Origin: Nitrospirota bacterium
Lineage (GTDB): Bacteria; Nitrospirota; UBA9217
Reading direction: 5' to 3'
Assembly: GCA_963751455.1 (NCBI GenBank)
Contig: CAVVUN010000009.1
Coordinates: 192,001-256,000 of the forward strand
Length of the DNA stretch: 64,000 bases
Made by a program: the position numbers and the translations under genes. Positions 1 to 64,000 of this stretch are shown here, piece after piece. Each line of letters opens with the position of its first letter. Within the stretch, counting starts at the first letter, position 1. The notes under the pieces are model-generated. The model was not told where the DNA came from. It worked only from the letters and a program-made list of their open reading frames with translations, and ran no database searches.

Positions 1-4
1 GAAA

Positions 5-1279
5 ATGTACAAGACCATCATGGCGGACGATTTTCCTTCGGAAATGACCATCCTTTTCGGCAGCCAGAAATTGGTGTATAGAAAAAAGTCGTGGAAACTC
101 GCTGACGAGGGAACTGGAGAACTAATCGAAAAAGGCCTCCGCTACGGCGAGAACCCCGACCAGCAGGCTGCCATGTACCAGCTCGTGAACGGCAATCTCT
201 CGCTTGCCGGCCTGCAATTCATACAGCCGGGAAACGGCCTCGTCAGCGCAATTACCGAAGAACAGATGGTCCAGGCGGGCAAGCATCCGGGTAAGACAAA
301 TTTCACGGACCTGGACAATGCACTCAATATCCTCAAGTTCCTGGCTGACCGGCCTGCCGCAGCCATCATGAAACACAACAACCCTTGCGGCGTGGCATAC
401 GGCAAAACGGTTGTTGAGGCTTACGAACGGGCCAATATGGCAGATCGTATCGCGGCCTTCGGCGGGTGTCTTGCAGTAAACCGTCCAATCGATAAGCTGA
501 CTGCCGAGTTGGCGAATGCGAATTATCTCGAGGTTGTCGCGGCCCCGGATTACGAAGAGGGCACACTTGCAATCCTCTCAAAGAGGAAGAACCTCCGCAT
601 TATCAAGATGAAAAAGATGAGCGAGCTTGCAAAGTATCGCGATATGACCGTCGTGGAATTCAAGTCGCTTATGGATGGCGGCATTATCGTCCAGCGATCG
701 CAGAAAAACGCCATCCGGAAGAAAGAGGATTTCAAGGAAGCCAGGACTTCTTATAAAGGCAAGGAATACGGTATCGAGCGGAAACCCACGGAAAGGGAAT
801 ACGACGACATGCTCTTCGGGTGGAACGTGGAGCAGGGCATTACGTCGAATTCTGTAATCTACGTGAAAGACGGAGTAACCGTGGGCATCGGCACGGGCGA
901 GCAGGACCGTGTGGGCGTAGCGGAGATAGCAATTTTCAAGGCGTATACGAAATTTGCCGACGCCCTCTGCTTCAGAAAATACGGGGTCCCGTATAAGCAG
1001 TTTGAGCTCGAAGCAACCCACGGTAAACGCGACCCGGCAGCACTCAGGGAAGTCGATGAGGAAACCCGGAAGGAAAGGGGCGGACTGATCGGCTCGGTCA
1101 TGGTTTCGGATGCCTTCTTCCCGTTCAGGGACGGCGTGGACGTAGGAATCAAAGAAGGCATTTCAGCAATTGTTCAGCCGGGCGGCTCTGACCGCGACTT
1201 CGATTCTATTACTGCCTGCAATGAAGTAAATCCAAAAGTTACTATGGTTTTTACCGGGCAACGTGTTTTCAAACATTAA
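5..1279 (+). CDS. purH: PurH-like AICAR formyltransferase/IMP cyclohydrolase family protein (true start may lie upstream of the window)
   Basis: Motifs LRYGENPDQ, KHNNPCGVA, DRIAAFGG, SDAFFPFRDG, VQPGGS and C-terminal FTGQRVFKH. Confidence 0.8.
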   Translation: MYKTIMADDFPSEMTILFGSQKLVYRKKSWKLADEGTGELIEKGLRYGENPDQQAAMYQLVNGNLSLAGLQFIQPGNGLVSAITEEQMVQAGKHPGKTNFTDLDNALNILKFLADRPAAAIMKHNNPCGVAYGKTVVEAYERANMADRIAAFGGCLAVNRPIDKLTAELANANYLEVVAAPDYEEGTLAILSKRKNLRIIKMKKMSELAKYRDMTVVEFKSLMDGGIIVQRSQKNAIRKKEDFKEARTSYKGKEYGIERKPTEREYDDMLFGWNVEQGITSNSVIYVKDGVTVGIGTGEQDRVGVAEIAIFKAYTKFADALCFRKYGVPYKQFELEATHGKRDPAALREVDEETRKERGGLIGSVMVSDAFFPFRDGVDVGIKEGISAIVQPGGSDRDFDSITACNEVNPKVTMVFTGQRVFKH

Positions 1280-1900
1280 TTATATACAAACCATGTTCTC
1301 GAAACAGTTCTATCAATCTCGCGTGATGCTGCTTTTCAAAGAAGGGTGAATTTCTGCCTTTGTCCGGTTCGATTATTATACTCAGGTCTAAATCAAAAAC
1401 CCTGAACCCTGCCATAGCCCTTGCAAATTAGACATGTTTTTCAGTACGGTCTTTTCTAAATAACAATAACGAGCAAATAATAACATATACATGCATTAAT
1501 GGGTATAAAAATACAGGTTTAAATAAAGTGACTTCCTAATTTGACAAATGACTTTTTCTTTGCTACTTTAGTTGTTCATTACTACCTCCCGCCATCAAAA
1601 TACCACTTCGCATAAGAATGGACGGGACACGCCTAAATAAGATTGGCCTGGAAGAAAAAAATGGTCAATATCCTTATCTAAAATACATTTCAGAACATTC
1701 ACCAGCAATTTTTTACTGCTGGTTATTAGATTCTTTCGATCCAGGACATCATTGACGGTCATGCATAGGGAAGGGTTAATGGAAGGGCAGAAGTTCCCCC
1801 CTTTTATTTCATGCTGTTTCACCATTAACGAGCTTTCACTGTGCGGTAATTAAGTTTCAGAATTCAAAAAACCGATGCTGTAAACAGGAGGTAATGCTCA

Positions 1901-2392
1901 ATGACGACAGCAGGGACCATGGAGACTACGCAGTACTTGACCTTTAATCTCGATGCTGAAACGTTTGCGATTGATATTTCCAAAGTTCGTGAGGTGCTCG
2001 ATTTCACTTCGATAACCAGGATTCCCAAGACCCCGGAATTCATGCACGGGGTCATCAACCTCAGAGGCAGAGTGGTGCCCGTGGTGGACCTTCGTCTTAA
2101 ATTCGGGCTTCCCAGGACAAAGATGACAGTCAACACATGTATCATCATCGTGGAGGTGGAAATCGATAATCAGCCGACAGTGCTGGGAGCGCTCGCGGAT
2201 TCCGTGCAGGAGGTGATGGATCTTGAGCAGAACAGCATTGAGCCGCGGCCCAGCATCGGGACGCTGGTGAACACCGGGTTCATCAAGGGCATGGGTAAAC
2301 GGGATAATCGCTTCGTTATCATTCTCGATATCGACAAAGTATTTTCGAGCCGGGAAATATCCGTTTTACAGGCGCGTGAAACAACAGAGTGA
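1901..2392 (+). CDS. cheW: Chemotaxis coupling protein CheW
   Basis: QYLTF...KVREVL...IPKTPEFMHGVINLRGRVVPVVDLR; AGGAGG RBS upstream. Confidence 0.95.
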   Translation: MTTAGTMETTQYLTFNLDAETFAIDISKVREVLDFTSITRIPKTPEFMHGVINLRGRVVPVVDLRLKFGLPRTKMTVNTCIIIVEVEIDNQPTVLGALADSVQEVMDLEQNSIEPRPSIGTLVNTGFIKGMGKRDNRFVIILDIDKVFSSREISVLQARETTE

Positions 2393-2516
2393 CAGATATC
2401 TCGAAGCAAGAGAGGGCTTTTCAACAAGTGCGGCGCTATTCTTTTAGGCATTCTCAGCATGCAAAACCATCTGTGCTCGAAACATCACGATATCCATACC
2501 TTAAGGAGGAAATAGC

Positions 2517-2871
2517 ATGTCAGACTCATCGCGAAGAGATCTCTTGAAGGTAGGTGCCGGAGTGATGGCGGGTGTTGCTGCAGCGGGCGGATTATCTTTG
2601 GTAAATGCAAGGAAGGCCAATGCCGCGATAACGCATCCATTCGGGTATGCCCAGCTTGATGCTGAAGCAACGAGGCAGCTCGGATATAACTCGTATAAAG
2701 GAATTGATATTGACGGCGTCAAGCATCAGGGATGTCAGCGTACGGGTCGTATGGGTCCGCAGCAGCCAGTTGGCTGATAATTGCGTTGAAAGAAGCAAAT
2801 CCACAATACAATTCCGTAACCAACTGGTGCCATTCGGATATCACGAAAGTCAGTGCCGAACGGTCACCATA
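2517..2871 (+). pseudogene. Decayed Tat-exported C-GCAxxG-C-C / split-Soret cytochrome c-like gene
   Basis: Tat signal SRRDLLK then HPFGYAQLDAEATRQLGY...HQGC; out-of-frame remnants AYGSY, QLAD and SVTNWC...SAERS; most of the body is missing. Confidence 0.55.
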
Positions 2872-2905
2872 GAAACGGTAAATAGTCTGATGTGTTAAAA
2901 CATTT

Positions 2906-2946
2906 AAAACCGTTGGCTGGATTATTACCCTTGCCAGCGGTTTTTT
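2906..2946 (+). terminator. Rho-independent terminator-like hairpin
   Basis: AAAACCGTTGGC...GCCAGCGGTTTTTT stem followed by a T tract. Confidence 0.5.
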
Positions 2947-3034
2947 GCTTTTTTACCCCGAAACCGAAGCAATTGAAGCGTTGAATAAGGCGTTCAAAAG
3001 GGGTTACATAAACCGGGATAAGGAGAAAAAGATC

Positions 3035-3898
3035 ATGAAAGTCATCTGTTTGATACGAGGCATTGTGCTTGTTATGGGTTTCAGTGTGATCGGCGTAAAT
3101 CCCGCGAGCTCCGCGGAAAAAATCAATTATACGGGATGCGGCATCGTGAAGCTTGCCTTCATGGAACAACTGGCAGTTAAATTCAAGGAGCTGCACGGAA
3201 TAGAGGTGGATGTTCAGGGCGGCGGCGCGACACGCGGCATCAGGGACATCGCTTCACATCAGAAAAATCTGGGAGGAACGTGCCGTCATGCAGTGGATCA
3301 GCCTGAAGAAAAAGGGGTAACTCTCCATCACGTCGCATGGGACGCGCTGGTTGTAATCGTCAACAAATCTAATCCTGTGGATTCTATTACCGTGCAGCAG
3401 CTGAAAGCCGTACTGGAGGGCCGGGTAAAGGACTGGGGAGCTCTTGGAGGGCCGTCCAATACGCCGATTAAATACTTTGATCGCGAAGAAAAAGATTCGG
3501 GAGTGGGATTGATGGCGCGCGAAATCCTGTTTCATGATCCCAATAAGACCTTTGTCACTGCAGCGGTGTTCGAGGACAGCGGCCCCATGGAGAAGGCCAT
3601 CGAAAAGGACAAGTGGGCAGTGGGCATCACCGGGATATCAAGTGCGAGGAAAAGAGCTGTAAAAATACTTCGTCTGAATGGAATTGATACTTCGAAACAA
3701 AACATCGCATCCGGTAAATATCTTCTGTATCGTCCTCTCTATCTCGTGACCACCGAAGCGCCGGATGCAACGACGAAAAAGTTCATTGAGTTTGCAAAGA
3801 GCAAGGAGGGCCAGGAAATTATCAGCCAGCAAGGCACCGTAAACCTGAGGGAAGGCGCCAATCTCTGGAAATTATACCGTAAGCAGATTCAGGAATAA
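3035..3898 (+). CDS. PstS-like (PBP type 2) periplasmic substrate-binding protein
   Basis: Signal peptide; VQGGGATRGI, VAWDALVVIVNKSNPV, YLLYRPLYLV. ATG 3035 follows AAGGAG. Confidence 0.8.
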   Translation: MKVICLIRGIVLVMGFSVIGVNPASSAEKINYTGCGIVKLAFMEQLAVKFKELHGIEVDVQGGGATRGIRDIASHQKNLGGTCRHAVDQPEEKGVTLHHVAWDALVVIVNKSNPVDSITVQQLKAVLEGRVKDWGALGGPSNTPIKYFDREEKDSGVGLMAREILFHDPNKTFVTAAVFEDSGPMEKAIEKDKWAVGITGISSARKRAVKILRLNGIDTSKQNIASGKYLLYRPLYLVTTEAPDATTKKFIEFAKSKEGQEIISQQGTVNLREGANLWKLYRKQIQE

Positions 3899-4036
3899 TA
3901 GCGCATACTTAAAGCTAATTCTTATCCGAAAAAGCTCAAACTCGCAAACCCCGGACCTTTTAAAGCCGGACTTCCAGATCACAGAAGTGATTCATGAAGG
4001 GGAACATCAGTACGATATGCGGAGGGAGAGAAGGCG

Positions 4037-5710
4037 ATGAGAGTGACTATTGTAAATAAAACATATATAGGTATTGCCATATTGACCGTTGTTTTGATAG
4101 GGCTGGCTATTTTCGTTGAGGTGAACATCAGCAGTACCAAGGAAGGGCTTGGACATGTCAGCAAGCAAACCCAGTTTCAGTCCATGATCAACATGCGCAT
4201 ACTTGATCATTTCAAATGGGCAGACGCGCTTGCCATAGACTCGATCCTTTTCGGAAAGGAATTTACGGGCCAGCTCGATCACACAAAATGCGCTCTCGGC
4301 CAATGGTACTATAGCTATCAGCCCGATAAGGAGCTGGAAGTCATTTATGCGAGACTGGAAAAGCCGCATGCACGCCTCCATGCAACAGCTTCCCGGATTA
4401 CGAATGCCCTCAAAGAAGGAAGGGCGGATGTTGCCATGAATGTGTACGAGACGGAAACGGTGCCGGCATTGAAAGAGACGCATGATATCCTTACGGAATT
4501 GAGTGAGAAAGCGAAGACAATTTCTGAGAAAGCATTGAGCAATATGGATAACGCGCAGCGTGCAATGGAACGTATCTTTTTTGTCGTTTTTGCAGGGGTC
4601 GTCGCATTGCTTTTTGCGGGGACCAGCTTTTTTCTGGCAAGACCTCTCAAGAACAGTCTCACATCCATATCGAAATGGGTCGCCACGATAGCTGCCGGCG
4701 ATCTCAGAAATGACATTCATATAAAAACTGACGATGAAATCGGAGACATTGCAGCCAAACTTAATGGAATGATCGAAAACATCCGCGAAACTGTCACCGG
4801 CGTCAAGCTTGCAGCGGAAAACGTCAACTCAGGCAGCACGCAGCTTTCGTCCGGCGCGGAACAGATGTCGCAAGGCACCAGGCAGCAGGCGGCATTGGCC
4901 GAGGAAGCATCCTCATCGATAGAGGAAATGAACGCAACCATCAGGCAGAACGCGGACAATGCTCATGAGACTGAAAAGATCGCGCTTAAATCTGCCGCCG
5001 ACGCGACAGAAAGCGGTAATGCAGTGTCCAAGACGGTCGGCGCTATGAAAGAAATTGCGGCAAAGATCTCCATTATCGAAGAAATTGCCCGTCAAACTAA
5101 TCTTTTGGCATTGAACGCGGCGATAGAAGCGGCCAGGGCCGGCGAGCACGGCAAGGGCTTTGCGGTGGTCGCAGCAGAAGTCAGAAAGCTTGCAGAGAGA
5201 AGCCAGGCAGCGGCCGGCGAAATCAGCCAGCTTTCGGTCACGAGCGTGGAAGTTGCCGAGAAAGCCGGGCAAATGCTTGCCAAGCTTGTTCCTGACATAC
5301 AGAAGACGGCCGAATTGGTGCAGGAGATCAGTGCTGCATCGAAGGAACAGACCTCCGGATCCGCCCAGATCAACGCCGCGATACAGCAGCTGAACCACGT
5401 CATCCAGCAGAACGCGGGAGCAACAGAGGAGATATCGGCCACAGCAGAGGAGCTTTTAACCCAGGCCGAGCAGCTCCGGGGCGCGATCGCATTCTTTAAG
5501 GTGGAAGAGGGAACGAACGCGGTATTAGGCGCGGCTTCGCTGAAAAAGCGGGTTGGAGTCAATGCGGCAAATTATGGAAAGTTTGTCACTCAACAGAAAC
5601 CGGTAGAGGCCGCAGCAGCGACAACGCACAGAGGGGTTGATCTTCACATGAAGGATGGGCGTGTAAAAGGAAACGGCGACCATCGGGAAGCGGAGTTTGA
5701 AAGATTTTAG
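4037..5710 (+). CDS. Methyl-accepting chemotaxis protein with CZB-like sensor, HAMP and signalling domain
   Basis: Two TM helices; DHFKW / CALGQW / PHARLH motif; [30 protein letters not shown]; C-terminal pentapeptide EFERF. Confidence 0.93.
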
Positions 5711-5852
5711 GCGGCACAATTGTCGAAGAGAGAGGGGGAAGCGTGTCGTACAACGATAAAATATTCGGTCGCTCATGACTTAGACCATAATTTATCGAAA
5801 AAGGCGATTCATAGTCAGATGAAGTTATTAAGCCGCGTTGGGAGAGTTTTGC

Positions 5853-6321
5853 ATGCCAACTGCTTTTTTGATGTTGAAAGCTCAGCTGCTGATATGCGCT
5901 GTTTTCATTACGGCCGCGATTTTGTCGGGGTGTCATACAAAAAACGAGCAGGATAAAATCAAAGAGGTCATTACTTCGGTACAGAAGTCGGCTGAGAACA
6001 AGGATATTAAAGAGATATTGTCCCATATCTCAAAAAGATATCGGTGATCCCCAAGGGAATGATGATGCGGCCATTAAAGATCTTCTGATTGTTTATTTTT
6101 TCAGACACACCAAAATATCCGTTTTTATAACCGATCTGAATATTGTTGTTTCCAATTCCTCGGCACGAGCAACGTTTCAAGCTGTATTGTCAGGAGGCAA
6201 TAAGCTTGAATCACCCCGCGATGTTCTGCCCGAAGCACTCTGTGCCTATCGTTTTGAGGTTGCATTCAACGGCGAGTCAGGAGTTTGGAAAGTGATTTCC
6301 GCGAAATGGGATCGCTTCTAA
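5853..6321 (+). CDS. Lipoprotein with probable NTF2/SnoaL-like fold, frameshifted near 6044
   Basis: Lipobox ILSGC; after HISKRYR another frame continues DPQGND...YFFRH...GVWKVISAKWDRF to TAA at 6321. Confidence 0.5.
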
Positions 6322-6425
6322 AACCAGCTTAAGATATCCTGGAAAACCCTCGTAACTCCCTTTCCAAAATTAAAGATCGCCTTTCCCTGGTCCTTCTCGA
6401 ACAAACCCTTGATATTGCGCGACTT

Positions 6426-7640
6426 TTGTGGGATAATTTGCATCTTATGTATCTTCTCAGAGGCAAATTAAAACAGTATACGAACCTTTTGGCGATACCG
6501 CTGTGGGCCGGTCTGCTGCTTTTCCCTTTTACGGGCTTCAAGAGCGCCGTCAGTATATTAATAACAACAGTCGCTATAATCATTCTCTGGCAGGTTCAGG
6601 CATTTCAGCGTATGGTATTGTTCGTCAGGTCCGCTGAAAAAATGCTCCCCCGCGAGGTTTTCTCATTTTCGACTATCATTTCCTGGGTTCAGACATCAAA
6701 GGGGCTGACCATCCTGCTCGGGCTGCTCGTTGTCTTGCCCGTTTTCCTGAACAATTATTTTCGTGATGTTCTTACGCTCACAGGAATGTACATAGTACTT
6801 GCTCTCGGCCTGAATATCATTGTCGGGCAGGCGGGGCTTTTGAACCTCGGGTACGTGGCTTTTTACGCTGTGGGGGCATATACCTATGCTATTCTGTCCA
6901 CTTCAATAGGCCTGTCATTCTGGCCCGGTCTGGCAGCCGGCGGACTGATGGCCGCCGTTTTCGCCGCACTTCTCGGCTTGCCGACCCTCAAACTGCGCGG
7001 AGATTACTTCGCTATCGTTACCCTCGGTCTTGGTGAAATCACTCGTATTATTCTGAACAACTGGGACGCCGTTACGGGAGGCCCCAACGGAATTTCAAAA
7101 ATCGGCAGACCGGTCATTGCCGGATACTCGCTTCATTCAACGCTCGATTTTTACTATCTGGTTCTGTTTTTTGGCATTCTGACGGTATTCGCAATGAACC
7201 GACTGATCACGTCCCGGATCGGCAGGGCCTGGATCGCCATACGCGAGGACGAAGTTGCCGCCGAAGCCATGGGTCTCGACACCTTCAGGTTGAAGCTGCT
7301 CGCGTTTGTAATCGGGTCGGCAGTGGCTGGGGTCGCCGGCGTTTTCTTCGCTGCTAAAATGGCGTTTGTATCGCCCGAGAGTTTCACTTTTTTCGAATCG
7401 GTAATGATCCTCTGCATGGTGGTGCTCGGCGGCATGGGCAGCATTCCCGGCATAATTCTCGGCGCCCTGCTTCTGATAACTCTGCCCGAAATCTTCCGGG
7501 ATTTCCAGGACTACAGGATGCTGGCTTTCGGGATGGCGCTCGTCTTGATGATGATTTATCGGCCTCAGGGACTGCTGGGAAATATGAATATTGATAAACC
7601 CGAAAAAGGGATTTTAGCCGCGGGGAACGCTGAGAAGTAG
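6426..7640 (+). CDS. livM: Branched-chain amino acid ABC transporter permease
   Basis: GLLNLGYVAFYAVGAY, LRGDYFAIVTLG, SRIGRAWIAIREDE, MVVLGGMGS; start uncertain. Confidence 0.9.
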   Translation: MWDNLHLMYLLRGKLKQYTNLLAIPLWAGLLLFPFTGFKSAVSILITTVAIIILWQVQAFQRMVLFVRSAEKMLPREVFSFSTIISWVQTSKGLTILLGLLVVLPVFLNNYFRDVLTLTGMYIVLALGLNIIVGQAGLLNLGYVAFYAVGAYTYAILSTSIGLSFWPGLAAGGLMAAVFAALLGLPTLKLRGDYFAIVTLGLGEITRIILNNWDAVTGGPNGISKIGRPVIAGYSLHSTLDFYYLVLFFGILTVFAMNRLITSRIGRAWIAIREDEVAAEAMGLDTFRLKLLAFVIGSAVAGVAGVFFAAKMAFVSPESFTFFESVMILCMVVLGGMGSIPGIILGALLLITLPEIFRDFQDYRMLAFGMALVLMMIYRPQGLLGNMNIDKPEKGILAAGNAEK

Positions 7641-7663
7641 CGACTTGATATAAAGGCAGGAGC

Positions 7664-7827
7664 TTTTTCCGCAGATTACACAGATTTCGCGGATTAATCT
7701 GCTCGTACAGGGGGTTAATCGTAAGTCGGAAAATTATCAACTCAAGATTCACGATTAGGGCATTCGGAGACGATAAGTCGCAAGCCGAAATCATAATCTG
7801 CGCAATCTGCGAAATCTGCGGATAAAA
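7664..7827. repeat. Intergenic inverted repeat made of 9-bp periodic units (CGCAGATNN x3)
   Basis: Left arm TTCCGCAGATTACACAGATTTCGCGGATTA; right arm TAATCTGCGCAATCTGCGAAATCTGCGGATAAAA. Confidence 0.8.
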
Positions 7828-7851
7828 GTTTTCATCCTGTAAGGTTAAATC

Positions 7852-8622
7852 ATGCTTTTGCTCGAGACAAAAAATCTGACCAAGCACTTCGGGGGGCTCA
7901 AAGCTCTCGACGGCACTACCATGCGCGTCGAGCGTGAAAGGATCGTCAGCATCATCGGACCGAACGGAGCAGGCAAGACCACGTTCTTCAACTGTATTAC
8001 CGGCATTTATAAGCCCACGGCAGGAAGCGTTATCTTTCACGACCGGGAAATCACGGGCATGGCCCCGCATGATATCACCGCGATGGGCATTGCGCGTACT
8101 TTTCAGAACATCCGTCTCTTCGCGGGCATGACCTGCGTTCAGAACGTGATGGTGGCTGCGCATTGCCGCACGAAGGCCGGTGTGTTCGGGGCCGTTTTCA
8201 GGCCGCGCCGGGTGAAAAAAGAAGAGCGCGACATGGAATACCGGGCCGTTGACATTCTGAAATTCAGCGGTCTGGACTGCAAGCAGAACGTCCTCGCTTC
8301 GAACCTCTCCTACGGCGACCGGCGAAGGCTCGAGATTGCGCGTGCGCTCGGAACCGAGCCGCACCTCCTGCTCCTCGACGAACCCGCGGCAGGTATGAAC
8401 CCGCAGGAGACGCATGAACTTATGGGTTTGATCCGCAGGATCCGAGACAACGGCGTTGCGATACTCTTGATCGAGCACGACATGAAAGTCGTTATGGGCA
8501 TTTCGGACCGGGTCATTGTGCTCGACCATGGCGTCAAGATCGCGGAGGGAGCGCCCAGGGACGTTCAGAACAATCCCCAGGTTATAGAAGCGTATCTGGG
8601 GAAGGAGTCCCTCCATGCTTGA
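7852..8622 (+). CDS. livG: Branched-chain amino acid ABC transporter ATP-binding protein
   Basis: GPNGAGKTT, ARTFQNIRLF, LSYGDRRRLEIARAL, LLLDEPAAG, VIEAYLG. Confidence 0.93.
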   Translation: MLLLETKNLTKHFGGLKALDGTTMRVERERIVSIIGPNGAGKTTFFNCITGIYKPTAGSVIFHDREITGMAPHDITAMGIARTFQNIRLFAGMTCVQNVMVAAHCRTKAGVFGAVFRPRRVKKEERDMEYRAVDILKFSGLDCKQNVLASNLSYGDRRRLEIARALGTEPHLLLLDEPAAGMNPQETHELMGLIRRIRDNGVAILLIEHDMKVVMGISDRVIVLDHGVKIAEGAPRDVQNNPQVIEAYLGKESLHA

Positions 8623-9316
8623 ACTCAGAGACGTTATGGTTTCCTACGGCATGATAGATGCCTTGAAAGGGATCAGCCTGAGCGTAAAGAGCCGCGAAAT
8701 CGTCGCACTGATTGGAGCAAACGGGGCCGGCAAGTCGACAACTCTCATGACCATCTCCGGCGTCGCGCCGTTGCGCAGGGGCGCCGTCTTATTCGAGGGG
8801 AAGGACCTCTCGGGGCTTCCTGCTCACGAGATTGTTCGTATGGGAGTTTCCCAGGTTCCGGAAGGAAGGCGTATTTTCGGCGGCATGACCGTGCGTGAAA
8901 ATCTGGAGATGGGCGCATTTCACCGGAATAAGCAAAACGCAGAGATCGATATCGAGCGTATGTTCAATCTCTTCCCGGCTCTTTCCGAACGCAAAAGCCA
9001 ACTCGGCGGGACCCTGTCGGGAGGAGAACAGCAGATGCTTGCCATCGGCAGGGCATTGATGTCCCGTCCCAGACTGCTTCTCCTGGACGAGCCTTCCCTG
9101 GGCCTCGCGCCTATTATCGTAAGCCGCATCTTTCGCATCATCAAGGAGATCAACGAACAGGGTGTTACCATCCTCCTGGTCGAACAGAACGCCAAAGCAG
9201 CCCTTCGTCTGGCTCATCGTGCTTATGTGATGGAAACAGGGAAGATCGTCATGGAAGGCAGCGCCGCGGTCCTTGAAAAGGACCCTGGTATAAAAAAAGC
9301 ATATCTGGGAGAATAG
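8615..9316 (+). CDS. livF: Branched-chain amino acid ABC transporter ATP-binding protein
   Basis: GANGAGKST, VPEGRRIF, LSGGEQQMLAIGRALM, LLVEQNA. Confidence 0.93.
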   Translation: MLELRDVMVSYGMIDALKGISLSVKSREIVALIGANGAGKSTTLMTISGVAPLRRGAVLFEGKDLSGLPAHEIVRMGVSQVPEGRRIFGGMTVRENLEMGAFHRNKQNAEIDIERMFNLFPALSERKSQLGGTLSGGEQQMLAIGRALMSRPRLLLLDEPSLGLAPIIVSRIFRIIKEINEQGVTILLVEQNAKAALRLAHRAYVMETGKIVMEGSAAVLEKDPGIKKAYLGE

Positions 9317-9398
9317 CCGTAGTGCTGAGACTTGCGTCCGCGTTTACGAGTGGCACCGCCAGGGCAGGGTGTTCGGAGCGTATGTGACGAGCGGGAAG

Positions 9399-10157
9399 AT
9401 GAAAAGAAACATAAAGCTTACCCTTGAATATGAGGGTACGAACTACCATGGGTGGCAGACACAGGCGGGAACAGGCAACGCTACGATACAGGAAACGCTT
9501 GAACGCGCCATAAAGATCCTTGCCAAGGAAGAATGCAAGACTGTTTCTTCGGGAAGGACCGATGCCGGTGTTCATGCGCTGGGTCATGTCGCCAGCTTCC
9601 TGACCTCGAGCAGCATGCCGGCTGAGGCATGGGCGCCCGCACTCAATTACCTGCTGCCCGAAGACATCAGAGTATTGTCGTCCGGAGAAGAGCCTCACGA
9701 TTTTCACGCTCGCTACAGCGCAGTAAGCAAGATTTACAAGTATCGTATTCTGAACCGTCGTACTCCTTCAGCACTATATCGTCATTACGCCTGGCATGTC
9801 AATCTTCGATTGAATGTAACAAACATGAAACAGGCGGCGTCCTGTCTTGTCGGCAGGCATGATTTTTCAGCCTTCCGCGCAGCCGGCTGTTCCGCAAAGA
9901 CACCGGTTCGGACTCTGACACGCGTAGATATAAAGAAAAGCGGGGAGTTCATCGAGTTGTCGCTTGAAGCAGATTCCTTTCTTCAGTACATGGTCAGAAA
10001 TATCACAGGAACGCTTGTTGAGGTGGGACTTGGCCGTTTCAGCCCAGGTGATGTCAAGCGAATGCTCAAGTCCAGGGACCGTACGGCCGCTGGACGTACC
10101 GCGCCTCCGCAGGGACTATACCTTGTTTCGGTCTGTTATGACGTAAAAGGTCGATAG
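9399..10157 (+). CDS. truA: tRNA pseudouridine(38-40) synthase
   Basis: EYEGTNYHGWQ, SGRTDAGVHA, HDFSAFR, FLQYMVRNI, TAPPQGLYL. Confidence 0.95.
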   Translation: MKRNIKLTLEYEGTNYHGWQTQAGTGNATIQETLERAIKILAKEECKTVSSGRTDAGVHALGHVASFLTSSSMPAEAWAPALNYLLPEDIRVLSSGEEPHDFHARYSAVSKIYKYRILNRRTPSALYRHYAWHVNLRLNVTNMKQAASCLVGRHDFSAFRAAGCSAKTPVRTLTRVDIKKSGEFIELSLEADSFLQYMVRNITGTLVEVGLGRFSPGDVKRMLKSRDRTAAGRTAPPQGLYLVSVCYDVKGR

Positions 10158-10249
10158 TATTATTTCGCAAAATTGTAATTATTTTGCATTAATTCTCATT
10201 ATTGCAAAAACTGTATCGATTTTATTGCTGATAAATCAAAGGTTTTAGG

Positions 10250-11152
10250 ATGGCACAACATGTGCAATTTTTTCTTAACGGATTAGACCAATTGACTCGA
10301 ATTTACCGGTTGCGGTTCTGGTTTGCGTGTTTCCTGTACGGGATTTCCGTCCTTCTCGTCATATCAAGTGCTGCGGAAGGAGGGGAGTTTCCGCTCTGGG
10401 AAGCCGGTGCGGGATTGGCAACTATAAATCTTGCGGATTATCGGGGGTCCGATGAACGCACCATCTACTGGCTGCCGGTGCCATACCTGGTTTACAGGGG
10501 TGAAATTCTGAAGGTCGATCGGAAGTCGACACGCGGAATTCTATTTCAAACCGATCGGATCGAACTGAATATCAGCGTTAATGCATCGCCGCCGGTAAAC
10601 AGCAATAAAAATAGTGCACGGGAAGGTATGCCCGATCTTGATCCGACTGGCGAAATCGGACCATCTCTTTATATCGATTTACGCAGCGTTCCTTTTTTTT
10701 CCGGCGATCTGTCCCTGCAGTTTCCAATCCGAATGGTTGCGGCAACAGATCTGACGTACCTCAGGCAGGTCGGATATGTTTTTAATCCGAGGATCAACGT
10801 TGAGTGGGCGCTGGGAACACCGGAAAAGCGATGGAACGCCGGTCTGACAACCGGCCCGCTTTTTACGGACAAGAAGTTTAACGCCTATTATTACGGTGTC
10901 GACCCTGCTTTCGAGACCTTCAACCGGCCGCGGTACGCTGTACGGGGAGGATATGGCGGGTTTCAACTGACGGCGGCACTGAGCCGGCGGTTCGCGTCTT
11001 CATGGTTTGGAGCGTTTGCCCGTCTTGACGACCTCCACGGCGCTGTATTCGAAAACAGCCCGCTTGTCAGGAGCCGTTATTCGGTCATGTTCGGCTTGGC
11101 TCTTTCGTGGGTGGTAGGCGTATCAGACCAGAAAGTCTCGGCAGAAGAATAA
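10250..11152 (+). CDS. MipA/OmpV family outer-membrane protein
   Basis: PLWEAGAG...DYRGSDE...PVPYLVYRG, REGMPDLDP, YYYGV, beta-strand-rich C-terminus; start uncertain. Confidence 0.75.
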   Translation: MAQHVQFFLNGLDQLTRIYRLRFWFACFLYGISVLLVISSAAEGGEFPLWEAGAGLATINLADYRGSDERTIYWLPVPYLVYRGEILKVDRKSTRGILFQTDRIELNISVNASPPVNSNKNSAREGMPDLDPTGEIGPSLYIDLRSVPFFSGDLSLQFPIRMVAATDLTYLRQVGYVFNPRINVEWALGTPEKRWNAGLTTGPLFTDKKFNAYYYGVDPAFETFNRPRYAVRGGYGGFQLTAALSRRFASSWFGAFARLDDLHGAVFENSPLVRSRYSVMFGLALSWVVGVSDQKVSAEE

Positions 11153-11311
11153 GGCATAAACTGATATTTCCAGTAAAAAAATCTTGACTAAAGTTGGAGA
11201 CTAGTTCATTCTATTTTTTTTATTCAGGGGTAGTAAAACAGGAAGATGACATCTGTTGCTGATTTTTGCATAGTTGATTTTGCATAATTTTGAAAGGAGA
11301 GAATAGAGAGT

Positions 11312-12214
11312 ATGAGGAATCTGCTGAACGTAATAGTTCTGTTGTTGTTCATCATTGCATTGACCAGCACAGCAGGCGCAGCGACTGATGCGTCTACCTG
11401 TCTGGGGTGTCATGGATCGATGGAAGGATCAGTCAAGGTCGACCAGGAAAAATATTCAAAGTCTGTCCATGGCGCAATGAATGACTGCACCATGTGCCAT
11501 ATGGTCTTGAAAGGATCCCAGCATCAGGGTCTTATATCGGGTAAGCCTGACAAGACAACGCTGGAGCTTTCCGCCGCCATCTCGCACAAAAGCAAAATAG
11601 ACCCTGTAGCGCAAGCCGCATGCGTAACCTGCCATCCGGATGCATACCAGACGTATACAGCAAGCGTCCACGGGCAGAATGTGATGAAAAAGAAATCTAC
11701 GGACGGGCCTGTTTGTTCCAGTTGTCATGGATCTCCGCATTACATCTACCCGAAAGCCGGCAAGGAATCGGCCGTAAATCATTTCAATGTCGTGCAGGCA
11801 TGCGGAACATGCCATGAAGAAAAAATGATGTCTGAGAAATACGGCTTCAGCAGTCATGTTATGGAGCGGTATAAAGAGAGTTTCCACGGAAGGAAACTGA
11901 AGGTAGGTCACAGCGGGGCTCCTTCCTGTGCAAGCTGCCACGGTTCACATGATATCGTGACCGCTAAGAACCAGACATCACCGGTCTCTCCTGCGAACAA
12001 GGTCAAGACGTGTTCCAAATGTCATCCAGGAGCCAATGAAAAATTTGTTGCTGCGATCACCCATAAACCGCTCCATCCGGTTGCGCACTATGCCGAGATC
12101 ACTCTTATTCTTCTCACCGTGAGTGTCTTTCTGTTCATATGTATCCACGTACTGCTCGACATTTTTGCCGACATTCGCGACCGCGTATTCAGGAAGGGGG
12201 GGCACAATGAATAA
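11312..12214 (+). CDS. Membrane-anchored heptaheme cytochrome c
   Basis: Signal peptide, seven CxxCH motifs (CLGCH, CTMCH, CVTCH, CSSCH, CGTCH, CASCH, CSKCH) and a C-terminal TM helix containing His. Confidence 0.9.
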   Translation: MRNLLNVIVLLLFIIALTSTAGAATDASTCLGCHGSMEGSVKVDQEKYSKSVHGAMNDCTMCHMVLKGSQHQGLISGKPDKTTLELSAAISHKSKIDPVAQAACVTCHPDAYQTYTASVHGQNVMKKKSTDGPVCSSCHGSPHYIYPKAGKESAVNHFNVVQACGTCHEEKMMSEKYGFSSHVMERYKESFHGRKLKVGHSGAPSCASCHGSHDIVTAKNQTSPVSPANKVKTCSKCHPGANEKFVAAITHKPLHPVAHYAEITLILLTVSVFLFICIHVLLDIFADIRDRVFRKGGHNE

Positions 12215-12917
12215 GAATATTCCTGCCGAGATAGAGAGGTTTGACCTCTCCGCACGGATCCAGCATGTTATCATGTTCACGACGTTCTTGCTCCTGTCTT
12301 TTACCGGCTGGGGGCTCAAATACGCATATCAGGACCCGGCAAGCGCCTGGATCAGCTTCTGGGGCGGTGCAAAAATGGCGGGGATCATTCACCGTGTAGC
12401 CGGCATCACGATGCTCCTCGATTTCATTTATCACCAATTCTATCTGATCAACAGGGCGCGAAAAGGGCAGTTCAGGTTCTCGCTTGTTCCTACCCCAAAG
12501 GATGTTGTGGACGCAATCCACAACTTCATGTACTTCTTCGGATTCAGGAAGGGAAAGCCCTACTTCGGAAAATTCAACTATATGCAGAAATTCGATTATT
12601 GGGCGGTTTATTGGGGCATGTTCATCATCGGGGCGTCCGGGTTCTTTCTTGCGTTCCCGGTGATGGTGTCGTCGCTGTTCCCGTCATGGACAATCAACTG
12701 GGCATGGGATGTGCTTTTTATCATGCACAGTGATGAAGCGCTCCTGGCGATCGTGTTCATCCTCATATTCCATTTCTATAACGAGCATTTGCGCTCTGAG
12801 GTGTTCCCGATGAACTGGATGTGGCTGACGGGGAAGATGTCCATAGAGCAGTTAAAGCATCATCATCCGGCGGAGTACGATTATCTGTACGGAGATAAAT
12901 CGGAAAAGAAGAAATAG
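12207..12917 (+). CDS. Cytochrome b/b6-domain membrane protein (FdnI/HyaC-like)
   Basis: RIQH, IIHRVAG, KFNYMQKFDYWAVYWG, IMHSDEALLA, IFHFYNEH; overlaps the upstream cytochrome stop. Confidence 0.85.
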   Translation: MNKNIPAEIERFDLSARIQHVIMFTTFLLLSFTGWGLKYAYQDPASAWISFWGGAKMAGIIHRVAGITMLLDFIYHQFYLINRARKGQFRFSLVPTPKDVVDAIHNFMYFFGFRKGKPYFGKFNYMQKFDYWAVYWGMFIIGASGFFLAFPVMVSSLFPSWTINWAWDVLFIMHSDEALLAIVFILIFHFYNEHLRSEVFPMNWMWLTGKMSIEQLKHHHPAEYDYLYGDKSEKKK

Positions 12918-12938
12918 TCGTTGGCAGACGGTAAGCAG

Positions 12939-12972
12939 AAGGGCGGCCCTGAAAAGGAGCCGCCCTTTTTTT
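12939..12972 (+). terminator. Rho-independent terminator between convergent operons
   Basis: AAGGGCGGC-CCTGAAAAGGA-GCCGCCCTTTTTTT. Confidence 0.7.
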
Positions 12973-13012
12973 AACACGTAATAGGAAAAGCGAAAACAGC
13001 TAACAGCGCTCT

Positions 13013-13675
13013 TCAACCGACCTTTTCAAGGACGCCCTGTTTCATTCTAAGGCGTTTGCCGGCACGGAGTGCAATCTCCGAACTATGGGTAACCATAATC
13101 ATCGTCACTTTTCTTTCCTGGTTGACACGTTCAAAAAAAGACATGATCTCGGCCTCAGTTTCCTCATCCAGATCTCCGGTCGGCTCATCCGCAAGTATGA
13201 TTTCGGGATCGTGGATAAAGGCCCTCGCGATCGCCACCCGCTGCTGCTCTCCACCTGAAAGCTCAGAAGGATACCGATCGATCTTGTCGCCCAGGCCGAC
13301 CTCCTGGAGCAGCTTTACTGCGTCTGCCGCGGTTTTATTGCCGCCGAACACTGTTGGAAGAAGGACATTCTCAGCGGCGGTGAGTGTAGGAATAAGACTG
13401 GCGAACTGGTACACAAACCCGAATTTCTCGTTTCTCAGGCGGGAAAGGCGATTATCATCATATTCCCGGATATTCTTGCCGTCGATCGACACAGTGCCGG
13501 TATCGGGCACTGCAATGCCGCCGATGAGACTCAGGAAAGTGCTTTTCCCGCTCCCTGAATGCCCTACAATGGAAACGAACTCGCCGCGCTGAATGGACAG
13601 ATCTACGGGATGCACGGCCTTTATTGTATTTCCTGAAACTTTATATGTTTTCGATAATCCCTTCAGTTCGATCAT
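13013..13675 (-). CDS. ABC transporter ATP-binding protein (LolD/MacB-like)
   Basis: [37 protein letters not shown]. Confidence 0.92.
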   Translation of the reverse strand: MIELKGLSKTYKVSGNTIKAVHPVDLSIQRGEFVSIVGHSGSGKSTFLSLIGGIAVPDTGTVSIDGKNIREYDDNRLSRLRNEKFGFVYQFASLIPTLTAAENVLLPTVFGGNKTAADAVKLLQEVGLGDKIDRYPSELSGGEQQRVAIARAFIHDPEIILADEPTGDLDEETEAEIMSFFERVNQERKVTMIMVTHSSEIALRAGKRLRMKQGVLEKVG

Positions 13676-13733
13676 GCGTTTCCTTTCTCCACTAACCTTT
13701 TTGGATATATCCCTTTTGAACAGAGTCTATGAA

Positions 13734-13908
13734 CCTAAAAAAAGCACTTGGGACGCAGAAAAATCGGATGAACGCAGATAAAGTCGGATAAAAAAAAGTT
13801 CTTGTATCGTAAAAGCAGTCACCCTGCGGGTGAATTTTTTTCTCTAAAAATTCTTTGTTTGATCTGCGGTTATCCTGCGTTCATCTGCGTCCAACTGCCG
13901 TTTTCAGG
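13734..13908. mobile_element. 175-bp MITE with CCT...AGG ends and 5-bp TSD ATGAA
   Basis: ATGAA|CCTAAAAAAAGCACTTGGGACGCAGA...TCTGCGTCCAACTGCCGTTTTCAGG|ATGAA; homologous copy at 52645-52818. Confidence 0.8.
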
Positions 13909-14308
13909 ATGAACGATTCCGTGCATACCTTCTAAATATGCCGATCACGGCCGCGACGCCTGATATTACACCGGCGGCCGCGATAAAGCGGATGCCTGGC
14001 ACCATTCCGTAATTACACGGCATCCTGGCGCTCCGGCAGTAACCCGATACATCGGGGAGCACGAAGGAGACGATGAAAAGTGAGATGGCTGCCAATGAGC
14101 ACACTATCAGCCCGATTCGGAATTTCAGGAAAAGCGCAAGAACGCCGGTCAGTATGAGCAGCGTGCCGACAGCCATTTCCCACCGTGCCGTATCCGAGCA
14201 GTGCATTGCAGCATATCCCTGATACTCACACGCAGGAAGAATGAAACGGGGAACAACAATAAGCAGGATTCCGCCGATCAAAGCGGTAAAGCCGGTCCAT
14301 TTATTCAT
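13904..14308 (-). CDS. DUF4418-like Cys-rich membrane protein
   Basis: Four TM segments with PACEYQGYAAMHC and GYCRSARMPC motifs; family assigned from memory of the motif pattern. Confidence 0.65.
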   Translation of the reverse strand: MNKWTGFTALIGGILLIVVPRFILPACEYQGYAAMHCSDTARWEMAVGTLLILTGVLALFLKFRIGLIVCSLAAISLFIVSFVLPDVSGYCRSARMPCNYGMVPGIRFIAAAGVISGVAAVIGIFRRYARNRSS

Positions 14309-14715
14309 CGAACTGCCTTTAGTGCTGCTGAAAAATTCATGACGCTGCCGAACTGCGCGGCTGTTTTTCTGTCCTTGAACGATGCGATTCCCCAGCCCAT
14401 CGGCGAAATGAGTTTCTTGTCGGCATGCACATAAAAGGCGGTTTGGCCGTCAATCCATTCACCCGTATTGTAGTCACGCACTTCAATGCGCTCAGTCGGC
14501 GGTTTATTGCCGTTGATAAAGGTCAGCAGGTCGCCGATGTCGCAGAAATAGAGCGTTTTGTTGGCATTCACGATCCGTGATGTAAATTTCGACGCGATAT
14601 CGGAAAGCATGCCGCACTGCCTGCATTTTATCGTTTCGGCAGCAGCGGGAAAGGCAAAAAACAAACAGAGTAAAGCGGCGAGCGCGGGTCTCGATAACTG
14701 TCTCTTCATGATCAT
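14305..14715 (-). CDS. nosL: NosL-family copper chaperone
   Basis: Signal peptide; CRQCGM, LYFCDIGDL, EWIDG..AFYV, SPMGWG. Confidence 0.8.
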   Translation of the reverse strand: MIMKRQLSRPALAALLCLFFAFPAAAETIKCRQCGMLSDIASKFTSRIVNANKTLYFCDIGDLLTFINGNKPPTERIEVRDYNTGEWIDGQTAFYVHADKKLISPMGWGIASFKDRKTAAQFGSVMNFSAALKAVR

Positions 14716-15308
14716 TTCCTCTTTGCATCTATCTCTTTTTTCAAAGATTCTGCAACGCCTTCATCGAATTTCTTCAACTCCTGATACTGCTTCAATGCGT
14801 CGCCCTTCAGTCCTTTTTTCAGAAAGGAGACACCCAGGTTGAAACGCGCGGTTGCGTATCTCGGACGCAGGGAGACAGCATTTTTGAGTGACGCGATTTG
14901 ATTGTCGATTTCGCCTAATTTGCCATAAGCGAACGCGGCATTGTTGTACAGTACGGGGTCCTTTGGAAGATATTTCCCGGCGTTTGAGAAGCTGCCCACA
15001 GCCTCCCGGTATAATCCGAGTCTGTTATAGGCATTTCCCAGTTTCAGTGAGGCGTACCCGTGCTCGGGCTTTATGGCCACGACCTTCTTCAGGGCATCTA
15101 CTTCTTCCCTGAACATATCAGCTCTTTCATAGAGGTCCGCGAGGTGAAACCATGCGGCTGCATCTCTCGGATTGTCCCTGGTCTTTTCGCGCAGTATCTC
15201 CACTTCGCTCTTTTCCCTTGGAACTGGCGCCTGCGTGCCGGTTTTATCATTTGAACATCCGGAATACAACCCCATAATCAGCAGCGAGATGATCATATAA
15301 ATATTCAT
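14712..15308 (-). CDS. TPR-repeat lipoprotein
   Basis: Lipobox LYSGC; repeated TPR helices (AWFHLADLY, LKLGNAY, LYNNAAFAY, ARFNLGVSF). Confidence 0.8.
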   Translation of the reverse strand: MNIYMIISLLIMGLYSGCSNDKTGTQAPVPREKSEVEILREKTRDNPRDAAAWFHLADLYERADMFREEVDALKKVVAIKPEHGYASLKLGNAYNRLGLYREAVGSFSNAGKYLPKDPVLYNNAAFAYGKLGEIDNQIASLKNAVSLRPRYATARFNLGVSFLKKGLKGDALKQYQELKKFDEGVAESLKKEIDAKRK

Positions 15309-16525
15309 TCGGAGCTCCTGATCGCTTCATAGGGTTCGGTTCTGATAACAGCGAGTGACGGCAAAAGCGCTGAGAAAAGGCCTGTCAAAACAGCAAAAAG
15401 AAGGGCTGCAGCCGTCAGGGCGGCCAGCTCAAGTGCTGACGGAAAGAGATACGGCAGCTTCAGGTAGTGCAGCATCAGGTTCTTGAAGCTGAAAAGCAGT
15501 ACGAACCCCAGCATGATTCCGGCGGCTCCGCCGGCAGCAGAGAGAATGGAGGCTTCGGTCAGGATGATAATTCCTATATGACGGCGGTTCGCACCCATAG
15601 CCCGCAGGAGTCCTATTTCCCTGCGGCGCTCATTGACGATCATATAAAAGGCAAAGGCCATGATGAGGAGGACGATTATCCAGAGAATGACGCTGATGAT
15701 TAAAATGGCATTGATAAGCCCGGACAGCTGTTTTCTCACGGTGCTGATTACTGTGTCCGAAGTCAGGGCTTTGATGTCAGGAATGTCATGCTCAAGCCTT
15801 ATTGCTACGCGGTCGGGTGTTATGTCTTCACCAACCTGGACCAGGACCGTGGAGATGCTTTCCCGGCTGATATCTATTTTTTCTATGGCCTTCGCTGCAG
15901 ATTCTTCCGCCATTTTGTAGGCGGCCTCGAGGCTCATGAAAGCCGATCGATCGAAAAAATCCATACCCGTGGGGTCCATGGTGCCGGCAACCTGAAACAC
16001 GGTCCCGAAGAACGGTATGCTGTCGCCGGCGATAACGGGAATTTCCCTTCCGGTTACAATTTCATTATCCGCCAGATTTCTATTCAAATGCTTCTCGAGC
16101 CAGGGTTTGACCGTAAAGTCCGTCACCGGGTCGAACGCCACGAGGAATACGTCCACGTTGAAGCAGCAGGTAAAGCTTGTCGGTTTTATGAAGAGCTGAG
16201 GTGTAGCGTTTCTGACGCCCTGCGTTTTTTTAACCTGGTCGAGGACCGTCCTGTTCATAAGAAACTGAGTGGGCTCCCCTGAAAGAAGGGCAGCCTTCGC
16301 TTTTGTCTCGGCTTCCCGGGGCACGACAAGTATGTCTGCCCCCAGGCGATACGTTCCCAGTTTGAGCGCGTTGTTAATGCTCTTGAGAAATAGAGTCGCG
16401 CTGAAGAGAGTGCAGGCTACTACGGCAACAATGGCAAACAGCAGCCAGGTCCGCGTGAGTTTTCTTTTAAGGTTTTTGAGGGCGACATACGGGATATTCA
16501 TTCCTGGAGCATTTTTCCTTCTCAA
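15305..16525 (-). CDS. MacB/FtsX-type ABC permease with Cys-Cys motif
   Basis: RLGADILVVP, SFTCCFNV in the extracytoplasmic domain, NERRREIGLLRAMGA, FtsX-type C-terminal TMs. Confidence 0.88.
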   Translation of the reverse strand: MRRKNAPGMNIPYVALKNLKRKLTRTWLLFAIVAVVACTLFSATLFLKSINNALKLGTYRLGADILVVPREAETKAKAALLSGEPTQFLMNRTVLDQVKKTQGVRNATPQLFIKPTSFTCCFNVDVFLVAFDPVTDFTVKPWLEKHLNRNLADNEIVTGREIPVIAGDSIPFFGTVFQVAGTMDPTGMDFFDRSAFMSLEAAYKMAEESAAKAIEKIDISRESISTVLVQVGEDITPDRVAIRLEHDIPDIKALTSDTVISTVRKQLSGLINAILIISVILWIIVLLIMAFAFYMIVNERRREIGLLRAMGANRRHIGIIILTEASILSAAGGAAGIMLGFVLLFSFKNLMLHYLKLPYLFPSALELAALTAAALLFAVLTGLFSALLPSLAVIRTEPYEAIRSSE

Positions 16526-16654
16526 TTAAGATGGATTATTATACCAGAAGAAGAAGGGCAAGTAAACCGGGTTACTGAACAAACAGATGCCGGGCTGAAA
16601 GAGCGAGTGCATGCTGGTGTGAAAACGGTCGGATTTGAATGGATTGCAGTGAAG

Positions 16655-16693
16655 AAAAAACCGGAGGGCGACAGATCATCGCCCCCCGGAAAA
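16655..16693 (-). terminator. Terminator/attenuator hairpin after the beta-propeller gene
   Basis: AAAAAACCGGAGGGCGA-CAGATCA-TCGCCCCCCGG; T tract on the minus strand. Confidence 0.65.
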
Positions 16694-16701
16694 CAGGTTG
16701 A

Positions 16702-17793
16702 TTATTTATGCCAGTCGATGGTAATGCCGCAGAGAAGAGGCGAACCCTTGTCGATTTTGACTTCCACGCCCGCAGCCTTGTGGCATGCCGCGCATGCAGA
16801 AACTTTTCCGACCAGGTTGTTGCTGCTCATTTCCATAATATTCAGCGTGCTGTCATCACCATACGTGCGCGAAGACAGGAAGACATATTTGCCGTCCTTC
16901 GTGAACGCAAAATCGTGAGGCCTGATGTTGTCCGGGAGGACGATTCGCTTCACGATGGCGTCCTTCGCCGTATCGATTACGATTACCTGGCTCTTGTGGG
17001 TGCCCGGTTTCAAGCCCGGGTCGAACTCGTTGGGCGCGCTTACCCACAGATATTTGCCGTCCGGAGTCATGCGGGCCTGATGAATAAAGGTCATTTCCGG
17101 GCTCGTGATCTGCTTGATTTCCTTTTTCTTCGTCCAGTCATATACATACACGACGCCCGTGGGCATGTCGGTTATATACGCCTTCTTGTTGTTCTTGGTC
17201 CACTGAATTCCGCAGACTGCCTTTCCGACGGGCATCTTATCGACCGTCTTCAGGGTTTTCGCGTCCCACACATAGACATGGCCGTCCGCCATGTCTTCAA
17301 AATATATGTTGCCGTCCGGGCCGGCAATAGCGCCGCAGAATTTTTCACCGACTTTGAACGGGCCTTCCTTTTTGCCGGTTGCGAGATCGATCTTGTAGAC
17401 ATTCCCCGCCAGCGTGCCGGCTACGAGATATTTTTTGCCCTGTTCGGTGTAGAGCTCCTGCCCGTGTGAGCCGCCCGCCTTCTTGGTTTCTTCAAAACTC
17501 ATGCCGGCGATTTTGCCCTCCATCTCGGAACCCGCCTCAGCAAGAACTATGCGTTCTTTCTCAACGTCGACAGGGGCCTTCATCGTGTTCATATCAATAA
17601 TAGCCAGATGGCCGCCGTGACCCGCAATGTAGGCCGTGGCGTTGAAGGTCGGTATTTTTGCTGCGGGCGTTTCCTTTACAGTAACTACTTTCACGTCCGC
17701 CGCTTCAACTGATGAATTCGAAGACATTGCAAGGAAAAGAGCAAAGAGACTAAGAACAACCAATCCGAGAACCGCGCTTTTTTTCAAACTCAT
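16702..17793 (-). CDS. Exported YVTN/YncE-like beta-propeller with C-terminal CxxCH (putative heme c/metal protein)
   Basis: Sec signal from ATG 17793 after a GGGGG RBS; blade repeats (GPDG, TPDGKYLWVS, TKDGKYVFLS); GHGGH; CAACH; LLCG. Confidence 0.75.
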   Translation of the reverse strand: MSLKKSAVLGLVVLSLFALFLAMSSNSSVEAADVKVVTVKETPAAKIPTFNATAYIAGHGGHLAIIDMNTMKAPVDVEKERIVLAEAGSEMEGKIAGMSFEETKKAGGSHGQELYTEQGKKYLVAGTLAGNVYKIDLATGKKEGPFKVGEKFCGAIAGPDGNIYFEDMADGHVYVWDAKTLKTVDKMPVGKAVCGIQWTKNNKKAYITDMPTGVVYVYDWTKKKEIKQITSPEMTFIHQARMTPDGKYLWVSAPNEFDPGLKPGTHKSQVIVIDTAKDAIVKRIVLPDNIRPHDFAFTKDGKYVFLSSRTYGDDSTLNIMEMSSNNLVGKVSACAACHKAAGVEVKIDKGSPLLCGITIDWHK

Positions 17794-18169
17794 ATTATTA
17801 CCCCCTTTTGTTGAATTATGAAATAAATGAACTGCTTTCCCTTTAGAACCGTGATATTTCGTGGATATTTCGTGCTGCGGATCTTCTTTGCCGTTTTTCA
17901 CCTCCTTATTTTGCGGATTTTGGGCTTTTACAATGAACAGTATCTATGTATTAGAATAAACATAAATAAGAGATTGTCAACCTATAAATGCTGGTTTAAA
18001 AGTTAACAAAAATAGCAACTCCATTGAATGAACTCAGGCGGTGAGTAGGGTAATAATAAGATTCGCAGAACGGATGGACCGGCATAATTGAACGGGAACG
18101 AAAATAAAATAATTTCCGGGAATGGAGATTCTCCCCGGCTGTTCAATGCCGGGGATACAGTTTTCACGA

Positions 18170-18364
18170 TTAGCTTACTTTTTTGACTTTGCCGGAGCGA
18201 ATGCACCGCGTGCATGCGCGTACACGCATATGAGCCCCGTTCTGACCTACCGCCCTTACCGATTGGATGTTGGGTTTCGAAACTTTCTTCGTTTTATTGT
18301 TCGCATGACTTACCTGGTTGCCGCTCAGTTTTCCTTTGCCGCAGATTTCACATGTTCCCGCCAC
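18170..18364 (-). CDS. rpmB: 50S ribosomal protein L28
   Basis: CEICGKG...[11 protein letters not shown]...PNIQ...ACTRCIRSG (Zn-ribbon form). Confidence 0.95.
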
Positions 18365-18468
18365 GATACGCCTCCGCTCCGGATCAGAATAATTAAAAAA
18401 AGCAGGCGTACAATACCATAAGGATGGAGCCTTTGCAAGCGGAAAAACGCTGATTTACGATAAAAGGC

Positions 18469-18511
18469 TTGACACAGGCAAGAGGGAAGTATAATGTAAG
18501 TGCTTACTTAC
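18469..18511 (+). promoter_or_regulatory. Sigma70-like promoter and palindromic TetR-type operator
   Basis: TTGACA (18469) and TATAAT (18490) with a short 15-bp spacer, immediately followed by GTAAGT-GCTT-ACTTAC (18496-18511) upstream of tetR. Confidence 0.6.
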
Positions 18512-18584
18512 CAGATGGAGCAGGTTCAGCGGGGCATCGCATAATTCAAGTTCGTGAAGGGACACTGTCGGAAACTTTCCACGC

Positions 18585-19181
18585 ATGGCAATCTTGAATA
18601 CAAAAGAACAGTTGTTGAAGGCGACTCTTAAATTGATATCCGAAAAGGGATATCTCCGGGCCACGACCAAAGAGATTGCCCAGGAAGCAGGGGTTACCGA
18701 GATCACCCTCTTCAGGCACTTTGGTTCAAAAGAGCGTCTTTTTGAAGAACTGCTTACCGGTTATACATTCCTTCCTAAACTGAAGGAACTCCTGCCGGAA
18801 CTCGAAGGCCTCCCGACCGATCAAGCCCTTATCGCGATCGCAACACGCTTCCTGTTGACTCTCAAAGACCGCAAGTCAATGATTAAAATAATGTATTCCG
18901 AGGTTACGGTCTATCCCGAGAAGATCAGGCAGATCTATAACAGGTTCCTGGACGAAATGCGGACGACGCTTGCAGGTTACTTCCAGGGGCTGCAGAGCCG
19001 CGGCTTGTTTAGAAAGGATTTACAGCCTCAAATGGCAGCACGCGTTTTTCTCTGGATTCTTTTCTCATATTTCAGATCTGAAGAAATCATGCGGCCCGCT
19101 GGAATGAAAAAAGACGCGATGGAAAAAGACGTGCAGCATATAATTTCTATTTTCATGCACGGAACATTAAACGGCGGATAA
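18585..19181 (+). CDS. TetR/AcrR family transcriptional regulator
   Basis: N-terminal HTH KGYLRATTKEIAQEAGVTEITLFRHFGSKE. Confidence 0.93.
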   Translation: MAILNTKEQLLKATLKLISEKGYLRATTKEIAQEAGVTEITLFRHFGSKERLFEELLTGYTFLPKLKELLPELEGLPTDQALIAIATRFLLTLKDRKSMIKIMYSEVTVYPEKIRQIYNRFLDEMRTTLAGYFQGLQSRGLFRKDLQPQMAARVFLWILFSYFRSEEIMRPAGMKKDAMEKDVQHIISIFMHGTLNGG

Positions 19182-19260
19182 AAGGCCCGGCTGCTGCAAC
19201 CTTTTCTGTTATGCAGTGTCTAATAGGGGTCTAAGGTACAAGTTCGGAGAGAGGAGTCGT

Positions 19261-20661
19261 ATGCACGGGAATGCCGGATTAAGGAAAAGCCTGATTGCGC
19301 TGTTCCTTCTGTTTTTTGCCGCGGTTCCGCTTCATCTTCAAGCACAGATTCAAGCACAGACATCTGTGGATACTCCTGTGACGGTCATGCCGGAAGCAGC
19401 GAAGGGAAAAGATGACCGGTCAGGTGCCGGCATGATAAGTGCGGGCGAGACCTTGACGCTCGGCAAGTGCGTGGAGATCGCGCTCAAAAAAAATCCAGCC
19501 ATCCTCGCAGCACGCAATTCCGTCGAAGTCAGCAGAAGCAGAGTAGGCGAGGCGCGCGCGGGCTATTACCCCCAGTTGACCGCATCCGCTGCATATAGCA
19601 CGATCAGTTCCAACTCCGGCACTTCATCAACTATTTCCGGGGGGGCCCGGTACGATCAGTATACGACAAGCATCGGTTTAAACCAGAATATCCTCGATTT
19701 CGGAAAGACGTCTTCATCCGTTGATATTTCGAAATTCAATATGGAATCTTCCCGGTCCGATCTCGTTACTGCGGAAGATACCGCGATTCTGAACGTGAAA
19801 CAGTCCTATTACGGCGTTCTGAAGGCAATCAGGACCCGGGATGTTGCGACTGATGTGCTTAAGCGATTTGAATTGCACCTGGATCAGGCGCGGGGTTTTT
19901 ACGAAGTCGGTACAAAGGCCAAAATCGACGTAATCAAGGCGGAGGTCGATTTGAGCAATGCAAAACTGAGCCTGATCAATGCCGAGAACGCTCTCAAGAT
20001 AGCGTGGGTCACGCTGAATAATGCAATGGGAGTTCCGGACGCGCCCGAATACGGGATTGAAGACGAGCTTTCATTCCAGCAGTATTCAATAACCCTGGAC
20101 CAGGCGACGGCGAGGGCATTTGAGAACCGGCCCGACCTCAGATCCATAGTTGCGAGGAGGCAGGCCGCCGAATCGAATATAAGCCTGGCCAGATCAGGCT
20201 ACTATCCGGTTTTGTCGGGAAGCGCCAGCTACAACCGGTCGGAAGTCGATGTCAGTCCGGCCCGGTCCGACGACGGTTGGAATGTCAGAGTCGCTCTGAC
20301 CATTCCTTTATTCAGCGGGTTTTTGACCAGCCATCAGGCAGCAGAGGCAAAATCAGCAGTGTATGTGGTCCGATCGAATGAAGAATCGCTGCGTCAGCAA
20401 ATACTTCTCGAAGTTCGCCAGGCATACTTCAACCTCCAGGCTGCCGAAGCCAGTATATCTACCGCTGAATTGGCTGCTGCCCAGGCCAGGGAAAATCTTG
20501 ATCTTGCGAATGGAAGATATGCCGCAGGAGTGGGGAGCCCGGTCGAGGTTTCAGATGCCTTCGCCACGTATGTTAGCGCCCAGGCAAATCATACGAGCGC
20601 CCTGGCAAACTATAAAATTGCACAAGCGAGCATCGAGAAGGCGATGGGTGGGGGAAGATGA
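19261..20661 (+). CDS. TolC family outer-membrane efflux protein
   Basis: Signal peptide; two OEP repeats (ARAGYYPQL / ARSGYYPVL), EVRQAY, RYAAGVGS. Confidence 0.9.
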   Translation: MHGNAGLRKSLIALFLLFFAAVPLHLQAQIQAQTSVDTPVTVMPEAAKGKDDRSGAGMISAGETLTLGKCVEIALKKNPAILAARNSVEVSRSRVGEARAGYYPQLTASAAYSTISSNSGTSSTISGGARYDQYTTSIGLNQNILDFGKTSSSVDISKFNMESSRSDLVTAEDTAILNVKQSYYGVLKAIRTRDVATDVLKRFELHLDQARGFYEVGTKAKIDVIKAEVDLSNAKLSLINAENALKIAWVTLNNAMGVPDAPEYGIEDELSFQQYSITLDQATARAFENRPDLRSIVARRQAAESNISLARSGYYPVLSGSASYNRSEVDVSPARSDDGWNVRVALTIPLFSGFLTSHQAAEAKSAVYVVRSNEESLRQQILLEVRQAYFNLQAAEASISTAELAAAQARENLDLANGRYAAGVGSPVEVSDAFATYVSAQANHTSALANYKIAQASIEKAMGGGR

Positions 20662-20716
20662 AGCAAGAGGGCCGGTCTTCCGTCGTCGCTCGTTTTTGTT
20701 TTTGAAAGGATTTAGC

Positions 20717-21868
20717 ATGACTCACATTCCCGGGTATTTTTCGATTCCATTCACAATACTGACCTTCTTGCCGCTGTTTTTTGCCTGTGCAGAGGGAGAT
20801 GCCAAAAAAGGCCCGCGAAGCGTGCCTGTAATGACCCAACCCGCTGAACAGAAAAATATCCCGCTGCAGGTAAGGACAATCGGAAATGTAGAGTCCTACA
20901 ACGCGGTGACCGTCAAGCCCATGGTGGGAGGAGAAGTTGCCGGAGTTTACTTTAAAGAAGGACAGGAAGTTAAAAAGGACGACTTGCTGTTCAAGATAGA
21001 TTCCAGGCCGTACGAAAGCGCCTTGAAGCAGGCCGAGGCCACGCTCGCAAAGAACCTCGCGCAGGCAAGGAATGCCGAAGAACAGGCGAAGCGGTACGCG
21101 ATTTTAGTCCAAAAAGAGTATGTTTCCCGCGATCAGTACGACCAGCTGCGCGCAAACGCTGAGGCGCTGGCAGCTGCGGTGGACGCTGACAAGGCCAATG
21201 TCGAGAACAGCAGGCTTCTGCTTTCTTACTGCACGATAAAATCTCCGATCAACGGAAGGGCCGGCGCGGTTCTTGTCAATGCAGGCAATGTGGTCAAGGC
21301 GAATGACGTCGCGCTCACGATGATTAACCAGATAGTGCCTATTTACGTCACATTTGCCGTTCCCGAGCAGAACCTCTCTGACATCAAGAAATATGCGGCA
21401 CTGCGGGAGCTGAAAGTCGATGCAGTTATCCCGGGCGATGAACAAAAACCAGCCCGCGGTGAGTTGACCTTCATCGATAACGCGGTCGACCGGGCAACGG
21501 GAACGATCAGGCTCAAAGGTACATTCGAGAACCGGGATAAGCGGCTCTGGCCGGGTCAGTTCGTGGACGTTATCCTTACTCTTACGATGGAGCCAAACCG
21601 GGTGGTTGTTCCGTCGCAGGCGGTACAAACCGGCCAGCAGGGCCAGTACGTCTATGTGATCAAGAACGATATGACCGCCGAGCTCCGCATGGTAACACCG
21701 GGGAGAATATATCAGAACGGGACGATTATAGAAAAGGGCGTTGCCGCGGGCGAGAAGGTCGTGACCGACGGACAGCTCCGGCTCACACCCGGTGCCAAGG
21801 TGGAGATTAAAAACGTTCCTTCCAACGAGGGAACAAGCGCCAAACCTCAAGCATTAAATCCCAAATAA
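20717..21868 (+). CDS. RND efflux periplasmic adaptor (MdtA-like)
   Basis: FKEGQEVKKDDLLFKID, IKSPINGR, FIDNAVD..TGTI, LWPGQFV; ATG 20717 after AAAGGA. Confidence 0.9.
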   Translation: MTHIPGYFSIPFTILTFLPLFFACAEGDAKKGPRSVPVMTQPAEQKNIPLQVRTIGNVESYNAVTVKPMVGGEVAGVYFKEGQEVKKDDLLFKIDSRPYESALKQAEATLAKNLAQARNAEEQAKRYAILVQKEYVSRDQYDQLRANAEALAAAVDADKANVENSRLLLSYCTIKSPINGRAGAVLVNAGNVVKANDVALTMINQIVPIYVTFAVPEQNLSDIKKYAALRELKVDAVIPGDEQKPARGELTFIDNAVDRATGTIRLKGTFENRDKRLWPGQFVDVILTLTMEPNRVVVPSQAVQTGQQGQYVYVIKNDMTAELRMVTPGRIYQNGTIIEKGVAAGEKVVTDGQLRLTPGAKVEIKNVPSNEGTSAKPQALNPK

Positions 21869-21934
21869 GCAACAAAACCAAGTATCGAGTCCCAAACGCT
21901 TGGTCACTGTACTTCAATAATTGGATATTTTTTG

Positions 21935-22106
21935 GTAACTATTCAGCTTCTTTTCAGAACGGCATTAAGACAAATCTGAGAAAAAGCCTTCTATCCGCAG
22001 ATTTCGCAGATGGACGCAGATTTTAATTTAAAACCAGAATTCGGGTTTTGTTTTTATCTGCGAAATCTGCGTAATCTGCGGATAAAGAAATGACCTGAGT
22101 AGTTAC
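21935..22106. mobile_element. 172-bp MITE with GTAACTATTCAG/CTGAGTAGTTAC TIRs and 8-bp TSD ATTTTTTG
   Basis: ATTTTTTG at 21927-21934 and 22107-22114 flank a 12-bp near-perfect TIR; internal 9-bp periodic inverted repeat. Confidence 0.8.
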
Positions 22107-22361
22107 ATTTTTTGTTATTTGGTATTGTAATTTGGAATTTTAACCATGAATATTTCCGAACTATCGATACGCCGTCCCGTCCGCAGATTTCGCAGATGGA
22201 CGCAGATTTTAAAACCAGAATTCGGGTTTTGTTTTTATCTGCGAAATCTGCGTAATCTGCGGATAAAGAAATGACCTGAGTAGTTACATTTTTTGTTATT
22301 TGGTATTGTAATTTGGAATTTTAACCATGAATATTTCCGAACTATCGATACGCCGTCCCGT
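21995..22361 (+). repeat. Tandem duplication (186 + 181 bp) including the RND gene start
   Basis: 21995-22180 is repeated at 22181-22361 with a 5-bp indel; ATGAATATTTCC occurs at 22146 and 22327. Confidence 0.9.
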
Positions 22362-25300
22362 AATGACGACGCTCGTGATGCTTTCCATCCTCTTCGCGGG
22401 CATCGCCGGGTACCGGCTGCTGCCGGTCTCCGACCTGCCGAACGTGGATTTTCCGACGATCCAGGTGACCGCGAACGTGCCTGGAGCAAGCCCGGAGACC
22501 ATGGCTTCGGCCGTGGCCACGCCTCTCGAAAAGCAGTTCTCGACCATCGCCGGCATTGAATCCATGACCTCGGCCAACGGCAAGGGGAACACCCGGATAA
22601 CGATCGTATTCGACCTCAGCAGAGACATCGATGCCGCGGCCCAGGACGTTCAGTCGGCAATTGCTTCCGCGGCGCGCCAGCTGCCGGAGGACATGCCGAG
22701 CCCGCCGTCGTTCCGCAAGGTAAATCCCGCCGACTCGCCGGTGCTCTACCTTGCTCTCAGTTCTCCCACAATGCCGCTCTCCGCAGTAGACGACTACGCC
22801 CAGACCATTATTTCCCAGCGCATCTCCATGGTGAGCGGTGTGGCCCAGGTTCAGGTATACGGGTCACAGAAATACGCCGTTAGGGTCCAGCTCAATCCCC
22901 GGGCCCTGGCAAGCAGGGGAATCGGTATTGATGAAGTGGCGGGCGCAGTCTCACGCGCGAACGTGAATCTTCCTACAGGCACGCTTGAAGGCGCGAACCA
23001 GGCGTTTACCATTCAGTCAACAGGCCAGCTCCTGGACGCAAAGGCATATCGTTCCGTTATTGTCGCGTACCGCGGCGGAGCGCCCGTGCGGCTCCAGGAA
23101 ATAGGCAACGTGATAGACAGCGTGGAGAACGACAAGGTCGCGGGCTGGTTCAAGGACACCAGGGCGATCATTCTCGCCATCCAGCGCCAGCCGGGCACGA
23201 ACACGGTCGAGGTCGTGGCTTCCATCAAGAAGCTTATTCCGACGTTCCGCCAGCAGATCCCGGCCTCGGTAAACCTCCAGGTCCTGTTCGACCGTTCGGA
23301 ATCCATTCGTAACTCGGTCCATGACGTTCAATTCACCCTGGTCCTGACGGTCTGCCTTGTCGTGCTCGTGATCTTTCTGTTCCTCCGGAACCTTTCCGCT
23401 ACCGTCATCCCGAGCCTGGCGCTCCCCATGTCCGTGGTGGGTACATTCGCAGTCATGTATCTGCTCGACTTCAGCATGGACAATATGTCTCTCCTGGCGC
23501 TCACGCTTTCTGTCGGGTTCGTGGTCGACGACGCCATCGTAATGCTCGAAAATATCATCCGGCATATTGAGATGGGCGAAACCGTCATGGAGGCCGCGCT
23601 CAAGGGATCCAAAGAAATCGGTTTTACCATCCTGTCCATGACTATATCGCTCGTGGCTGTCTTTATCCCGGTGTTTTTCATGGGAGGCATCATGGGGAGG
23701 CTTCTCCATGAATTCGCCGTCACCATCGGCATGTCGATCCTGATCTCGGGTTTTGTCGCCCTGACGCTTATACCCATGCTTACCAGCCGCTTCGTGCGGC
23801 CCCACGGAAATGAACAGCATGGCAAACTGTACCAGGCGTCAGATCGCTTTTTCGCCAACATGCTGCATTTTTATGAACGGACCCTGACCTACGTGCTCGA
23901 GCACCGCCCGGGTACGATGATCGTCTCGGGGGGCGTTCTGCTTGCAACTGCGGTCCTCTTCTGGTACATGCCACAGGGCTTCCTCCCGAGCGAGGACACC
24001 GGACAGATGGCAATTGTAACGGAAACCGCGCAGGGTACCTCGTTTGAATCAATGAAACAGCATCAGCAGGCAGTTGCTGCCATAGTGCTCAAGGACCCGA
24101 ACGTTGATGCCTTTATGTCGAGCGCAGGCTCAGGCGGCGCCAGCTCATCGGGAAATCAGGGACGGCTGTTCGTCCGGCTCAAGCCTCGTTCAGAGCGGAA
24201 GCTGCATGTGGATGAGGTGATACAGCAGCTCAGACCCAAGCTCGCACAGGTCCCCGGGATCATGGCGTTTCCTCAGAACCCTCCTCCGGTGCGCCTGGGC
24301 GGGACTATCACCAAGAGTCTTTACCAGTTTACGCTGCAGAGCCCTGATATCAACGAGCTCTACGAGAATGCGCCCAGGCTTGAGGCCAGGCTGCGCGAAT
24401 TACCGCTGCTTCAGGACGTGACAAGCGACCTGCAGATCAAGAACCCCCAGGTGAACGTGGAGCTCGACCGCGATAAAGCGTCAGCCCTCGGCATTACCGC
24501 GACACAGTTTCAGACAGCGCTCCAGGCCGCGTACAGCAGCCAGCAGATAACGACCATTTACGCGCCGAACAACCAGTATCGGGTCCTGATGGAGCTGGAG
24601 CCGGAGTACCAGCAAGACCCTGCCTCGCTCTCTCTGCTGTATATCCGTTCGTCGGGCAACCAGCTGGTTCCCCTCAGGACCGTGTCAAACCTTTCTCAGA
24701 GCCTGGGCCCTTTGGCGGTTAATCATCTGGGTCAACTCCCCGCAGTGACCCTGTCTTTCAATACGAGGCCGGGCGTTTCCCTGGGAACGGCAGTGGATGC
24801 AGTAAACAAAGCCGCACGGGACACCTTGCCCTCTTCGATTACCACGAGCTTCCAGGGCACGGCCCAGGCATTCCAGTCGTCCATGCAGGGGCTCGGCCTG
24901 CTCCTGCTCGCTGCAACACTGGTGATTTACATCGTGCTCGGCATCCTGTATGAAAGCTTCATTCATCCGCTTACAATTCTTTCTGCGCTGCCCTTTGCAG
25001 GGTTCGGCGCGCTCGTGACGCTGCTGATCTTTGGTTCGGACCTGAATGTCTATGCGTTCGTGGGTGTTATCCTGCTCGTGGGTCTCGTAAAAAAGAACGG
25101 CATCATGATGATCGACTTTGCTCTGGATTCCCAGCGGAGTGAAGGGGCCTCGCCCCGGGACGCAATATTCAAGGCATGCATGATACGGTTTCGTCCGATC
25201 ATGATGACGACGATGGCTGCACTGCTGGGCACGCTTCCGATTGCGCTCGGTTTTGGCGCAGGTGCGGAGTCGCGGCGTCCGCTCGGTCTTGCCGTGGTCG

Positions 25301-25434
25301 GTGGTCTTTTATTTTCACAGACCTTGACGCTCTATGTAACGCCGGTTGTGTATCTGTACATGGACCGGCTCCAGTCCAGGATGGGAAATTTCGAGATTTT
25401 CAAAACACGGAAAAGAGCGGGCTTACATGAATAA
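22327..25434 (+). CDS. RND efflux permease (MdtB/MdtC-like)
   Basis: 1035 aa; LPNVDFPTIQV, GFVVDDAIVMLENI, GLVKKNGIMMIDFA, RFRPIMMTT. Confidence 0.95.
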   Translation: MNISELSIRRPVMTTLVMLSILFAGIAGYRLLPVSDLPNVDFPTIQVTANVPGASPETMASAVATPLEKQFSTIAGIESMTSANGKGNTRITIVFDLSRDIDAAAQDVQSAIASAARQLPEDMPSPPSFRKVNPADSPVLYLALSSPTMPLSAVDDYAQTIISQRISMVSGVAQVQVYGSQKYAVRVQLNPRALASRGIGIDEVAGAVSRANVNLPTGTLEGANQAFTIQSTGQLLDAKAYRSVIVAYRGGAPVRLQEIGNVIDSVENDKVAGWFKDTRAIILAIQRQPGTNTVEVVASIKKLIPTFRQQIPASVNLQVLFDRSESIRNSVHDVQFTLVLTVCLVVLVIFLFLRNLSATVIPSLALPMSVVGTFAVMYLLDFSMDNMSLLALTLSVGFVVDDAIVMLENIIRHIEMGETVMEAALKGSKEIGFTILSMTISLVAVFIPVFFMGGIMGRLLHEFAVTIGMSILISGFVALTLIPMLTSRFVRPHGNEQHGKLYQASDRFFANMLHFYERTLTYVLEHRPGTMIVSGGVLLATAVLFWYMPQGFLPSEDTGQMAIVTETAQGTSFESMKQHQQAVAAIVLKDPNVDAFMSSAGSGGASSSGNQGRLFVRLKPRSERKLHVDEVIQQLRPKLAQVPGIMAFPQNPPPVRLGGTITKSLYQFTLQSPDINELYENAPRLEARLRELPLLQDVTSDLQIKNPQVNVELDRDKASALGITATQFQTALQAAYSSQQITTIYAPNNQYRVLMELEPEYQQDPASLSLLYIRSSGNQLVPLRTVSNLSQSLGPLAVNHLGQLPAVTLSFNTRPGVSLGTAVDAVNKAARDTLPSSITTSFQGTAQAFQSSMQGLGLLLLAATLVIYIVLGILYESFIHPLTILSALPFAGFGALVTLLIFGSDLNVYAFVGVILLVGLVKKNGIMMIDFALDSQRSEGASPRDAIFKACMIRFRPIMMTTMAALLGTLPIALGFGAGAESRRPLGLAVVGGLLFSQTLTLYVTPVVYLYMDRLQSRMGNFEIFKTRKRAGLHE

Positions 25435-26611
25435 CCGGATGCCGTTAAGCTTCATGAAGATATTTAAACAATGGCGGTTTACAATTCCCGCTGCCGTCGT
25501 ACTTGCGCTGGTACTGTTCTTTGTATTTCGCGGCAACGGCAGCAAACCGGAATACAGGACCGATACGGTAAGCAGGGGAGAGATCCAGCAGACCGTGACC
25601 GCAACGGGAACCGTGAACGCCGTAATGACTGTTCTGGTAGGCACGCAGGTGTCAGGAACGATCAAGAAGCTCTATGTTGACTTCAACTCCAAAGTTAAAA
25701 AGGGGCAGCTCATAGCCCAAATCGACCCGGACATGTTCGAAGCGCAGGCCGAGCAGGCGAGGGCCAACCTCGGAAAAGCCGACGCGCAGATGCGCGACGC
25801 GGAGCGAAGCCTGAAACGGAACCAGGAGCTTTTCAGCCGCAATCTTGTGCCCCGAAGCGATCTGGAAACGGCAGAAACGAATTTCGACAGCGCAAAGGCG
25901 CAATTCCTGCAGGCAAAGGCATCGCTGCGGCTCGCTGAAACCAATCTGCGGTATACCGCGATCATTTCTCCGGTTGACGGCATCGTGATTTCCAGGTCAG
26001 TCGATGTCGGACAAACAGTTGCGGCAAGTTTCCAGACGCCCACGCTTTTTACGATTGCACAGGACATCACGAAGATGCAGATCAACACGAACGTTGCCGA
26101 GTCCGATATCGGGATGGTTAAAGTCGGCCAGGACGTAGAGTTCTCCGTGGACGCCTATCCGGATACCGTCTTTTCAGGCAAGGTCCGTCAGATCAGGCAG
26201 GCGCCGATTACCGTCCAGAACGTGGTCACCTATGACGTTATCATTGACGTGAGTAACCGGGATTTTAAACTGATGCCCGGAATGACTGCGAACGTGTCTG
26301 TCATTATTACCAGAAAGAAGGACGTTGTCAGGATTGCAAACACCGCGCTCAGGTTCAGGATGATGGAACGAGCAGCCGGAAAGATAGAAGGAGCACGCTC
26401 AGAAGCCGGGGAGAAGAAGTGCCCTACGGTCTGGATCCTCGAAAACGGAAAAGCAAAACGCATCGCAATAACTGCCGGCATCAGCGACGGAAATTATACA
26501 GAAGTCGTGTCCGGCGATTTGAAGGAAGGGCAGCAATTGATCGTGGATATGATGCGGAAAAATAAAGCGCCTGCTTCGTCGGGCGCCGGGCGCGGTCCGA
26601 GGATGTTCTAA
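25427..26611 (+). CDS. macA: MacA-like efflux periplasmic adaptor
   Basis: VTATGTVN...VGTQVSGTI..LYVDFNS.VKKGQ, GQTVAASFQTPTLF, VQNVVTY, LMPGMTA. Confidence 0.85.
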   Translation: MNNRMPLSFMKIFKQWRFTIPAAVVLALVLFFVFRGNGSKPEYRTDTVSRGEIQQTVTATGTVNAVMTVLVGTQVSGTIKKLYVDFNSKVKKGQLIAQIDPDMFEAQAEQARANLGKADAQMRDAERSLKRNQELFSRNLVPRSDLETAETNFDSAKAQFLQAKASLRLAETNLRYTAIISPVDGIVISRSVDVGQTVAASFQTPTLFTIAQDITKMQINTNVAESDIGMVKVGQDVEFSVDAYPDTVFSGKVRQIRQAPITVQNVVTYDVIIDVSNRDFKLMPGMTANVSVIITRKKDVVRIANTALRFRMMERAAGKIEGARSEAGEKKCPTVWILENGKAKRIAITAGISDGNYTEVVSGDLKEGQQLIVDMMRKNKAPASSGAGRGPRMF

Positions 26612-26623
26612 TCCCAGGACATT

Positions 26624-26717
26624 TTCCGCAGATTTCGCAGATTTCGCAGATTTCGCCGAAAAACAACCACATCGCTAAATTTTCATTTTTGCAATTTGCA
26701 CTTTGCATTTTTCAATT
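26624..26717. repeat. Half nonamer repeat (CGCAGATTT x3) followed by heptamer repeats (TTTGCAN)
   Basis: CCGCAGATTTCGCAGATTTCGCAGATTTCG then TTTTCATTTTTGCAATTTGCACTTTGCATTTTTCAA. Confidence 0.7.
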
Positions 26718-26753
26718 CCTGCTTAGCCGAGGTTGCGGTAAGTCGGAGGTGTC

Positions 26754-27446
26754 ATGCCCCTCATAGAAGCAAAAAACATCAGCAAGGTATACACGATAGG
26801 GGACATCGATCTGCGGGCCCTTGATTCCATTTCGACGACCATCGACAAAGGCGAGTTTGTTGCGATCATGGGACATTCCGGTTCGGGCAAGTCGACCTTT
26901 ATGAACGTCCTGGGATGCCTCGATACCCCCACAGACGGCCGCTATCTGCTTGACACAGTCGATACGTCCGGGCTTTCCCGCGATGAACTGGCCGAGATCA
27001 GGAATAAAAAACTGGGTTTTGTATTCCAGGGCTTCAACCTCCTTCACCGAACATCAGCCCTTGAGAACGTCGAACTTCCGATGCTCTATAACGGCTTCTC
27101 ACAGGATGAGCGAAGGGAACGGGCGCTCAAAGCGCTCAAGAGTGTCGGGCTTGAGGGAAGGGAAGGCCACCACCCAAACCAGCTCTCCGGCGGCCAGCAG
27201 CAACGCGTTGCAATCGCCCGCGCACTTGTAAACGAAGCCCCGATTATCCTTGCGGACGAACCCACCGGAAATCTCGACAGCAAAACAAGCGATGAGATCA
27301 TGAATCTTTTTGTCAGGCTGAACCAGGAGTCCGGCATTACAGTCATCCTCGTTACGCACGAATCCGATATTGCAGCCTACAGCAGAAGAATCATACGGTT
27401 CCTGGACGGCAGGATTGTGAGTGATGAACCAGTGATACGAAAATGA
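26754..27446 (+). CDS. MacB-type ABC ATP-binding subunit
   Basis: [34 protein letters not shown]. Confidence 0.92.
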
Positions 27447-27476
27447 ATACGGATTTCTGCAAGGATAGTAAATAAT

Positions 27477-28215
27477 TCCCAAGCTAAACCCCCGGCTACG
27501 CCGGGGAGAATAGAAAAAGCTATGCTGTAGTATTTGAAAAAGAAAAGCTCCTTTCCTACAATAAGACCGCTGTTCCGGTGGTCATCGCAGGAAAGGAGCA
27601 AACAGGTGAAAGAAAGTTCAGCACACACAGTCCATGAATGTAAATACCATGTTGTATTTGTACCGAAGCTCCGGAGGAAGGTCATATACGGAAGGCTTCG
27701 ACAGGATGTTGGCCCGATATTGCGTCGGTTGTGCGAATACAAAGGGGTGGGCATTTTGGAAGGGAAAGCCTGTATAGACCACATCCATTTGTGCCTGTCG
27801 ATCCCGCCCAAGTATGCAGTGGCGACCATCGTGGGGTATATAAAGGGAAAAAGCGCGATGATCGTGTTTGAACGGTACAGTAAGCACAAACGGAATTTCA
27901 AAGGTCATAGTTTTTGGGCACGCGGGTACTATGTCAGTACGGTAGGGCTGGACGAAGCGAAGATACGGAAATACATCAAGGATCAGGAAATCAACGAGTC
28001 GATTGTGGACAAGTATGATCGGGATGTGCATGACCCCTTTTAGGGGTGCCCGTAACAGGAGCAATTAGCAGCGACAAATAACGTGACGCGAATGGCTATC
28101 GGAACAGCCAATTGCACCAGGATAAACAGAAAAAGAAGATAACCCCTTAAGGGGTGCAAGTAACACTGCCCCTATGGGGCTTAATCAAGCCACCGGCTAC
28201 GCCGGTGGTCATGAC
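27477..28215 (+). mobile_element. IS200-type element (tnpA only; ends approximate)
   Basis: Subterminal hairpins CCCCGGCTACGCCGGGG (left) and CCACCGGCTACGCCGGTGG (right), ending in TGAC; no TSD; no tnpB. Confidence 0.85.
27606..28043 (+). CDS. tnpA: IS200/IS605 Y1 transposase
   Basis: CKYHVVFVPK, HUH motif DHIHL, FWARGYYVSTVG, catalytic YIKDQ; GTG start after GGAG. Confidence 0.93.
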   Translation: MKESSAHTVHECKYHVVFVPKLRRKVIYGRLRQDVGPILRRLCEYKGVGILEGKACIDHIHLCLSIPPKYAVATIVGYIKGKSAMIVFERYSKHKRNFKGHSFWARGYYVSTVGLDEAKIRKYIKDQEINESIVDKYDRDVHDPF

Positions 28216-28400
28216 TCTGAAAAGAATCGTTGGGACGCAGAAAAATCGGATGAACGCAGATTTTCAAAATAGAACCGAAATCGCAATTGTCCTTTTTGGA
28301 AAAATGCCAATCAATCAGCTTTTTGGTTTGTCCGCGAAAATCCGCGTTTATCGTTCGACTAAGCTCACGCCGAAGTCTGCGTCCAATTGCCGTTTCTTGG
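28216..28400. mobile_element. Degenerate third copy of the CCT...AGG MITE family
   Basis: TTGGGACGCAGAAAAATCGGATGAACGCAGA is identical to the 13734 copy; ends CTGCGTCCAATTGCCGTTTCTTGG|TTAAT. Confidence 0.7.
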
Positions 28401-28431
28401 TTAATCTGTCATTCCGCAATCCGAAATTGAA

Positions 28432-29661
28432 ATGATTAACATTCCATCTGTCATAAAAATCGCATCCCGCGCTCTCTGGGTCAACAAGATGCGCTCGGCT
28501 CTCACCATGCTCGGGATCATCATCGGCGTTGCGGCCGTTATCGCCATGGTGGCGGTAGGGGCGGGGGCAAGCAGAAAGATCGCCGATTTCATCGCGAGCA
28601 TCGGCAGCAATATCCTGATGGTCGTTCCGGGAGCAACTACCTCTGGAGGAGTCCGCATGGGAGCGGGCACTCAGTCGACGCTCACCTTGAGCGATGCTGA
28701 GGCCATACAGAAGGAGTGCCCGGCTGTGTCGGATGTTGCCCCTGTTTTGAACGGCGTTGCGCAGGTCGTGTACGGCCATCAGAACTGGTCCACGGGTATC
28801 TCGGGAACTACTCCGAGCATGCTGACCGGAAGGGACTGGACGCTCTCGGCAGGCAGGCCCTTTACGGAACAGGACGTCAAAAGCGGGACCAAGGTTTGTT
28901 TGTTAGGTCAGACAGTCGTGGATAATCTTTTCGGCGACATGGATCCCACAGGACAGGTGATCCGCATCAAAAATATTCCTTTCACCGTTCTCGGAGTGCT
29001 TTCGACGAAAGGACCGTCGCCTTCCGGCCAGGACCAGGACGACACCATATTTATTCCGATAACCACTGCCCAGAAAAAGGTTTTCGGGACCGCGTTCCCC
29101 GGCATGGTGCGGATTATATATATCAAGGCGAAGAGCACTGAGGACTTGTACGCTGCGGAACGCCAGATTATTGACCTGATGAGACAGAGACATCGTATCG
29201 GGCCGAAGCAGGACAATGATTTTTCGGTCAGGAACCTCACCCAGATGCTGCAGGCCCAGGAGGAGTCGGCGAAAATGATGACCATGCTTCTCGGGATCAT
29301 TGCATCCGTTTCGCTCATCGTGGGCGGCATAGGAATCATGAATATCATGTTGGTCTCCGTGACCGAGAGGACCCGAGAGATCGGTATACGCATGTCGGTC
29401 GGCGCAAAGACCTGGGACATCAGGCTCCAGTTCATCATCGAGGCGCTTGCGTTGTCGCTCATCGGCGGAGTGATCGGGATAATCCTCGGCGTCTCCACGA
29501 CGGTTATTCTTTCATCCGCCTCCGGCTGGCCCACTGTCATTTCACCTCTTTCGATCCTGCTCGCGTTCAGCTTTTCCGGAATGATCGGGATCTTCTTCGG
29601 CTTTTATCCTGCCTATAAAGCATCGCTTCTTAGTCCGATAGACGCGCTGAGGTATGAATAA
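28432..29661 (+). CDS. macB: MacB-type ABC permease
   Basis: NKMRSALTMLGIIIGVAAVI, VGGIGIMNIMLVSVTERTREIG, PIDALRYE. Confidence 0.9.
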   Translation: MINIPSVIKIASRALWVNKMRSALTMLGIIIGVAAVIAMVAVGAGASRKIADFIASIGSNILMVVPGATTSGGVRMGAGTQSTLTLSDAEAIQKECPAVSDVAPVLNGVAQVVYGHQNWSTGISGTTPSMLTGRDWTLSAGRPFTEQDVKSGTKVCLLGQTVVDNLFGDMDPTGQVIRIKNIPFTVLGVLSTKGPSPSGQDQDDTIFIPITTAQKKVFGTAFPGMVRIIYIKAKSTEDLYAAERQIIDLMRQRHRIGPKQDNDFSVRNLTQMLQAQEESAKMMTMLLGIIASVSLIVGGIGIMNIMLVSVTERTREIGIRMSVGAKTWDIRLQFIIEALALSLIGGVIGIILGVSTTVILSSASGWPTVISPLSILLAFSFSGMIGIFFGFYPAYKASLLSPIDALRYE

Positions 29662-30757
29662 AAAGAATTTTTTAAGGATTCACGAACAAAATGAATTCTG
29701 AGCCTCTGTAATTGAAACCACTTGAAATCCTTAACATCTTATCTTAAAGCGCGAAAAAAACATTTTTTAAAAATATCATTCCCTACGTAGTTCTACGGAT
29801 AGATAAACCGCAGTCAGTTCTGTATTGTAGTTTTTTATATCCCCGTCACAAATTCTAAATTTACTACCCTTAAAATACCCCGTCTAAACTAAAGAAATTT
29901 GTTGACAGTTATAGCAACAGTTTGATAGTGTTTGTTTCGTATAAAAACATCCTTTCGAATTGCTTTCGCAAAATAATATCATTTTTTCGCCCTCCATCTA
30001 TGCGCGGCTTTTCTCGCGTGAAAAGCCATTACTGTTCCGGACAGTTATTCGTTTTTGAATTTTTAAAAAAATTGCTCTCTCTCTCTTTCTTTTTTGAGAC
30101 TTATCAGAAATCTTAAAAAACCAGAAGAGATGCGGACCTTCAACATACACAAAGTTATCGAAATCCGTATCCCCGAGAGAATGTCCTACTAGTATCGACG
30201 TCAATGTAACAGGTTCGATTTGAAGGAGAAGCAAAAGATATCTCTCGTGAAGGAAAATAATTTCGAAATTAAAGTAATCGTGACATAAGTCAAAGTAAAA
30301 ATATTGAATTTCTAGCACACATTTTTGACTCAGGGGGGCAGTCATGAAAAAAATAATTCTTGTTTCTGTTTTGGGCTTTTTCTTTACGTTCAAGCTTTAT
30401 GCAGCAGACGGAGATATGATAGTGAATGGCAAACTCGGCATTGGCATTGGGACTTCCAGTCCTCAAGAAAATTTGCATATTCAGGAAAACGGGGTAGCGC
30501 GTTTGCGTATTGCGGGTTCTGGAGATGGAACAGATGCGGCAGAAATTAATTTATATGATACTACAGATAATAAATTTTGGATGATTGGGAGAAGAGATAA
30601 GGATTTCAGCGGTTCTAATCGTTTAATCTTTTCTTTTTTTGACGGGAATTGGCATCAACCTCTAGATTTATTGCCTGATGGAAGTTCAGTTTTTAACGGC
30701 AATGTCGGCATTTCAGGAAATTTACGCGTTCCCGCGGATAATTTTGGGATAAATGTT

Positions 30758-32630
30758 GATGATCTCGTAAGAACGAACTGTCGTGATTCAGCCAAAATAA
30801 ATCGCGCAAAACATCATATTTCCTTTGCAGTACAAGGGGTTTTGTGATACACAACAGCATCACCTATCGCAATCAAGGAGCCAGAATGATCCACATCAAG
30901 GATCACAAAACCCCCGACATGTTCGATCCCTTTCCCTTCCTGGGACCTAAACGTAAACAGCGCATCGAGGGGTCCTGGGCAAAGGTATTTCGGGAGCATA
31001 TTCTTACCACGCTGCCAGTCGAGAAAATTTTCTCAAAATACGATCCGGTTTTCAGAGCGCCGACCAAGGAACTCTATTCCATGATCGGCCTCATGGTCCT
31101 CCAGCAGATGAACGACCTGACCGACGAAGAAGCCGTAGACCAGTTTGCCTATAATCTCCAGTGGCATTATGCCCTGAACATCACAAGCGCGGCGGACACC
31201 GCCGCTTATGTCAGCCCCAAGACCCTCTGGAACATGCGCGACCTCCTGATCGAACGGAACCTCTACCAAGTTATCTTTGAAGAAGTCGTCACGATGCTTG
31301 CCGATGTATTCAAAGTCGATGTCGCCAAGCAGCGCTTCGACTCGGTCCACATCTACTCCAATATGCGCCACTTGGGCCGGCTCGGCCTGTTCGTAAAGAC
31401 TATTAAGAAGTTCCTGGTGAACCTCAAGCGTCACCATAAAGACCTCTATGAATCATTAGAGACGGCCATCACCGACCGGTACATGACCAAACAGGGAGAT
31501 GCCGTCTTCTCGATGGTCAGACCCTCGGAATCGATAAACACGCTAAGGACGCTGGCCAACGACGTGTTCAGCCTGGTGGAACGGTTCAGAGGAAACGAGC
31601 CAATTACCACCATGAACACCTATCAGCTCCTTGTCCGGCTGCTTAAGGAACAATGCATCGTGGAACGCGTTGATACGCATACAACCCTGGTCTCGGTCAA
31701 GGCCAACAAGGACGTGCCTTCCGATTCTCTGCAAAACCCTTCCGACCCCGACGCCGGGTATGACGGCCACAAGGGCAAGGGCTACCAGGTGCAGGTCGCC
31801 GAAAGCTACGGCACGTCCGAGGATACCAACACCCTGAATTTGATCACCAGTGTGATCGTAGAACCTGCCCACAAGCACGACACCCATGCCACTATTCCGC
31901 TTATCGAATCAACGGAGAAGTTGGGTCTGAAACCGGAAGCGGTCATTGCCGACACCCCCTATGGCAGCGACGAGAACTGCGAGAAGGCAAAGACCATGGG
32001 AGTTGAAGTCGTTTCCCCGGTCATGGGCAACCTCGGCGAAGACAGCGTGCCATTCACGGCATTCACCATGAACAGCGAAAACGAAATCACCTTATGCCCC
32101 GAGGGACGCGCTCCTCTCAAAACCCGGAGCAAAGACGACAATCACTCCGCGCTCTTTTCAAAAAAAGCGTGCCGTGGTTGTTCCCGAAAGAACACATGTC
32201 CGACGCTGCCCGGCAAAAAGGGCCGCTATCTCCGATACGACGATAAAGCGATCCGTCTGGCCCAGCGACGGGCTCAGGAAGACACTCCCGAGTTTCGGGA
32301 CAGGTACCGCTTCCGTGCAGGGGTCGAAGGAACCATGTCTCAGCTTGACCGAATAACCGGCTTCAAGAACTTGCGCGTCCGAGGACTGTCCGCCGTGAGC
32401 TTCGCCGCGTACTTGAAGGCTGCCGGAATCAACATTATCCGGGCGGCGGCATTCCGCAAACGGGAAAAGGAAGAGGAATCGGCCCTCATAGCCGCCCTTT
32501 CATTGCTATTTTGTGCTGTCAAAGAACGAGTGCAGAATGTTTCAGCCGCCATCGGGCGCTGGATCAGTCTCCGGCCGCTGATTATGCAGTTTAAGGTACT
32601 TTACGCCGTTTGACTTCTTACGAATTCATC
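30758..32630 (+). mobile_element. 1873-bp IS (IS1182/ISNCY-like) with 16-bp TIRs and 6-bp TSD AATGTT
   Basis: TIRs GATGATCTCGTAAGAA / TTCTTACGAATTCATC; AATGTT at 30752-30757 and 32631-32636. Confidence 0.9.
30844..32613 (+). CDS. DDE transposase (IS1182-like architecture); true start probably near 30886
   Basis: RFDSVHI, SLQNPSDPDAGY, KGYQVQVAE, IADTPYGS, Cys cluster, YRFRAGVEGTMS. Confidence 0.9.
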   Translation: MIHNSITYRNQGARMIHIKDHKTPDMFDPFPFLGPKRKQRIEGSWAKVFREHILTTLPVEKIFSKYDPVFRAPTKELYSMIGLMVLQQMNDLTDEEAVDQFAYNLQWHYALNITSAADTAAYVSPKTLWNMRDLLIERNLYQVIFEEVVTMLADVFKVDVAKQRFDSVHIYSNMRHLGRLGLFVKTIKKFLVNLKRHHKDLYESLETAITDRYMTKQGDAVFSMVRPSESINTLRTLANDVFSLVERFRGNEPITTMNTYQLLVRLLKEQCIVERVDTHTTLVSVKANKDVPSDSLQNPSDPDAGYDGHKGKGYQVQVAESYGTSEDTNTLNLITSVIVEPAHKHDTHATIPLIESTEKLGLKPEAVIADTPYGSDENCEKAKTMGVEVVSPVMGNLGEDSVPFTAFTMNSENEITLCPEGRAPLKTRSKDDNHSALFSKKACRGCSRKNTCPTLPGKKGRYLRYDDKAIRLAQRRAQEDTPEFRDRYRFRAGVEGTMSQLDRITGFKNLRVRGLSAVSFAAYLKAAGINIIRAAAFRKREKEEESALIAALSLLFCAVKERVQNVSAAIGRWISLRPLIMQFKVLYAV

Positions 32631-34022
32631 AATGTTGATACAGGCGGAAATTGGTTATATAACAATTGGCTTTATCGAACCCTTTGGAACGAGACATATG
32701 GCGATATGGTTTATATTGCCTTATCTGGTAATCATGACGCAACTAGTGATCCTGCCATTGTTCTCAGTAGTACCAATGGACTTTTAATGGGACGTGGTAA
32801 ATCGGCAGGCGATGGTCTATCTACCGAGTTTATGAGGATAACAAATACGGGCAGCGTCGGCATCGGGGTAGCGAATCCGGGAGAAAAATTAACGCTTTCA
32901 GGAAATTTACGCGTTCCCGCGGATAATTTTGGGATAAATGTTGATACAGGCGGAAATTGGTCATATAACAATTGGCTTTATCGAACCCTTTGGAACGAGA
33001 CATATGGCGATATGGTTTATATTGCCTCATCTGGTAATCATGACGCAACTAGCGATCCTGCCATTGTTCTCAGTAGCATAGATGGACTTTTAATGGGACG
33101 TGGTAAATCAACAGGTGATGGTCTATCTAGCGAGTTTATGAGGATAACAAATACGGGCAGCGTCGGCATTGGGACTTCCAGTCCTCAAGAAAATTTGCAT
33201 ATTCAGGAAAACGGGGTAGCGCGTTTGCGTATTGCGGGTTCTGGAGATGGAACGGATGTGGCAGAAATTAATTTATATGATACTACAGATAATAAATTTT
33301 GGATGATTGGGAGAAGAGATAAGGATTTCATGGAGTCCAATAATTTAATCTTTTCTTTTTATGACGGGAGTAGTTGGCATCAACCTTTAAATTTATTGCC
33401 TGACGGAAATTCTGTTTTTAACGGCAATGTCGGTTTTAACGGCAACGTCGGCATCGGGACAGTCCCGGGCCAGAAACTGTCTGTAGCGGGGACCGTTGAA
33501 TCGACATCCGGAGGTTTTAAATTTCCTGATGGTACTATTCAAACGACGGCATCGCGGAACAATGTGAACGCGACCATATATTCTAATAGCACTACCGCCT
33601 GTATTGGTTGCTATGGCTCTGGCGTTACCACAACTGTTTCATGCCCTGCTAATACCGCAATGGTAATAGGGGGCGCAGCTTGTTTGGCTAGCGGTACTGA
33701 CGATAGCATGCTTAAAAAAAGCCATCCGATGCTAAATGACAGTTGGACTGCGACATGCGTACAGGGGTATTGTAGCGGCTGCATAAACGTAACTGTTACT
33801 GCCTATGTAAAGTGCTTATAGCATTTTGATTTAAGTGCTGCTTTACTGTACTAGGGAAATTGGTTGACCTCGCCATAAGCAGATCCGTGTCTCTTTTTAA
33901 TTAAGGTGCAACAGAAAGAGATCGATGAATTGAGTGAAATTATTGCCATGAAGTAAGGCAACAGCGGGTGTCTGATAATAACGGAGGCTCGAATGCGAGA
34001 TCGGGACGCTGTGAAGAAAAAA

Positions 34023-37000
34023 ATGAGTACTGGGATGGCACGATTGAAAATATCTATTGTGTTGGTATGCGCCTTCTTTTGCGTCCTGCTGATACCCGCA
34101 AAAGATTCTTTTGCTTGCACGGATCTCCCTGTCAGGATAGCAGGTGCAAATCCCGTTTGTTACGCAACACTTCAGGATGCATATGATGTGGCTTTGGACA
34201 ATGCTGTAATTCAGAGCAAAAATATAACACTTTATCAAAAGCTCAATGCCAATCGCAACATAAATGTAACATTACAAGGCGGCTATAATTCCGATTATTC
34301 TGCAGTGGACGGATTCACCTATGTGAAAGGATCGATAACGACTAGCGCAGGTGCCGGAACCGTAACAGCAGGCAATTTTCAAACTTCAGCCGGACCGGTC
34401 GTAGCGATTACGTCTCCACTGCCGGGTCTGACGAATATTACGACAGCGCAGTTGACATATATGGTGAACGATGGGTTGGTCAAAGTATATCTTAATAATA
34501 ACCTAATCTCAAAAGTGTCGGGTGATACACTTGGCCCCTTGACTCCAGATGGCACATATGTAGTCCGCATAGATTCTACGGACTTGCAAGGCACGGTCGG
34601 CTCGGCTAGCGTGACACTGACCATCGACACCACGCCTCCATCAGCCAGCTTTACAATTAACAACGGCGCTGCTTATACCAACAATACTTCAGTTGCTTTA
34701 AATGTTTCTGCGAGCGATGCAAATGGTGTTCGGATGCAGTTCAGCAATGATAACTCCAACTGGTCGAATATGACACCCTTTACCCAGACGGTGAGCTGGG
34801 CGCTCCCCGCAGGTGACGGAGCCAAAACAGTCTATGCCAAGTTTAAAGACTACGCGGGAAACTGGTACCCTGCGCAAAGCAATTCAACAATAATCCTCGA
34901 TACGGTCACCCCATCCACCGCTTTCACGCCTCAGGGTGGTATGTACAATGCGCCGCTTAATGTTGAACTCGCGCCAAGCGAAACGGCAACGATCCATTAC
35001 ACTACAGACGGCACTTCGCCAACGACTTCATCGCCGGTGTACTCGGGTCCTATTAACATAGCAAATAATGCGACAACCACTCTAAAGTTTTTTGCACAAG
35101 ATGCCGCGGGAAACACCGAGAACGTAAAGACAGCCGTATACACGATCGACACCGCCGCGCCAACAGGAACGATTACGATAAACAACCATGCCAAATTAAC
35201 GAATAAAGCGACGGTAATATTGAATCTGAATGCGACGGATACCAACGGCGTATCCGAGATGCAGTTCAGCAATGACAACAACTCGTGGTCCACACCGATG
35301 CCATATGCAGCGAGTGCGAACTGGACACTTACCTCTAGCAACGGGATGAAGACTGTTTACGCCAAGTTCAAAGATACTGTTGGTAATTGGTCTGTGCAGG
35401 AGGTAGCCACGATTTTCTTATCGGACCCTTTAAAGAAAATGCAAGCTGGTTTGTCACAGATAGCAGCCGGCAGCTTCCATAACCTTTACTTGAGCCGGGA
35501 TGGAGTGCTTGAGGGTTGGGGTAGTAATTTATATGGTGAAGTCGGCGACGGAACAGCGGAAAATAAGCCAGGGCCGGTGCGGATAATGACCGCTCCTACC
35601 CAGACCTGGATTGGTATAACGGGAGGCATGCATCACAGCATAGGATTAAAGAGTGACGGGAGCTTGTGGGGATGGGGTATCAATAATAGATATCAACTGA
35701 CGCAGATGATTAACACTGACGAGCAGTTGACGCCGGCAAAGAGTGGAACAGATACTGACTGGATATTTGCATCGGCCGGCATGAACCATACGATGGGCAT
35801 CAAGACGAACGGGTCCCTGTGGGGTTGGGGAGACAATCCTGCTGGCCAGGTAGGTAACAACAGTACAGATAGGCAGCCGATCCCTGTTCGGATAGGGGCG
35901 GATACTGATCACTGGGTGTTGGTATCAGCAGGAGGAAGTCACACGGCAGCAATCAAGAGCGACGAAACGCTCTGGGTCTGGGGTTTCAACAACAATGGTC
36001 AAATAGGCGACGGGACCGCACAAAAACGATTATCGCCGTTCAAGATAGAGACGGATAACGGTCATTGGGTGACTACATCGGCAGGAGGATATCATACGGC
36101 AGCAATCAAGAGCGACGGGACGCTCTGGACCTGGGGCGATAATATCCATGGTCAACTAGGCGATGGGACAGAGACAGATCAAAAATCGCCTATCAAGATA
36201 GGGACCGATAATGACCGCTGGGTGGACGTATCAGCAGGAAAATATCATACGGCAGCGATCAAGAGCGACGGAACGCTTTGGACCTGGGGTTACAATAACA
36301 ATGGTCAATTAGGCGATGGGACAAATACAAATCGAACAACCCCTTTTAAGATAGATACTGCAACAGATTGGGTGGCGGTAGATGCTGGAGACTATCATAC
36401 CATCGCTTTTAAAAGTGACGGGTCGGTATGGACGTGGGGTTTGAACTCATCTGGTCAAGTAGGAGATGGAACGCTCGTTAGTCGGATAACGCCAACTCTA
36501 ATCTTATCGGGGTCGTCTTCCTCAAGCTCTAATGATCCTGACGCCTTCAATGTTTATTGCAACGGAACTGAAAAATATATTGTCGGAGAGAGCACATTTA
36601 CCAGCGGGATGATACTTCCTCCGGCAGGAAGCAACGGGATATTGATCGACTTGCCGTTAGAAGGGTCCACAATTAGCGGTTCAAAGACAATTATCAAAGG
36701 TTCAATAGACACGACAATTCCCGTGAACAAAGTAGTCGTCCAGGTTATTTCGAATGTTTCAGGATCAAACAGCTATGTAGCTCAAGTAAACGCAAATTAT
36801 TTTGCAGCAAAGATTATTTTAGCAGAAGGCGCAAATACCGTAACAGCCATTTCTTATGACAAAAACGGCGGTCAGCATCAGATGACCATTTCAATCAATG
36901 CGACTGCGCAAACAGAAGGTGTAAGCCTTGTTGCAACTCCGGGCTCGGGGATTCCGACCACCAAAGAGAACGGCCAGAGTGGGCTCGACGTGATTTTGAC

Positions 37001-37508
37001 CGCTGAGCCAACGCTTTTGAGCGCTCCCACAAGTTACATTTGGGATTTTATCGGATCAGGTTCGGATCAGCTTAAATGCTTTACCCATTCAATTGCAGCG
37101 GTAGAGTACCAGCAGCCAAGTTTGTATTTAACACAAGTTACTGCGACGGATACGGTGGGAAACACATACTCGGATACAGTAATTATAAATGTACTTGATG
37201 TGGCTCAAATGAACGCTATTCTGAAACCAATATGGAGTGATATAAAGATTGCGCTGGCGAATGACAATATTGCTGCTGCACTGAACGGCATTTCGGAAAA
37301 TGCCAAAGCTACATACCAGAGTAATTTTGAGTTGTTGCGGGACTATTTACCTCAAATTGCACAGGACATGGGAGATATAACGTTAAAGAGAATGGAGGAA
37401 AACACCGCTGAAATGGAGTTGCTGATGACTCAGGATGGGGTTCTGCGGTCATATTACCTGGAATTCAAAAGAGCTGAGGACGGATCATGGAAGTTGAATT
37501 TCTTTTAG
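34023..37508 (+). CDS. Large secreted surface protein with Ig/chitobiase-like domains, RCC1 repeats, PKD-like region and a distinct C-terminal domain
   Basis: Signal peptide; IHYTTDGTSPTTSSPVY; about 7 RCC1 repeats (AGxxHT.AIKSDGTLWTWG.N..GQLGDG), three at a 153-bp period (35946, 36099, 36252). Confidence 0.85.
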   Translation: MSTGMARLKISIVLVCAFFCVLLIPAKDSFACTDLPVRIAGANPVCYATLQDAYDVALDNAVIQSKNITLYQKLNANRNINVTLQGGYNSDYSAVDGFTYVKGSITTSAGAGTVTAGNFQTSAGPVVAITSPLPGLTNITTAQLTYMVNDGLVKVYLNNNLISKVSGDTLGPLTPDGTYVVRIDSTDLQGTVGSASVTLTIDTTPPSASFTINNGAAYTNNTSVALNVSASDANGVRMQFSNDNSNWSNMTPFTQTVSWALPAGDGAKTVYAKFKDYAGNWYPAQSNSTIILDTVTPSTAFTPQGGMYNAPLNVELAPSETATIHYTTDGTSPTTSSPVYSGPINIANNATTTLKFFAQDAAGNTENVKTAVYTIDTAAPTGTITINNHAKLTNKATVILNLNATDTNGVSEMQFSNDNNSWSTPMPYAASANWTLTSSNGMKTVYAKFKDTVGNWSVQEVATIFLSDPLKKMQAGLSQIAAGSFHNLYLSRDGVLEGWGSNLYGEVGDGTAENKPGPVRIMTAPTQTWIGITGGMHHSIGLKSDGSLWGWGINNRYQLTQMINTDEQLTPAKSGTDTDWIFASAGMNHTMGIKTNGSLWGWGDNPAGQVGNNSTDRQPIPVRIGADTDHWVLVSAGGSHTAAIKSDETLWVWGFNNNGQIGDGTAQKRLSPFKIETDNGHWVTTSAGGYHTAAIKSDGTLWTWGDNIHGQLGDGTETDQKSPIKIGTDNDRWVDVSAGKYHTAAIKSDGTLWTWGYNNNGQLGDGTNTNRTTPFKIDTATDWVAVDAGDYHTIAFKSDGSVWTWGLNSSGQVGDGTLVSRITPTLILSGSSSSSSNDPDAFNVYCNGTEKYIVGESTFTSGMILPPAGSNGILIDLPLEGSTISGSKTIIKGSIDTTIPVNKVVVQVISNVSGSNSYVAQVNANYFAAKIILAEGANTVTAISYDKNGGQHQMTISINATAQTEGVSLVATPGSGIPTTKENGQSGLDVILTAEPTLLSAPTSYIWDFIGSGSDQLKCFTHSIAAVEYQQPSLYLTQVTATDTVGNTYSDTVIINVLDVAQMNAILKPIWSDIKIALANDNIAAALNGISENAKATYQSNFELLRDYLPQIAQDMGDITLKRMEENTAEMELLMTQDGVLRSYYLEFKRAEDGSWKLNFF

Positions 37509-37574
37509 AAGATAAGGTCGAGGTAATCTCCCCCCAGATACTTTACGTCAAAGAGATAGGAGCTACTTAAAATC

Positions 37575-38192
37575 ATGAGGCTAGTGAAAATTATCATAGT
37601 AGTTGGATTCTTTCTTTTCTCCGTTGAGACCATTTCTGAGGCAGGCTGGCTCATATATCATAAGCCGGCATTCCAGGGGAAGGTAATCGATGCCGAGACC
37701 AAAAAGCCGATTGAGGGGGCGGTCATCGTTGCAGTGTACAACAAGACGACTGTGGGTCTCGGAGCAGGCAATATTTCATCCATAATAAGTGTGCGAGAGA
37801 CTTTAACAGACAAGGATGGAACATTTCTAATCCCTTCATATACGACGATCATTCAACCATTTTCATGGGAGGATAGCGCAAGCTTTATCATATTCAAGCC
37901 TGGTTACGGAAACTTCCCAGATAAACGAGTGTATCCGCCAGGCCTCAGTTTGCCCGATCAAGAGAAATTTTTCAGCATGGGCGTTGGGGCTGAGCTATAC
38001 ATGGAAACACAGGTAGGTTTGGAATTTAAGGTTGCAACTCTTAAAACCGGCATCGTCGAACTTCCCAAGCTAAGGACGAAGGAAGAACGGTGGCATGCGA
38101 GCTTTGTTGGAGTAGCAGGGTACTCAGAAAAAGAATTGCCTTTGTTATATAAAGCAAGAAGTGAGGAAGACAAAGCATTAGGCATAAAGTGA
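37575..38192 (+). CDS. Exported protein with a carboxypeptidase-regulatory-like N-terminal domain
   Basis: Signal peptide; FQGKVIDAETKKPIEGAVIVAVY...ETLTDKDGTFLIP...IIFKPGYG. Confidence 0.7.
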   Translation: MRLVKIIIVVGFFLFSVETISEAGWLIYHKPAFQGKVIDAETKKPIEGAVIVAVYNKTTVGLGAGNISSIISVRETLTDKDGTFLIPSYTTIIQPFSWEDSASFIIFKPGYGNFPDKRVYPPGLSLPDQEKFFSMGVGAELYMETQVGLEFKVATLKTGIVELPKLRTKEERWHASFVGVAGYSEKELPLLYKARSEEDKALGIK

Positions 38193-39315
38193 GGGTCTTC
38201 AAATGAATAAACTAATTTCAACATCGATTTTGATGATAGTTATCCTCTTTGGCAAAATGAATACCATCTCTGCCTTAGATGTTATAACTCATAAGGCAAT
38301 TAACGAAAATATTGCTCAAAACAAGCTAAATGGATTTTCTTTGGATTTATATTTAATAAACCAGCTTGGAATTAATAACGGTGTGAAGGAAAAATTCAAC
38401 TCCTCAATGACGTGGGAATTACTTCGCGATGGTGGTGAATTCGAAGACATCCCTGTTTGGTACATGATATATCGTCGCTCGGTCAATCATTTTCACAATC
38501 CGTTAAGACCCCTAGTCGATGCAGGTTTCACCGGCGTTTGGGGTACATATATTTTAAGCGGGCAATCAGCCATCTTGTGGTCACAAAACCAGCTCGGCAT
38601 GCAAGATCCAGGCGGATTTTATTCCTGGTATGATGTGAGAAACTATTTTTACAGTGGGCTTACAGCTTATGATAAGAAAACGCGAGATACAAACTTTGCC
38701 GAAACCTTCAGAGGCCTAGGCCAGCTCATGCACTTGGTACAGGACATGAGTGTGCCAGAACACGCGAGAGATGACGGGCATTATTCAGATGCATATGAGG
38801 AATGGGTAAAATCAAAACCCGATTTGATTAAAACTTTGATGCAAAATCCTGTATATTTTGATAGTTTCGCTTTGGCTCAACCAACAGCCTTTGGTGCGGA
38901 AGCCTCTGTCCCCATTGCAAACTTATTCGATACGAACCAATATGGCGGGACGAACCCAAACCCACAGGTAACGACACAATATTTTACTATCGTATCTACC
39001 CCGACAGGTCCAATCGGCGTGGATAAAATCGGCCTCTCTGAATACACTAACGCCAATTTCCTTAGCCTAGATACAATGTTCACCGATAATTTGCCACCGG
39101 CGAGTAGCAAATATTTCCCATATCCAAAGAGAGCCAACGCAGCGCTTTGGAATGATACGATGAACAATAGATATTATTTTAAAAAGACAGGAGACGGCGA
39201 ACCAATCAATCACCTGGCGCATTGCGGGCTGATATGTATGTCAATGTTGTATAGTGGACCCCAATTTTCGGACAATAGTTTAAGATGGTAACCTGCCGTT
39301 AAAAAGGAGCAGGTT

Positions 39316-39609
39316 TTGAGCGAAAAAAAGCGCAAAAATTTCAGCAGTCAGTTCAAAGCCAAGGTCGCGCTTGAGGCGATCCGAGGTGTCAAGACAGTAA
39401 CCGAAATTGCCCAGGCGTTCGGCGTACATCCAACGCAAGTGGGGCAGTGGAAAAAGGTTTTGCAAGATCAGGCTGCGGGCATATTTGACACTACGCGCGG
39501 TCCCGCGCCGGTAGATCCTGCTGCCAGTTCGGAGCGGCTCTACTCCGAGATCGGACGGCTGAAGATGGAACTGGACTGGCTTAAAAAAAAGTCCGGGATC
39601 AGCCTATAG
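39316..39609 (+). CDS. IS3 transposase OrfA (HTH)
   Basis: RKNFSSQFKAKVALEA...FGVHPTQVGQWKK...LYSEIGRLKMELDWLKKK. Confidence 0.9.
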   Translation: MSEKKRKNFSSQFKAKVALEAIRGVKTVTEIAQAFGVHPTQVGQWKKVLQDQAAGIFDTTRGPAPVDPAASSERLYSEIGRLKMELDWLKKKSGISL

Positions 39610-39644
39610 CGGACCGGCGGCACTGGGTAGATACCAAAAACCCC

Positions 39645-40568
39645 TTGGCGCTGACCAAACAATGCGAATTGGCAGGTGTCAACCGGTCCACTTTCTATGC
39701 GCCGCATCTGACTACCGACCCGGACGAGCTGGAATTGACCCTGCTGAGTGAGATCGACGCCGAATACACCCGGCATCCGTTCTACGGCAGCCGCAAAATA
39801 ACCGTGTACTTGTGCGGCATAGGGCATCAGGTCAACCGAAAACGGATACAGCGGCTAATGGGCATTCTGGGGCTGGCAGGCATGGCACCGGGACCGAACA
39901 CCAGCCGCCCCAGCCCGCAGCACATGGTTTATCCATATCTGCTCAGAGGCGTATCGGTGACACGACCCAATCAGGTATGGAGCACTGACATCACCTACAT
40001 CCGCCTGGCGCGGGGATTTGTGTACCTGGTGGCCGTGATCGACTGGTACTCACGCAAAGTGCTGGCATGGCGATTATCAAACACGCTCGATAGCAGCTTC
40101 TGCGTGGACTGCCTAGAACAGGCATTACAGACATACGGCATCCCCGAGATCTTCAACACCGATCAGGGCTGCCAGTTCACCTCTGAGGCCTTCACCGGCG
40201 TGCTCAAGGCGCACTGCATTAACATCAGCATGGACGGCCGCGGCCGTGCATTGGACAATATCTTCGTGGAACGGCTATGGCGGAGCGTAAAGCACGAAGA
40301 CGTATATTTAAAAGGGTACGCCACAGTACCTGAAGCGCAACTGGGGCTGACGAAATACTTTATGTTCTACAACACGGAAAGAACACATCAATCATTGGAC
40401 TACAGCACACCGGATGTGATCTATCAAACAGCGAACGGCGGTGGAGCAAGGATTGTGGATAAATTCAAAGAGCGAAAAGAACCTCAGGGAGAGGTAGAAA
40501 CCGGGGCAGCGCCATGCAGCTGCGGCTTGGTCGGTTACCATCTTAATCTCACCCCTTTATTGTCTTGA
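39645..40568 (+). CDS. IS3 transposase OrfB (rve integrase core)
   Basis: PFYGSRK, NQVWSTDITY, FNTDQGCQF, DNIFVERLWRSVK. Confidence 0.92.
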   Translation: MALTKQCELAGVNRSTFYAPHLTTDPDELELTLLSEIDAEYTRHPFYGSRKITVYLCGIGHQVNRKRIQRLMGILGLAGMAPGPNTSRPSPQHMVYPYLLRGVSVTRPNQVWSTDITYIRLARGFVYLVAVIDWYSRKVLAWRLSNTLDSSFCVDCLEQALQTYGIPEIFNTDQGCQFTSEAFTGVLKAHCINISMDGRGRALDNIFVERLWRSVKHEDVYLKGYATVPEAQLGLTKYFMFYNTERTHQSLDYSTPDVIYQTANGGGARIVDKFKERKEPQGEVETGAAPCSCGLVGYHLNLTPLLS

Positions 40569-41901
40569 CAGAGGGGTCCACTTAATTGAGATATTCCCCT
40601 AATAGCTCTTTCGCGTTGGGATTGGACGATAGATGCAATGAAGAATATGCGTCCAAGCTCATTCCACGCGCTGTTGGTTACTCCGCCGGTCTCCTGAATT
40701 ACTTCTTCCGGGGCAGTATCAATATGAAAATTGATCCCAATGGGGTAGGGTATGTTATCGAGAACAAATCAAACGAAACGTTAACAGGCACCTTCAGTCT
40801 GTATTACGACAAACTAAACGGCGAAAGGGTTCCTATAATTAGTTGGCCCCTTCCCTCGATTAATCCAAACGGTCAAGGCATAGTAAGTTTTACTGCACCT
40901 ACAGATCCGTATCGAAATGACCCGAATAGTTATATCCTTGTTTTTAATGGACAAATGGGGTACGAGACGAACGCGGTAATTGGAAAAGTAGTACGAGATT
41001 TGCCACTTCCTGCTCCCATTCCTGAACCTCCTTTAAATGGTTATATTTATGGACCACCCAGAGATCCAGGCTTGAAATGGAGCGCTGTTAGCGGGTCTGG
41101 TATCTACGAAATTTGTATAGATTGCTCCGGATCTGCAGGGACACCTATAATTGTTGATTCTACGACTTATCCGGATGTTGCTGATTTATCAGCGGGCTCT
41201 CACACTTGGAAAGTAAGGACATTAACCTACTCAGGTACTCCAGGCCCATGTCTAATACAATCACTTTCATGAAATGCGATTATTTACCCGCACCTTCTAT
41301 CGTTTCACCACCGGCTAATGGTTCAACAGTAAATAATCCCGTACTTGATTGGAGCTACGTCTATGAAGATGGTCATCCTGTTGATTCATTTAGAATCCAG
41401 ATATCGAGCGCAAATTATTTAAAAATATTGACTCCATCTGTTTCGATATATGATACATCTTTACTAGGCCTTGTTGATGGGAATTATTTTTGGTCTGTAG
41501 CCGCGATTGATAGTCATGGGGTAGAGGGTGATTATTCGACGGGGCAGTGGACAGAGATTGGTAGTGATCCTAGCTATTCTTTAAGTCTTGTATTCAGCCC
41601 TGAAGATCCGATAGCCGGCCAGGACGTTGTTGTAAAAGCATGTTTGTTACCTCCCCGTACTAATGTTAGCATCGATTTCACCGTATCTGGGACCGATGGG
41701 TATAATCCGCCTGTCGAGACAAAGCTTACCGGGAGTGACGGTTGCGCAACTATCATCGTTTGGGGCGATGTGGAGCCCGGTACTAAGGATACGGTTACTG
41801 CGCAGGCACTCAGCCTTGGCCTTACTACTGTTATTACTTATACATTCTAATACTGGGACTTCTAGGAAATAGACAATCCTAGTGTTATTTTACGCGCAAA
41901 A

Positions 41902-42886
41902 ATGGTCCAGACAATCGAAGAATTGGACCGATATGCATGGACCGGACACCGGGCTGTTATCGGCAAGGCTGACCGGCCATGGATGGACATTGATGCCGTT
42001 TTGTCCGAGTTTGGAGGCACAAGAAAAAAAGCAATTCTTGAATACCGACGGTTTATGCGAGCGGGCGCGATGGAAGGGCATGACCCTCTTTTAACCGGAG
42101 GCGGCGAAGAGGGAATCTCTTCGGTCATGAGAAAGCAACTCACCTGGTACGCTCAGCACTACAACCGTCGCCATAAAAGGACTGGACACCTTTTCGAAAA
42201 TCGGTATAAATCCATTATTTGCGAAGAGGTGACATACCTTCTGGCACTCGTTCGCTACATCCACCTTAATCCCATCAGGGCCAAGATGATCCAAACAATG
42301 GAAGAGCTGGATCGGTATCCATGGAGCGGCCACTGGGTTATTATGGGCAAAACCAGCCATCCATGGATGGATATCGATACCGTTTTATCCGAGTTCGGAG
42401 GAACAAGGAAAAAAGCGGTTCTTGAATATCGGCGATTCGTACAGGAGGGGATTACAGGAGGGGCGTAACCCGACATTAACCGGTGGAGGCTTGATCAGGA
42501 GCCAGGGTGGGTGGTCGCAAGTATTGGCCATGCGAAGAAGGGGGCAAAAAGAAGAATACGATGATCGAATACTGGGGAGCGGCTCTTTCGTGAATACGAT
42601 CTTCAAAGAGGCTGAAGAACGGCAGCTCCGGCAGATGAAACACAAACTCGGCGGGAAGACTATCCAGAAGATCATCGATGAAGAATGTAAAGAAAAGCAG
42701 ATTAACCAGCGGGAGCTGAAGGCCGGCGGCAAACGCGCAATCGTGAGTACGGCGCGAGCCGTTATTGCTCATCGCTGCCGTGAGGAGCTAGGGGCATCAG
42801 CTGCGGAAATTGCACGACATCTGGGAGTCAACACCTCATGTATTGTGCGCTCGATTGCGCGGATAGTGAGCCGGGAGGAAGAGTGA
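41902..42886 (+). pseudogene. REP-associated tyrosine transposase-like remnant(s) with C-terminal HTH
   Basis: YAQHYNRRHKRTGHLFENRYKS...VRYIHLNP; no N-terminal HUH; diverged internal duplication; frameshift near 42455. Confidence 0.7.
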
Positions 42887-42968
42887 AGAAGAAGGCAAGC
42901 ATAGAATGTCCATTTGTTATTTATTACTCTCGCTTGACATTCATAGAGGGTATTCATATTATTGGAGT

Positions 42969-43373
42969 ATGACGAACCGCACATCTATAAAAGATTTCTG
43001 TGAAAAAACAGGTATCGAACTTCTTGTCCTTTTCGGGTCAGCGGCCAAAGGGACTGAACGAGAGGGAAGCGACATCGATCTCGCGGTAAAAATGAAGACG
43101 GACCGGGAAATCGACAAGCTCGACCTGATTTTTCATCTGGGCGGAATATTTGGCGACCGTGAAATTGATCTGGTCGTCCTGACCCTTGACACTGATCCCG
43201 TGCTGCTATTCGAGATCTTTTCGCAAGGGAAACCTCTGTATGAAGCACAGCAGGGAATCTTTGAAAATGATCAGCTGCGCGCGTTCAAGCTCTATTACGA
43301 CACCGAAAAGATCCGCCGATTCCAATCGGAATATCTAAGGAAATTCGCCGCAGGAGCCCGGAATGTCGCCTGA
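42969..43373 (+). CDS. mntA: MNT nucleotidyltransferase antitoxin (MntA-like)
   Basis: LFGSAAKG...SDIDLAV...EIDLVVL; overlaps the HEPN gene start. Confidence 0.85.
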   Translation: MTNRTSIKDFCEKTGIELLVLFGSAAKGTEREGSDIDLAVKMKTDREIDKLDLIFHLGGIFGDREIDLVVLTLDTDPVLLFEIFSQGKPLYEAQQGIFENDQLRAFKLYYDTEKIRRFQSEYLRKFAAGARNVA

Positions 43374-43761
43374 AGTGGTGAAGCGAAAACTTACGGCATT
43401 AGCCACTTACCTGCAGGACCTTCGGCGTCACGAAAGAATGACGTTCGACCAGTTTATGGTCCGACACTACGAAATAGAGCGGATTCTGGAACTCATAGTG
43501 ATGACGGCAAGTGATATTGTTCTCCACCTCATCTCTTCTCGTGGAGAACCGGCGCCCGGGTCTTACAGGGCCGCATTTCTCACAGCCGGGGAACTCAAGA
43601 TCATAAGTACCGATCTGAGCAGAAAATTGGCTTTGAGCGCGGGCTTGCGCAATATCCTAGTTCACGAGTACGAGGAAATCGATTACTCGATCCTGCATAA
43701 GAGCATTCCCGCCGCGCTGAGGGATTTTTCTGCATTCATTGATGAACTTTCAAGGCAATAG
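43363..43761 (+). CDS. hepT: HEPN/DUF86 RNase toxin (HepT-like)
   Basis: R-x4-H motif GLRNILVHEYEEID. Confidence 0.85.
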   Translation: MSPEVVKRKLTALATYLQDLRRHERMTFDQFMVRHYEIERILELIVMTASDIVLHLISSRGEPAPGSYRAAFLTAGELKIISTDLSRKLALSAGLRNILVHEYEEIDYSILHKSIPAALRDFSAFIDELSRQ

Positions 43762-43867
43762 CCCGTTTTGGGGACATCCCTTCTAATGCAAAGTGCTCGG
43801 ATTACAGTTTGTGACAGCAGTACACTTTTTGCTCCATTTGGCATCTCAGAGTAAATTGTCACCCGAA

Positions 43868-43966
43868 TTAGCACAGGAAAAACTAACCAAGCTGGTCCAG
43901 TATGGAAGATACAATAAGAGGATCATCGAGGATGCGATGAAACGTTTAAAAGAAGGGAGAAAATAG
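43868..43966 (+). pseudogene. 3' remnant of a probable PIN-like toxin gene
   Basis: Open frame LAQEKLTKLVQYGRYNKRIIEDAMKRLKEGRK* stops 1 nt before the antitoxin ATG; no start codon. Confidence 0.35.
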
Positions 43967-43967
43967 C

Positions 43968-44255
43968 ATGGGGGTCATAAGCTTACGGCTTGAGAATTCG
44001 GAATTAAAACGTATCGACGACCTTTCAAGCGAAGAGAACAAGGGGCGGTCAACGGTTGCCCGGGAGCTTATACAGCAGGGCTGGCAGTTCCGGATGCTCA
44101 AACAGTATCGGGACGGCAAGTTGTCTTTGACGAGCCTGGCAAAGAACCTGGATATCTCAGTCAGCGAGACAATCGATATGCTTGCTGAGTTTGGAATAGA
44201 AGCGCCTGTTGAATATGAAGATTATCTCAAGGGCTTTGAAGTGTTGAAGGGCTAA
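43968..44255 (+). CDS. UPF0175/RHH-type antitoxin-like protein
   Basis: VISLRL...RSTVARELI...YRDGKLSLTSLAKNLDIS. Confidence 0.7.
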   Translation: MGVISLRLENSELKRIDDLSSEENKGRSTVARELIQQGWQFRMLKQYRDGKLSLTSLAKNLDISVSETIDMLAEFGIEAPVEYEDYLKGFEVLKG

Positions 44256-44431
44256 ACTCTTTAGCGTTTCTCGCCAAATGCATCAATCCTGTCTGAACGA
44301 CGTCCCGATAAAAGCATTCGGGGATGACAAGTAACTATATAATTTCGCACCGAGTTCAAGCCCGGAGTTTATCAAATCTTTTTCTTTCCCTCGACAAATC
44401 TCGCAAAATAATCTAATATAATCGAGAACCT

Positions 44432-46991
44432 ATGGACGATCTTAAAGCTATTCTTGAAAGAATCAGGAAGCCGCTTGCGTTTGCGAGCAGGGACGGGTTT
44501 GCCCATTTGGGAAGCTTGGCGGCCCTTGAACCTTTCATGGTGAAACAGGTCCAGGATCTGAAAGCTATCACAAAGGGGAATAGGCTTGTTCCTGAACTTG
44601 AAAAGCTGTTCGCAGGGTTCGACAGTCTGAGTCTGAAGGAGAAGAAGGAGCGGATCAAGGAAGCTTCAAAGGTGATGGATTTGCTTGGTCAGGAGCAAGA
44701 ACATGCACCTTCAGTCAGAAATTGCCCCTCACCCCAACCCTCTCCCTCAAAGGGAGAGGAGGAAGAGGGAGAAGCAGAGTGGAAAGGTATCAGTTTCTTC
44801 GAAAAAGACTAAAACCACCCCTCACCCTATGCCTCTCCCCAAGGGGAGAGGGAATGTAGAATAGGGGAGAGGGAGCAGTGCCCATCTCAATCTAGACACT
44901 CCTGTCCAGTACGTAAAGGGCATCGGGCCGAAGCGGGCGGAATTGCTGAAGAAGGTCGGGATCTCGACCGTGGATGATGCTCTTACCTATCTTCCCTGGA
45001 GATACGAGGACCGGGGAAACTTGAAGAAGATCGGCCGGGTCAGCATAGGTACCTATGAAACCGTAATGGGAGACGTGGTATCCGCGGAAGTGGTCGAGAC
45101 GAAGCGCAGGTGGGTCAAGGTTTTCGAACTTGTGATCAGGGACCAGAGCGGGATGCTCGTCGGTTCCTGGTTCAACCAGCCGTTCATGAAAAAGGCGTTT
45201 AAAACCGGCCAGAAGGTGATCCTTTCCGGAATTGTTAAATCCAACCCATACCGCAGCGGCCTTCCGCAGATCGATAACCCGGACTACGAGATCATGGACG
45301 AGAACGAACAGGACAACCTGATACATACCGGGAGGATCGTTCCGATCTACAGGACAACATCCGGACTTTCCGTTCGATACCTCCGCAGCATGATGAAGAC
45401 AATTCTCGATTCCTCTGCTGAAGCAATGACGGAGTGTCTGCCTGATGACATTATAAAAAAATACTCTCTCATGCCCCGAGCAGAAGCTTTGTCTGAAGTG
45501 CATTTTCCGGACAAAGAAAAAGACATTTCGATTCTGAACAGGGGTACAAGCGCTGCCAACAGGCGACTGAGCTTTGAGGAATTATTCTCGCTCGAACTCG
45601 GCCTCGCACTTAAAAAACGTGGCGTTGCTGTAGAAAAGAAGGGTATTTCGTTCAAAAATGTCGGGGACATGGAGGCGAAGCTTCGCAAAGACCTGCCCTT
45701 TTCGCTCACAAAAGCACAGGAACGGGTGATAGCGGAAATCAAGCATGATATGACTGCAGAGCGGCCGATGAACCGGCTCGTTCAGGGGGACGTGGGGAGC
45801 GGAAAGACCATGGTGGCGTTGGTTGCCGCGCTCATGGCTGTGGAGAACGGATACCAGGCCTGCATCATGGCGCCAACCGAGATCCTTGCGGAACAGCACT
45901 TTAAGAACATCACAGCTTTGGCCTTATCACTCGGCATCCAGGTGCGGTCGCTGACCGGCCGCATGAAGAAAAAAGAAAAGGATACACTGCATTGCCGAGA
46001 TAGAGTCGGGAATTGCCCAGATCGTGGTCGGCACACATGCGCTTATCGAACAGCAGGTAAAATTTCATCGTCTTGGCCTTGCTGTCATAGACGAGCAGCA
46101 CCGATTCGGGGTGATGCAGCGCTCAACGCTTGACCTCAAAGGGATATGAGCCGGACGTACTCATCATGACCGCGACCCCGATTCCGCGCACTCTTGCGCT
46201 TACGGTGTACGGGGACCTCGACGTATCCGTTATCGACGAGATGCCGCCTGGCCGGAGCCCCATCATAACAAGGCTTTATTTTGAAAACAGGCGCGCGGAA
46301 GCGTACACTTTCATAGATAATGAAATCAAAAAGGGGCGGCAGGCATATGTGGTTTACCCGCTTGTCGAGGAGACCGAAAAGTCCGACCTCAAGGCAGCTA
46401 CCGAGATGGCAGCGCATCTCCAGAAGGACATATTTCCCGAAATGGAAGGTCGGGCTCCTGCACGGCAGGATGAAATCAATTGAGAAGGAATCGGCGATGG
46501 CTGCGTTCAAGGCCGGAGAGACCTATATCCTGGTATCGACGACCGTGATCGAGGTCGGCGTGGACGTGCAGAACGCTACTGTCATGGTTATCGAGCATCC
46601 GGAGCGCTTCGGACTGGCACAGCTTCACCAGCTTCGCGGCAGGGTCGGAAGGGGCGGGCATCAGTCCTATTGCATTCTGATGGGTCCGCGCATGTTTGCC
46701 GAAGAAGCCAAAGAGCGGCTGAACGCTTTTGTCCGTACGATTGACGGCTTCAAAATCGCCGAGGAAGACTTGCGGCTCCGCGGGCCCGGTGAGTTCTTCG
46801 GAACGCGCCAGTCAGGCTTGCCTGATCTGCGCGCTGCAAACATTATCCGGGACGCAGACCTGCTCGAAAAGGCCAGGTTCGAGGCGTTCGAATTGGTGCA
46901 GCGCGAGCCGGAGCTTTCAGGCTATCCGGAGGTCCGGGAACTGCTTCGCAGAAAGTGGCAGGGGAGGTTGGGGCTCATAAGCGTCGGTTGA
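44432..46991 (+). CDS. recG: ATP-dependent DNA helicase RecG with N-terminal extension (split by several frameshifts)
   Basis: YLPWRYEDR, RLVQGDVGSGKT, IDEQHRFG, MTATPIPRT, ERFGLAQLHQLRGRVGRG, LRGPGE; breaks near 44810-44890, 45990 and 46440. Confidence 0.9.
44725..44852. repeat. Two REP-like CCCTCACCC..CCTCTCCC..GGGAGAGG palindromes in the recG linker
   Basis: 44725-44759 and 44818-44852; a related copy lies at 55912-55943. Confidence 0.75.
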
Positions 46992-47030
46992 TATTTTCGA
47001 GCTATTCTGATAAAGTAGATGTTTGAAACA

Positions 47031-47100
47031 GGGAGTAGAAATCGGGAGTCAGAAGTCAGGAGTCAGAAGTAAGTGAAAGTCAGAAGTAAGAAGTAGAAGC
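47031..47100. repeat. Heptamer tandem repeats (AGTCAGA/AGTCAGG)
   Basis: GGAGTCAGAAGTCAGGAGTCAGAAGTAAG..AAGTCAGAAGTAAGAAGTAG. Confidence 0.65.
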
Positions 47101-47116
47101 GGGAGATAAACGAGAA

Positions 47117-47482
47117 ATGAACATCTGGGAAAAAGCGGTCCTGAACATGCAAAGGGGAACGAAAAAAGTCGCCGTAGCTGCAGCCATATTTTCCGATCGG
47201 GTGAAGGCCGAGATTGACATTGCCCGGCTCAGGATCAGAATGGATGACATCGATTCCATCATCAATGAGCAATACCGCGTTATCGGCAGGAGGATCGCGG
47301 ATTTCAGGAAGCGGTCAGAGCTCCCGAAGACGACCGAGCAGCTTATGAAAGACGAACCAATCGTCCTGGCATTCTCGGAAATTGAAGCGCGGGAAAAAGA
47401 CAAAGTCGAGCTCCAGGCTGAAATCGAGAACCGTGTCGCCGAGTTCAAGCCCGTAAAGAAGACGGAGGATAAGCATCCATGA
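47117..47482 (+). CDS. Hypothetical coiled-coil protein
   Basis: 121-aa helical ORF overlapping the pilD start (ATGA). Confidence 0.7.
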   Translation: MNIWEKAVLNMQRGTKKVAVAAAIFSDRVKAEIDIARLRIRMDDIDSIINEQYRVIGRRIADFRKRSELPKTTEQLMKDEPIVLAFSEIEAREKDKVELQAEIENRVAEFKPVKKTEDKHP

Positions 47483-48306
47483 TAACGATCAGCGTCCTCC
47501 TCTTCGGCCTTGTTGTCGGAAGCTTTTTGAATGTCTGTATAGTGCGCCTGCCCCGCGGACGTTCCATCGTTCACCCTCCGTCACATTGCCCGAGATGCAG
47601 GGAGAGGATAAAAGTCTACGACAATATACCCATCATAAGCTATTTGCTGCTGCGCGGCAGATGCAGGAGCTGCGGAGAGCCGATCTCGCTGCGCTATCCG
47701 CTCGTTGAAGTTGTGAACGCCTCGTTCTATGTCTGGATCGTCAGCGAGTTCGGGCTGGGCGGAGAAGCGTTCCTGATGATGGTGTTCTGTTCCTCGCTCA
47801 TCGTGATAACCTTTATCGATTTCGATTACCAGATAATCCCGGACATAATCACCCTCCCGGGAATTCTCGTCGGGGTTTCGGCAGCTCCTTTTTTCATGTC
47901 AGCGCTCACCGAATCTCTCCCTTTCCGTCTTGGAGAGCTCATGCCCCATGCCGGGCTCTATCTGACCAGTTTTCTCAACTCGGTGATCGGCATGTTGATC
48001 GGCGCCCTGCCCCTTCTCATTATCGGATGGGCGTGGGAAAAGCTTCGGCATATCGAAGCAATGGGCGGCGGGGACATTAAATTGATGGGCATGGTCGGCT
48101 CTTTCCTCGGCTGGAAAGGCGCGCTCCTCACTATCATGCTGGGAGCGCTGACGGGCTCGGCTGTCGGCCTCAGTCTTATTCTGCTGAAACGCCAAACCAT
48201 GGAAAAAGTAATTCCTTTCGGTCCCTTTCTCGCTCTGGGAGCTGTCGCAACCGCTTTTTACGGACCCGATATCATTTCCTGGTACCTGGGTCTGCTCCGC
48301 ATATGA
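47479..48306 (+). CDS. pilD: Prepilin peptidase/N-methyltransferase
   Basis: GSFLNVCIVRLP, SHCPRC, LRGRCRSC, FIDFDYQIIPD, MGGGDIKL, IPFGPFL. Confidence 0.95.
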   Translation: MITISVLLFGLVVGSFLNVCIVRLPRGRSIVHPPSHCPRCRERIKVYDNIPIISYLLLRGRCRSCGEPISLRYPLVEVVNASFYVWIVSEFGLGGEAFLMMVFCSSLIVITFIDFDYQIIPDIITLPGILVGVSAAPFFMSALTESLPFRLGELMPHAGLYLTSFLNSVIGMLIGALPLLIIGWAWEKLRHIEAMGGGDIKLMGMVGSFLGWKGALLTIMLGALTGSAVGLSLILLKRQTMEKVIPFGPFLALGAVATAFYGPDIISWYLGLLRI

Positions 48307-49567
48307 CCCTCAACCCGACCTCGATACTACTGCTCACTCTGCTTATCGTGCTGTTTGGCACGGCGCTGCTTTGGGGTTTCGTGCGTCGGTATCGCCGGGA
48401 ATTGGGGATCGAGAAGGAAGAACGGAAAAAGACGCAAGACTCCGCTTTTATCATCAATGCCTTTCATGACGTCACCAAACAGCTCAAGGAAAAGGAAAAG
48501 GAGCTTGAGCGGCTCAAATCGCTCGCTGAACAGCGTGCCGAAAACGTAACAAGCTACAACGAGAACATACTGCAGTGCGTTACGAGCGGCGTTATGACAT
48601 TCGACATAAACTGTGTTCTGACTACGATAAACCGCGCAGCCGAAGAGATGCTCGGCTTCGACCATGGACAGAAAATCGGTCAGAGCTGTCGCGACCTTTT
48701 CGGCAACGGCGATATAACCGGCGCAGTGCATGAGACCATCCGGAACAAGATGCCGTCCGCGCGTCTTGAGGCAATGCTGGACCGGTCTGCAGGCAAAATG
48801 TGGCTGGGGTTCAATACGGCGCTTCTGACCGACAGCCGGGGTGAGGCACTTGGCGTCATTCTTTCATTCTCCGACTTGACCGAAGTCAAGAGGCTCCAGG
48901 AGCAGGTGGAGTTGCGGGAGCGGCTGACCGCCCTCGGGGAAATGTCGGCAGGCATCGCGCATGAGTTGAGGAATCCCATGGCGGTAATCAGCGGATACCT
49001 GAGCATTCTGGCGAAAAAATCAGAGAACCAGAAGACGCGGACGATCATACGTGACATCGGCAGCGAGATCAGCGGCATGAACCGCATCATAGACGATCTC
49101 CTTACTTTTGCGAGGCCTGCTTCCTTGAACCGGGTGCGTATTGACATCAGGGAACTGCTCGACGGGTGTATGGCCGGCGCGCTTCAGGCTACGGCGCAGG
49201 TTCGCGCATCACAGCGACAATCAATACCGAAAAACACGAGCTATTCGTCGACGAAGTGCTGATGCGCCAGGCATTTACGAACCTGTTCCAGAACGCAATC
49301 GAGGCCATTCCCGATACCGGCGCCATAACCGTTGACGTGAGAAGCGGCAGGCAGATGAAGATAGCCATCCGCGATACAGGCTCCGGCATTCCAGCCGATA
49401 AAATCAAGATGATATTCGTTCCTTTTTTTACCACGAAGGACAAGGGCGTGGGGCTTGGCCTGGCCCTGGTCCATAAGATCATCCTGTCGCACGGAGGAAG
49501 AATCGAAGCGGAGAGCATGGAGGGAAGGGGAACGACATTTACCGTAACGATGCCGAAAGGTAATTAG
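48303..49567 (+). CDS. PAS-domain sensor histidine kinase (frameshift near 49185)
   Basis: TM, PAS, H-box AGIAHELRNP; N/G boxes NLFQNAIEA, DTGSGI, PFFTTK..GVGLGL in the second frame. Confidence 0.88.
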
Positions 49568-49588
49568 AAATAAAGCCAGGGAACGCCC

Positions 49589-49821
49589 TATCCGCAGATT
49601 TCGTACCCTGCTGTTGCCAAAACGCGGGCACAAGCAGATAGGCGCAGATTTTAACACCGGATTCATCTGTGAAATCCGTCAATCGGCGTAACGTTAACAA
49701 AGAAGAATCGGAATATAATTCAAGAAATCACATTGATGAGCAAATATTACGGATGGTCATAGATTTTAAAACAAATATTTGATCGGGTTAATCTTTGAAA
49801 TCTGTGTAATCTGCGGATAAA
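49589..49821. repeat. Intergenic nonamer inverted-repeat element with a 31-nt hairpin insertion
   Basis: TATCCGCAGATTTCG[ins]CAGATAGGCGCAGATTTT ... AAATCTGTGTAATCTGCGGATA. Confidence 0.7.
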
Positions 49822-49833
49822 TATAAAATACCT

Positions 49834-51216
49834 ATGGACACTATTCTCGTAATAGAAGACAAAGAGAGCATGCTCGACATGCTGAAGCAGACACTCGAAG
49901 CGGAAGGCTACCGGGTGATACCTGCCAAAGACGGCGCTGAGGGGATTAAGAAACTTTCCGACGAACGGATAGGCGTGGTTCTAACGGATCTCAAGCTGCC
50001 GAAGAAAGACGGATTCGAGGTGCTGAAGGCGGTCATGGAGGACAATCCGCTGCTGCCGGTGATCGTCATGACCGCATTCGGGACTATCGAGACCGCGGTC
50101 AAGGCCGTCAAGCAGGGGGCATACGATTTTCTGACCAAGCCGTTTGATACCGATCATCTGCTTGTTCTTATAAAGCGGGCACTCGACGGAAGCAGGATAG
50201 CCACGGAAAATATTCTTTTAAAGGATGAGTTTGCCGACAGGATAGGATTACCCAGGATAATAGGCAAAAGCGCGCAGCTCCAGGAAATTACGGCAAAACT
50301 GCAGAAGGTCGCGCCCACGACCGCAACCGTGATGGTTCACGGCGACAGCGGAACGGGCAAGGAACTGTTCGCGCGTGCCATCCATTATCTCAGTCCCCGG
50401 AAGGATTCTCCTTTCGTTGCGATCAACTCCGCGGCTATTCCGCGCGAACTGCTTGAGAGCGAACTCTTCGGCTATGAACGGGGCGCTTTTACCGGCGCGG
50501 ATGCCCGGAAGCTCGGGAAGCTGGAGCTTGCCGACAAGGGTACCGTGTTCCTGGATGAGATCGGCGATATGGACATGGCGCTTCAGGCCAAGCTGCTTCG
50601 GGTTCTCCAGGAACAGGTTATCGAGCGGGTCGGCGGCGGCAAGCCCATAAAGATAGACGTACGGGTCATTGCAGCCACGAACAAGGACCTGGATAAGGCG
50701 GTTGCGGCGAAGCTGTTCCGCGAAGACCTGTTCTATCGCTTGAATGTATTTCCGATAACCATCCCGCCGCTCCGGGATCGCCGGGACGACATCCCGGCGC
50801 TTGCGCAGCACTTCCTGAGTAAATATTCAAAAGAAGTACGGAAAGGACCTCTTTCGTTCTCTGACGAGGCCATGGATATCCTGATGAAATCACCCTGGAG
50901 AGGAAACGTCAGAGAACTTGAGAACGTGATTGAACGTTCGGTGATCTATTCCGAAGGGGGGGTTATCCGAGCCCAGGACCTGGGTATCAGCGAGTCGAGC
51001 ATCATAGATTCTCTGGCGGAAAACGTTCCGATGGACGGCCCGCTGCATGCCGTGGCCGAGGCGGCTACCCGAATCGCCGAATCACGGCGCATACGGCAGG
51101 TCATGAAACAGACGGGCGGGAACAAGTCACGCGCTGCCGAGGTACTGCAGGTAAGCTATAAGACGCTCCTCACCAAGATCAAGGATTATCAGTTGGAAGA
51201 GAAGAGCGAGGAGTAG
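49834..51216 (+). CDS. Sigma-54-dependent response regulator (NtrC family)
   Basis: REC domain, GDSGTGKE, ESELFGYERGAFTGA, FREDLFYRLNV, Fis-type HTH. Confidence 0.95.
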   Translation: MDTILVIEDKESMLDMLKQTLEAEGYRVIPAKDGAEGIKKLSDERIGVVLTDLKLPKKDGFEVLKAVMEDNPLLPVIVMTAFGTIETAVKAVKQGAYDFLTKPFDTDHLLVLIKRALDGSRIATENILLKDEFADRIGLPRIIGKSAQLQEITAKLQKVAPTTATVMVHGDSGTGKELFARAIHYLSPRKDSPFVAINSAAIPRELLESELFGYERGAFTGADARKLGKLELADKGTVFLDEIGDMDMALQAKLLRVLQEQVIERVGGGKPIKIDVRVIAATNKDLDKAVAAKLFREDLFYRLNVFPITIPPLRDRRDDIPALAQHFLSKYSKEVRKGPLSFSDEAMDILMKSPWRGNVRELENVIERSVIYSEGGVIRAQDLGISESSIIDSLAENVPMDGPLHAVAEAATRIAESRRIRQVMKQTGGNKSRAAEVLQVSYKTLLTKIKDYQLEEKSEE

Positions 51217-51252
51217 GTCTCAAGATAATCTGAACATGTTTTATAAAATCTC

Positions 51253-52539
51253 TGTGCAACATGCACATGGGTTACATTTTAACCTGTGGACATGGGTTAC
51301 ACTTTTTTTAACTTAGGTTCCACTTTTCCGAGCTTGACGTCGAGTATGCCGATAGGATGGAAACCGAAGCGAATTTCGTATTTTCCATCGGCAGTCTCGA
51401 TGAGGCCGACTCTCGCTCCGGCCAGGAGCTCGGAGATGAAGTAGTAAGTTCTGTTAAACCGGATCTCGCCGTGAAGGCGGATCTTGCGGACCTTGATGCC
51501 ATGATCGTACTCAGGTTCGCGGAGTTTTTCCGGGAACCTCCTGGGTGATGGTTCGTAAACGCTCGCGGGTGTCTTTTTATTGAGCGCCTCATGCGGGCGG
51601 TCGTAATTGTACTCGTGCCGGAACTCATCAAACCGGATTTGCTGCCGGTTCATGTCCGACTCGGGCGGCTTGGTCGTATCCTGTTTCAGGGTTCGGTGCA
51701 TCCGCTCATGGCGCCCGTTCTGCTGGGGCTTGCCGGATTCTATCCGTTCCGGCCTGATACCGAGTTTGATGAGCCATACCGACAATCGGCTGAGGCCCGT
51801 TACCCCGCGTCCGGCAAACGGCGTCCCGTTGTCGGTACGAATCGCTTCCGGCAGGCCGAACTCCCGGAACGCCCACTCGAACCAGGGCTGGGTGTCCGCA
51901 TGGCAAGGGGAATAAAGGCCCTTGCACGTAAGCAGGTAACGGCTCATGTTGTCGGTGATGGTCAAGGGATAACACCATCGGCCGTCGCCTGTCTTGAACT
52001 GGCCCTTGTAGTCTGCGCTCCAGACTTTGTTCGGTGCATCGCAGGCCAGGAACGGCTCACTGTATTTCGGCGTTTTCTTGCGCAGCCGCCGGTCCTTGAC
52101 AAGGCCGTGTCGTTTAAGCCATTTCTCGGCGGTACAGACAGAGGGCCATTTAATCTGGGGCTCGTCCCGGTTTAAGAGGTCTAACAGCTTCTCGGGACCC
52201 CAGGTCATATGCAGCAGCTTTGCTTCAACCAGACGGTTGATGATTTCCTCATCGGTCTGGTTCGGGTGAACGATTGGAGCTCGGCAGAGCTCTTTCAGGC
52301 CGTCTTGGCCGAGACTGTCGTAACGCTCGGTCCACTTATAAATTGTCTTGCGGCTTACTCCGTAGATCACCGACAGATCGGTGATACTGTAGCCGTTAAG
52401 CCAGTCGGCTATTAGCTTTAAACGCTCTTCCATGGGCTCCGTCTTTCTCCAGGGCATAGGATGATCCTCCTAGCCCTGCAGTTTAACGTGTTACCCATGT
52501 CCATAGGTTAGTTTGTTACCTATGTTAGCAGGTTGTACC
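51253..52539 (-). mobile_element. IS481-family element inserted in a REP-like palindrome
   Basis: Imperfect TIRs with repeated TGTTACCCATGT-type sites; CTC flanks both sides (51250-51252, 52540-52542). Confidence 0.8.
51297..52457 (-). CDS. IS481-family transposase
   Basis: MPWRKT..MEER, WSADYKGQF, IRTDNGTPF, PQQNGRHERMHRTLK, YNYDRPHEAL. Confidence 0.93.
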   Translation of the reverse strand: MPWRKTEPMEERLKLIADWLNGYSITDLSVIYGVSRKTIYKWTERYDSLGQDGLKELCRAPIVHPNQTDEEIINRLVEAKLLHMTWGPEKLLDLLNRDEPQIKWPSVCTAEKWLKRHGLVKDRRLRKKTPKYSEPFLACDAPNKVWSADYKGQFKTGDGRWCYPLTITDNMSRYLLTCKGLYSPCHADTQPWFEWAFREFGLPEAIRTDNGTPFAGRGVTGLSRLSVWLIKLGIRPERIESGKPQQNGRHERMHRTLKQDTTKPPESDMNRQQIRFDEFRHEYNYDRPHEALNKKTPASVYEPSPRRFPEKLREPEYDHGIKVRKIRLHGEIRFNRTYYFISELLAGARVGLIETADGKYEIRFGFHPIGILDVKLGKVEPKLKKV

Positions 52540-52607
52540 CTCCCCTGACCCCTCTTTGCTAAAGAGGGGAAATACCTCCCTTAGGAAAAGGGAGGTTAGG
52601 AGGGATT
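52540..52607. repeat. REP-like palindromic element (right part)
   Basis: CTCCCCTGACCCCTCTTTGCTAAAGAGGGG..CCTCCCTTAGGAAAAGGGAGGTTAGGAGGGAT. Confidence 0.7.
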
Positions 52608-52644
52608 CTCGAAATGACGTACACGCTTTGATGATACTGTTAAT

Positions 52645-52818
52645 CCTAAAAACGGCAGTTGGACGCAGATAAACGCAGAAACGGCGGATTAAATCGAAGA
52701 CTTGGATCGAAACGAAAAATCACCAAACGGGTGATGGTTTTTTATTAAGAAGATTGATTTTTTATTTATCTTTATCCGATGTTATCCGATTTTTCCGCGT
52801 CCAAATGCTCTTTCTAGG
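52645..52818. mobile_element. 174-bp MITE, CCT...AGG family, TSD TTAAT, inverted relative to the 13734 copy
   Basis: TTAAT|CCTAAAAACGGCAGTTGGACGCAGA...GCGTCCAAATGCTCTTTCTAGG|TTAAT. Confidence 0.8.
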
Positions 52819-52883
52819 TTAATAAGTCGGACTTTAAACCCGGCCAGGCATCCTGCATGGCCTGATATTTATTATTGATATAA

Positions 52884-54939
<2,056 letters not shown>

Positions 54940-54983
54940 CACGATGCAGAAGAAAGGGTCAGCATGCATTAAGGTTTGATTCC

Positions 54984-55863
54984 ATGAAAATCGGCTTTCA
55001 CGTTTCAATTTCAGGCGGCTTTTCTCTATCGGTCCGGCGGGCATTCGAGCTGGGCTGTTCCTGCATGCAGATCTTCAGCAGAAATCCGCGGGGCTGGTCC
55101 GTCAAGCCGCTCGATGCGGCAGACATCGCCGAATTCAAAAAACTGCGTGAGCAGTTGGGACATAGGACCTGTTTTCGTTCACACGAACTATCTTATCAAT
55201 CTCGCCTCCTTTAAACCGGATTTGTACGTTAAATCCATAGAACAGTTCGTTATAGACCTTGAGCGCACGGAAGCGCTGGGTGCTGAATACGTGGTGATCC
55301 ATCTCGGTTCTGCGGGCGGAAAAGATCCGGAATGGATGATCACGCGCGTTGCGGAGGCGTTAAATATGGCGATCAAGCTTCACCCTCCCAAAGCAATGAT
55401 TCTCCTGGAAAACACGGCAGGGGAGTCCGGAGATGTCGGATATACTCTTGAGCAGATTGCCCAGGTCATCTCGGGCGTTAAATGCAACTCATGCCTCGGT
55501 ATCTGCTGGGACACGTGTCATGGTTTTGCGGCAGGCTACGATATCCGGACCAGGAAAGACGTGGATGCGCTTGCAGCTAAAATGGATGCCACAGTGGGTC
55601 TGCACCGTTTGAAGGGGATGCACTTGAACGACTGTTTGCGCGATTTCAATTCCCGCATCGACCGGCACTGGCATATCGGCGAGGGGAAAATAGGACTGGA
55701 CGGGTTTAAAGAACTGCTCAATCACCCGCTCTTTGCTGATGTGCCGAAAATCATGGAAACACCGAAGGAAACAGAAGAGGACGATCCGAGGAACATGAAG
55801 GTAGTGAAATCGTTAATCATGGAAACGAGCGCAAGGACTTCTCATCCTCAGGAGAGAAGTTAG
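54984..55863 (+). CDS. nfo: Endonuclease IV (frameshift near 55155)
   Basis: GFHVSISGG, QIFSRNPRGW, HTNYLINLAS, LLENTAG, DTCHGFAAGYD, HLND, DRHWHIG, IMETP. Confidence 0.92.
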
Positions 55864-55967
55864 GTCTTTACCAACGGTTTCTCCCCTTCAAGAATCGGCC
55901 TGAAGACCCATCCTCACCCCGTCCCTCTCCTTGAAGGAGAGGGCAAGAAAAAGGATTGGAGGAACTT

Positions 55968-56417
55968 GTGAAAATAATCAGTCTGACTCTTTTAATATTG
56001 ACTATTGCTGCGCCGATTTACGCTGCAAGCCGGGACGATATCCTGGGTCTTTGGGACAACCAGGAGAAAGACGCAAAAATCGAGGTATTTAAATGCGCGG
56101 ATAAATATTGCGGGAAAATTGTTTCGCTGAAAAACCCCAACTATCTTCCCGGATCCACAGAGGGAACGCCCGGAACGCCAAGAGTCGATCGCAACAATCC
56201 CAACCCCTCACTGAAAACGCAGCCCATTATCGGCCTGCAGATCATGAATAATTTTATTTTCAAAGGAGGCAACGAATGGAAGGGTGGTACGGTTTATGAC
56301 CCCAAGAAGGGAAAAACGTACCAAGGCAAGATTACGCTGGTGTCGCCCCATCAACTGGACCTCAGAGGCTTCATCGGAGTTTCACTAATAGGCAGAACTT
56401 CAACCTGGACCAGGTAA
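55968..56417 (+). CDS. DUF2147-like exported protein
   Basis: Signal peptide; ILGLW, YCGKIV, NNPNP.L, WKGGTVYDPKKGKTY, LRGFIGVSLIGRTSTWTR. Confidence 0.85.
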   Translation: MKIISLTLLILTIAAPIYAASRDDILGLWDNQEKDAKIEVFKCADKYCGKIVSLKNPNYLPGSTEGTPGTPRVDRNNPNPSLKTQPIIGLQIMNNFIFKGGNEWKGGTVYDPKKGKTYQGKITLVSPHQLDLRGFIGVSLIGRTSTWTR

Positions 56418-56540
56418 TAGTTTTTGGAACCCAAATTGCGCTGAACCGTCCGCGTTAAAATTGTATTGACCGTGTCCCTGATGACCGGTATACTTGTTGA
56501 GATTATAATTAAATACAGCCCCAAAAAGAAAGGATCAATT

Positions 56541-56876
56541 ATGACGGAGAAAAAAGCTGAACTCATCAAAAACATCATGATTAATCTTGGGATTCTGCTC
56601 ATTCTGGTCAGCACGATGGCGGCCAAAGAATTGAACTTGGCTTCTTTTTTTCTTGCATTGATATTGCTTGCTATTCAGACCATCGATTTTAAAGGGATCG
56701 AACCTAAAAAACTCATTGTTGCCGAGATTATTATTGCCTCTGCGCTTTCCCTGGGCACTATAATCCAGCTCACCATGTCCAAAAGCTTTGGTCCTTCGCA
56801 AGTTTTCATGATCATCCTGTTGCTCGGCGGCCTCATGGTCACTGTGGAGGCGGTACGCAAGTATGCAGACCTGTAG
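56541..56876 (+). CDS. Small four-TM hypothetical membrane protein
   Basis: ATG after AAAGGA; four hydrophobic segments; terminator-like hairpin downstream. Confidence 0.65.
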   Translation: MTEKKAELIKNIMINLGILLILVSTMAAKELNLASFFLALILLAIQTIDFKGIEPKKLIVAEIIIASALSLGTIIQLTMSKSFGPSQVFMIILLLGGLMVTVEAVRKYADL

Positions 56877-57027
56877 AATCCCCGACCACTCCGTAGAGTG
56901 GTTTTTTTAATCCTTTCTGGATATTTTCCTTTTCTTTTGGTATATTACACAAACAAAAATTAACGTTTATTCCAAGACAGAGTGTCCATTGTACAGGAAC
57001 ATATCCGAAATACCGGTAAAACAAACG

Positions 57028-57951
57028 ATGCATCGCTATAACGCCTTTGGACAGTACATGAAGGACCTGTACGGCCGGCCGGTCTACAAGGTGAACGTGG
57101 ACGCGGGATTCACCTGCCCGAACAGGGACGGTACGGTTGCCACAGGCGGCTGCATCTATTGCAATAACGACAGCTTCAGACCGGTTGCGTGCGCCAGTTC
57201 CGTTTCCGTCACGGAGCAGATCGAAAAGGGAATCCCGTATCTCCGTTCAAGATACGGCGCCGAAAAGTTCATTGTTTATTTTCAGCCTTTCACGAATACG
57301 TACGCGTCCGTGGATATCCTTGAGAGGCTTTACCGGGAGGCGCTGGACAGTCCGGGGGTTGTGGGGCTCGCAATAGGCACGCGGCCTGACTGCGTGGATG
57401 AAGAGAAAATTGCGCTCCTTGAAGTTCTTGCAAAGGATGCCTTTATTCTGGTCGAATACGGACTACAGTCTATTTACGATGAGACCCTCAAATTCATCAA
57501 CCGGGGCCATGATTATGCCTGCTTTCAAAATGCAATAGAGCTTACCGCGGGAAGGGGCATTCAGGTCGGCGCGCATATCATCCTCGGCTTTCCCACCGAG
57601 ACTCGGGAACAGATGCTCGCAATGGCAGATGCGCTGTCGGCTCTGCCCGTAGAATTCCTCAAGATACACCAGCTGCAGGTCGTGAAAGGCACGTCCCTCG
57701 CTGATCTTTACGCTGACAACCCCTTTCATACATTTGGTTACGAAGAATACATTACGATGCTGGCCGATTTTCTCGACAGGCTGTCGCCGGATATAGTTCT
57801 TCAGCGCCTGTTTGCGGCAGCGCCGGACAACATGCTGATCGCGCCGGTGTGGCACAAAACCAGGAGCGAGCTTCTGAACGATCTCGACGCATTTATGAAG
57901 CAGCGAGAGAGCAGGCAAGGCAAAGCGCGCGTCGTGCGAATTGAAAAATGA
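57028..57951 (+). CDS. YhcC-type (TIGR01212-like) radical SAM protein
   Basis: GFTCPNRDG..GGCIYC, YFQPFTNTY, IGTRPDC, INRGHD, LKIHQL. Confidence 0.88.
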   Translation: MHRYNAFGQYMKDLYGRPVYKVNVDAGFTCPNRDGTVATGGCIYCNNDSFRPVACASSVSVTEQIEKGIPYLRSRYGAEKFIVYFQPFTNTYASVDILERLYREALDSPGVVGLAIGTRPDCVDEEKIALLEVLAKDAFILVEYGLQSIYDETLKFINRGHDYACFQNAIELTAGRGIQVGAHIILGFPTETREQMLAMADALSALPVEFLKIHQLQVVKGTSLADLYADNPFHTFGYEEYITMLADFLDRLSPDIVLQRLFAAAPDNMLIAPVWHKTRSELLNDLDAFMKQRESRQGKARVVRIEK

Positions 57952-58007
57952 AAATTGTAAATATCAAAATATTCAATTTGCATTTTCCAATTTCCAATTT
58001 TAAATTC
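57938..58007. repeat. Heptamer-based inverted repeat overlapping the radical SAM gene stop codon
   Basis: GAATTGAAAAATGAAAATTGTAAAT...ATTTGCATTTTCCAATTTCCAATTTTAAATTC. Confidence 0.6.
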
Positions 58008-58021
58008 ACCGAAGGTGGCCT

Positions 58022-58683
58022 ATGATCGATCTTCACACGCATTCTCTTTTCAGCGACGGCGTCCTGGTGCCGTCTGAACTCGTCCGGCGGGCAGTGGTGA
58101 AAGGCTATGAAATAATCGCGATAACCGACCATGCGGACGCTTCAAACCTGGATTTCGCGATCCCGCGTGTCGCGGCGGCCTGTAGAGAACTTAATAGGCT
58201 CTGGAAAATCAAGGCGCTTCCCGGCATCGAACTTACCCATATCCCCCCGAGAGTTTCAAAAAGCTGACAGAACAGGCACGGTCCCTCGGCGCCCTGATTG
58301 TGGTTGCGCACGGGGAAACACTGGTAGAACCGGTGCATCCGGGAACAAACCGTGCTGCGATTGAAGCAGGGGTCGACATTCTCGCGCACCCCGGGCTTAT
58401 AACCAAAGAAGAGTCTGAATACGCGGCAAGGAATGGTGTGTATCTCGAAATTACCTCCCGCAAAGGCCACAGCCTTTCCAACGGACATGTGGCAAGAATG
58501 GCGGAAGAGACGGGTGCAAAACTCGTGATAGACACCGACACTCATGAGCCAGGCGATCTGATCACCGACGAATTTGCACGGCAGGTCCTTCTGGGAGCAG
58601 GGCTGAGCGAAAAACGCATGGCTGAAGTCGTCCGTAATTCAAGAGAACTGGCGGATAAAGCTGTAGCGGCCATGAAGCAATAA
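58022..58683 (+). CDS. PHP-domain phosphatase (histidinol-phosphatase-like; frameshift near 58250)
   Basis: DLHTHSLFSDG, AITDH, GIELTH, VAHGET, LAHPG, DTDTH. Confidence 0.85.
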
Positions 58684-58715
58684 AACATTAAAACAGAATA
58701 CGAGGAGGTTTCCAG

Positions 58716-59429
58716 ATGCCAACAATAAAGAAAAGGGGTTATGCGAAAAAACAGCAGCCTGAACAGGAGATTGTGACGATAGCCCACCGGGTTTCAGATC
58801 TTGCGTCCCAGTACAGAAAACCGGTATTGATCGTGACAACCGTAATTGTTGCTCTGTTGCTCATCACGGGCGTGTATTCCCTCACCCGTTCAATGAAGGA
58901 ACAAAAGGCAGCGCCTTTATTCGCGTCCGCTTACGGCGCCTATAGCGCCTCAACCGGGGCAGCGCCGAATTACGCCAGAGCACTCGAGCTTTTTCGGACC
59001 GTCAATAAAAACTATCCATCCACGAAAAGCGGAGCAATCGCTCAGTACTACATCGGGAACTGTCTGATGGGTCTTGAGAGGAACGACGAGGCGCTGAAGG
59101 AATATCAATTGTTCCTTTCTAAATACAGCGGAAATACGTTCCTGCTCGGGCTGGTCTATGAGCGCCTGGGCTATTTATATACCGCGATGGGTAAGCAGCC
59201 GGATGCAGTTCAATCTTTCGAGAAAGCTGAATCCATCCTGGGACCCGGTATTTCGACGGTTGAACTTGCCAGGTTATATGAAGCCGCGGGAAACAATGCC
59301 GCGTCTCAAAAAAAATATAAGACAATATCAGTTCAACTTGCCGGGACGAAGTACGCAATGGAGGCGAGCGGAAAAGTTCAGAAAATAGGAAGCCCTACGG
59401 AAACAATCCCGGCAAAAAAGAGCAAATAA
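58716..59429 (+). CDS. Membrane-anchored TPR protein (YfgM-like)
   Basis: N-terminal TM followed by TPR helices (AQYYIGNCLM, VYERLGYLY); GAGGAGG RBS. Confidence 0.75.
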   Translation: MPTIKKRGYAKKQQPEQEIVTIAHRVSDLASQYRKPVLIVTTVIVALLLITGVYSLTRSMKEQKAAPLFASAYGAYSASTGAAPNYARALELFRTVNKNYPSTKSGAIAQYYIGNCLMGLERNDEALKEYQLFLSKYSGNTFLLGLVYERLGYLYTAMGKQPDAVQSFEKAESILGPGISTVELARLYEAAGNNAASQKKYKTISVQLAGTKYAMEASGKVQKIGSPTETIPAKKSK

Positions 59430-59456
59430 AAAAGTTTGAATCAAGCGTGAAGAATA

Positions 59457-59933
59457 ATGGCCGTCTCCATTAAAAAGATATTTTATGTATTCCTGTTCTT
59501 GCTGGTCGGCGCTCTGGCCGGATGCTCCCAGGGGACCCCGGTCATTTCAATTGATTCCGCGGAAGCCAGGCTTTCACCGGTGTTCTCAGGAGCGGCTTCC
59601 ATCTTTATGAAGATAACTAATTCAGGAAACGGCGCTGATTTGCTTGTTGGTTGCGTTCTCGATATCCCGAATACGACCGCGGAATTTCACGATATGAAAG
59701 ACGGCAAGATGGTAAGAGTGGAAAGCATAGCGATCCCGTCAAACGCTGTGACTGCACTCAGACCTGCCAGCCTCCATATCATGGTATTCAAAATGCCGAA
59801 AGAGATAAAAGAAGGGCACCAATTTACTGTTCGGTTGAATTTCAAAAAATCGGGACCAAAAACAGTGTTGATCAGGATTGCCGGTGCATCGAATCATCTA
59901 AACAAAACGCACGGTAATCAGAAAATTATCTGA
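59457..59933 (+). CDS. PCu(A)C copper chaperone lipoprotein
   Basis: Lipobox LAGC; H..M...HxM ligand pattern AEFHDMKDGKM...SLHIM. Confidence 0.85.
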   Translation: MAVSIKKIFYVFLFLLVGALAGCSQGTPVISIDSAEARLSPVFSGAASIFMKITNSGNGADLLVGCVLDIPNTTAEFHDMKDGKMVRVESIAIPSNAVTALRPASLHIMVFKMPKEIKEGHQFTVRLNFKKSGPKTVLIRIAGASNHLNKTHGNQKII

Positions 59934-60150
59934 CCCGGAAACACAATAATTTTGCGATGTGCTGGAAACAATATTGTTCAATATGTTGCATAGGAAAAGT
60001 TGTATTTTCTGTTGACCTGTTCACTTCCTTATGATAGTTTTAAAACTCTTCTTTGAGGAAAGATAAAAATAAGGGAGGTGATGAACAAGACCTGCATTCG
60101 TTCGTCGTTTTCCAAGGCGTTCTTAGTTTAACTATATAAAGGGGGACCTT

Positions 60151-61377
60151 ATGAAAAAAAGACTTTTCGCAGCAGTCGTCGTATTAGCTCTTTCGCTTCT
60201 GACGTATCTCGCTTTCACCACCATTGACAGCAAAACCCAGACTGCTGTGGCAGCCGCACCGGCCGAAGCACCTGCAGCAGCACCTGCACCTGCAGCAGCA
60301 CCTGCACCTGCAGCAGCGCCCGCAGCGGCATATTCCGCTACGGTCTACGTTGCAGGCCACGGAGGACATTTTGCAAAAGCTGAAGTTACCATAGACCCCA
60401 GCAATGCGGACAACCCGATAGCGATCGCGGCACTTGACAAGGTTGACATCGGCACGACAAAATCCCATAAGACGCATGATGCACGAATCGATTCCCAGAA
60501 CAGCAACGTATTACTCTGGTCGACGTACCAACTCGACGAGAACGGAAAGCAGCATGTCGGAAAATCCGACCTCACGACCGGCAAAGTGATCACCGATATC
60601 GCCATGGACACTGACAAGCGTTCTACGGGCGGCGAAAAGAAGATGCCGATCTATTGCGCCTCAGGACAGTCCAAGGCCTTTTATATGCCGGTTTTCATGG
60701 GCAGTGAAGCCTATGTCGATATAATCGATAAGAAAACCATGCAGCTCAAACACAGGGTATTCATCAGCGATCTCGGCTACAAGGCAGGAAGCTATCAATT
60801 CCTTCATGGCGTCAACAGCAACAAAATGGATAAATTCCTTCTCACCATGACCATGAAAGGTGAAGACGGGAAGATGAACGGAAAAATCGATTTCGTGCTC
60901 GTTGACCTCAAACAGATGGAAAAGGGCAAATTCAAGGAAATCAAGAAAAAGTCCCATACCGGCACACCCATGAAGACGATCACGTTCAGAGAATACTTCA
61001 GCAAAGATGACAAATACATATTCCAGTCCGCCGGAGACAGGCTCTGGGTACTGGATGCAAAGACCCTCGAGCTGGTTGACGAAAAAATGAGCACCGCCGG
61101 AGAAAACCACGACTTGATGCCGACCCCGGACGGAAAATATGCGCTCATGACCGTCAGGAACCCGACAACAGAGGGCTGTGACACCGAAGGCAAGCCGATT
61201 GTCGACAAGGAAGGGAAACCGGTCCTGATTACGGACGGCCTTATCCAGCTGTACGATTTCGGCGCCAAGAAGATCGTAGGCAAGGGTAATTCAGTCTGTT
61301 TCGGCTGCCACAAAGGCATGGGCCTCGGCGACAAGACAGCCATCCTCTGCGGCCTGGATGCGAATTACAAAAAATAA
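60151..61377 (+). CDS. Exported beta-propeller with C-terminal CxxCH; paralogue of 16702-17793
   Basis: Signal peptide, Ala/Pro linker, VYVAGHGGH, THDA, YCAS, LHG, NHD, CFGCH, ILCG. Confidence 0.75.
   Translation: MKKRLFAAVVVLALSLLTYLAFTTIDSKTQTAVAAAPAEAPAAAPAPAAAPAPAAAPAAAYSATVYVAGHGGHFAKAEVTIDPSNADNPIAIAALDKVDIGTTKSHKTHDARIDSQNSNVLLWSTYQLDENGKQHVGKSDLTTGKVITDIAMDTDKRSTGGEKKMPIYCASGQSKAFYMPVFMGSEAYVDIIDKKTMQLKHRVFISDLGYKAGSYQFLHGVNSNKMDKFLLTMTMKGEDGKMNGKIDFVLVDLKQMEKGKFKEIKKKSHTGTPMKTITFREYFSKDDKYIFQSAGDRLWVLDAKTLELVDEKMSTAGENHDLMPTPDGKYALMTVRNPTTEGCDTEGKPIVDKEGKPVLITDGLIQLYDFGAKKIVGKGNSVCFGCHKGMGLGDKTAILCGLDANYKK
60256..60330 (+). repeat. 18-bp tandem repeats encoding the APAAAP linker
   Basis: GCACCTGCAGCAGCACCT repeated about three times. 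Confidence 0.8.
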
Positions 61378-61399
61378 GTTTTGATGAGTCATACAATTC

Positions 61400-61429
61400 A
61401 AAGGGCATCGCAATTTGATGCCCTTTTTT
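61400..61429 (+). terminator. Terminator/attenuator hairpin between the propeller and permease genes
   Basis: AAAGGGCATC-GCAATTT-GATGCCCTTTTTT. Confidence 0.7.
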
Positions 61430-61502
61430 AGTTTACGCTGCTATCAGCATTAAATTCATAGAAAGAATTATTACACAGCAGTTCAGATAAGAAGACTACG
61501 CT

Positions 61503-62699
61503 ATGACTGAATCGTTCTCACTTATTTCACTTGCGGGAAAAAATCTAACAAGAAAACCGCTGCGCACCGTTATTCTCATCTTCTCAATAGCTATGCTCGT
61601 AACCGCTATCATATTCATCCTCTCTTTTGTAAGGCGGGTGGATTCCGTGATAGCGTCGACCTCCGACCGGCTTGGCGCCGATATTATCATCGTGCCGACA
61701 GGTTCACGCGGGGCCGCAGAAGACATCCTTCTTGAAAACAGAGTGAAGTCTTTTTACATGCCCCGAAATATACTGGAAAAGCTCAAACAAATAGAAGGGG
61801 TCGACCGGCTGACGGAGCAGACCTACCTCGCCACCATTACGGGCGAATGCTGCGATGTGCCCGAGACTATGGTGGTTGCCTTTAATCAGGAAACTGATTT
61901 CATCATCAAACCCTGGCTGAACAAAAAACTGGGCCGGATACTCAAAAAAGGAGAGGCGATTGTCGGCCAGGAATCCGCCCTGAACATCAGTGTCGGTCTC
62001 ACCGATGTGGACGGTATTCTTTTCGGGAATATATTCAAGATGGTGGGTGTACTCGATAGAACAGGAACAGGCCTTGACACCGCAATATTTATCGATGAGA
62101 CGAACATCGGCGATATTCTGACGAAAGGAAAGAGCGCGCTCAAACCCGATCAGGTTTCCATCATTTTCGTCAAAGTTCTCACCGGAACGGACCCGCAAAC
62201 GATTGCCAATCAAATAGAGGATTCCGTGATCGAAGTCGATGCCGTCGCGAGAAAGGACATAGGAAAAAGCATTCTCGCAACACTCAGGGATCTGAACACA
62301 ATCTTTTTCGTAAGCGTCGCGCTGGCTTCTCTTTTGTCGGTATTTCTTGTCTGGGCGGTCTTTTCGGCGATAGCGAACGAGAGATCACGGGAAATAGGGA
62401 TCATGCGCGCTCTGGGAGCCCGTGAGTCGCACATCAGCCGCCTGTTTCTGACAGAAGTGCTGTTCATCGGCTGCGCGGGAAGCATAATCGGCGTCCTGGC
62501 CGGGACGAGTATTTCTTTTCTGGTAATAAAGAATTTCATGCTCCTGAAGGGCGTAACAACGGATATAACGCTGATTGATCGGCTGGTCATCGCTTTATTC
62601 TCGTTTGCAGCAGGAACGGCAATATGCACTGCAGGCGCCTTATCTCCGATACAGAGGTTAAAGAAACTGGAGCCGCTGCTGGCGATAAAAGAGGATTAA
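61503..62699 (+). CDS. MacB/FtsX-type ABC permease with Cys-Cys motif; paralogue of 15305-16525
   Basis: RLGADIIIVP, TGECCDVP..VVAF.QETDF.IKPWL, NERSREIGIMRALGA. Confidence 0.88.
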   Translation: MTESFSLISLAGKNLTRKPLRTVILIFSIAMLVTAIIFILSFVRRVDSVIASTSDRLGADIIIVPTGSRGAAEDILLENRVKSFYMPRNILEKLKQIEGVDRLTEQTYLATITGECCDVPETMVVAFNQETDFIIKPWLNKKLGRILKKGEAIVGQESALNISVGLTDVDGILFGNIFKMVGVLDRTGTGLDTAIFIDETNIGDILTKGKSALKPDQVSIIFVKVLTGTDPQTIANQIEDSVIEVDAVARKDIGKSILATLRDLNTIFFVSVALASLLSVFLVWAVFSAIANERSREIGIMRALGARESHISRLFLTEVLFIGCAGSIIGVLAGTSISFLVIKNFMLLKGVTTDITLIDRLVIALFSFAAGTAICTAGALSPIQRLKKLEPLLAIKED

Positions 62700-63383
62700 A
62701 TGCAGCATATCGAAGTGCAGGATGTATCGAAATATTATACGATCGGCAAACAGAGAATTACAGCCGTTGATCGAGCCGCGCTCACTATCCAGGAGGGAGA
62801 TTTTGTGTCCCTCATCGGTCACTCCGGGTCTGGGAAAACGACCTTGTTGTCGATCATCGGAGGCATTATCAGGCCCACCGGCGGACAGGTACTCTACCGA
62901 GGGAGCGACATATGCACTGCCAATGACGACGCGCTATCGCAATACCGGAATACAAAGGTCGGCTTCATGTTCCAGTTCGCGAGCTTGTTGCCGTCGCTCC
63001 GTGTCAGCGAGAACCTGCTGCTTCCGACTCTTTTCAATGACGGCCGGGGTGCAGCCGCAGGATCACACGGCCATAAAGTCCGGGAACTGCTCTCTCTGGT
63101 CGGGCTCGAAGACAAAGTGCGAGCTTTTCCTTCCCAGTTGTCCGGCGGGCAGCAGCGCCGTGTCGCGATTGCGAGGGCCTTCATGAATAATCCGGAGCTC
63201 ATACTTGCCGATGAACCAACCGGCGATCTTGATGAGGAAACCGAGCAGGACATGATGGATTTTTTCAAGTCGATGAATAAAAGTCATCGCATAACTTTCA
63301 TCATGGTCACTCATAATACCGACCTCGCAAGGCAAGCAAACCGATGCATCAGGATGCATCAGGGCAGGCTTAACGAAGCGTGA
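62700..63383 (+). CDS. ABC ATP-binding protein; paralogue of 13013-13675
   Basis: GHSGSGKTT, QFASLLP, LSGGQQRRVAIARAF, LADEPTGDLDEETE. Confidence 0.92.
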   Translation: MQHIEVQDVSKYYTIGKQRITAVDRAALTIQEGDFVSLIGHSGSGKTTLLSIIGGIIRPTGGQVLYRGSDICTANDDALSQYRNTKVGFMFQFASLLPSLRVSENLLLPTLFNDGRGAAAGSHGHKVRELLSLVGLEDKVRAFPSQLSGGQQRRVAIARAFMNNPELILADEPTGDLDEETEQDMMDFFKSMNKSHRITFIMVTHNTDLARQANRCIRMHQGRLNEA

Positions 63384-63529
63384 TTTCGTTAATTAATCTG
63401 TAACAAAATGAATAAACCCGCATCAAATGCTCGCTTAATCCACTCTTCGATTGACACACACCCGTACTCAGTATAAATTAAAAATCGATTCAGCAGGGCA
63501 GGTTGTTTTCATCCGGGAACGGTGTGCGT

Positions 63530-64000
63530 ATGAAAATACGTGAAGATAGAAAGATAATTCTGCTTTCGGTTGTCGGGGGATTGATGGTGTGGGTATTGGA
63601 CGCAGCCATCGACTCCTTTTTCTTCTCTCAAGGCAGCTTCATCGGTTCTCTGCTATCCGACATGTCCGCGCACGAACGCTTTTTCCGGACATTTATGGTC
63701 CTCAGCCTCATAGTGTTTGCCCTCGTTATAAAGCAGATAACCAGAAAACGCCGCCAAATTGAAGAGCGATACAAGAATCTCGTTGAGCTTTCATCGGATA
63801 TTATCTATGTATCGGACAGAGACGCTAAACAGATCTTCATGAACAACGCGGCTTACCGGATACTAGGCCGTACGTCGGAGGAGGTCATCGGCAAACCGAT
63901 GATCGAATTGATACATCCCGACGACCGGGAAAAGACGCTGGAGAAGCGGAATGAGCTGGTGGTCATGAACACCGACGCAGTGAATTTCGAAAATCGTTAT
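63530..64000 (+). CDS. Membrane-bound PAS-domain signalling protein (runs off the window end)
   Basis: Manual translation from ATG 63530: two TMs then EERYKNLVELSSDIIY...IHPDDRE...FENRY; no stop before the edge. Confidence 0.75.
   Translation, partial: MKIREDRKIILLSVVGGLMVWVLDAAIDSFFFSQGSFIGSLLSDMSAHERFFRTFMVLSLIVFALVIKQITRKRRQIEERYKNLVELSSDIIYVSDRDAKQIFMNNAAYRILGRTSEEVIGKPMIELIHPDDREKTLEKRNELVVMNTDAVNFENRY

What the first reader, a model, noticed from the sequence alone, without database searches (positions are those of the whole stretch)
13013..17793. Candidate undescribed periplasmic heme-c/copper beta-propeller enzyme with its own maturation operon
Seen: the 363-aa exported propeller has His or Cys at the start of each apparent inner strand (SHG, FCG, VCG, IHQ, PHD, closing LCG), plus GHGGH, two DM loop methionines and one CxxCH just before the last strand. 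Co-oriented downstream are a Cys-Cys ABC permease, a TPR lipoprotein, NosL, a Cys-rich DUF4418-like protein and an ATPase. Known: NosZ binds CuZ through histidines on one propeller face and uses NosL plus an ABC transporter for maturation. This protein has no CuA domain, and no nosD/nosR is in the window. Inference: a mixed His/Cys multinuclear metal site, possibly copper, wired to a heme c, with unknown substrate.
Basis: partly seen in the sequence, partly recalled or inferred. Interest (0 to 1): 0.88.

Follow-up and report, generated by a model that had tools for sequence, protein, structure and literature searches.

The report
Unnamed haem-copper propeller enzyme and loader
A conserved gene set in Nitrospirota-type bacteria encodes an unnamed exported protein, predicted to fold as a six-bladed propeller, with a haem-attachment motif and a ring of cysteines and histidines, and almost always a dedicated ABC motor whose relatives also sit beside the known copper enzyme thiocyanate dehydrogenase, so it is likely a new periplasmic copper-haem enzyme, possibly acting on a sulfur compound.

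Summary
In detail: all six genes and the motifs are there. The AlphaFold model (pLDDT 92) has six blades, not NosZ's seven, with one His or Cys at the start of each inner strand (H110, C153, C194, H238, H293, C355). C153, H293, R309 and C355 persist down to 24% identity; H62 comes and goes with CxxCH and is the likely second haem ligand. It is not NosZ, clade III NosZ, TcDH or NirS. The genome holds two more paralogues (one beside its only PCuAC, one circularly permuted), each followed by a MacB-type permease with a periplasmic Cys-Cys. Propeller and permease co-occur in 87 of 301 phylum genomes, with 9 discordant. The same permease clade follows thiocyanate dehydrogenase, a tricopper propeller, at five loci, which supports copper loading. 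Against: NosL is in only 19 of 68 close loci, the DUF4418/Cys-Cys permease module also occurs without a propeller among cysteine-synthesis genes, and no distances, metal or substrate were measured. Best reading (0.45): a periplasmic Cu/haem-c oxidoreductase for a small sulfur anion, served by an ATP-driven type VII ABC machine.

The parts
16702..17793 (-). Exported six-bladed beta-propeller, 363 aa, Sec-type signal (no twin Arg), His/Cys ring H110 C153 C194 H238 H293 C355, R309, M168, M210, H62, CxxCH 334-338
16661..16689 (-). Intrinsic-terminator-like hairpin (13 pairs, T tail) right after the propeller stop; would give more propeller than accessory mRNA (inference)
17953..17980 (-). Sigma-70-like site TTGACA-16-TATTCT upstream of the propeller; consensus match only, count not above shuffles
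15305..16525 (-). MacB/FtsX-type (type VII) ABC permease with invariant periplasmic Cys120-Cys121
14712..15308 (-). TPR protein with lipobox-like signal; clustered in 53 of 68 close loci
14305..14715 (-). NosL-family protein (CxxCGM, FCD, PMG); optional, 19 of 68 close loci
13904..14308 (-). DUF4418 Cys-rich membrane protein; optional, 17 of 68 close loci
13013..13675 (-). ABC ATPase, LolD/FtsE/MacB-like
59457..59933 (+). PCuAC copper chaperone, the only one in the genome, directly upstream of the type B paralogue
60151..61377 (+). Type B paralogue of the propeller (six blades, GGH, THD, YCA, LHG, NHD, R, CxxCH, LCG); no Pfam hit
61503..62699 (+). Second Cys-Cys MacB-type permease (ECCD)
62700..63383 (+). 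ABC ATPase of the type B operon

Best explanation
The 363-aa protein belongs to an unnamed exported family, is predicted to be a six-bladed propeller, and is likely a periplasmic copper/haem-c oxidoreductase that would act on a small sulfur anion, with the neighbouring Cys-Cys MacB-type ABC machine likely loading its metal. Steps: (1) shown: signal peptide without twin Arg, CxxCH, conserved ring, fixed linkage to the permease and ATPase. (2) Predicted: six blades; ring, M168, M210, R309, H62 and CxxCH all on the same face (from strand order, not distances). (3) Inferred: haem c is attached at C334/C337 with H338 and H62 as axial ligands and relays electrons; C153, C355, H293 plus H110/C194/H238/M168 bind one to three Cu ions at the tunnel mouth, and R309 holds the anion. 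(4) Inferred: the protein is exported unfolded, thiols are kept reduced (TlpA-like genes at some loci), NosL or PCuAC brings Cu(I), and the ATP-driven periplasmic domain of the permease hands it on through its Cys-Cys pair, as NosD does for NosZ; the TPR lipoprotein would hold the apo-protein. (5) Weakest step: the substrate is a sulfur compound (thiocyanate-like, thiosulfate, polysulfide). My separate odds: metal site 0.85, copper 0.6, sulfur substrate 0.45.
For: Six-blade model pLDDT 91.9 with motifs at inner-strand starts; best structural matches are six-bladed YWTD/NHL propellers, Z 25.2, rmsd 2.8, 253 aligned. C153, H293, R309, C355 invariant in 32 chosen sequences of 24-59% identity; type B keeps the equivalents in 136-137 of 137 (profile match A to B 99.8%). 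H62 and CxxCH: 31 both, 4 neither, 0 discordant among 35 scorable. Permease CC in 53 of 53 full-length cognate permeases. Propeller/permease profile 87 both, 3 and 6 single, 205 neither. In this genome the 3 permeases with periplasmic CC each follow a propeller of the family, of 17 HMM hits. Cys-Cys permeases of the same clade directly follow TcDH homologues at 5 of 20 extra loci fetched; a homologous permease follows a TcDH-like gene on a Methylocella plasmid. TcDH has three Cu in its propeller tunnel (PMC9456337, passages) and is followed by ABC subunits suggested to serve copper acquisition (PMC5328954, passages). Clade III nosZ clusters carry a MacB-type transporter proposed to replace NosDFY (PMC13685413, passages). 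PCuAC at 8, NosL at 5, TlpA-like at 4, YeeE at 9 of 41 distant loci; PCuAC with TlpA assembles Cys-bound CuA (PMC7558416, passages).
Against: No distance, metal or activity was measured. NosL in only 19 of 68 and PCuAC in 0 of 68 close loci; YeeE in 1 of 68. The genome has a CuA-type oxidase that could be the client of its PCuAC and a second NosL elsewhere. DUF4418 + Cys-Cys permease + ATPase occurs with no propeller beside cysteine synthase and an Rrf2 regulator in Treponema and Cys-Cys permeases lack a propeller in 2 of 7 genomes of a second phylum, so the module need not handle copper. The Methylocella TcDH-linked permease has no CC. TcDH is Tat-exported and one paper argues its copper is loaded in the cytoplasm (PMC6504805, section 18). 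Blades 3 and 4 differ between types (Cys/His versus His/Phe), so a six-ligand cluster is not universal. FtrD-like genes at 9 of 41 loci point to metal uptake instead. Nitrospirota clade III nosZ loci showed no permease homologue on 6 short contigs.
Confidence: 0.45

Rival explanations
1. Metal-free or metal-assisted Cys sulfur chemistry: C153/C355 with H293 and R309 form a persulfide/thiosulfonate site oxidised or reduced through the haem (works like TsdA/SoxA or a rhodanese, recalled), and the Cys-Cys permease moves sulfane sulfur or reducing equivalents rather than copper.
For: The invariant core is Cys, Cys, His, Arg. YeeE at 9 of 41 loci, a rhodanese at 2, cysteine desulfurase at 3. Same permease module among cysteine-synthesis genes in Treponema. 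TcDH releases elemental sulfur (PMC9456337), which its ABC system could also handle.
Against: Conserved Met and extra His residues and linked NosL/PCuAC are not needed for this. YeeE in only 1 of 68 close loci.
Confidence: 0.2
2. Metal trafficking rather than catalysis on a substrate: the ring binds Cu or Fe, the haem changes its redox state, and the operon is an uptake, storage or detoxification module like the fetMP-fetABCDEF cluster (P19 partner, ABC permeases, DUF2318, thioredoxins).
For: FtrD/DUF2318-like at 9 and TlpA-like at 4 of 41 loci; the fet cluster has DUF2318, an ABC transporter and thioredoxins (PMC10783030, passages); a porin gene precedes the permuted type C paralogue.
Against: No FtrD-like gene in 68 close loci; several FtrD genes lie with a separate non-CC permease; invariant R309 suits an anion, not a metal; no iron permease cluster recurred in the neighbourhood clusters.
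Confidence: 0.2
3. A nitrogen-oxide enzyme: a CuZ-like cluster with haem c replacing CuA, reducing N2O, NO or nitrite.
For: Top NCBIfam hit is clade III NosZ; NosL adjacent; clade III clusters have a MacB-type transporter (PMC13685413).
Against: 54 bits against a cut-off of 700; match covers about 200 columns of generic repeat and aligns the ring Cys to His/Asp; six blades; CuZ uses seven His (PMC13685413); true L-NosZ in this phylum has CuA and occurred in 5 genomes, none of them among the 90 with this family.
Confidence: 0.07
4. A monohaem electron-transfer or scaffold protein whose Cys form structural disulfides; the ABC machine releases or positions it as LolCDE-like systems do.
For: Periplasmic Cys often pair; C153 and C194 are on neighbouring blades; a degenerate subgroup keeps C153, C194, H238 and CxxCH but has lost H293, R309, C355 (5 of 36).
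Against: Type B has no blade-3 Cys yet keeps C153 and C355 equivalents on non-adjacent blades; four relatives keep the ring but lack the haem motif, so the ring is the core function.
Confidence: 0.08

Closest known systems
Thiocyanate dehydrogenase (TcDH; PDB 5F75, 8Q9X) and its downstream ABC genes
   Same: Periplasmic propeller with metal ligands at the tunnel; electrons go to a cytochrome c; followed by ABC subunits; in Nitrospirota the gene after TcDH is a Cys-Cys permease of the same clade as the window's (29-31% identity).
   Different: TcDH is seven-bladed, Tat-exported, about 500 aa, has no CxxCH; family profile matches it only over about 100 positions at E 2e-11 whereas true homologues score 1e-160.
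NosZ with NosDFY-NosL (clades I/II)
   Same: Propeller with ligands on one face; NosL chaperone; ATP-driven ABC machine proposed as Cu hand-over.
   Different: Seven blades, seven His, CuA domain, NosD/NosY; here six blades, Cys/His ring, haem c, MacB-type permease; structural Z 19.4, rmsd 4.3, below generic six-bladed propellers.
Clade III lactonase-type NosZ (NF052460)
   Same: Best NCBIfam hit; cluster reported to hold a MacB-type transporter and cytochromes.
   Different: 54 of 700 bits; has CuA and a His/Asp ring.
MccA haem c-copper sulfite reductase
   Same: Haem c plus copper acting on a sulfur oxyanion (title seen in a reference list; the two-Cys Cu(I) site and NosL-like MccL are recalled).
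   Different: MccA is an octahaem protein, not a propeller; no sequence or fold match was listed.
NirS/NirN/NirF cytochrome d1 propellers; YncE/YVTN surface propellers
   Same: Repeat-level sequence similarity (PF02239 32.9 bits; 1L0Q best PDB sequence hit).
   Different: Eight or seven blades (recalled), no Cys/His ring; matches are partial.

Membership tests
NosZ clade I/II | C-terminal CuA cupredoxin domain | tested here: not met
   Protein ends 8 residues after LCG; no CuA motif or Pfam hit
NosZ clade I/II | Seven-bladed propeller with seven CuZ His | tested here: not met
   Model has six blades; three of six ring positions are Cys
NosZ clade I/II | nosDFY in the genome | tested here: not met
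   No TIGR04247 or TIGR04246 match over cut-off; permease is FtsX/MacB
Clade III L-NosZ | NF052460 score over 700 bits and CuA domain | tested here: not met
   54.3 bits; real members in the phylum score about 750 and carry CuA
TcDH | Full-length similarity to solved TcDH | tested here: not met
   E 2e-11 over about 100 profile positions versus 1e-160 for true homologues
TcDH | Tat signal, seven blades | tested here: not met
   No twin-Arg motif; six blades
TcDH | Copper-dependent thiocyanate oxidation | not testable with these tools
   Needs an assay
Cytochrome d1 family (NirS/NirN/NirF) | Full-length eight-bladed d1 domain | tested here: not met
   PF02239 32.9 bits (cut-off 25.5) but only residues 194-331 against profile 228-354 of 368; six blades
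SELENBP1/MtoX | NF052453 or fold match | tested here: inconclusive
   No MtoX hit for the query, 26.6 of 650 bits for one relative; not listed in the fold searches, which does not exclude it
YncE | NF052280 over 400 bits, seven blades | tested here: not met
   20.3 bits
c-type cytochrome | Exported CxxCH, conserved, with maturation genes in the genome | tested here: met
   CxxCH in 119 of 119 near and 32 of 36 distant homologues; 50 ORFs with 4 or more CxxCH and three hits to an ORF I judged CcsA-like by eye
c-type cytochrome | Covalent haem | not testable with these tools
   Needs haem stain or mass spectrometry
Type VII (MacB/FtsX) ABC transporter | FtsX C-terminal domain, MacB-like periplasmic domain, LolD/MacB-like ATPase | tested here: met
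   PF02687 69 bits; PF12704 22.4 bits (under its cut-off of 27; 34.2 for the paralogue); PDB hits MacB, LolC/F
NosL | PF05573 over cut-off | tested here: met
   38.7 bits, cut-off 24
NosL | Cu(I) binding and delivery | not testable with these tools
   Needs an experiment

The most novel reading that the evidence does not exclude
A categorically new metalloenzyme class: a six-bladed propeller holding a Cys/His-ligated copper (or copper-sulfur) cluster wired to an in-loop bis-His haem c, catalysing a missing periplasmic step of sulfur cycling in Thermodesulfovibrionia-type bacteria, and matured by a type VII ABC 'copper insertase' with a Cys-Cys hand that is also the unrecognised maturation factor of thiocyanate dehydrogenase.
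Probability: 0.3. Interest if true: 0.92.

Novelty: new variant of a known kind. Interest (0 to 1): 0.74.

Why it matters
About 30% of sampled genomes of this phylum (90 of 301) carry the family, several in two or three paralogous forms, yet it has no family model, no solved relative and no paper found in my searches. If it is a Cu/haem enzyme it adds a new metal site to the few copper propellers (NosZ, TcDH, MtoX) and a candidate for unexplained periplasmic sulfur chemistry. The permease link gives a direct test of an open question: what the MacB-type ABC genes beside TcDH and clade III NosZ do. TcDH has an assay and structures, so the Cys-Cys permease can be tested there before the substrate of the new protein is known.

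Tried and rejected
NosZ, L-NosZ, TcDH, d1 and YncE membership rejected (see Membership tests). Complex prediction of propeller with permease domain: tool not available, nothing folded. Cluster-member names: query could not be made. Fused longer forms: none at E<=1e-25, but only 721-2055 aa were searched and the tool calls this weak; two fusions were seen otherwise (P0126, P0127). Metagenome contexts of the haem-less and archaeal-looking relatives: nothing found, so their gene neighbourhoods are unknown. RNA: no RNA holder listed. Plasmids: no family member. ESM Atlas: top two clusters unnamed Nitrospirota 'cytochrome D1' clusters, no function. Fold searches list no TcDH, MtoX or MccA chain in the top 50; absence is not exclusion. 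He et al. 2025 (clade III NosZ) is not held. Literature searches found no description of this family; finds in PMC13490349 (0 hits for propeller, NosL, copper), PMC12998232 and PMC12758564 showed none. Subscription papers and supplements were not seen. PMC7771511 and PMC4794192 gave nothing on the MccA site. The blade-1 column was misaligned for distant rows; I used for it.
Full report
Observation. Pfam gives FtsX (69 bits) with a weak MacB periplasmic match, TPR, NosL (38.7 bits, cut-off 24), DUF4418 (64.7, cut-off 27) and ABC ATPase. The propeller has a hydrophobic signal with an AxA-like site near residue 31 and no twin Arg (read by eye). A 13-pair hairpin with a T tail follows its stop codon; promoter-like sites were no more frequent than in shuffles.

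Fold. AlphaFold2 on 137 sequences gave pLDDT 91.9, pTM 0.86. The strand list reads as six four-stranded blades, the sixth closed by the last strand with residues 52-83. The inner strands start at H110, C153, C194, H238, H293 and C355. By standard propeller topology (my inference from the DSSP list) the b-c loops with M168, M210, R309 and G58-H62, and the d-a loop with CxxCH 334-338, lie on the same face. The best of 48,161 chains are six-bladed YWTD, NHL and Kelch propellers (1NPE Z 25.2, rmsd 2.8, 253 aligned); NosZ is at Z 19.4, rmsd 4.3 (same picture). No distances could be measured.

Conservation. 560 homologues among 4,975 candidates; the 119 listed are 74-89% identical, so their near-total conservation of the motifs says little. 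In 37 distant rows (17 library representatives, 20 locus proteins, two of them duplicates): C194 37/37, H238 37/37, C153 36/37, M210 32/37, M168 31/37; of 36 rows reaching the C-terminus R309 32, CxxCH 32, H293 31, C355 31. H59 is kept in 19 of 37; the 12 non-motif His/Met residues in 1-9 of 37. Five rows form a degenerate set without H293/C355. Four rows keep the ring but lack CxxCH, and exactly these lack H62 (31 both, 4 neither, 0 discordant of 35); they may be one or two clades, so this is a lead for H62 as distal haem ligand, not a statistic. In a 32-sequence alignment that left out the degenerate set, only C153, H293, D300, R309 and C355 are invariant; the blade-1 residue is His or Asp.

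Paralogues. A profile search of the genome found a second member in this window (60151-61377), preceded by the genome's only PCuAC and followed by a Cys-Cys permease and ATPase. This type B has 1,012 homologues, no Pfam hit, matches type A full length at 99.8% probability, and folds to the same six-bladed class. It keeps GGH, blade-1 His, blade-2 Cys, Met, blade-5 His-Asp, Arg, CxxCH and blade-6 Cys in 136-137 of 137 but has His for C194 and Phe for H238. A third copy (G000:C15, L079:8887-10071) is a circular permutation starting at blade 3, after a porin and before a Cys-Cys permease; similar permuted forms are in L171 and, as a tandem repeat, L176.

Gene context. In 68 GTDB loci, titled mostly Nitrospirota with some deltaproteobacteria and Myxococcales, the permease follows the propeller in 61 (two of the seven others end at a contig edge), NosL is in 19 and DUF4418 in 17, TPR in 53 and an ATPase in 54 by clustering; YeeE 1, PCuAC 0, FtrD-like 0. 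All 53 full-length cognate permeases have CC. In 41 more distant loci that I chose (20 other A-like, 20 type B, L079): permease cluster 34, YeeE 9, FtrD-like 9, PCuAC 8, NosL 5, DUF4418 5, TlpA-like 4, and a 90-aa protein I recall as DsrE-like but with no Pfam hit 7. Over 301 genomes of the window's phylum, 107 hit the propeller profile at E<=1e-20; I counted the 90 with hits at E<=1.3e-30 and dropped 17 with partial hits. 93 hit the permease profile. Both 87, propeller only 3, permease only 6, neither 205; kin are not independent. In the phylum of G301, 5 of 301 had a propeller hit (one partial) and 7 a permease; 5 of the 7 have a propeller next to it.

The TcDH link. I fetched 20 permease hits that were not next to a known propeller hit. 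At five (L180-L184, three families) the Cys-Cys permease directly follows a Tat-type protein of about 520 aa; L183 matches solved TcDH at E 2e-173 to 5e-162, four checked copies keep most His motifs that I recall as Cu ligands, one is split. A cyanase-like ORF precedes one (by eye). In a quick tree of 70 permeases (SH-aLRT only, careful search unfinished) all 56 CC permeases and one CC-less partner form one clade (98), and the five TcDH-linked ones, on a long branch, fall in a 39-row group (99) with the window's permease. On a Methylocella tundrae plasmid a TcDH-like gene (E 1e-157) is followed by a homologous permease without CC. TcDH is a seven-bladed propeller with three Cu that oxidises thiocyanate to cyanate and sulfur and passes electrons to a cytochrome c (PMC9456337, passages); in Thioalkalivibrio it is followed by four ABC subunits whose role 'might be in copper acquisition' (PMC5328954, passages). 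A 2026 review says clade III nosZ clusters encode a MacB-type transporter possibly analogous to NosDFY, and that NosDFY passes Cu(I) from NosL to NosZ (PMC13685413, passages).

Against a pure copper reading. The other extra permeases lie beside permuted propellers (L171, L176, probably L179), YeeE (L170, L173), a PCuAC-like ORF (L185), or nothing obvious (output partly cut). In Treponema saccharophilum DUF4418, a Cys-Cys permease and an ATPase sit among cysteine synthase, Rrf2 and transsulfuration genes with no propeller. One TcDH paper argues for cytoplasmic Cu loading (PMC6504805, section 18). The genome has a CuA-bearing oxidase subunit and a second NosL. The fet iron cluster has DUF2318, ABC permeases and thioredoxins too (PMC10783030, passages).

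Host. The genome has a split dsrA with a dsrB-like neighbour, several YeeE genes not beside the three propellers, 50 ORFs with four or more CxxCH, no TcDH, and no NosZ, L-NosZ or NosD over cut-off. L-NosZ-like genes were in 5 of the 301 genomes, none among the 90 with this family; they carry CuA, and their six short contigs showed no homologue of the permease. PMC13477213 (whole text read) describes clade III clusters without canonical nos accessory genes.

Mechanism. Most likely the protein is exported unfolded, receives haem c at C334/C337 with H338 and H62 as ligands, and takes Cu(I) at the Cys/His/Met ring from NosL or PCuAC through the ATP-driven Cys-Cys domain of the permease; an anion held by R309 is oxidised or reduced at the metal and electrons pass through the haem, the built-in equivalent of TcDH's separate cytochrome. 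Sequence, linkage and conservation are shown; fold is predicted; metal, ligation, loader role and substrate are inferred. PCuAC and TlpA in Cys-bound CuA assembly are from PMC7558416 (passages); MccA's Cu site, TsdA/SoxA chemistry and mechanotransmission by type VII transporters are recalled.

Novelty. No family model, solved relative or paper was found (searches; subscription papers and supplements unseen). Three earlier AI reports of this scan describe types A and B in other genomes with a similar reading; they are not independent evidence, and their summaries do not mention the TcDH link, the permuted type, the haem-less relatives or the Treponema counter-example. Verdict: real, undescribed, a new variant of the metal-propeller-plus-ABC-loader kind; interest 0.74.

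Noticed in passing
L180-L184 (G274:C36, G128:C2, G185:C20, G089:C33, G236:C72): Thiocyanate dehydrogenase homologues in genomes of this phylum, each followed by a Cys-Cys permease, ATPase and further permeases; cyanase-like ORF upstream in L181.
   Followed up: partly
L190:5040-9768 (Methylocella tundrae plasmid NZ_LR536451.1): Unannotated 614-aa TcDH-like protein (E 1e-157 to solved TcDH) with permease, ATPase and a hypothetical protein on a methanotroph plasmid; one His motif looks altered (DLQT where others have D[TM]HT).
   Followed up: partly
L079:6977-12594 (G000:C15:148976-154593): Porin, small lipoprotein, circularly permuted propeller paralogue and two permeases (one CC, one not), then a CGGC protein; no ATPase gene seen next to them.
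   Followed up: partly
L176:6322-8577: 751-aa lipoprotein holding two tandem permuted propeller units with two CxxCH.
   Followed up: no
P0172, P0197, P0235, P0154: Relatives with the full His/Cys ring and Arg but no CxxCH and no H62; gene context unknown.
   Followed up: partly
P0178, P0184, P0239, P0143; L110:6264-7223: Degenerate relatives keeping CxxCH but lacking H293 and C355; in L110 one lies near an intact copy and beside a TlpA-like gene and a 566-aa Cys-Cys permease.
   Followed up: no
P0126, P0127, P0122, P0124, P0135, P0140: P0126 has a cytochrome c domain inserted in the propeller; P0127 carries the propeller inside a 2,470-aa surface-like protein; four relatives end in a Gly-Cys motif at or near the C-terminus (possible redox tail; stop codon not checked).
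   Followed up: no
window 11312-12917 (+): Multihaem cytochrome c plus cytochrome b561-like pair converging on the operon; syntenic in about 11 of 68 close loci only.
   Followed up: partly
L191:4771-6841 (Treponema saccharophilum pTS2): DUF4418 + Cys-Cys permease + ATPase inside a cysteine-synthesis gene cluster: a hint at the function of DUF4418.
   Followed up: partly
window 44943-46991, 48303-49567, 52923-54704; G000:C2:327037-328180: recG-like, sensor-kinase-like, ligase-like and dsrA genes are split across frames, probably assembly indel errors.
   Followed up: no
window 51297-52457 (-): Transposase-like ORF (integrase-core type, by eye).
   Followed up: no
L164-L169: Clade III nosZ loci of this phylum carry two NHL/Vgb-like propeller genes, cytochrome b6-like and c-type genes and a TlpA-like gene.
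   Followed up: no
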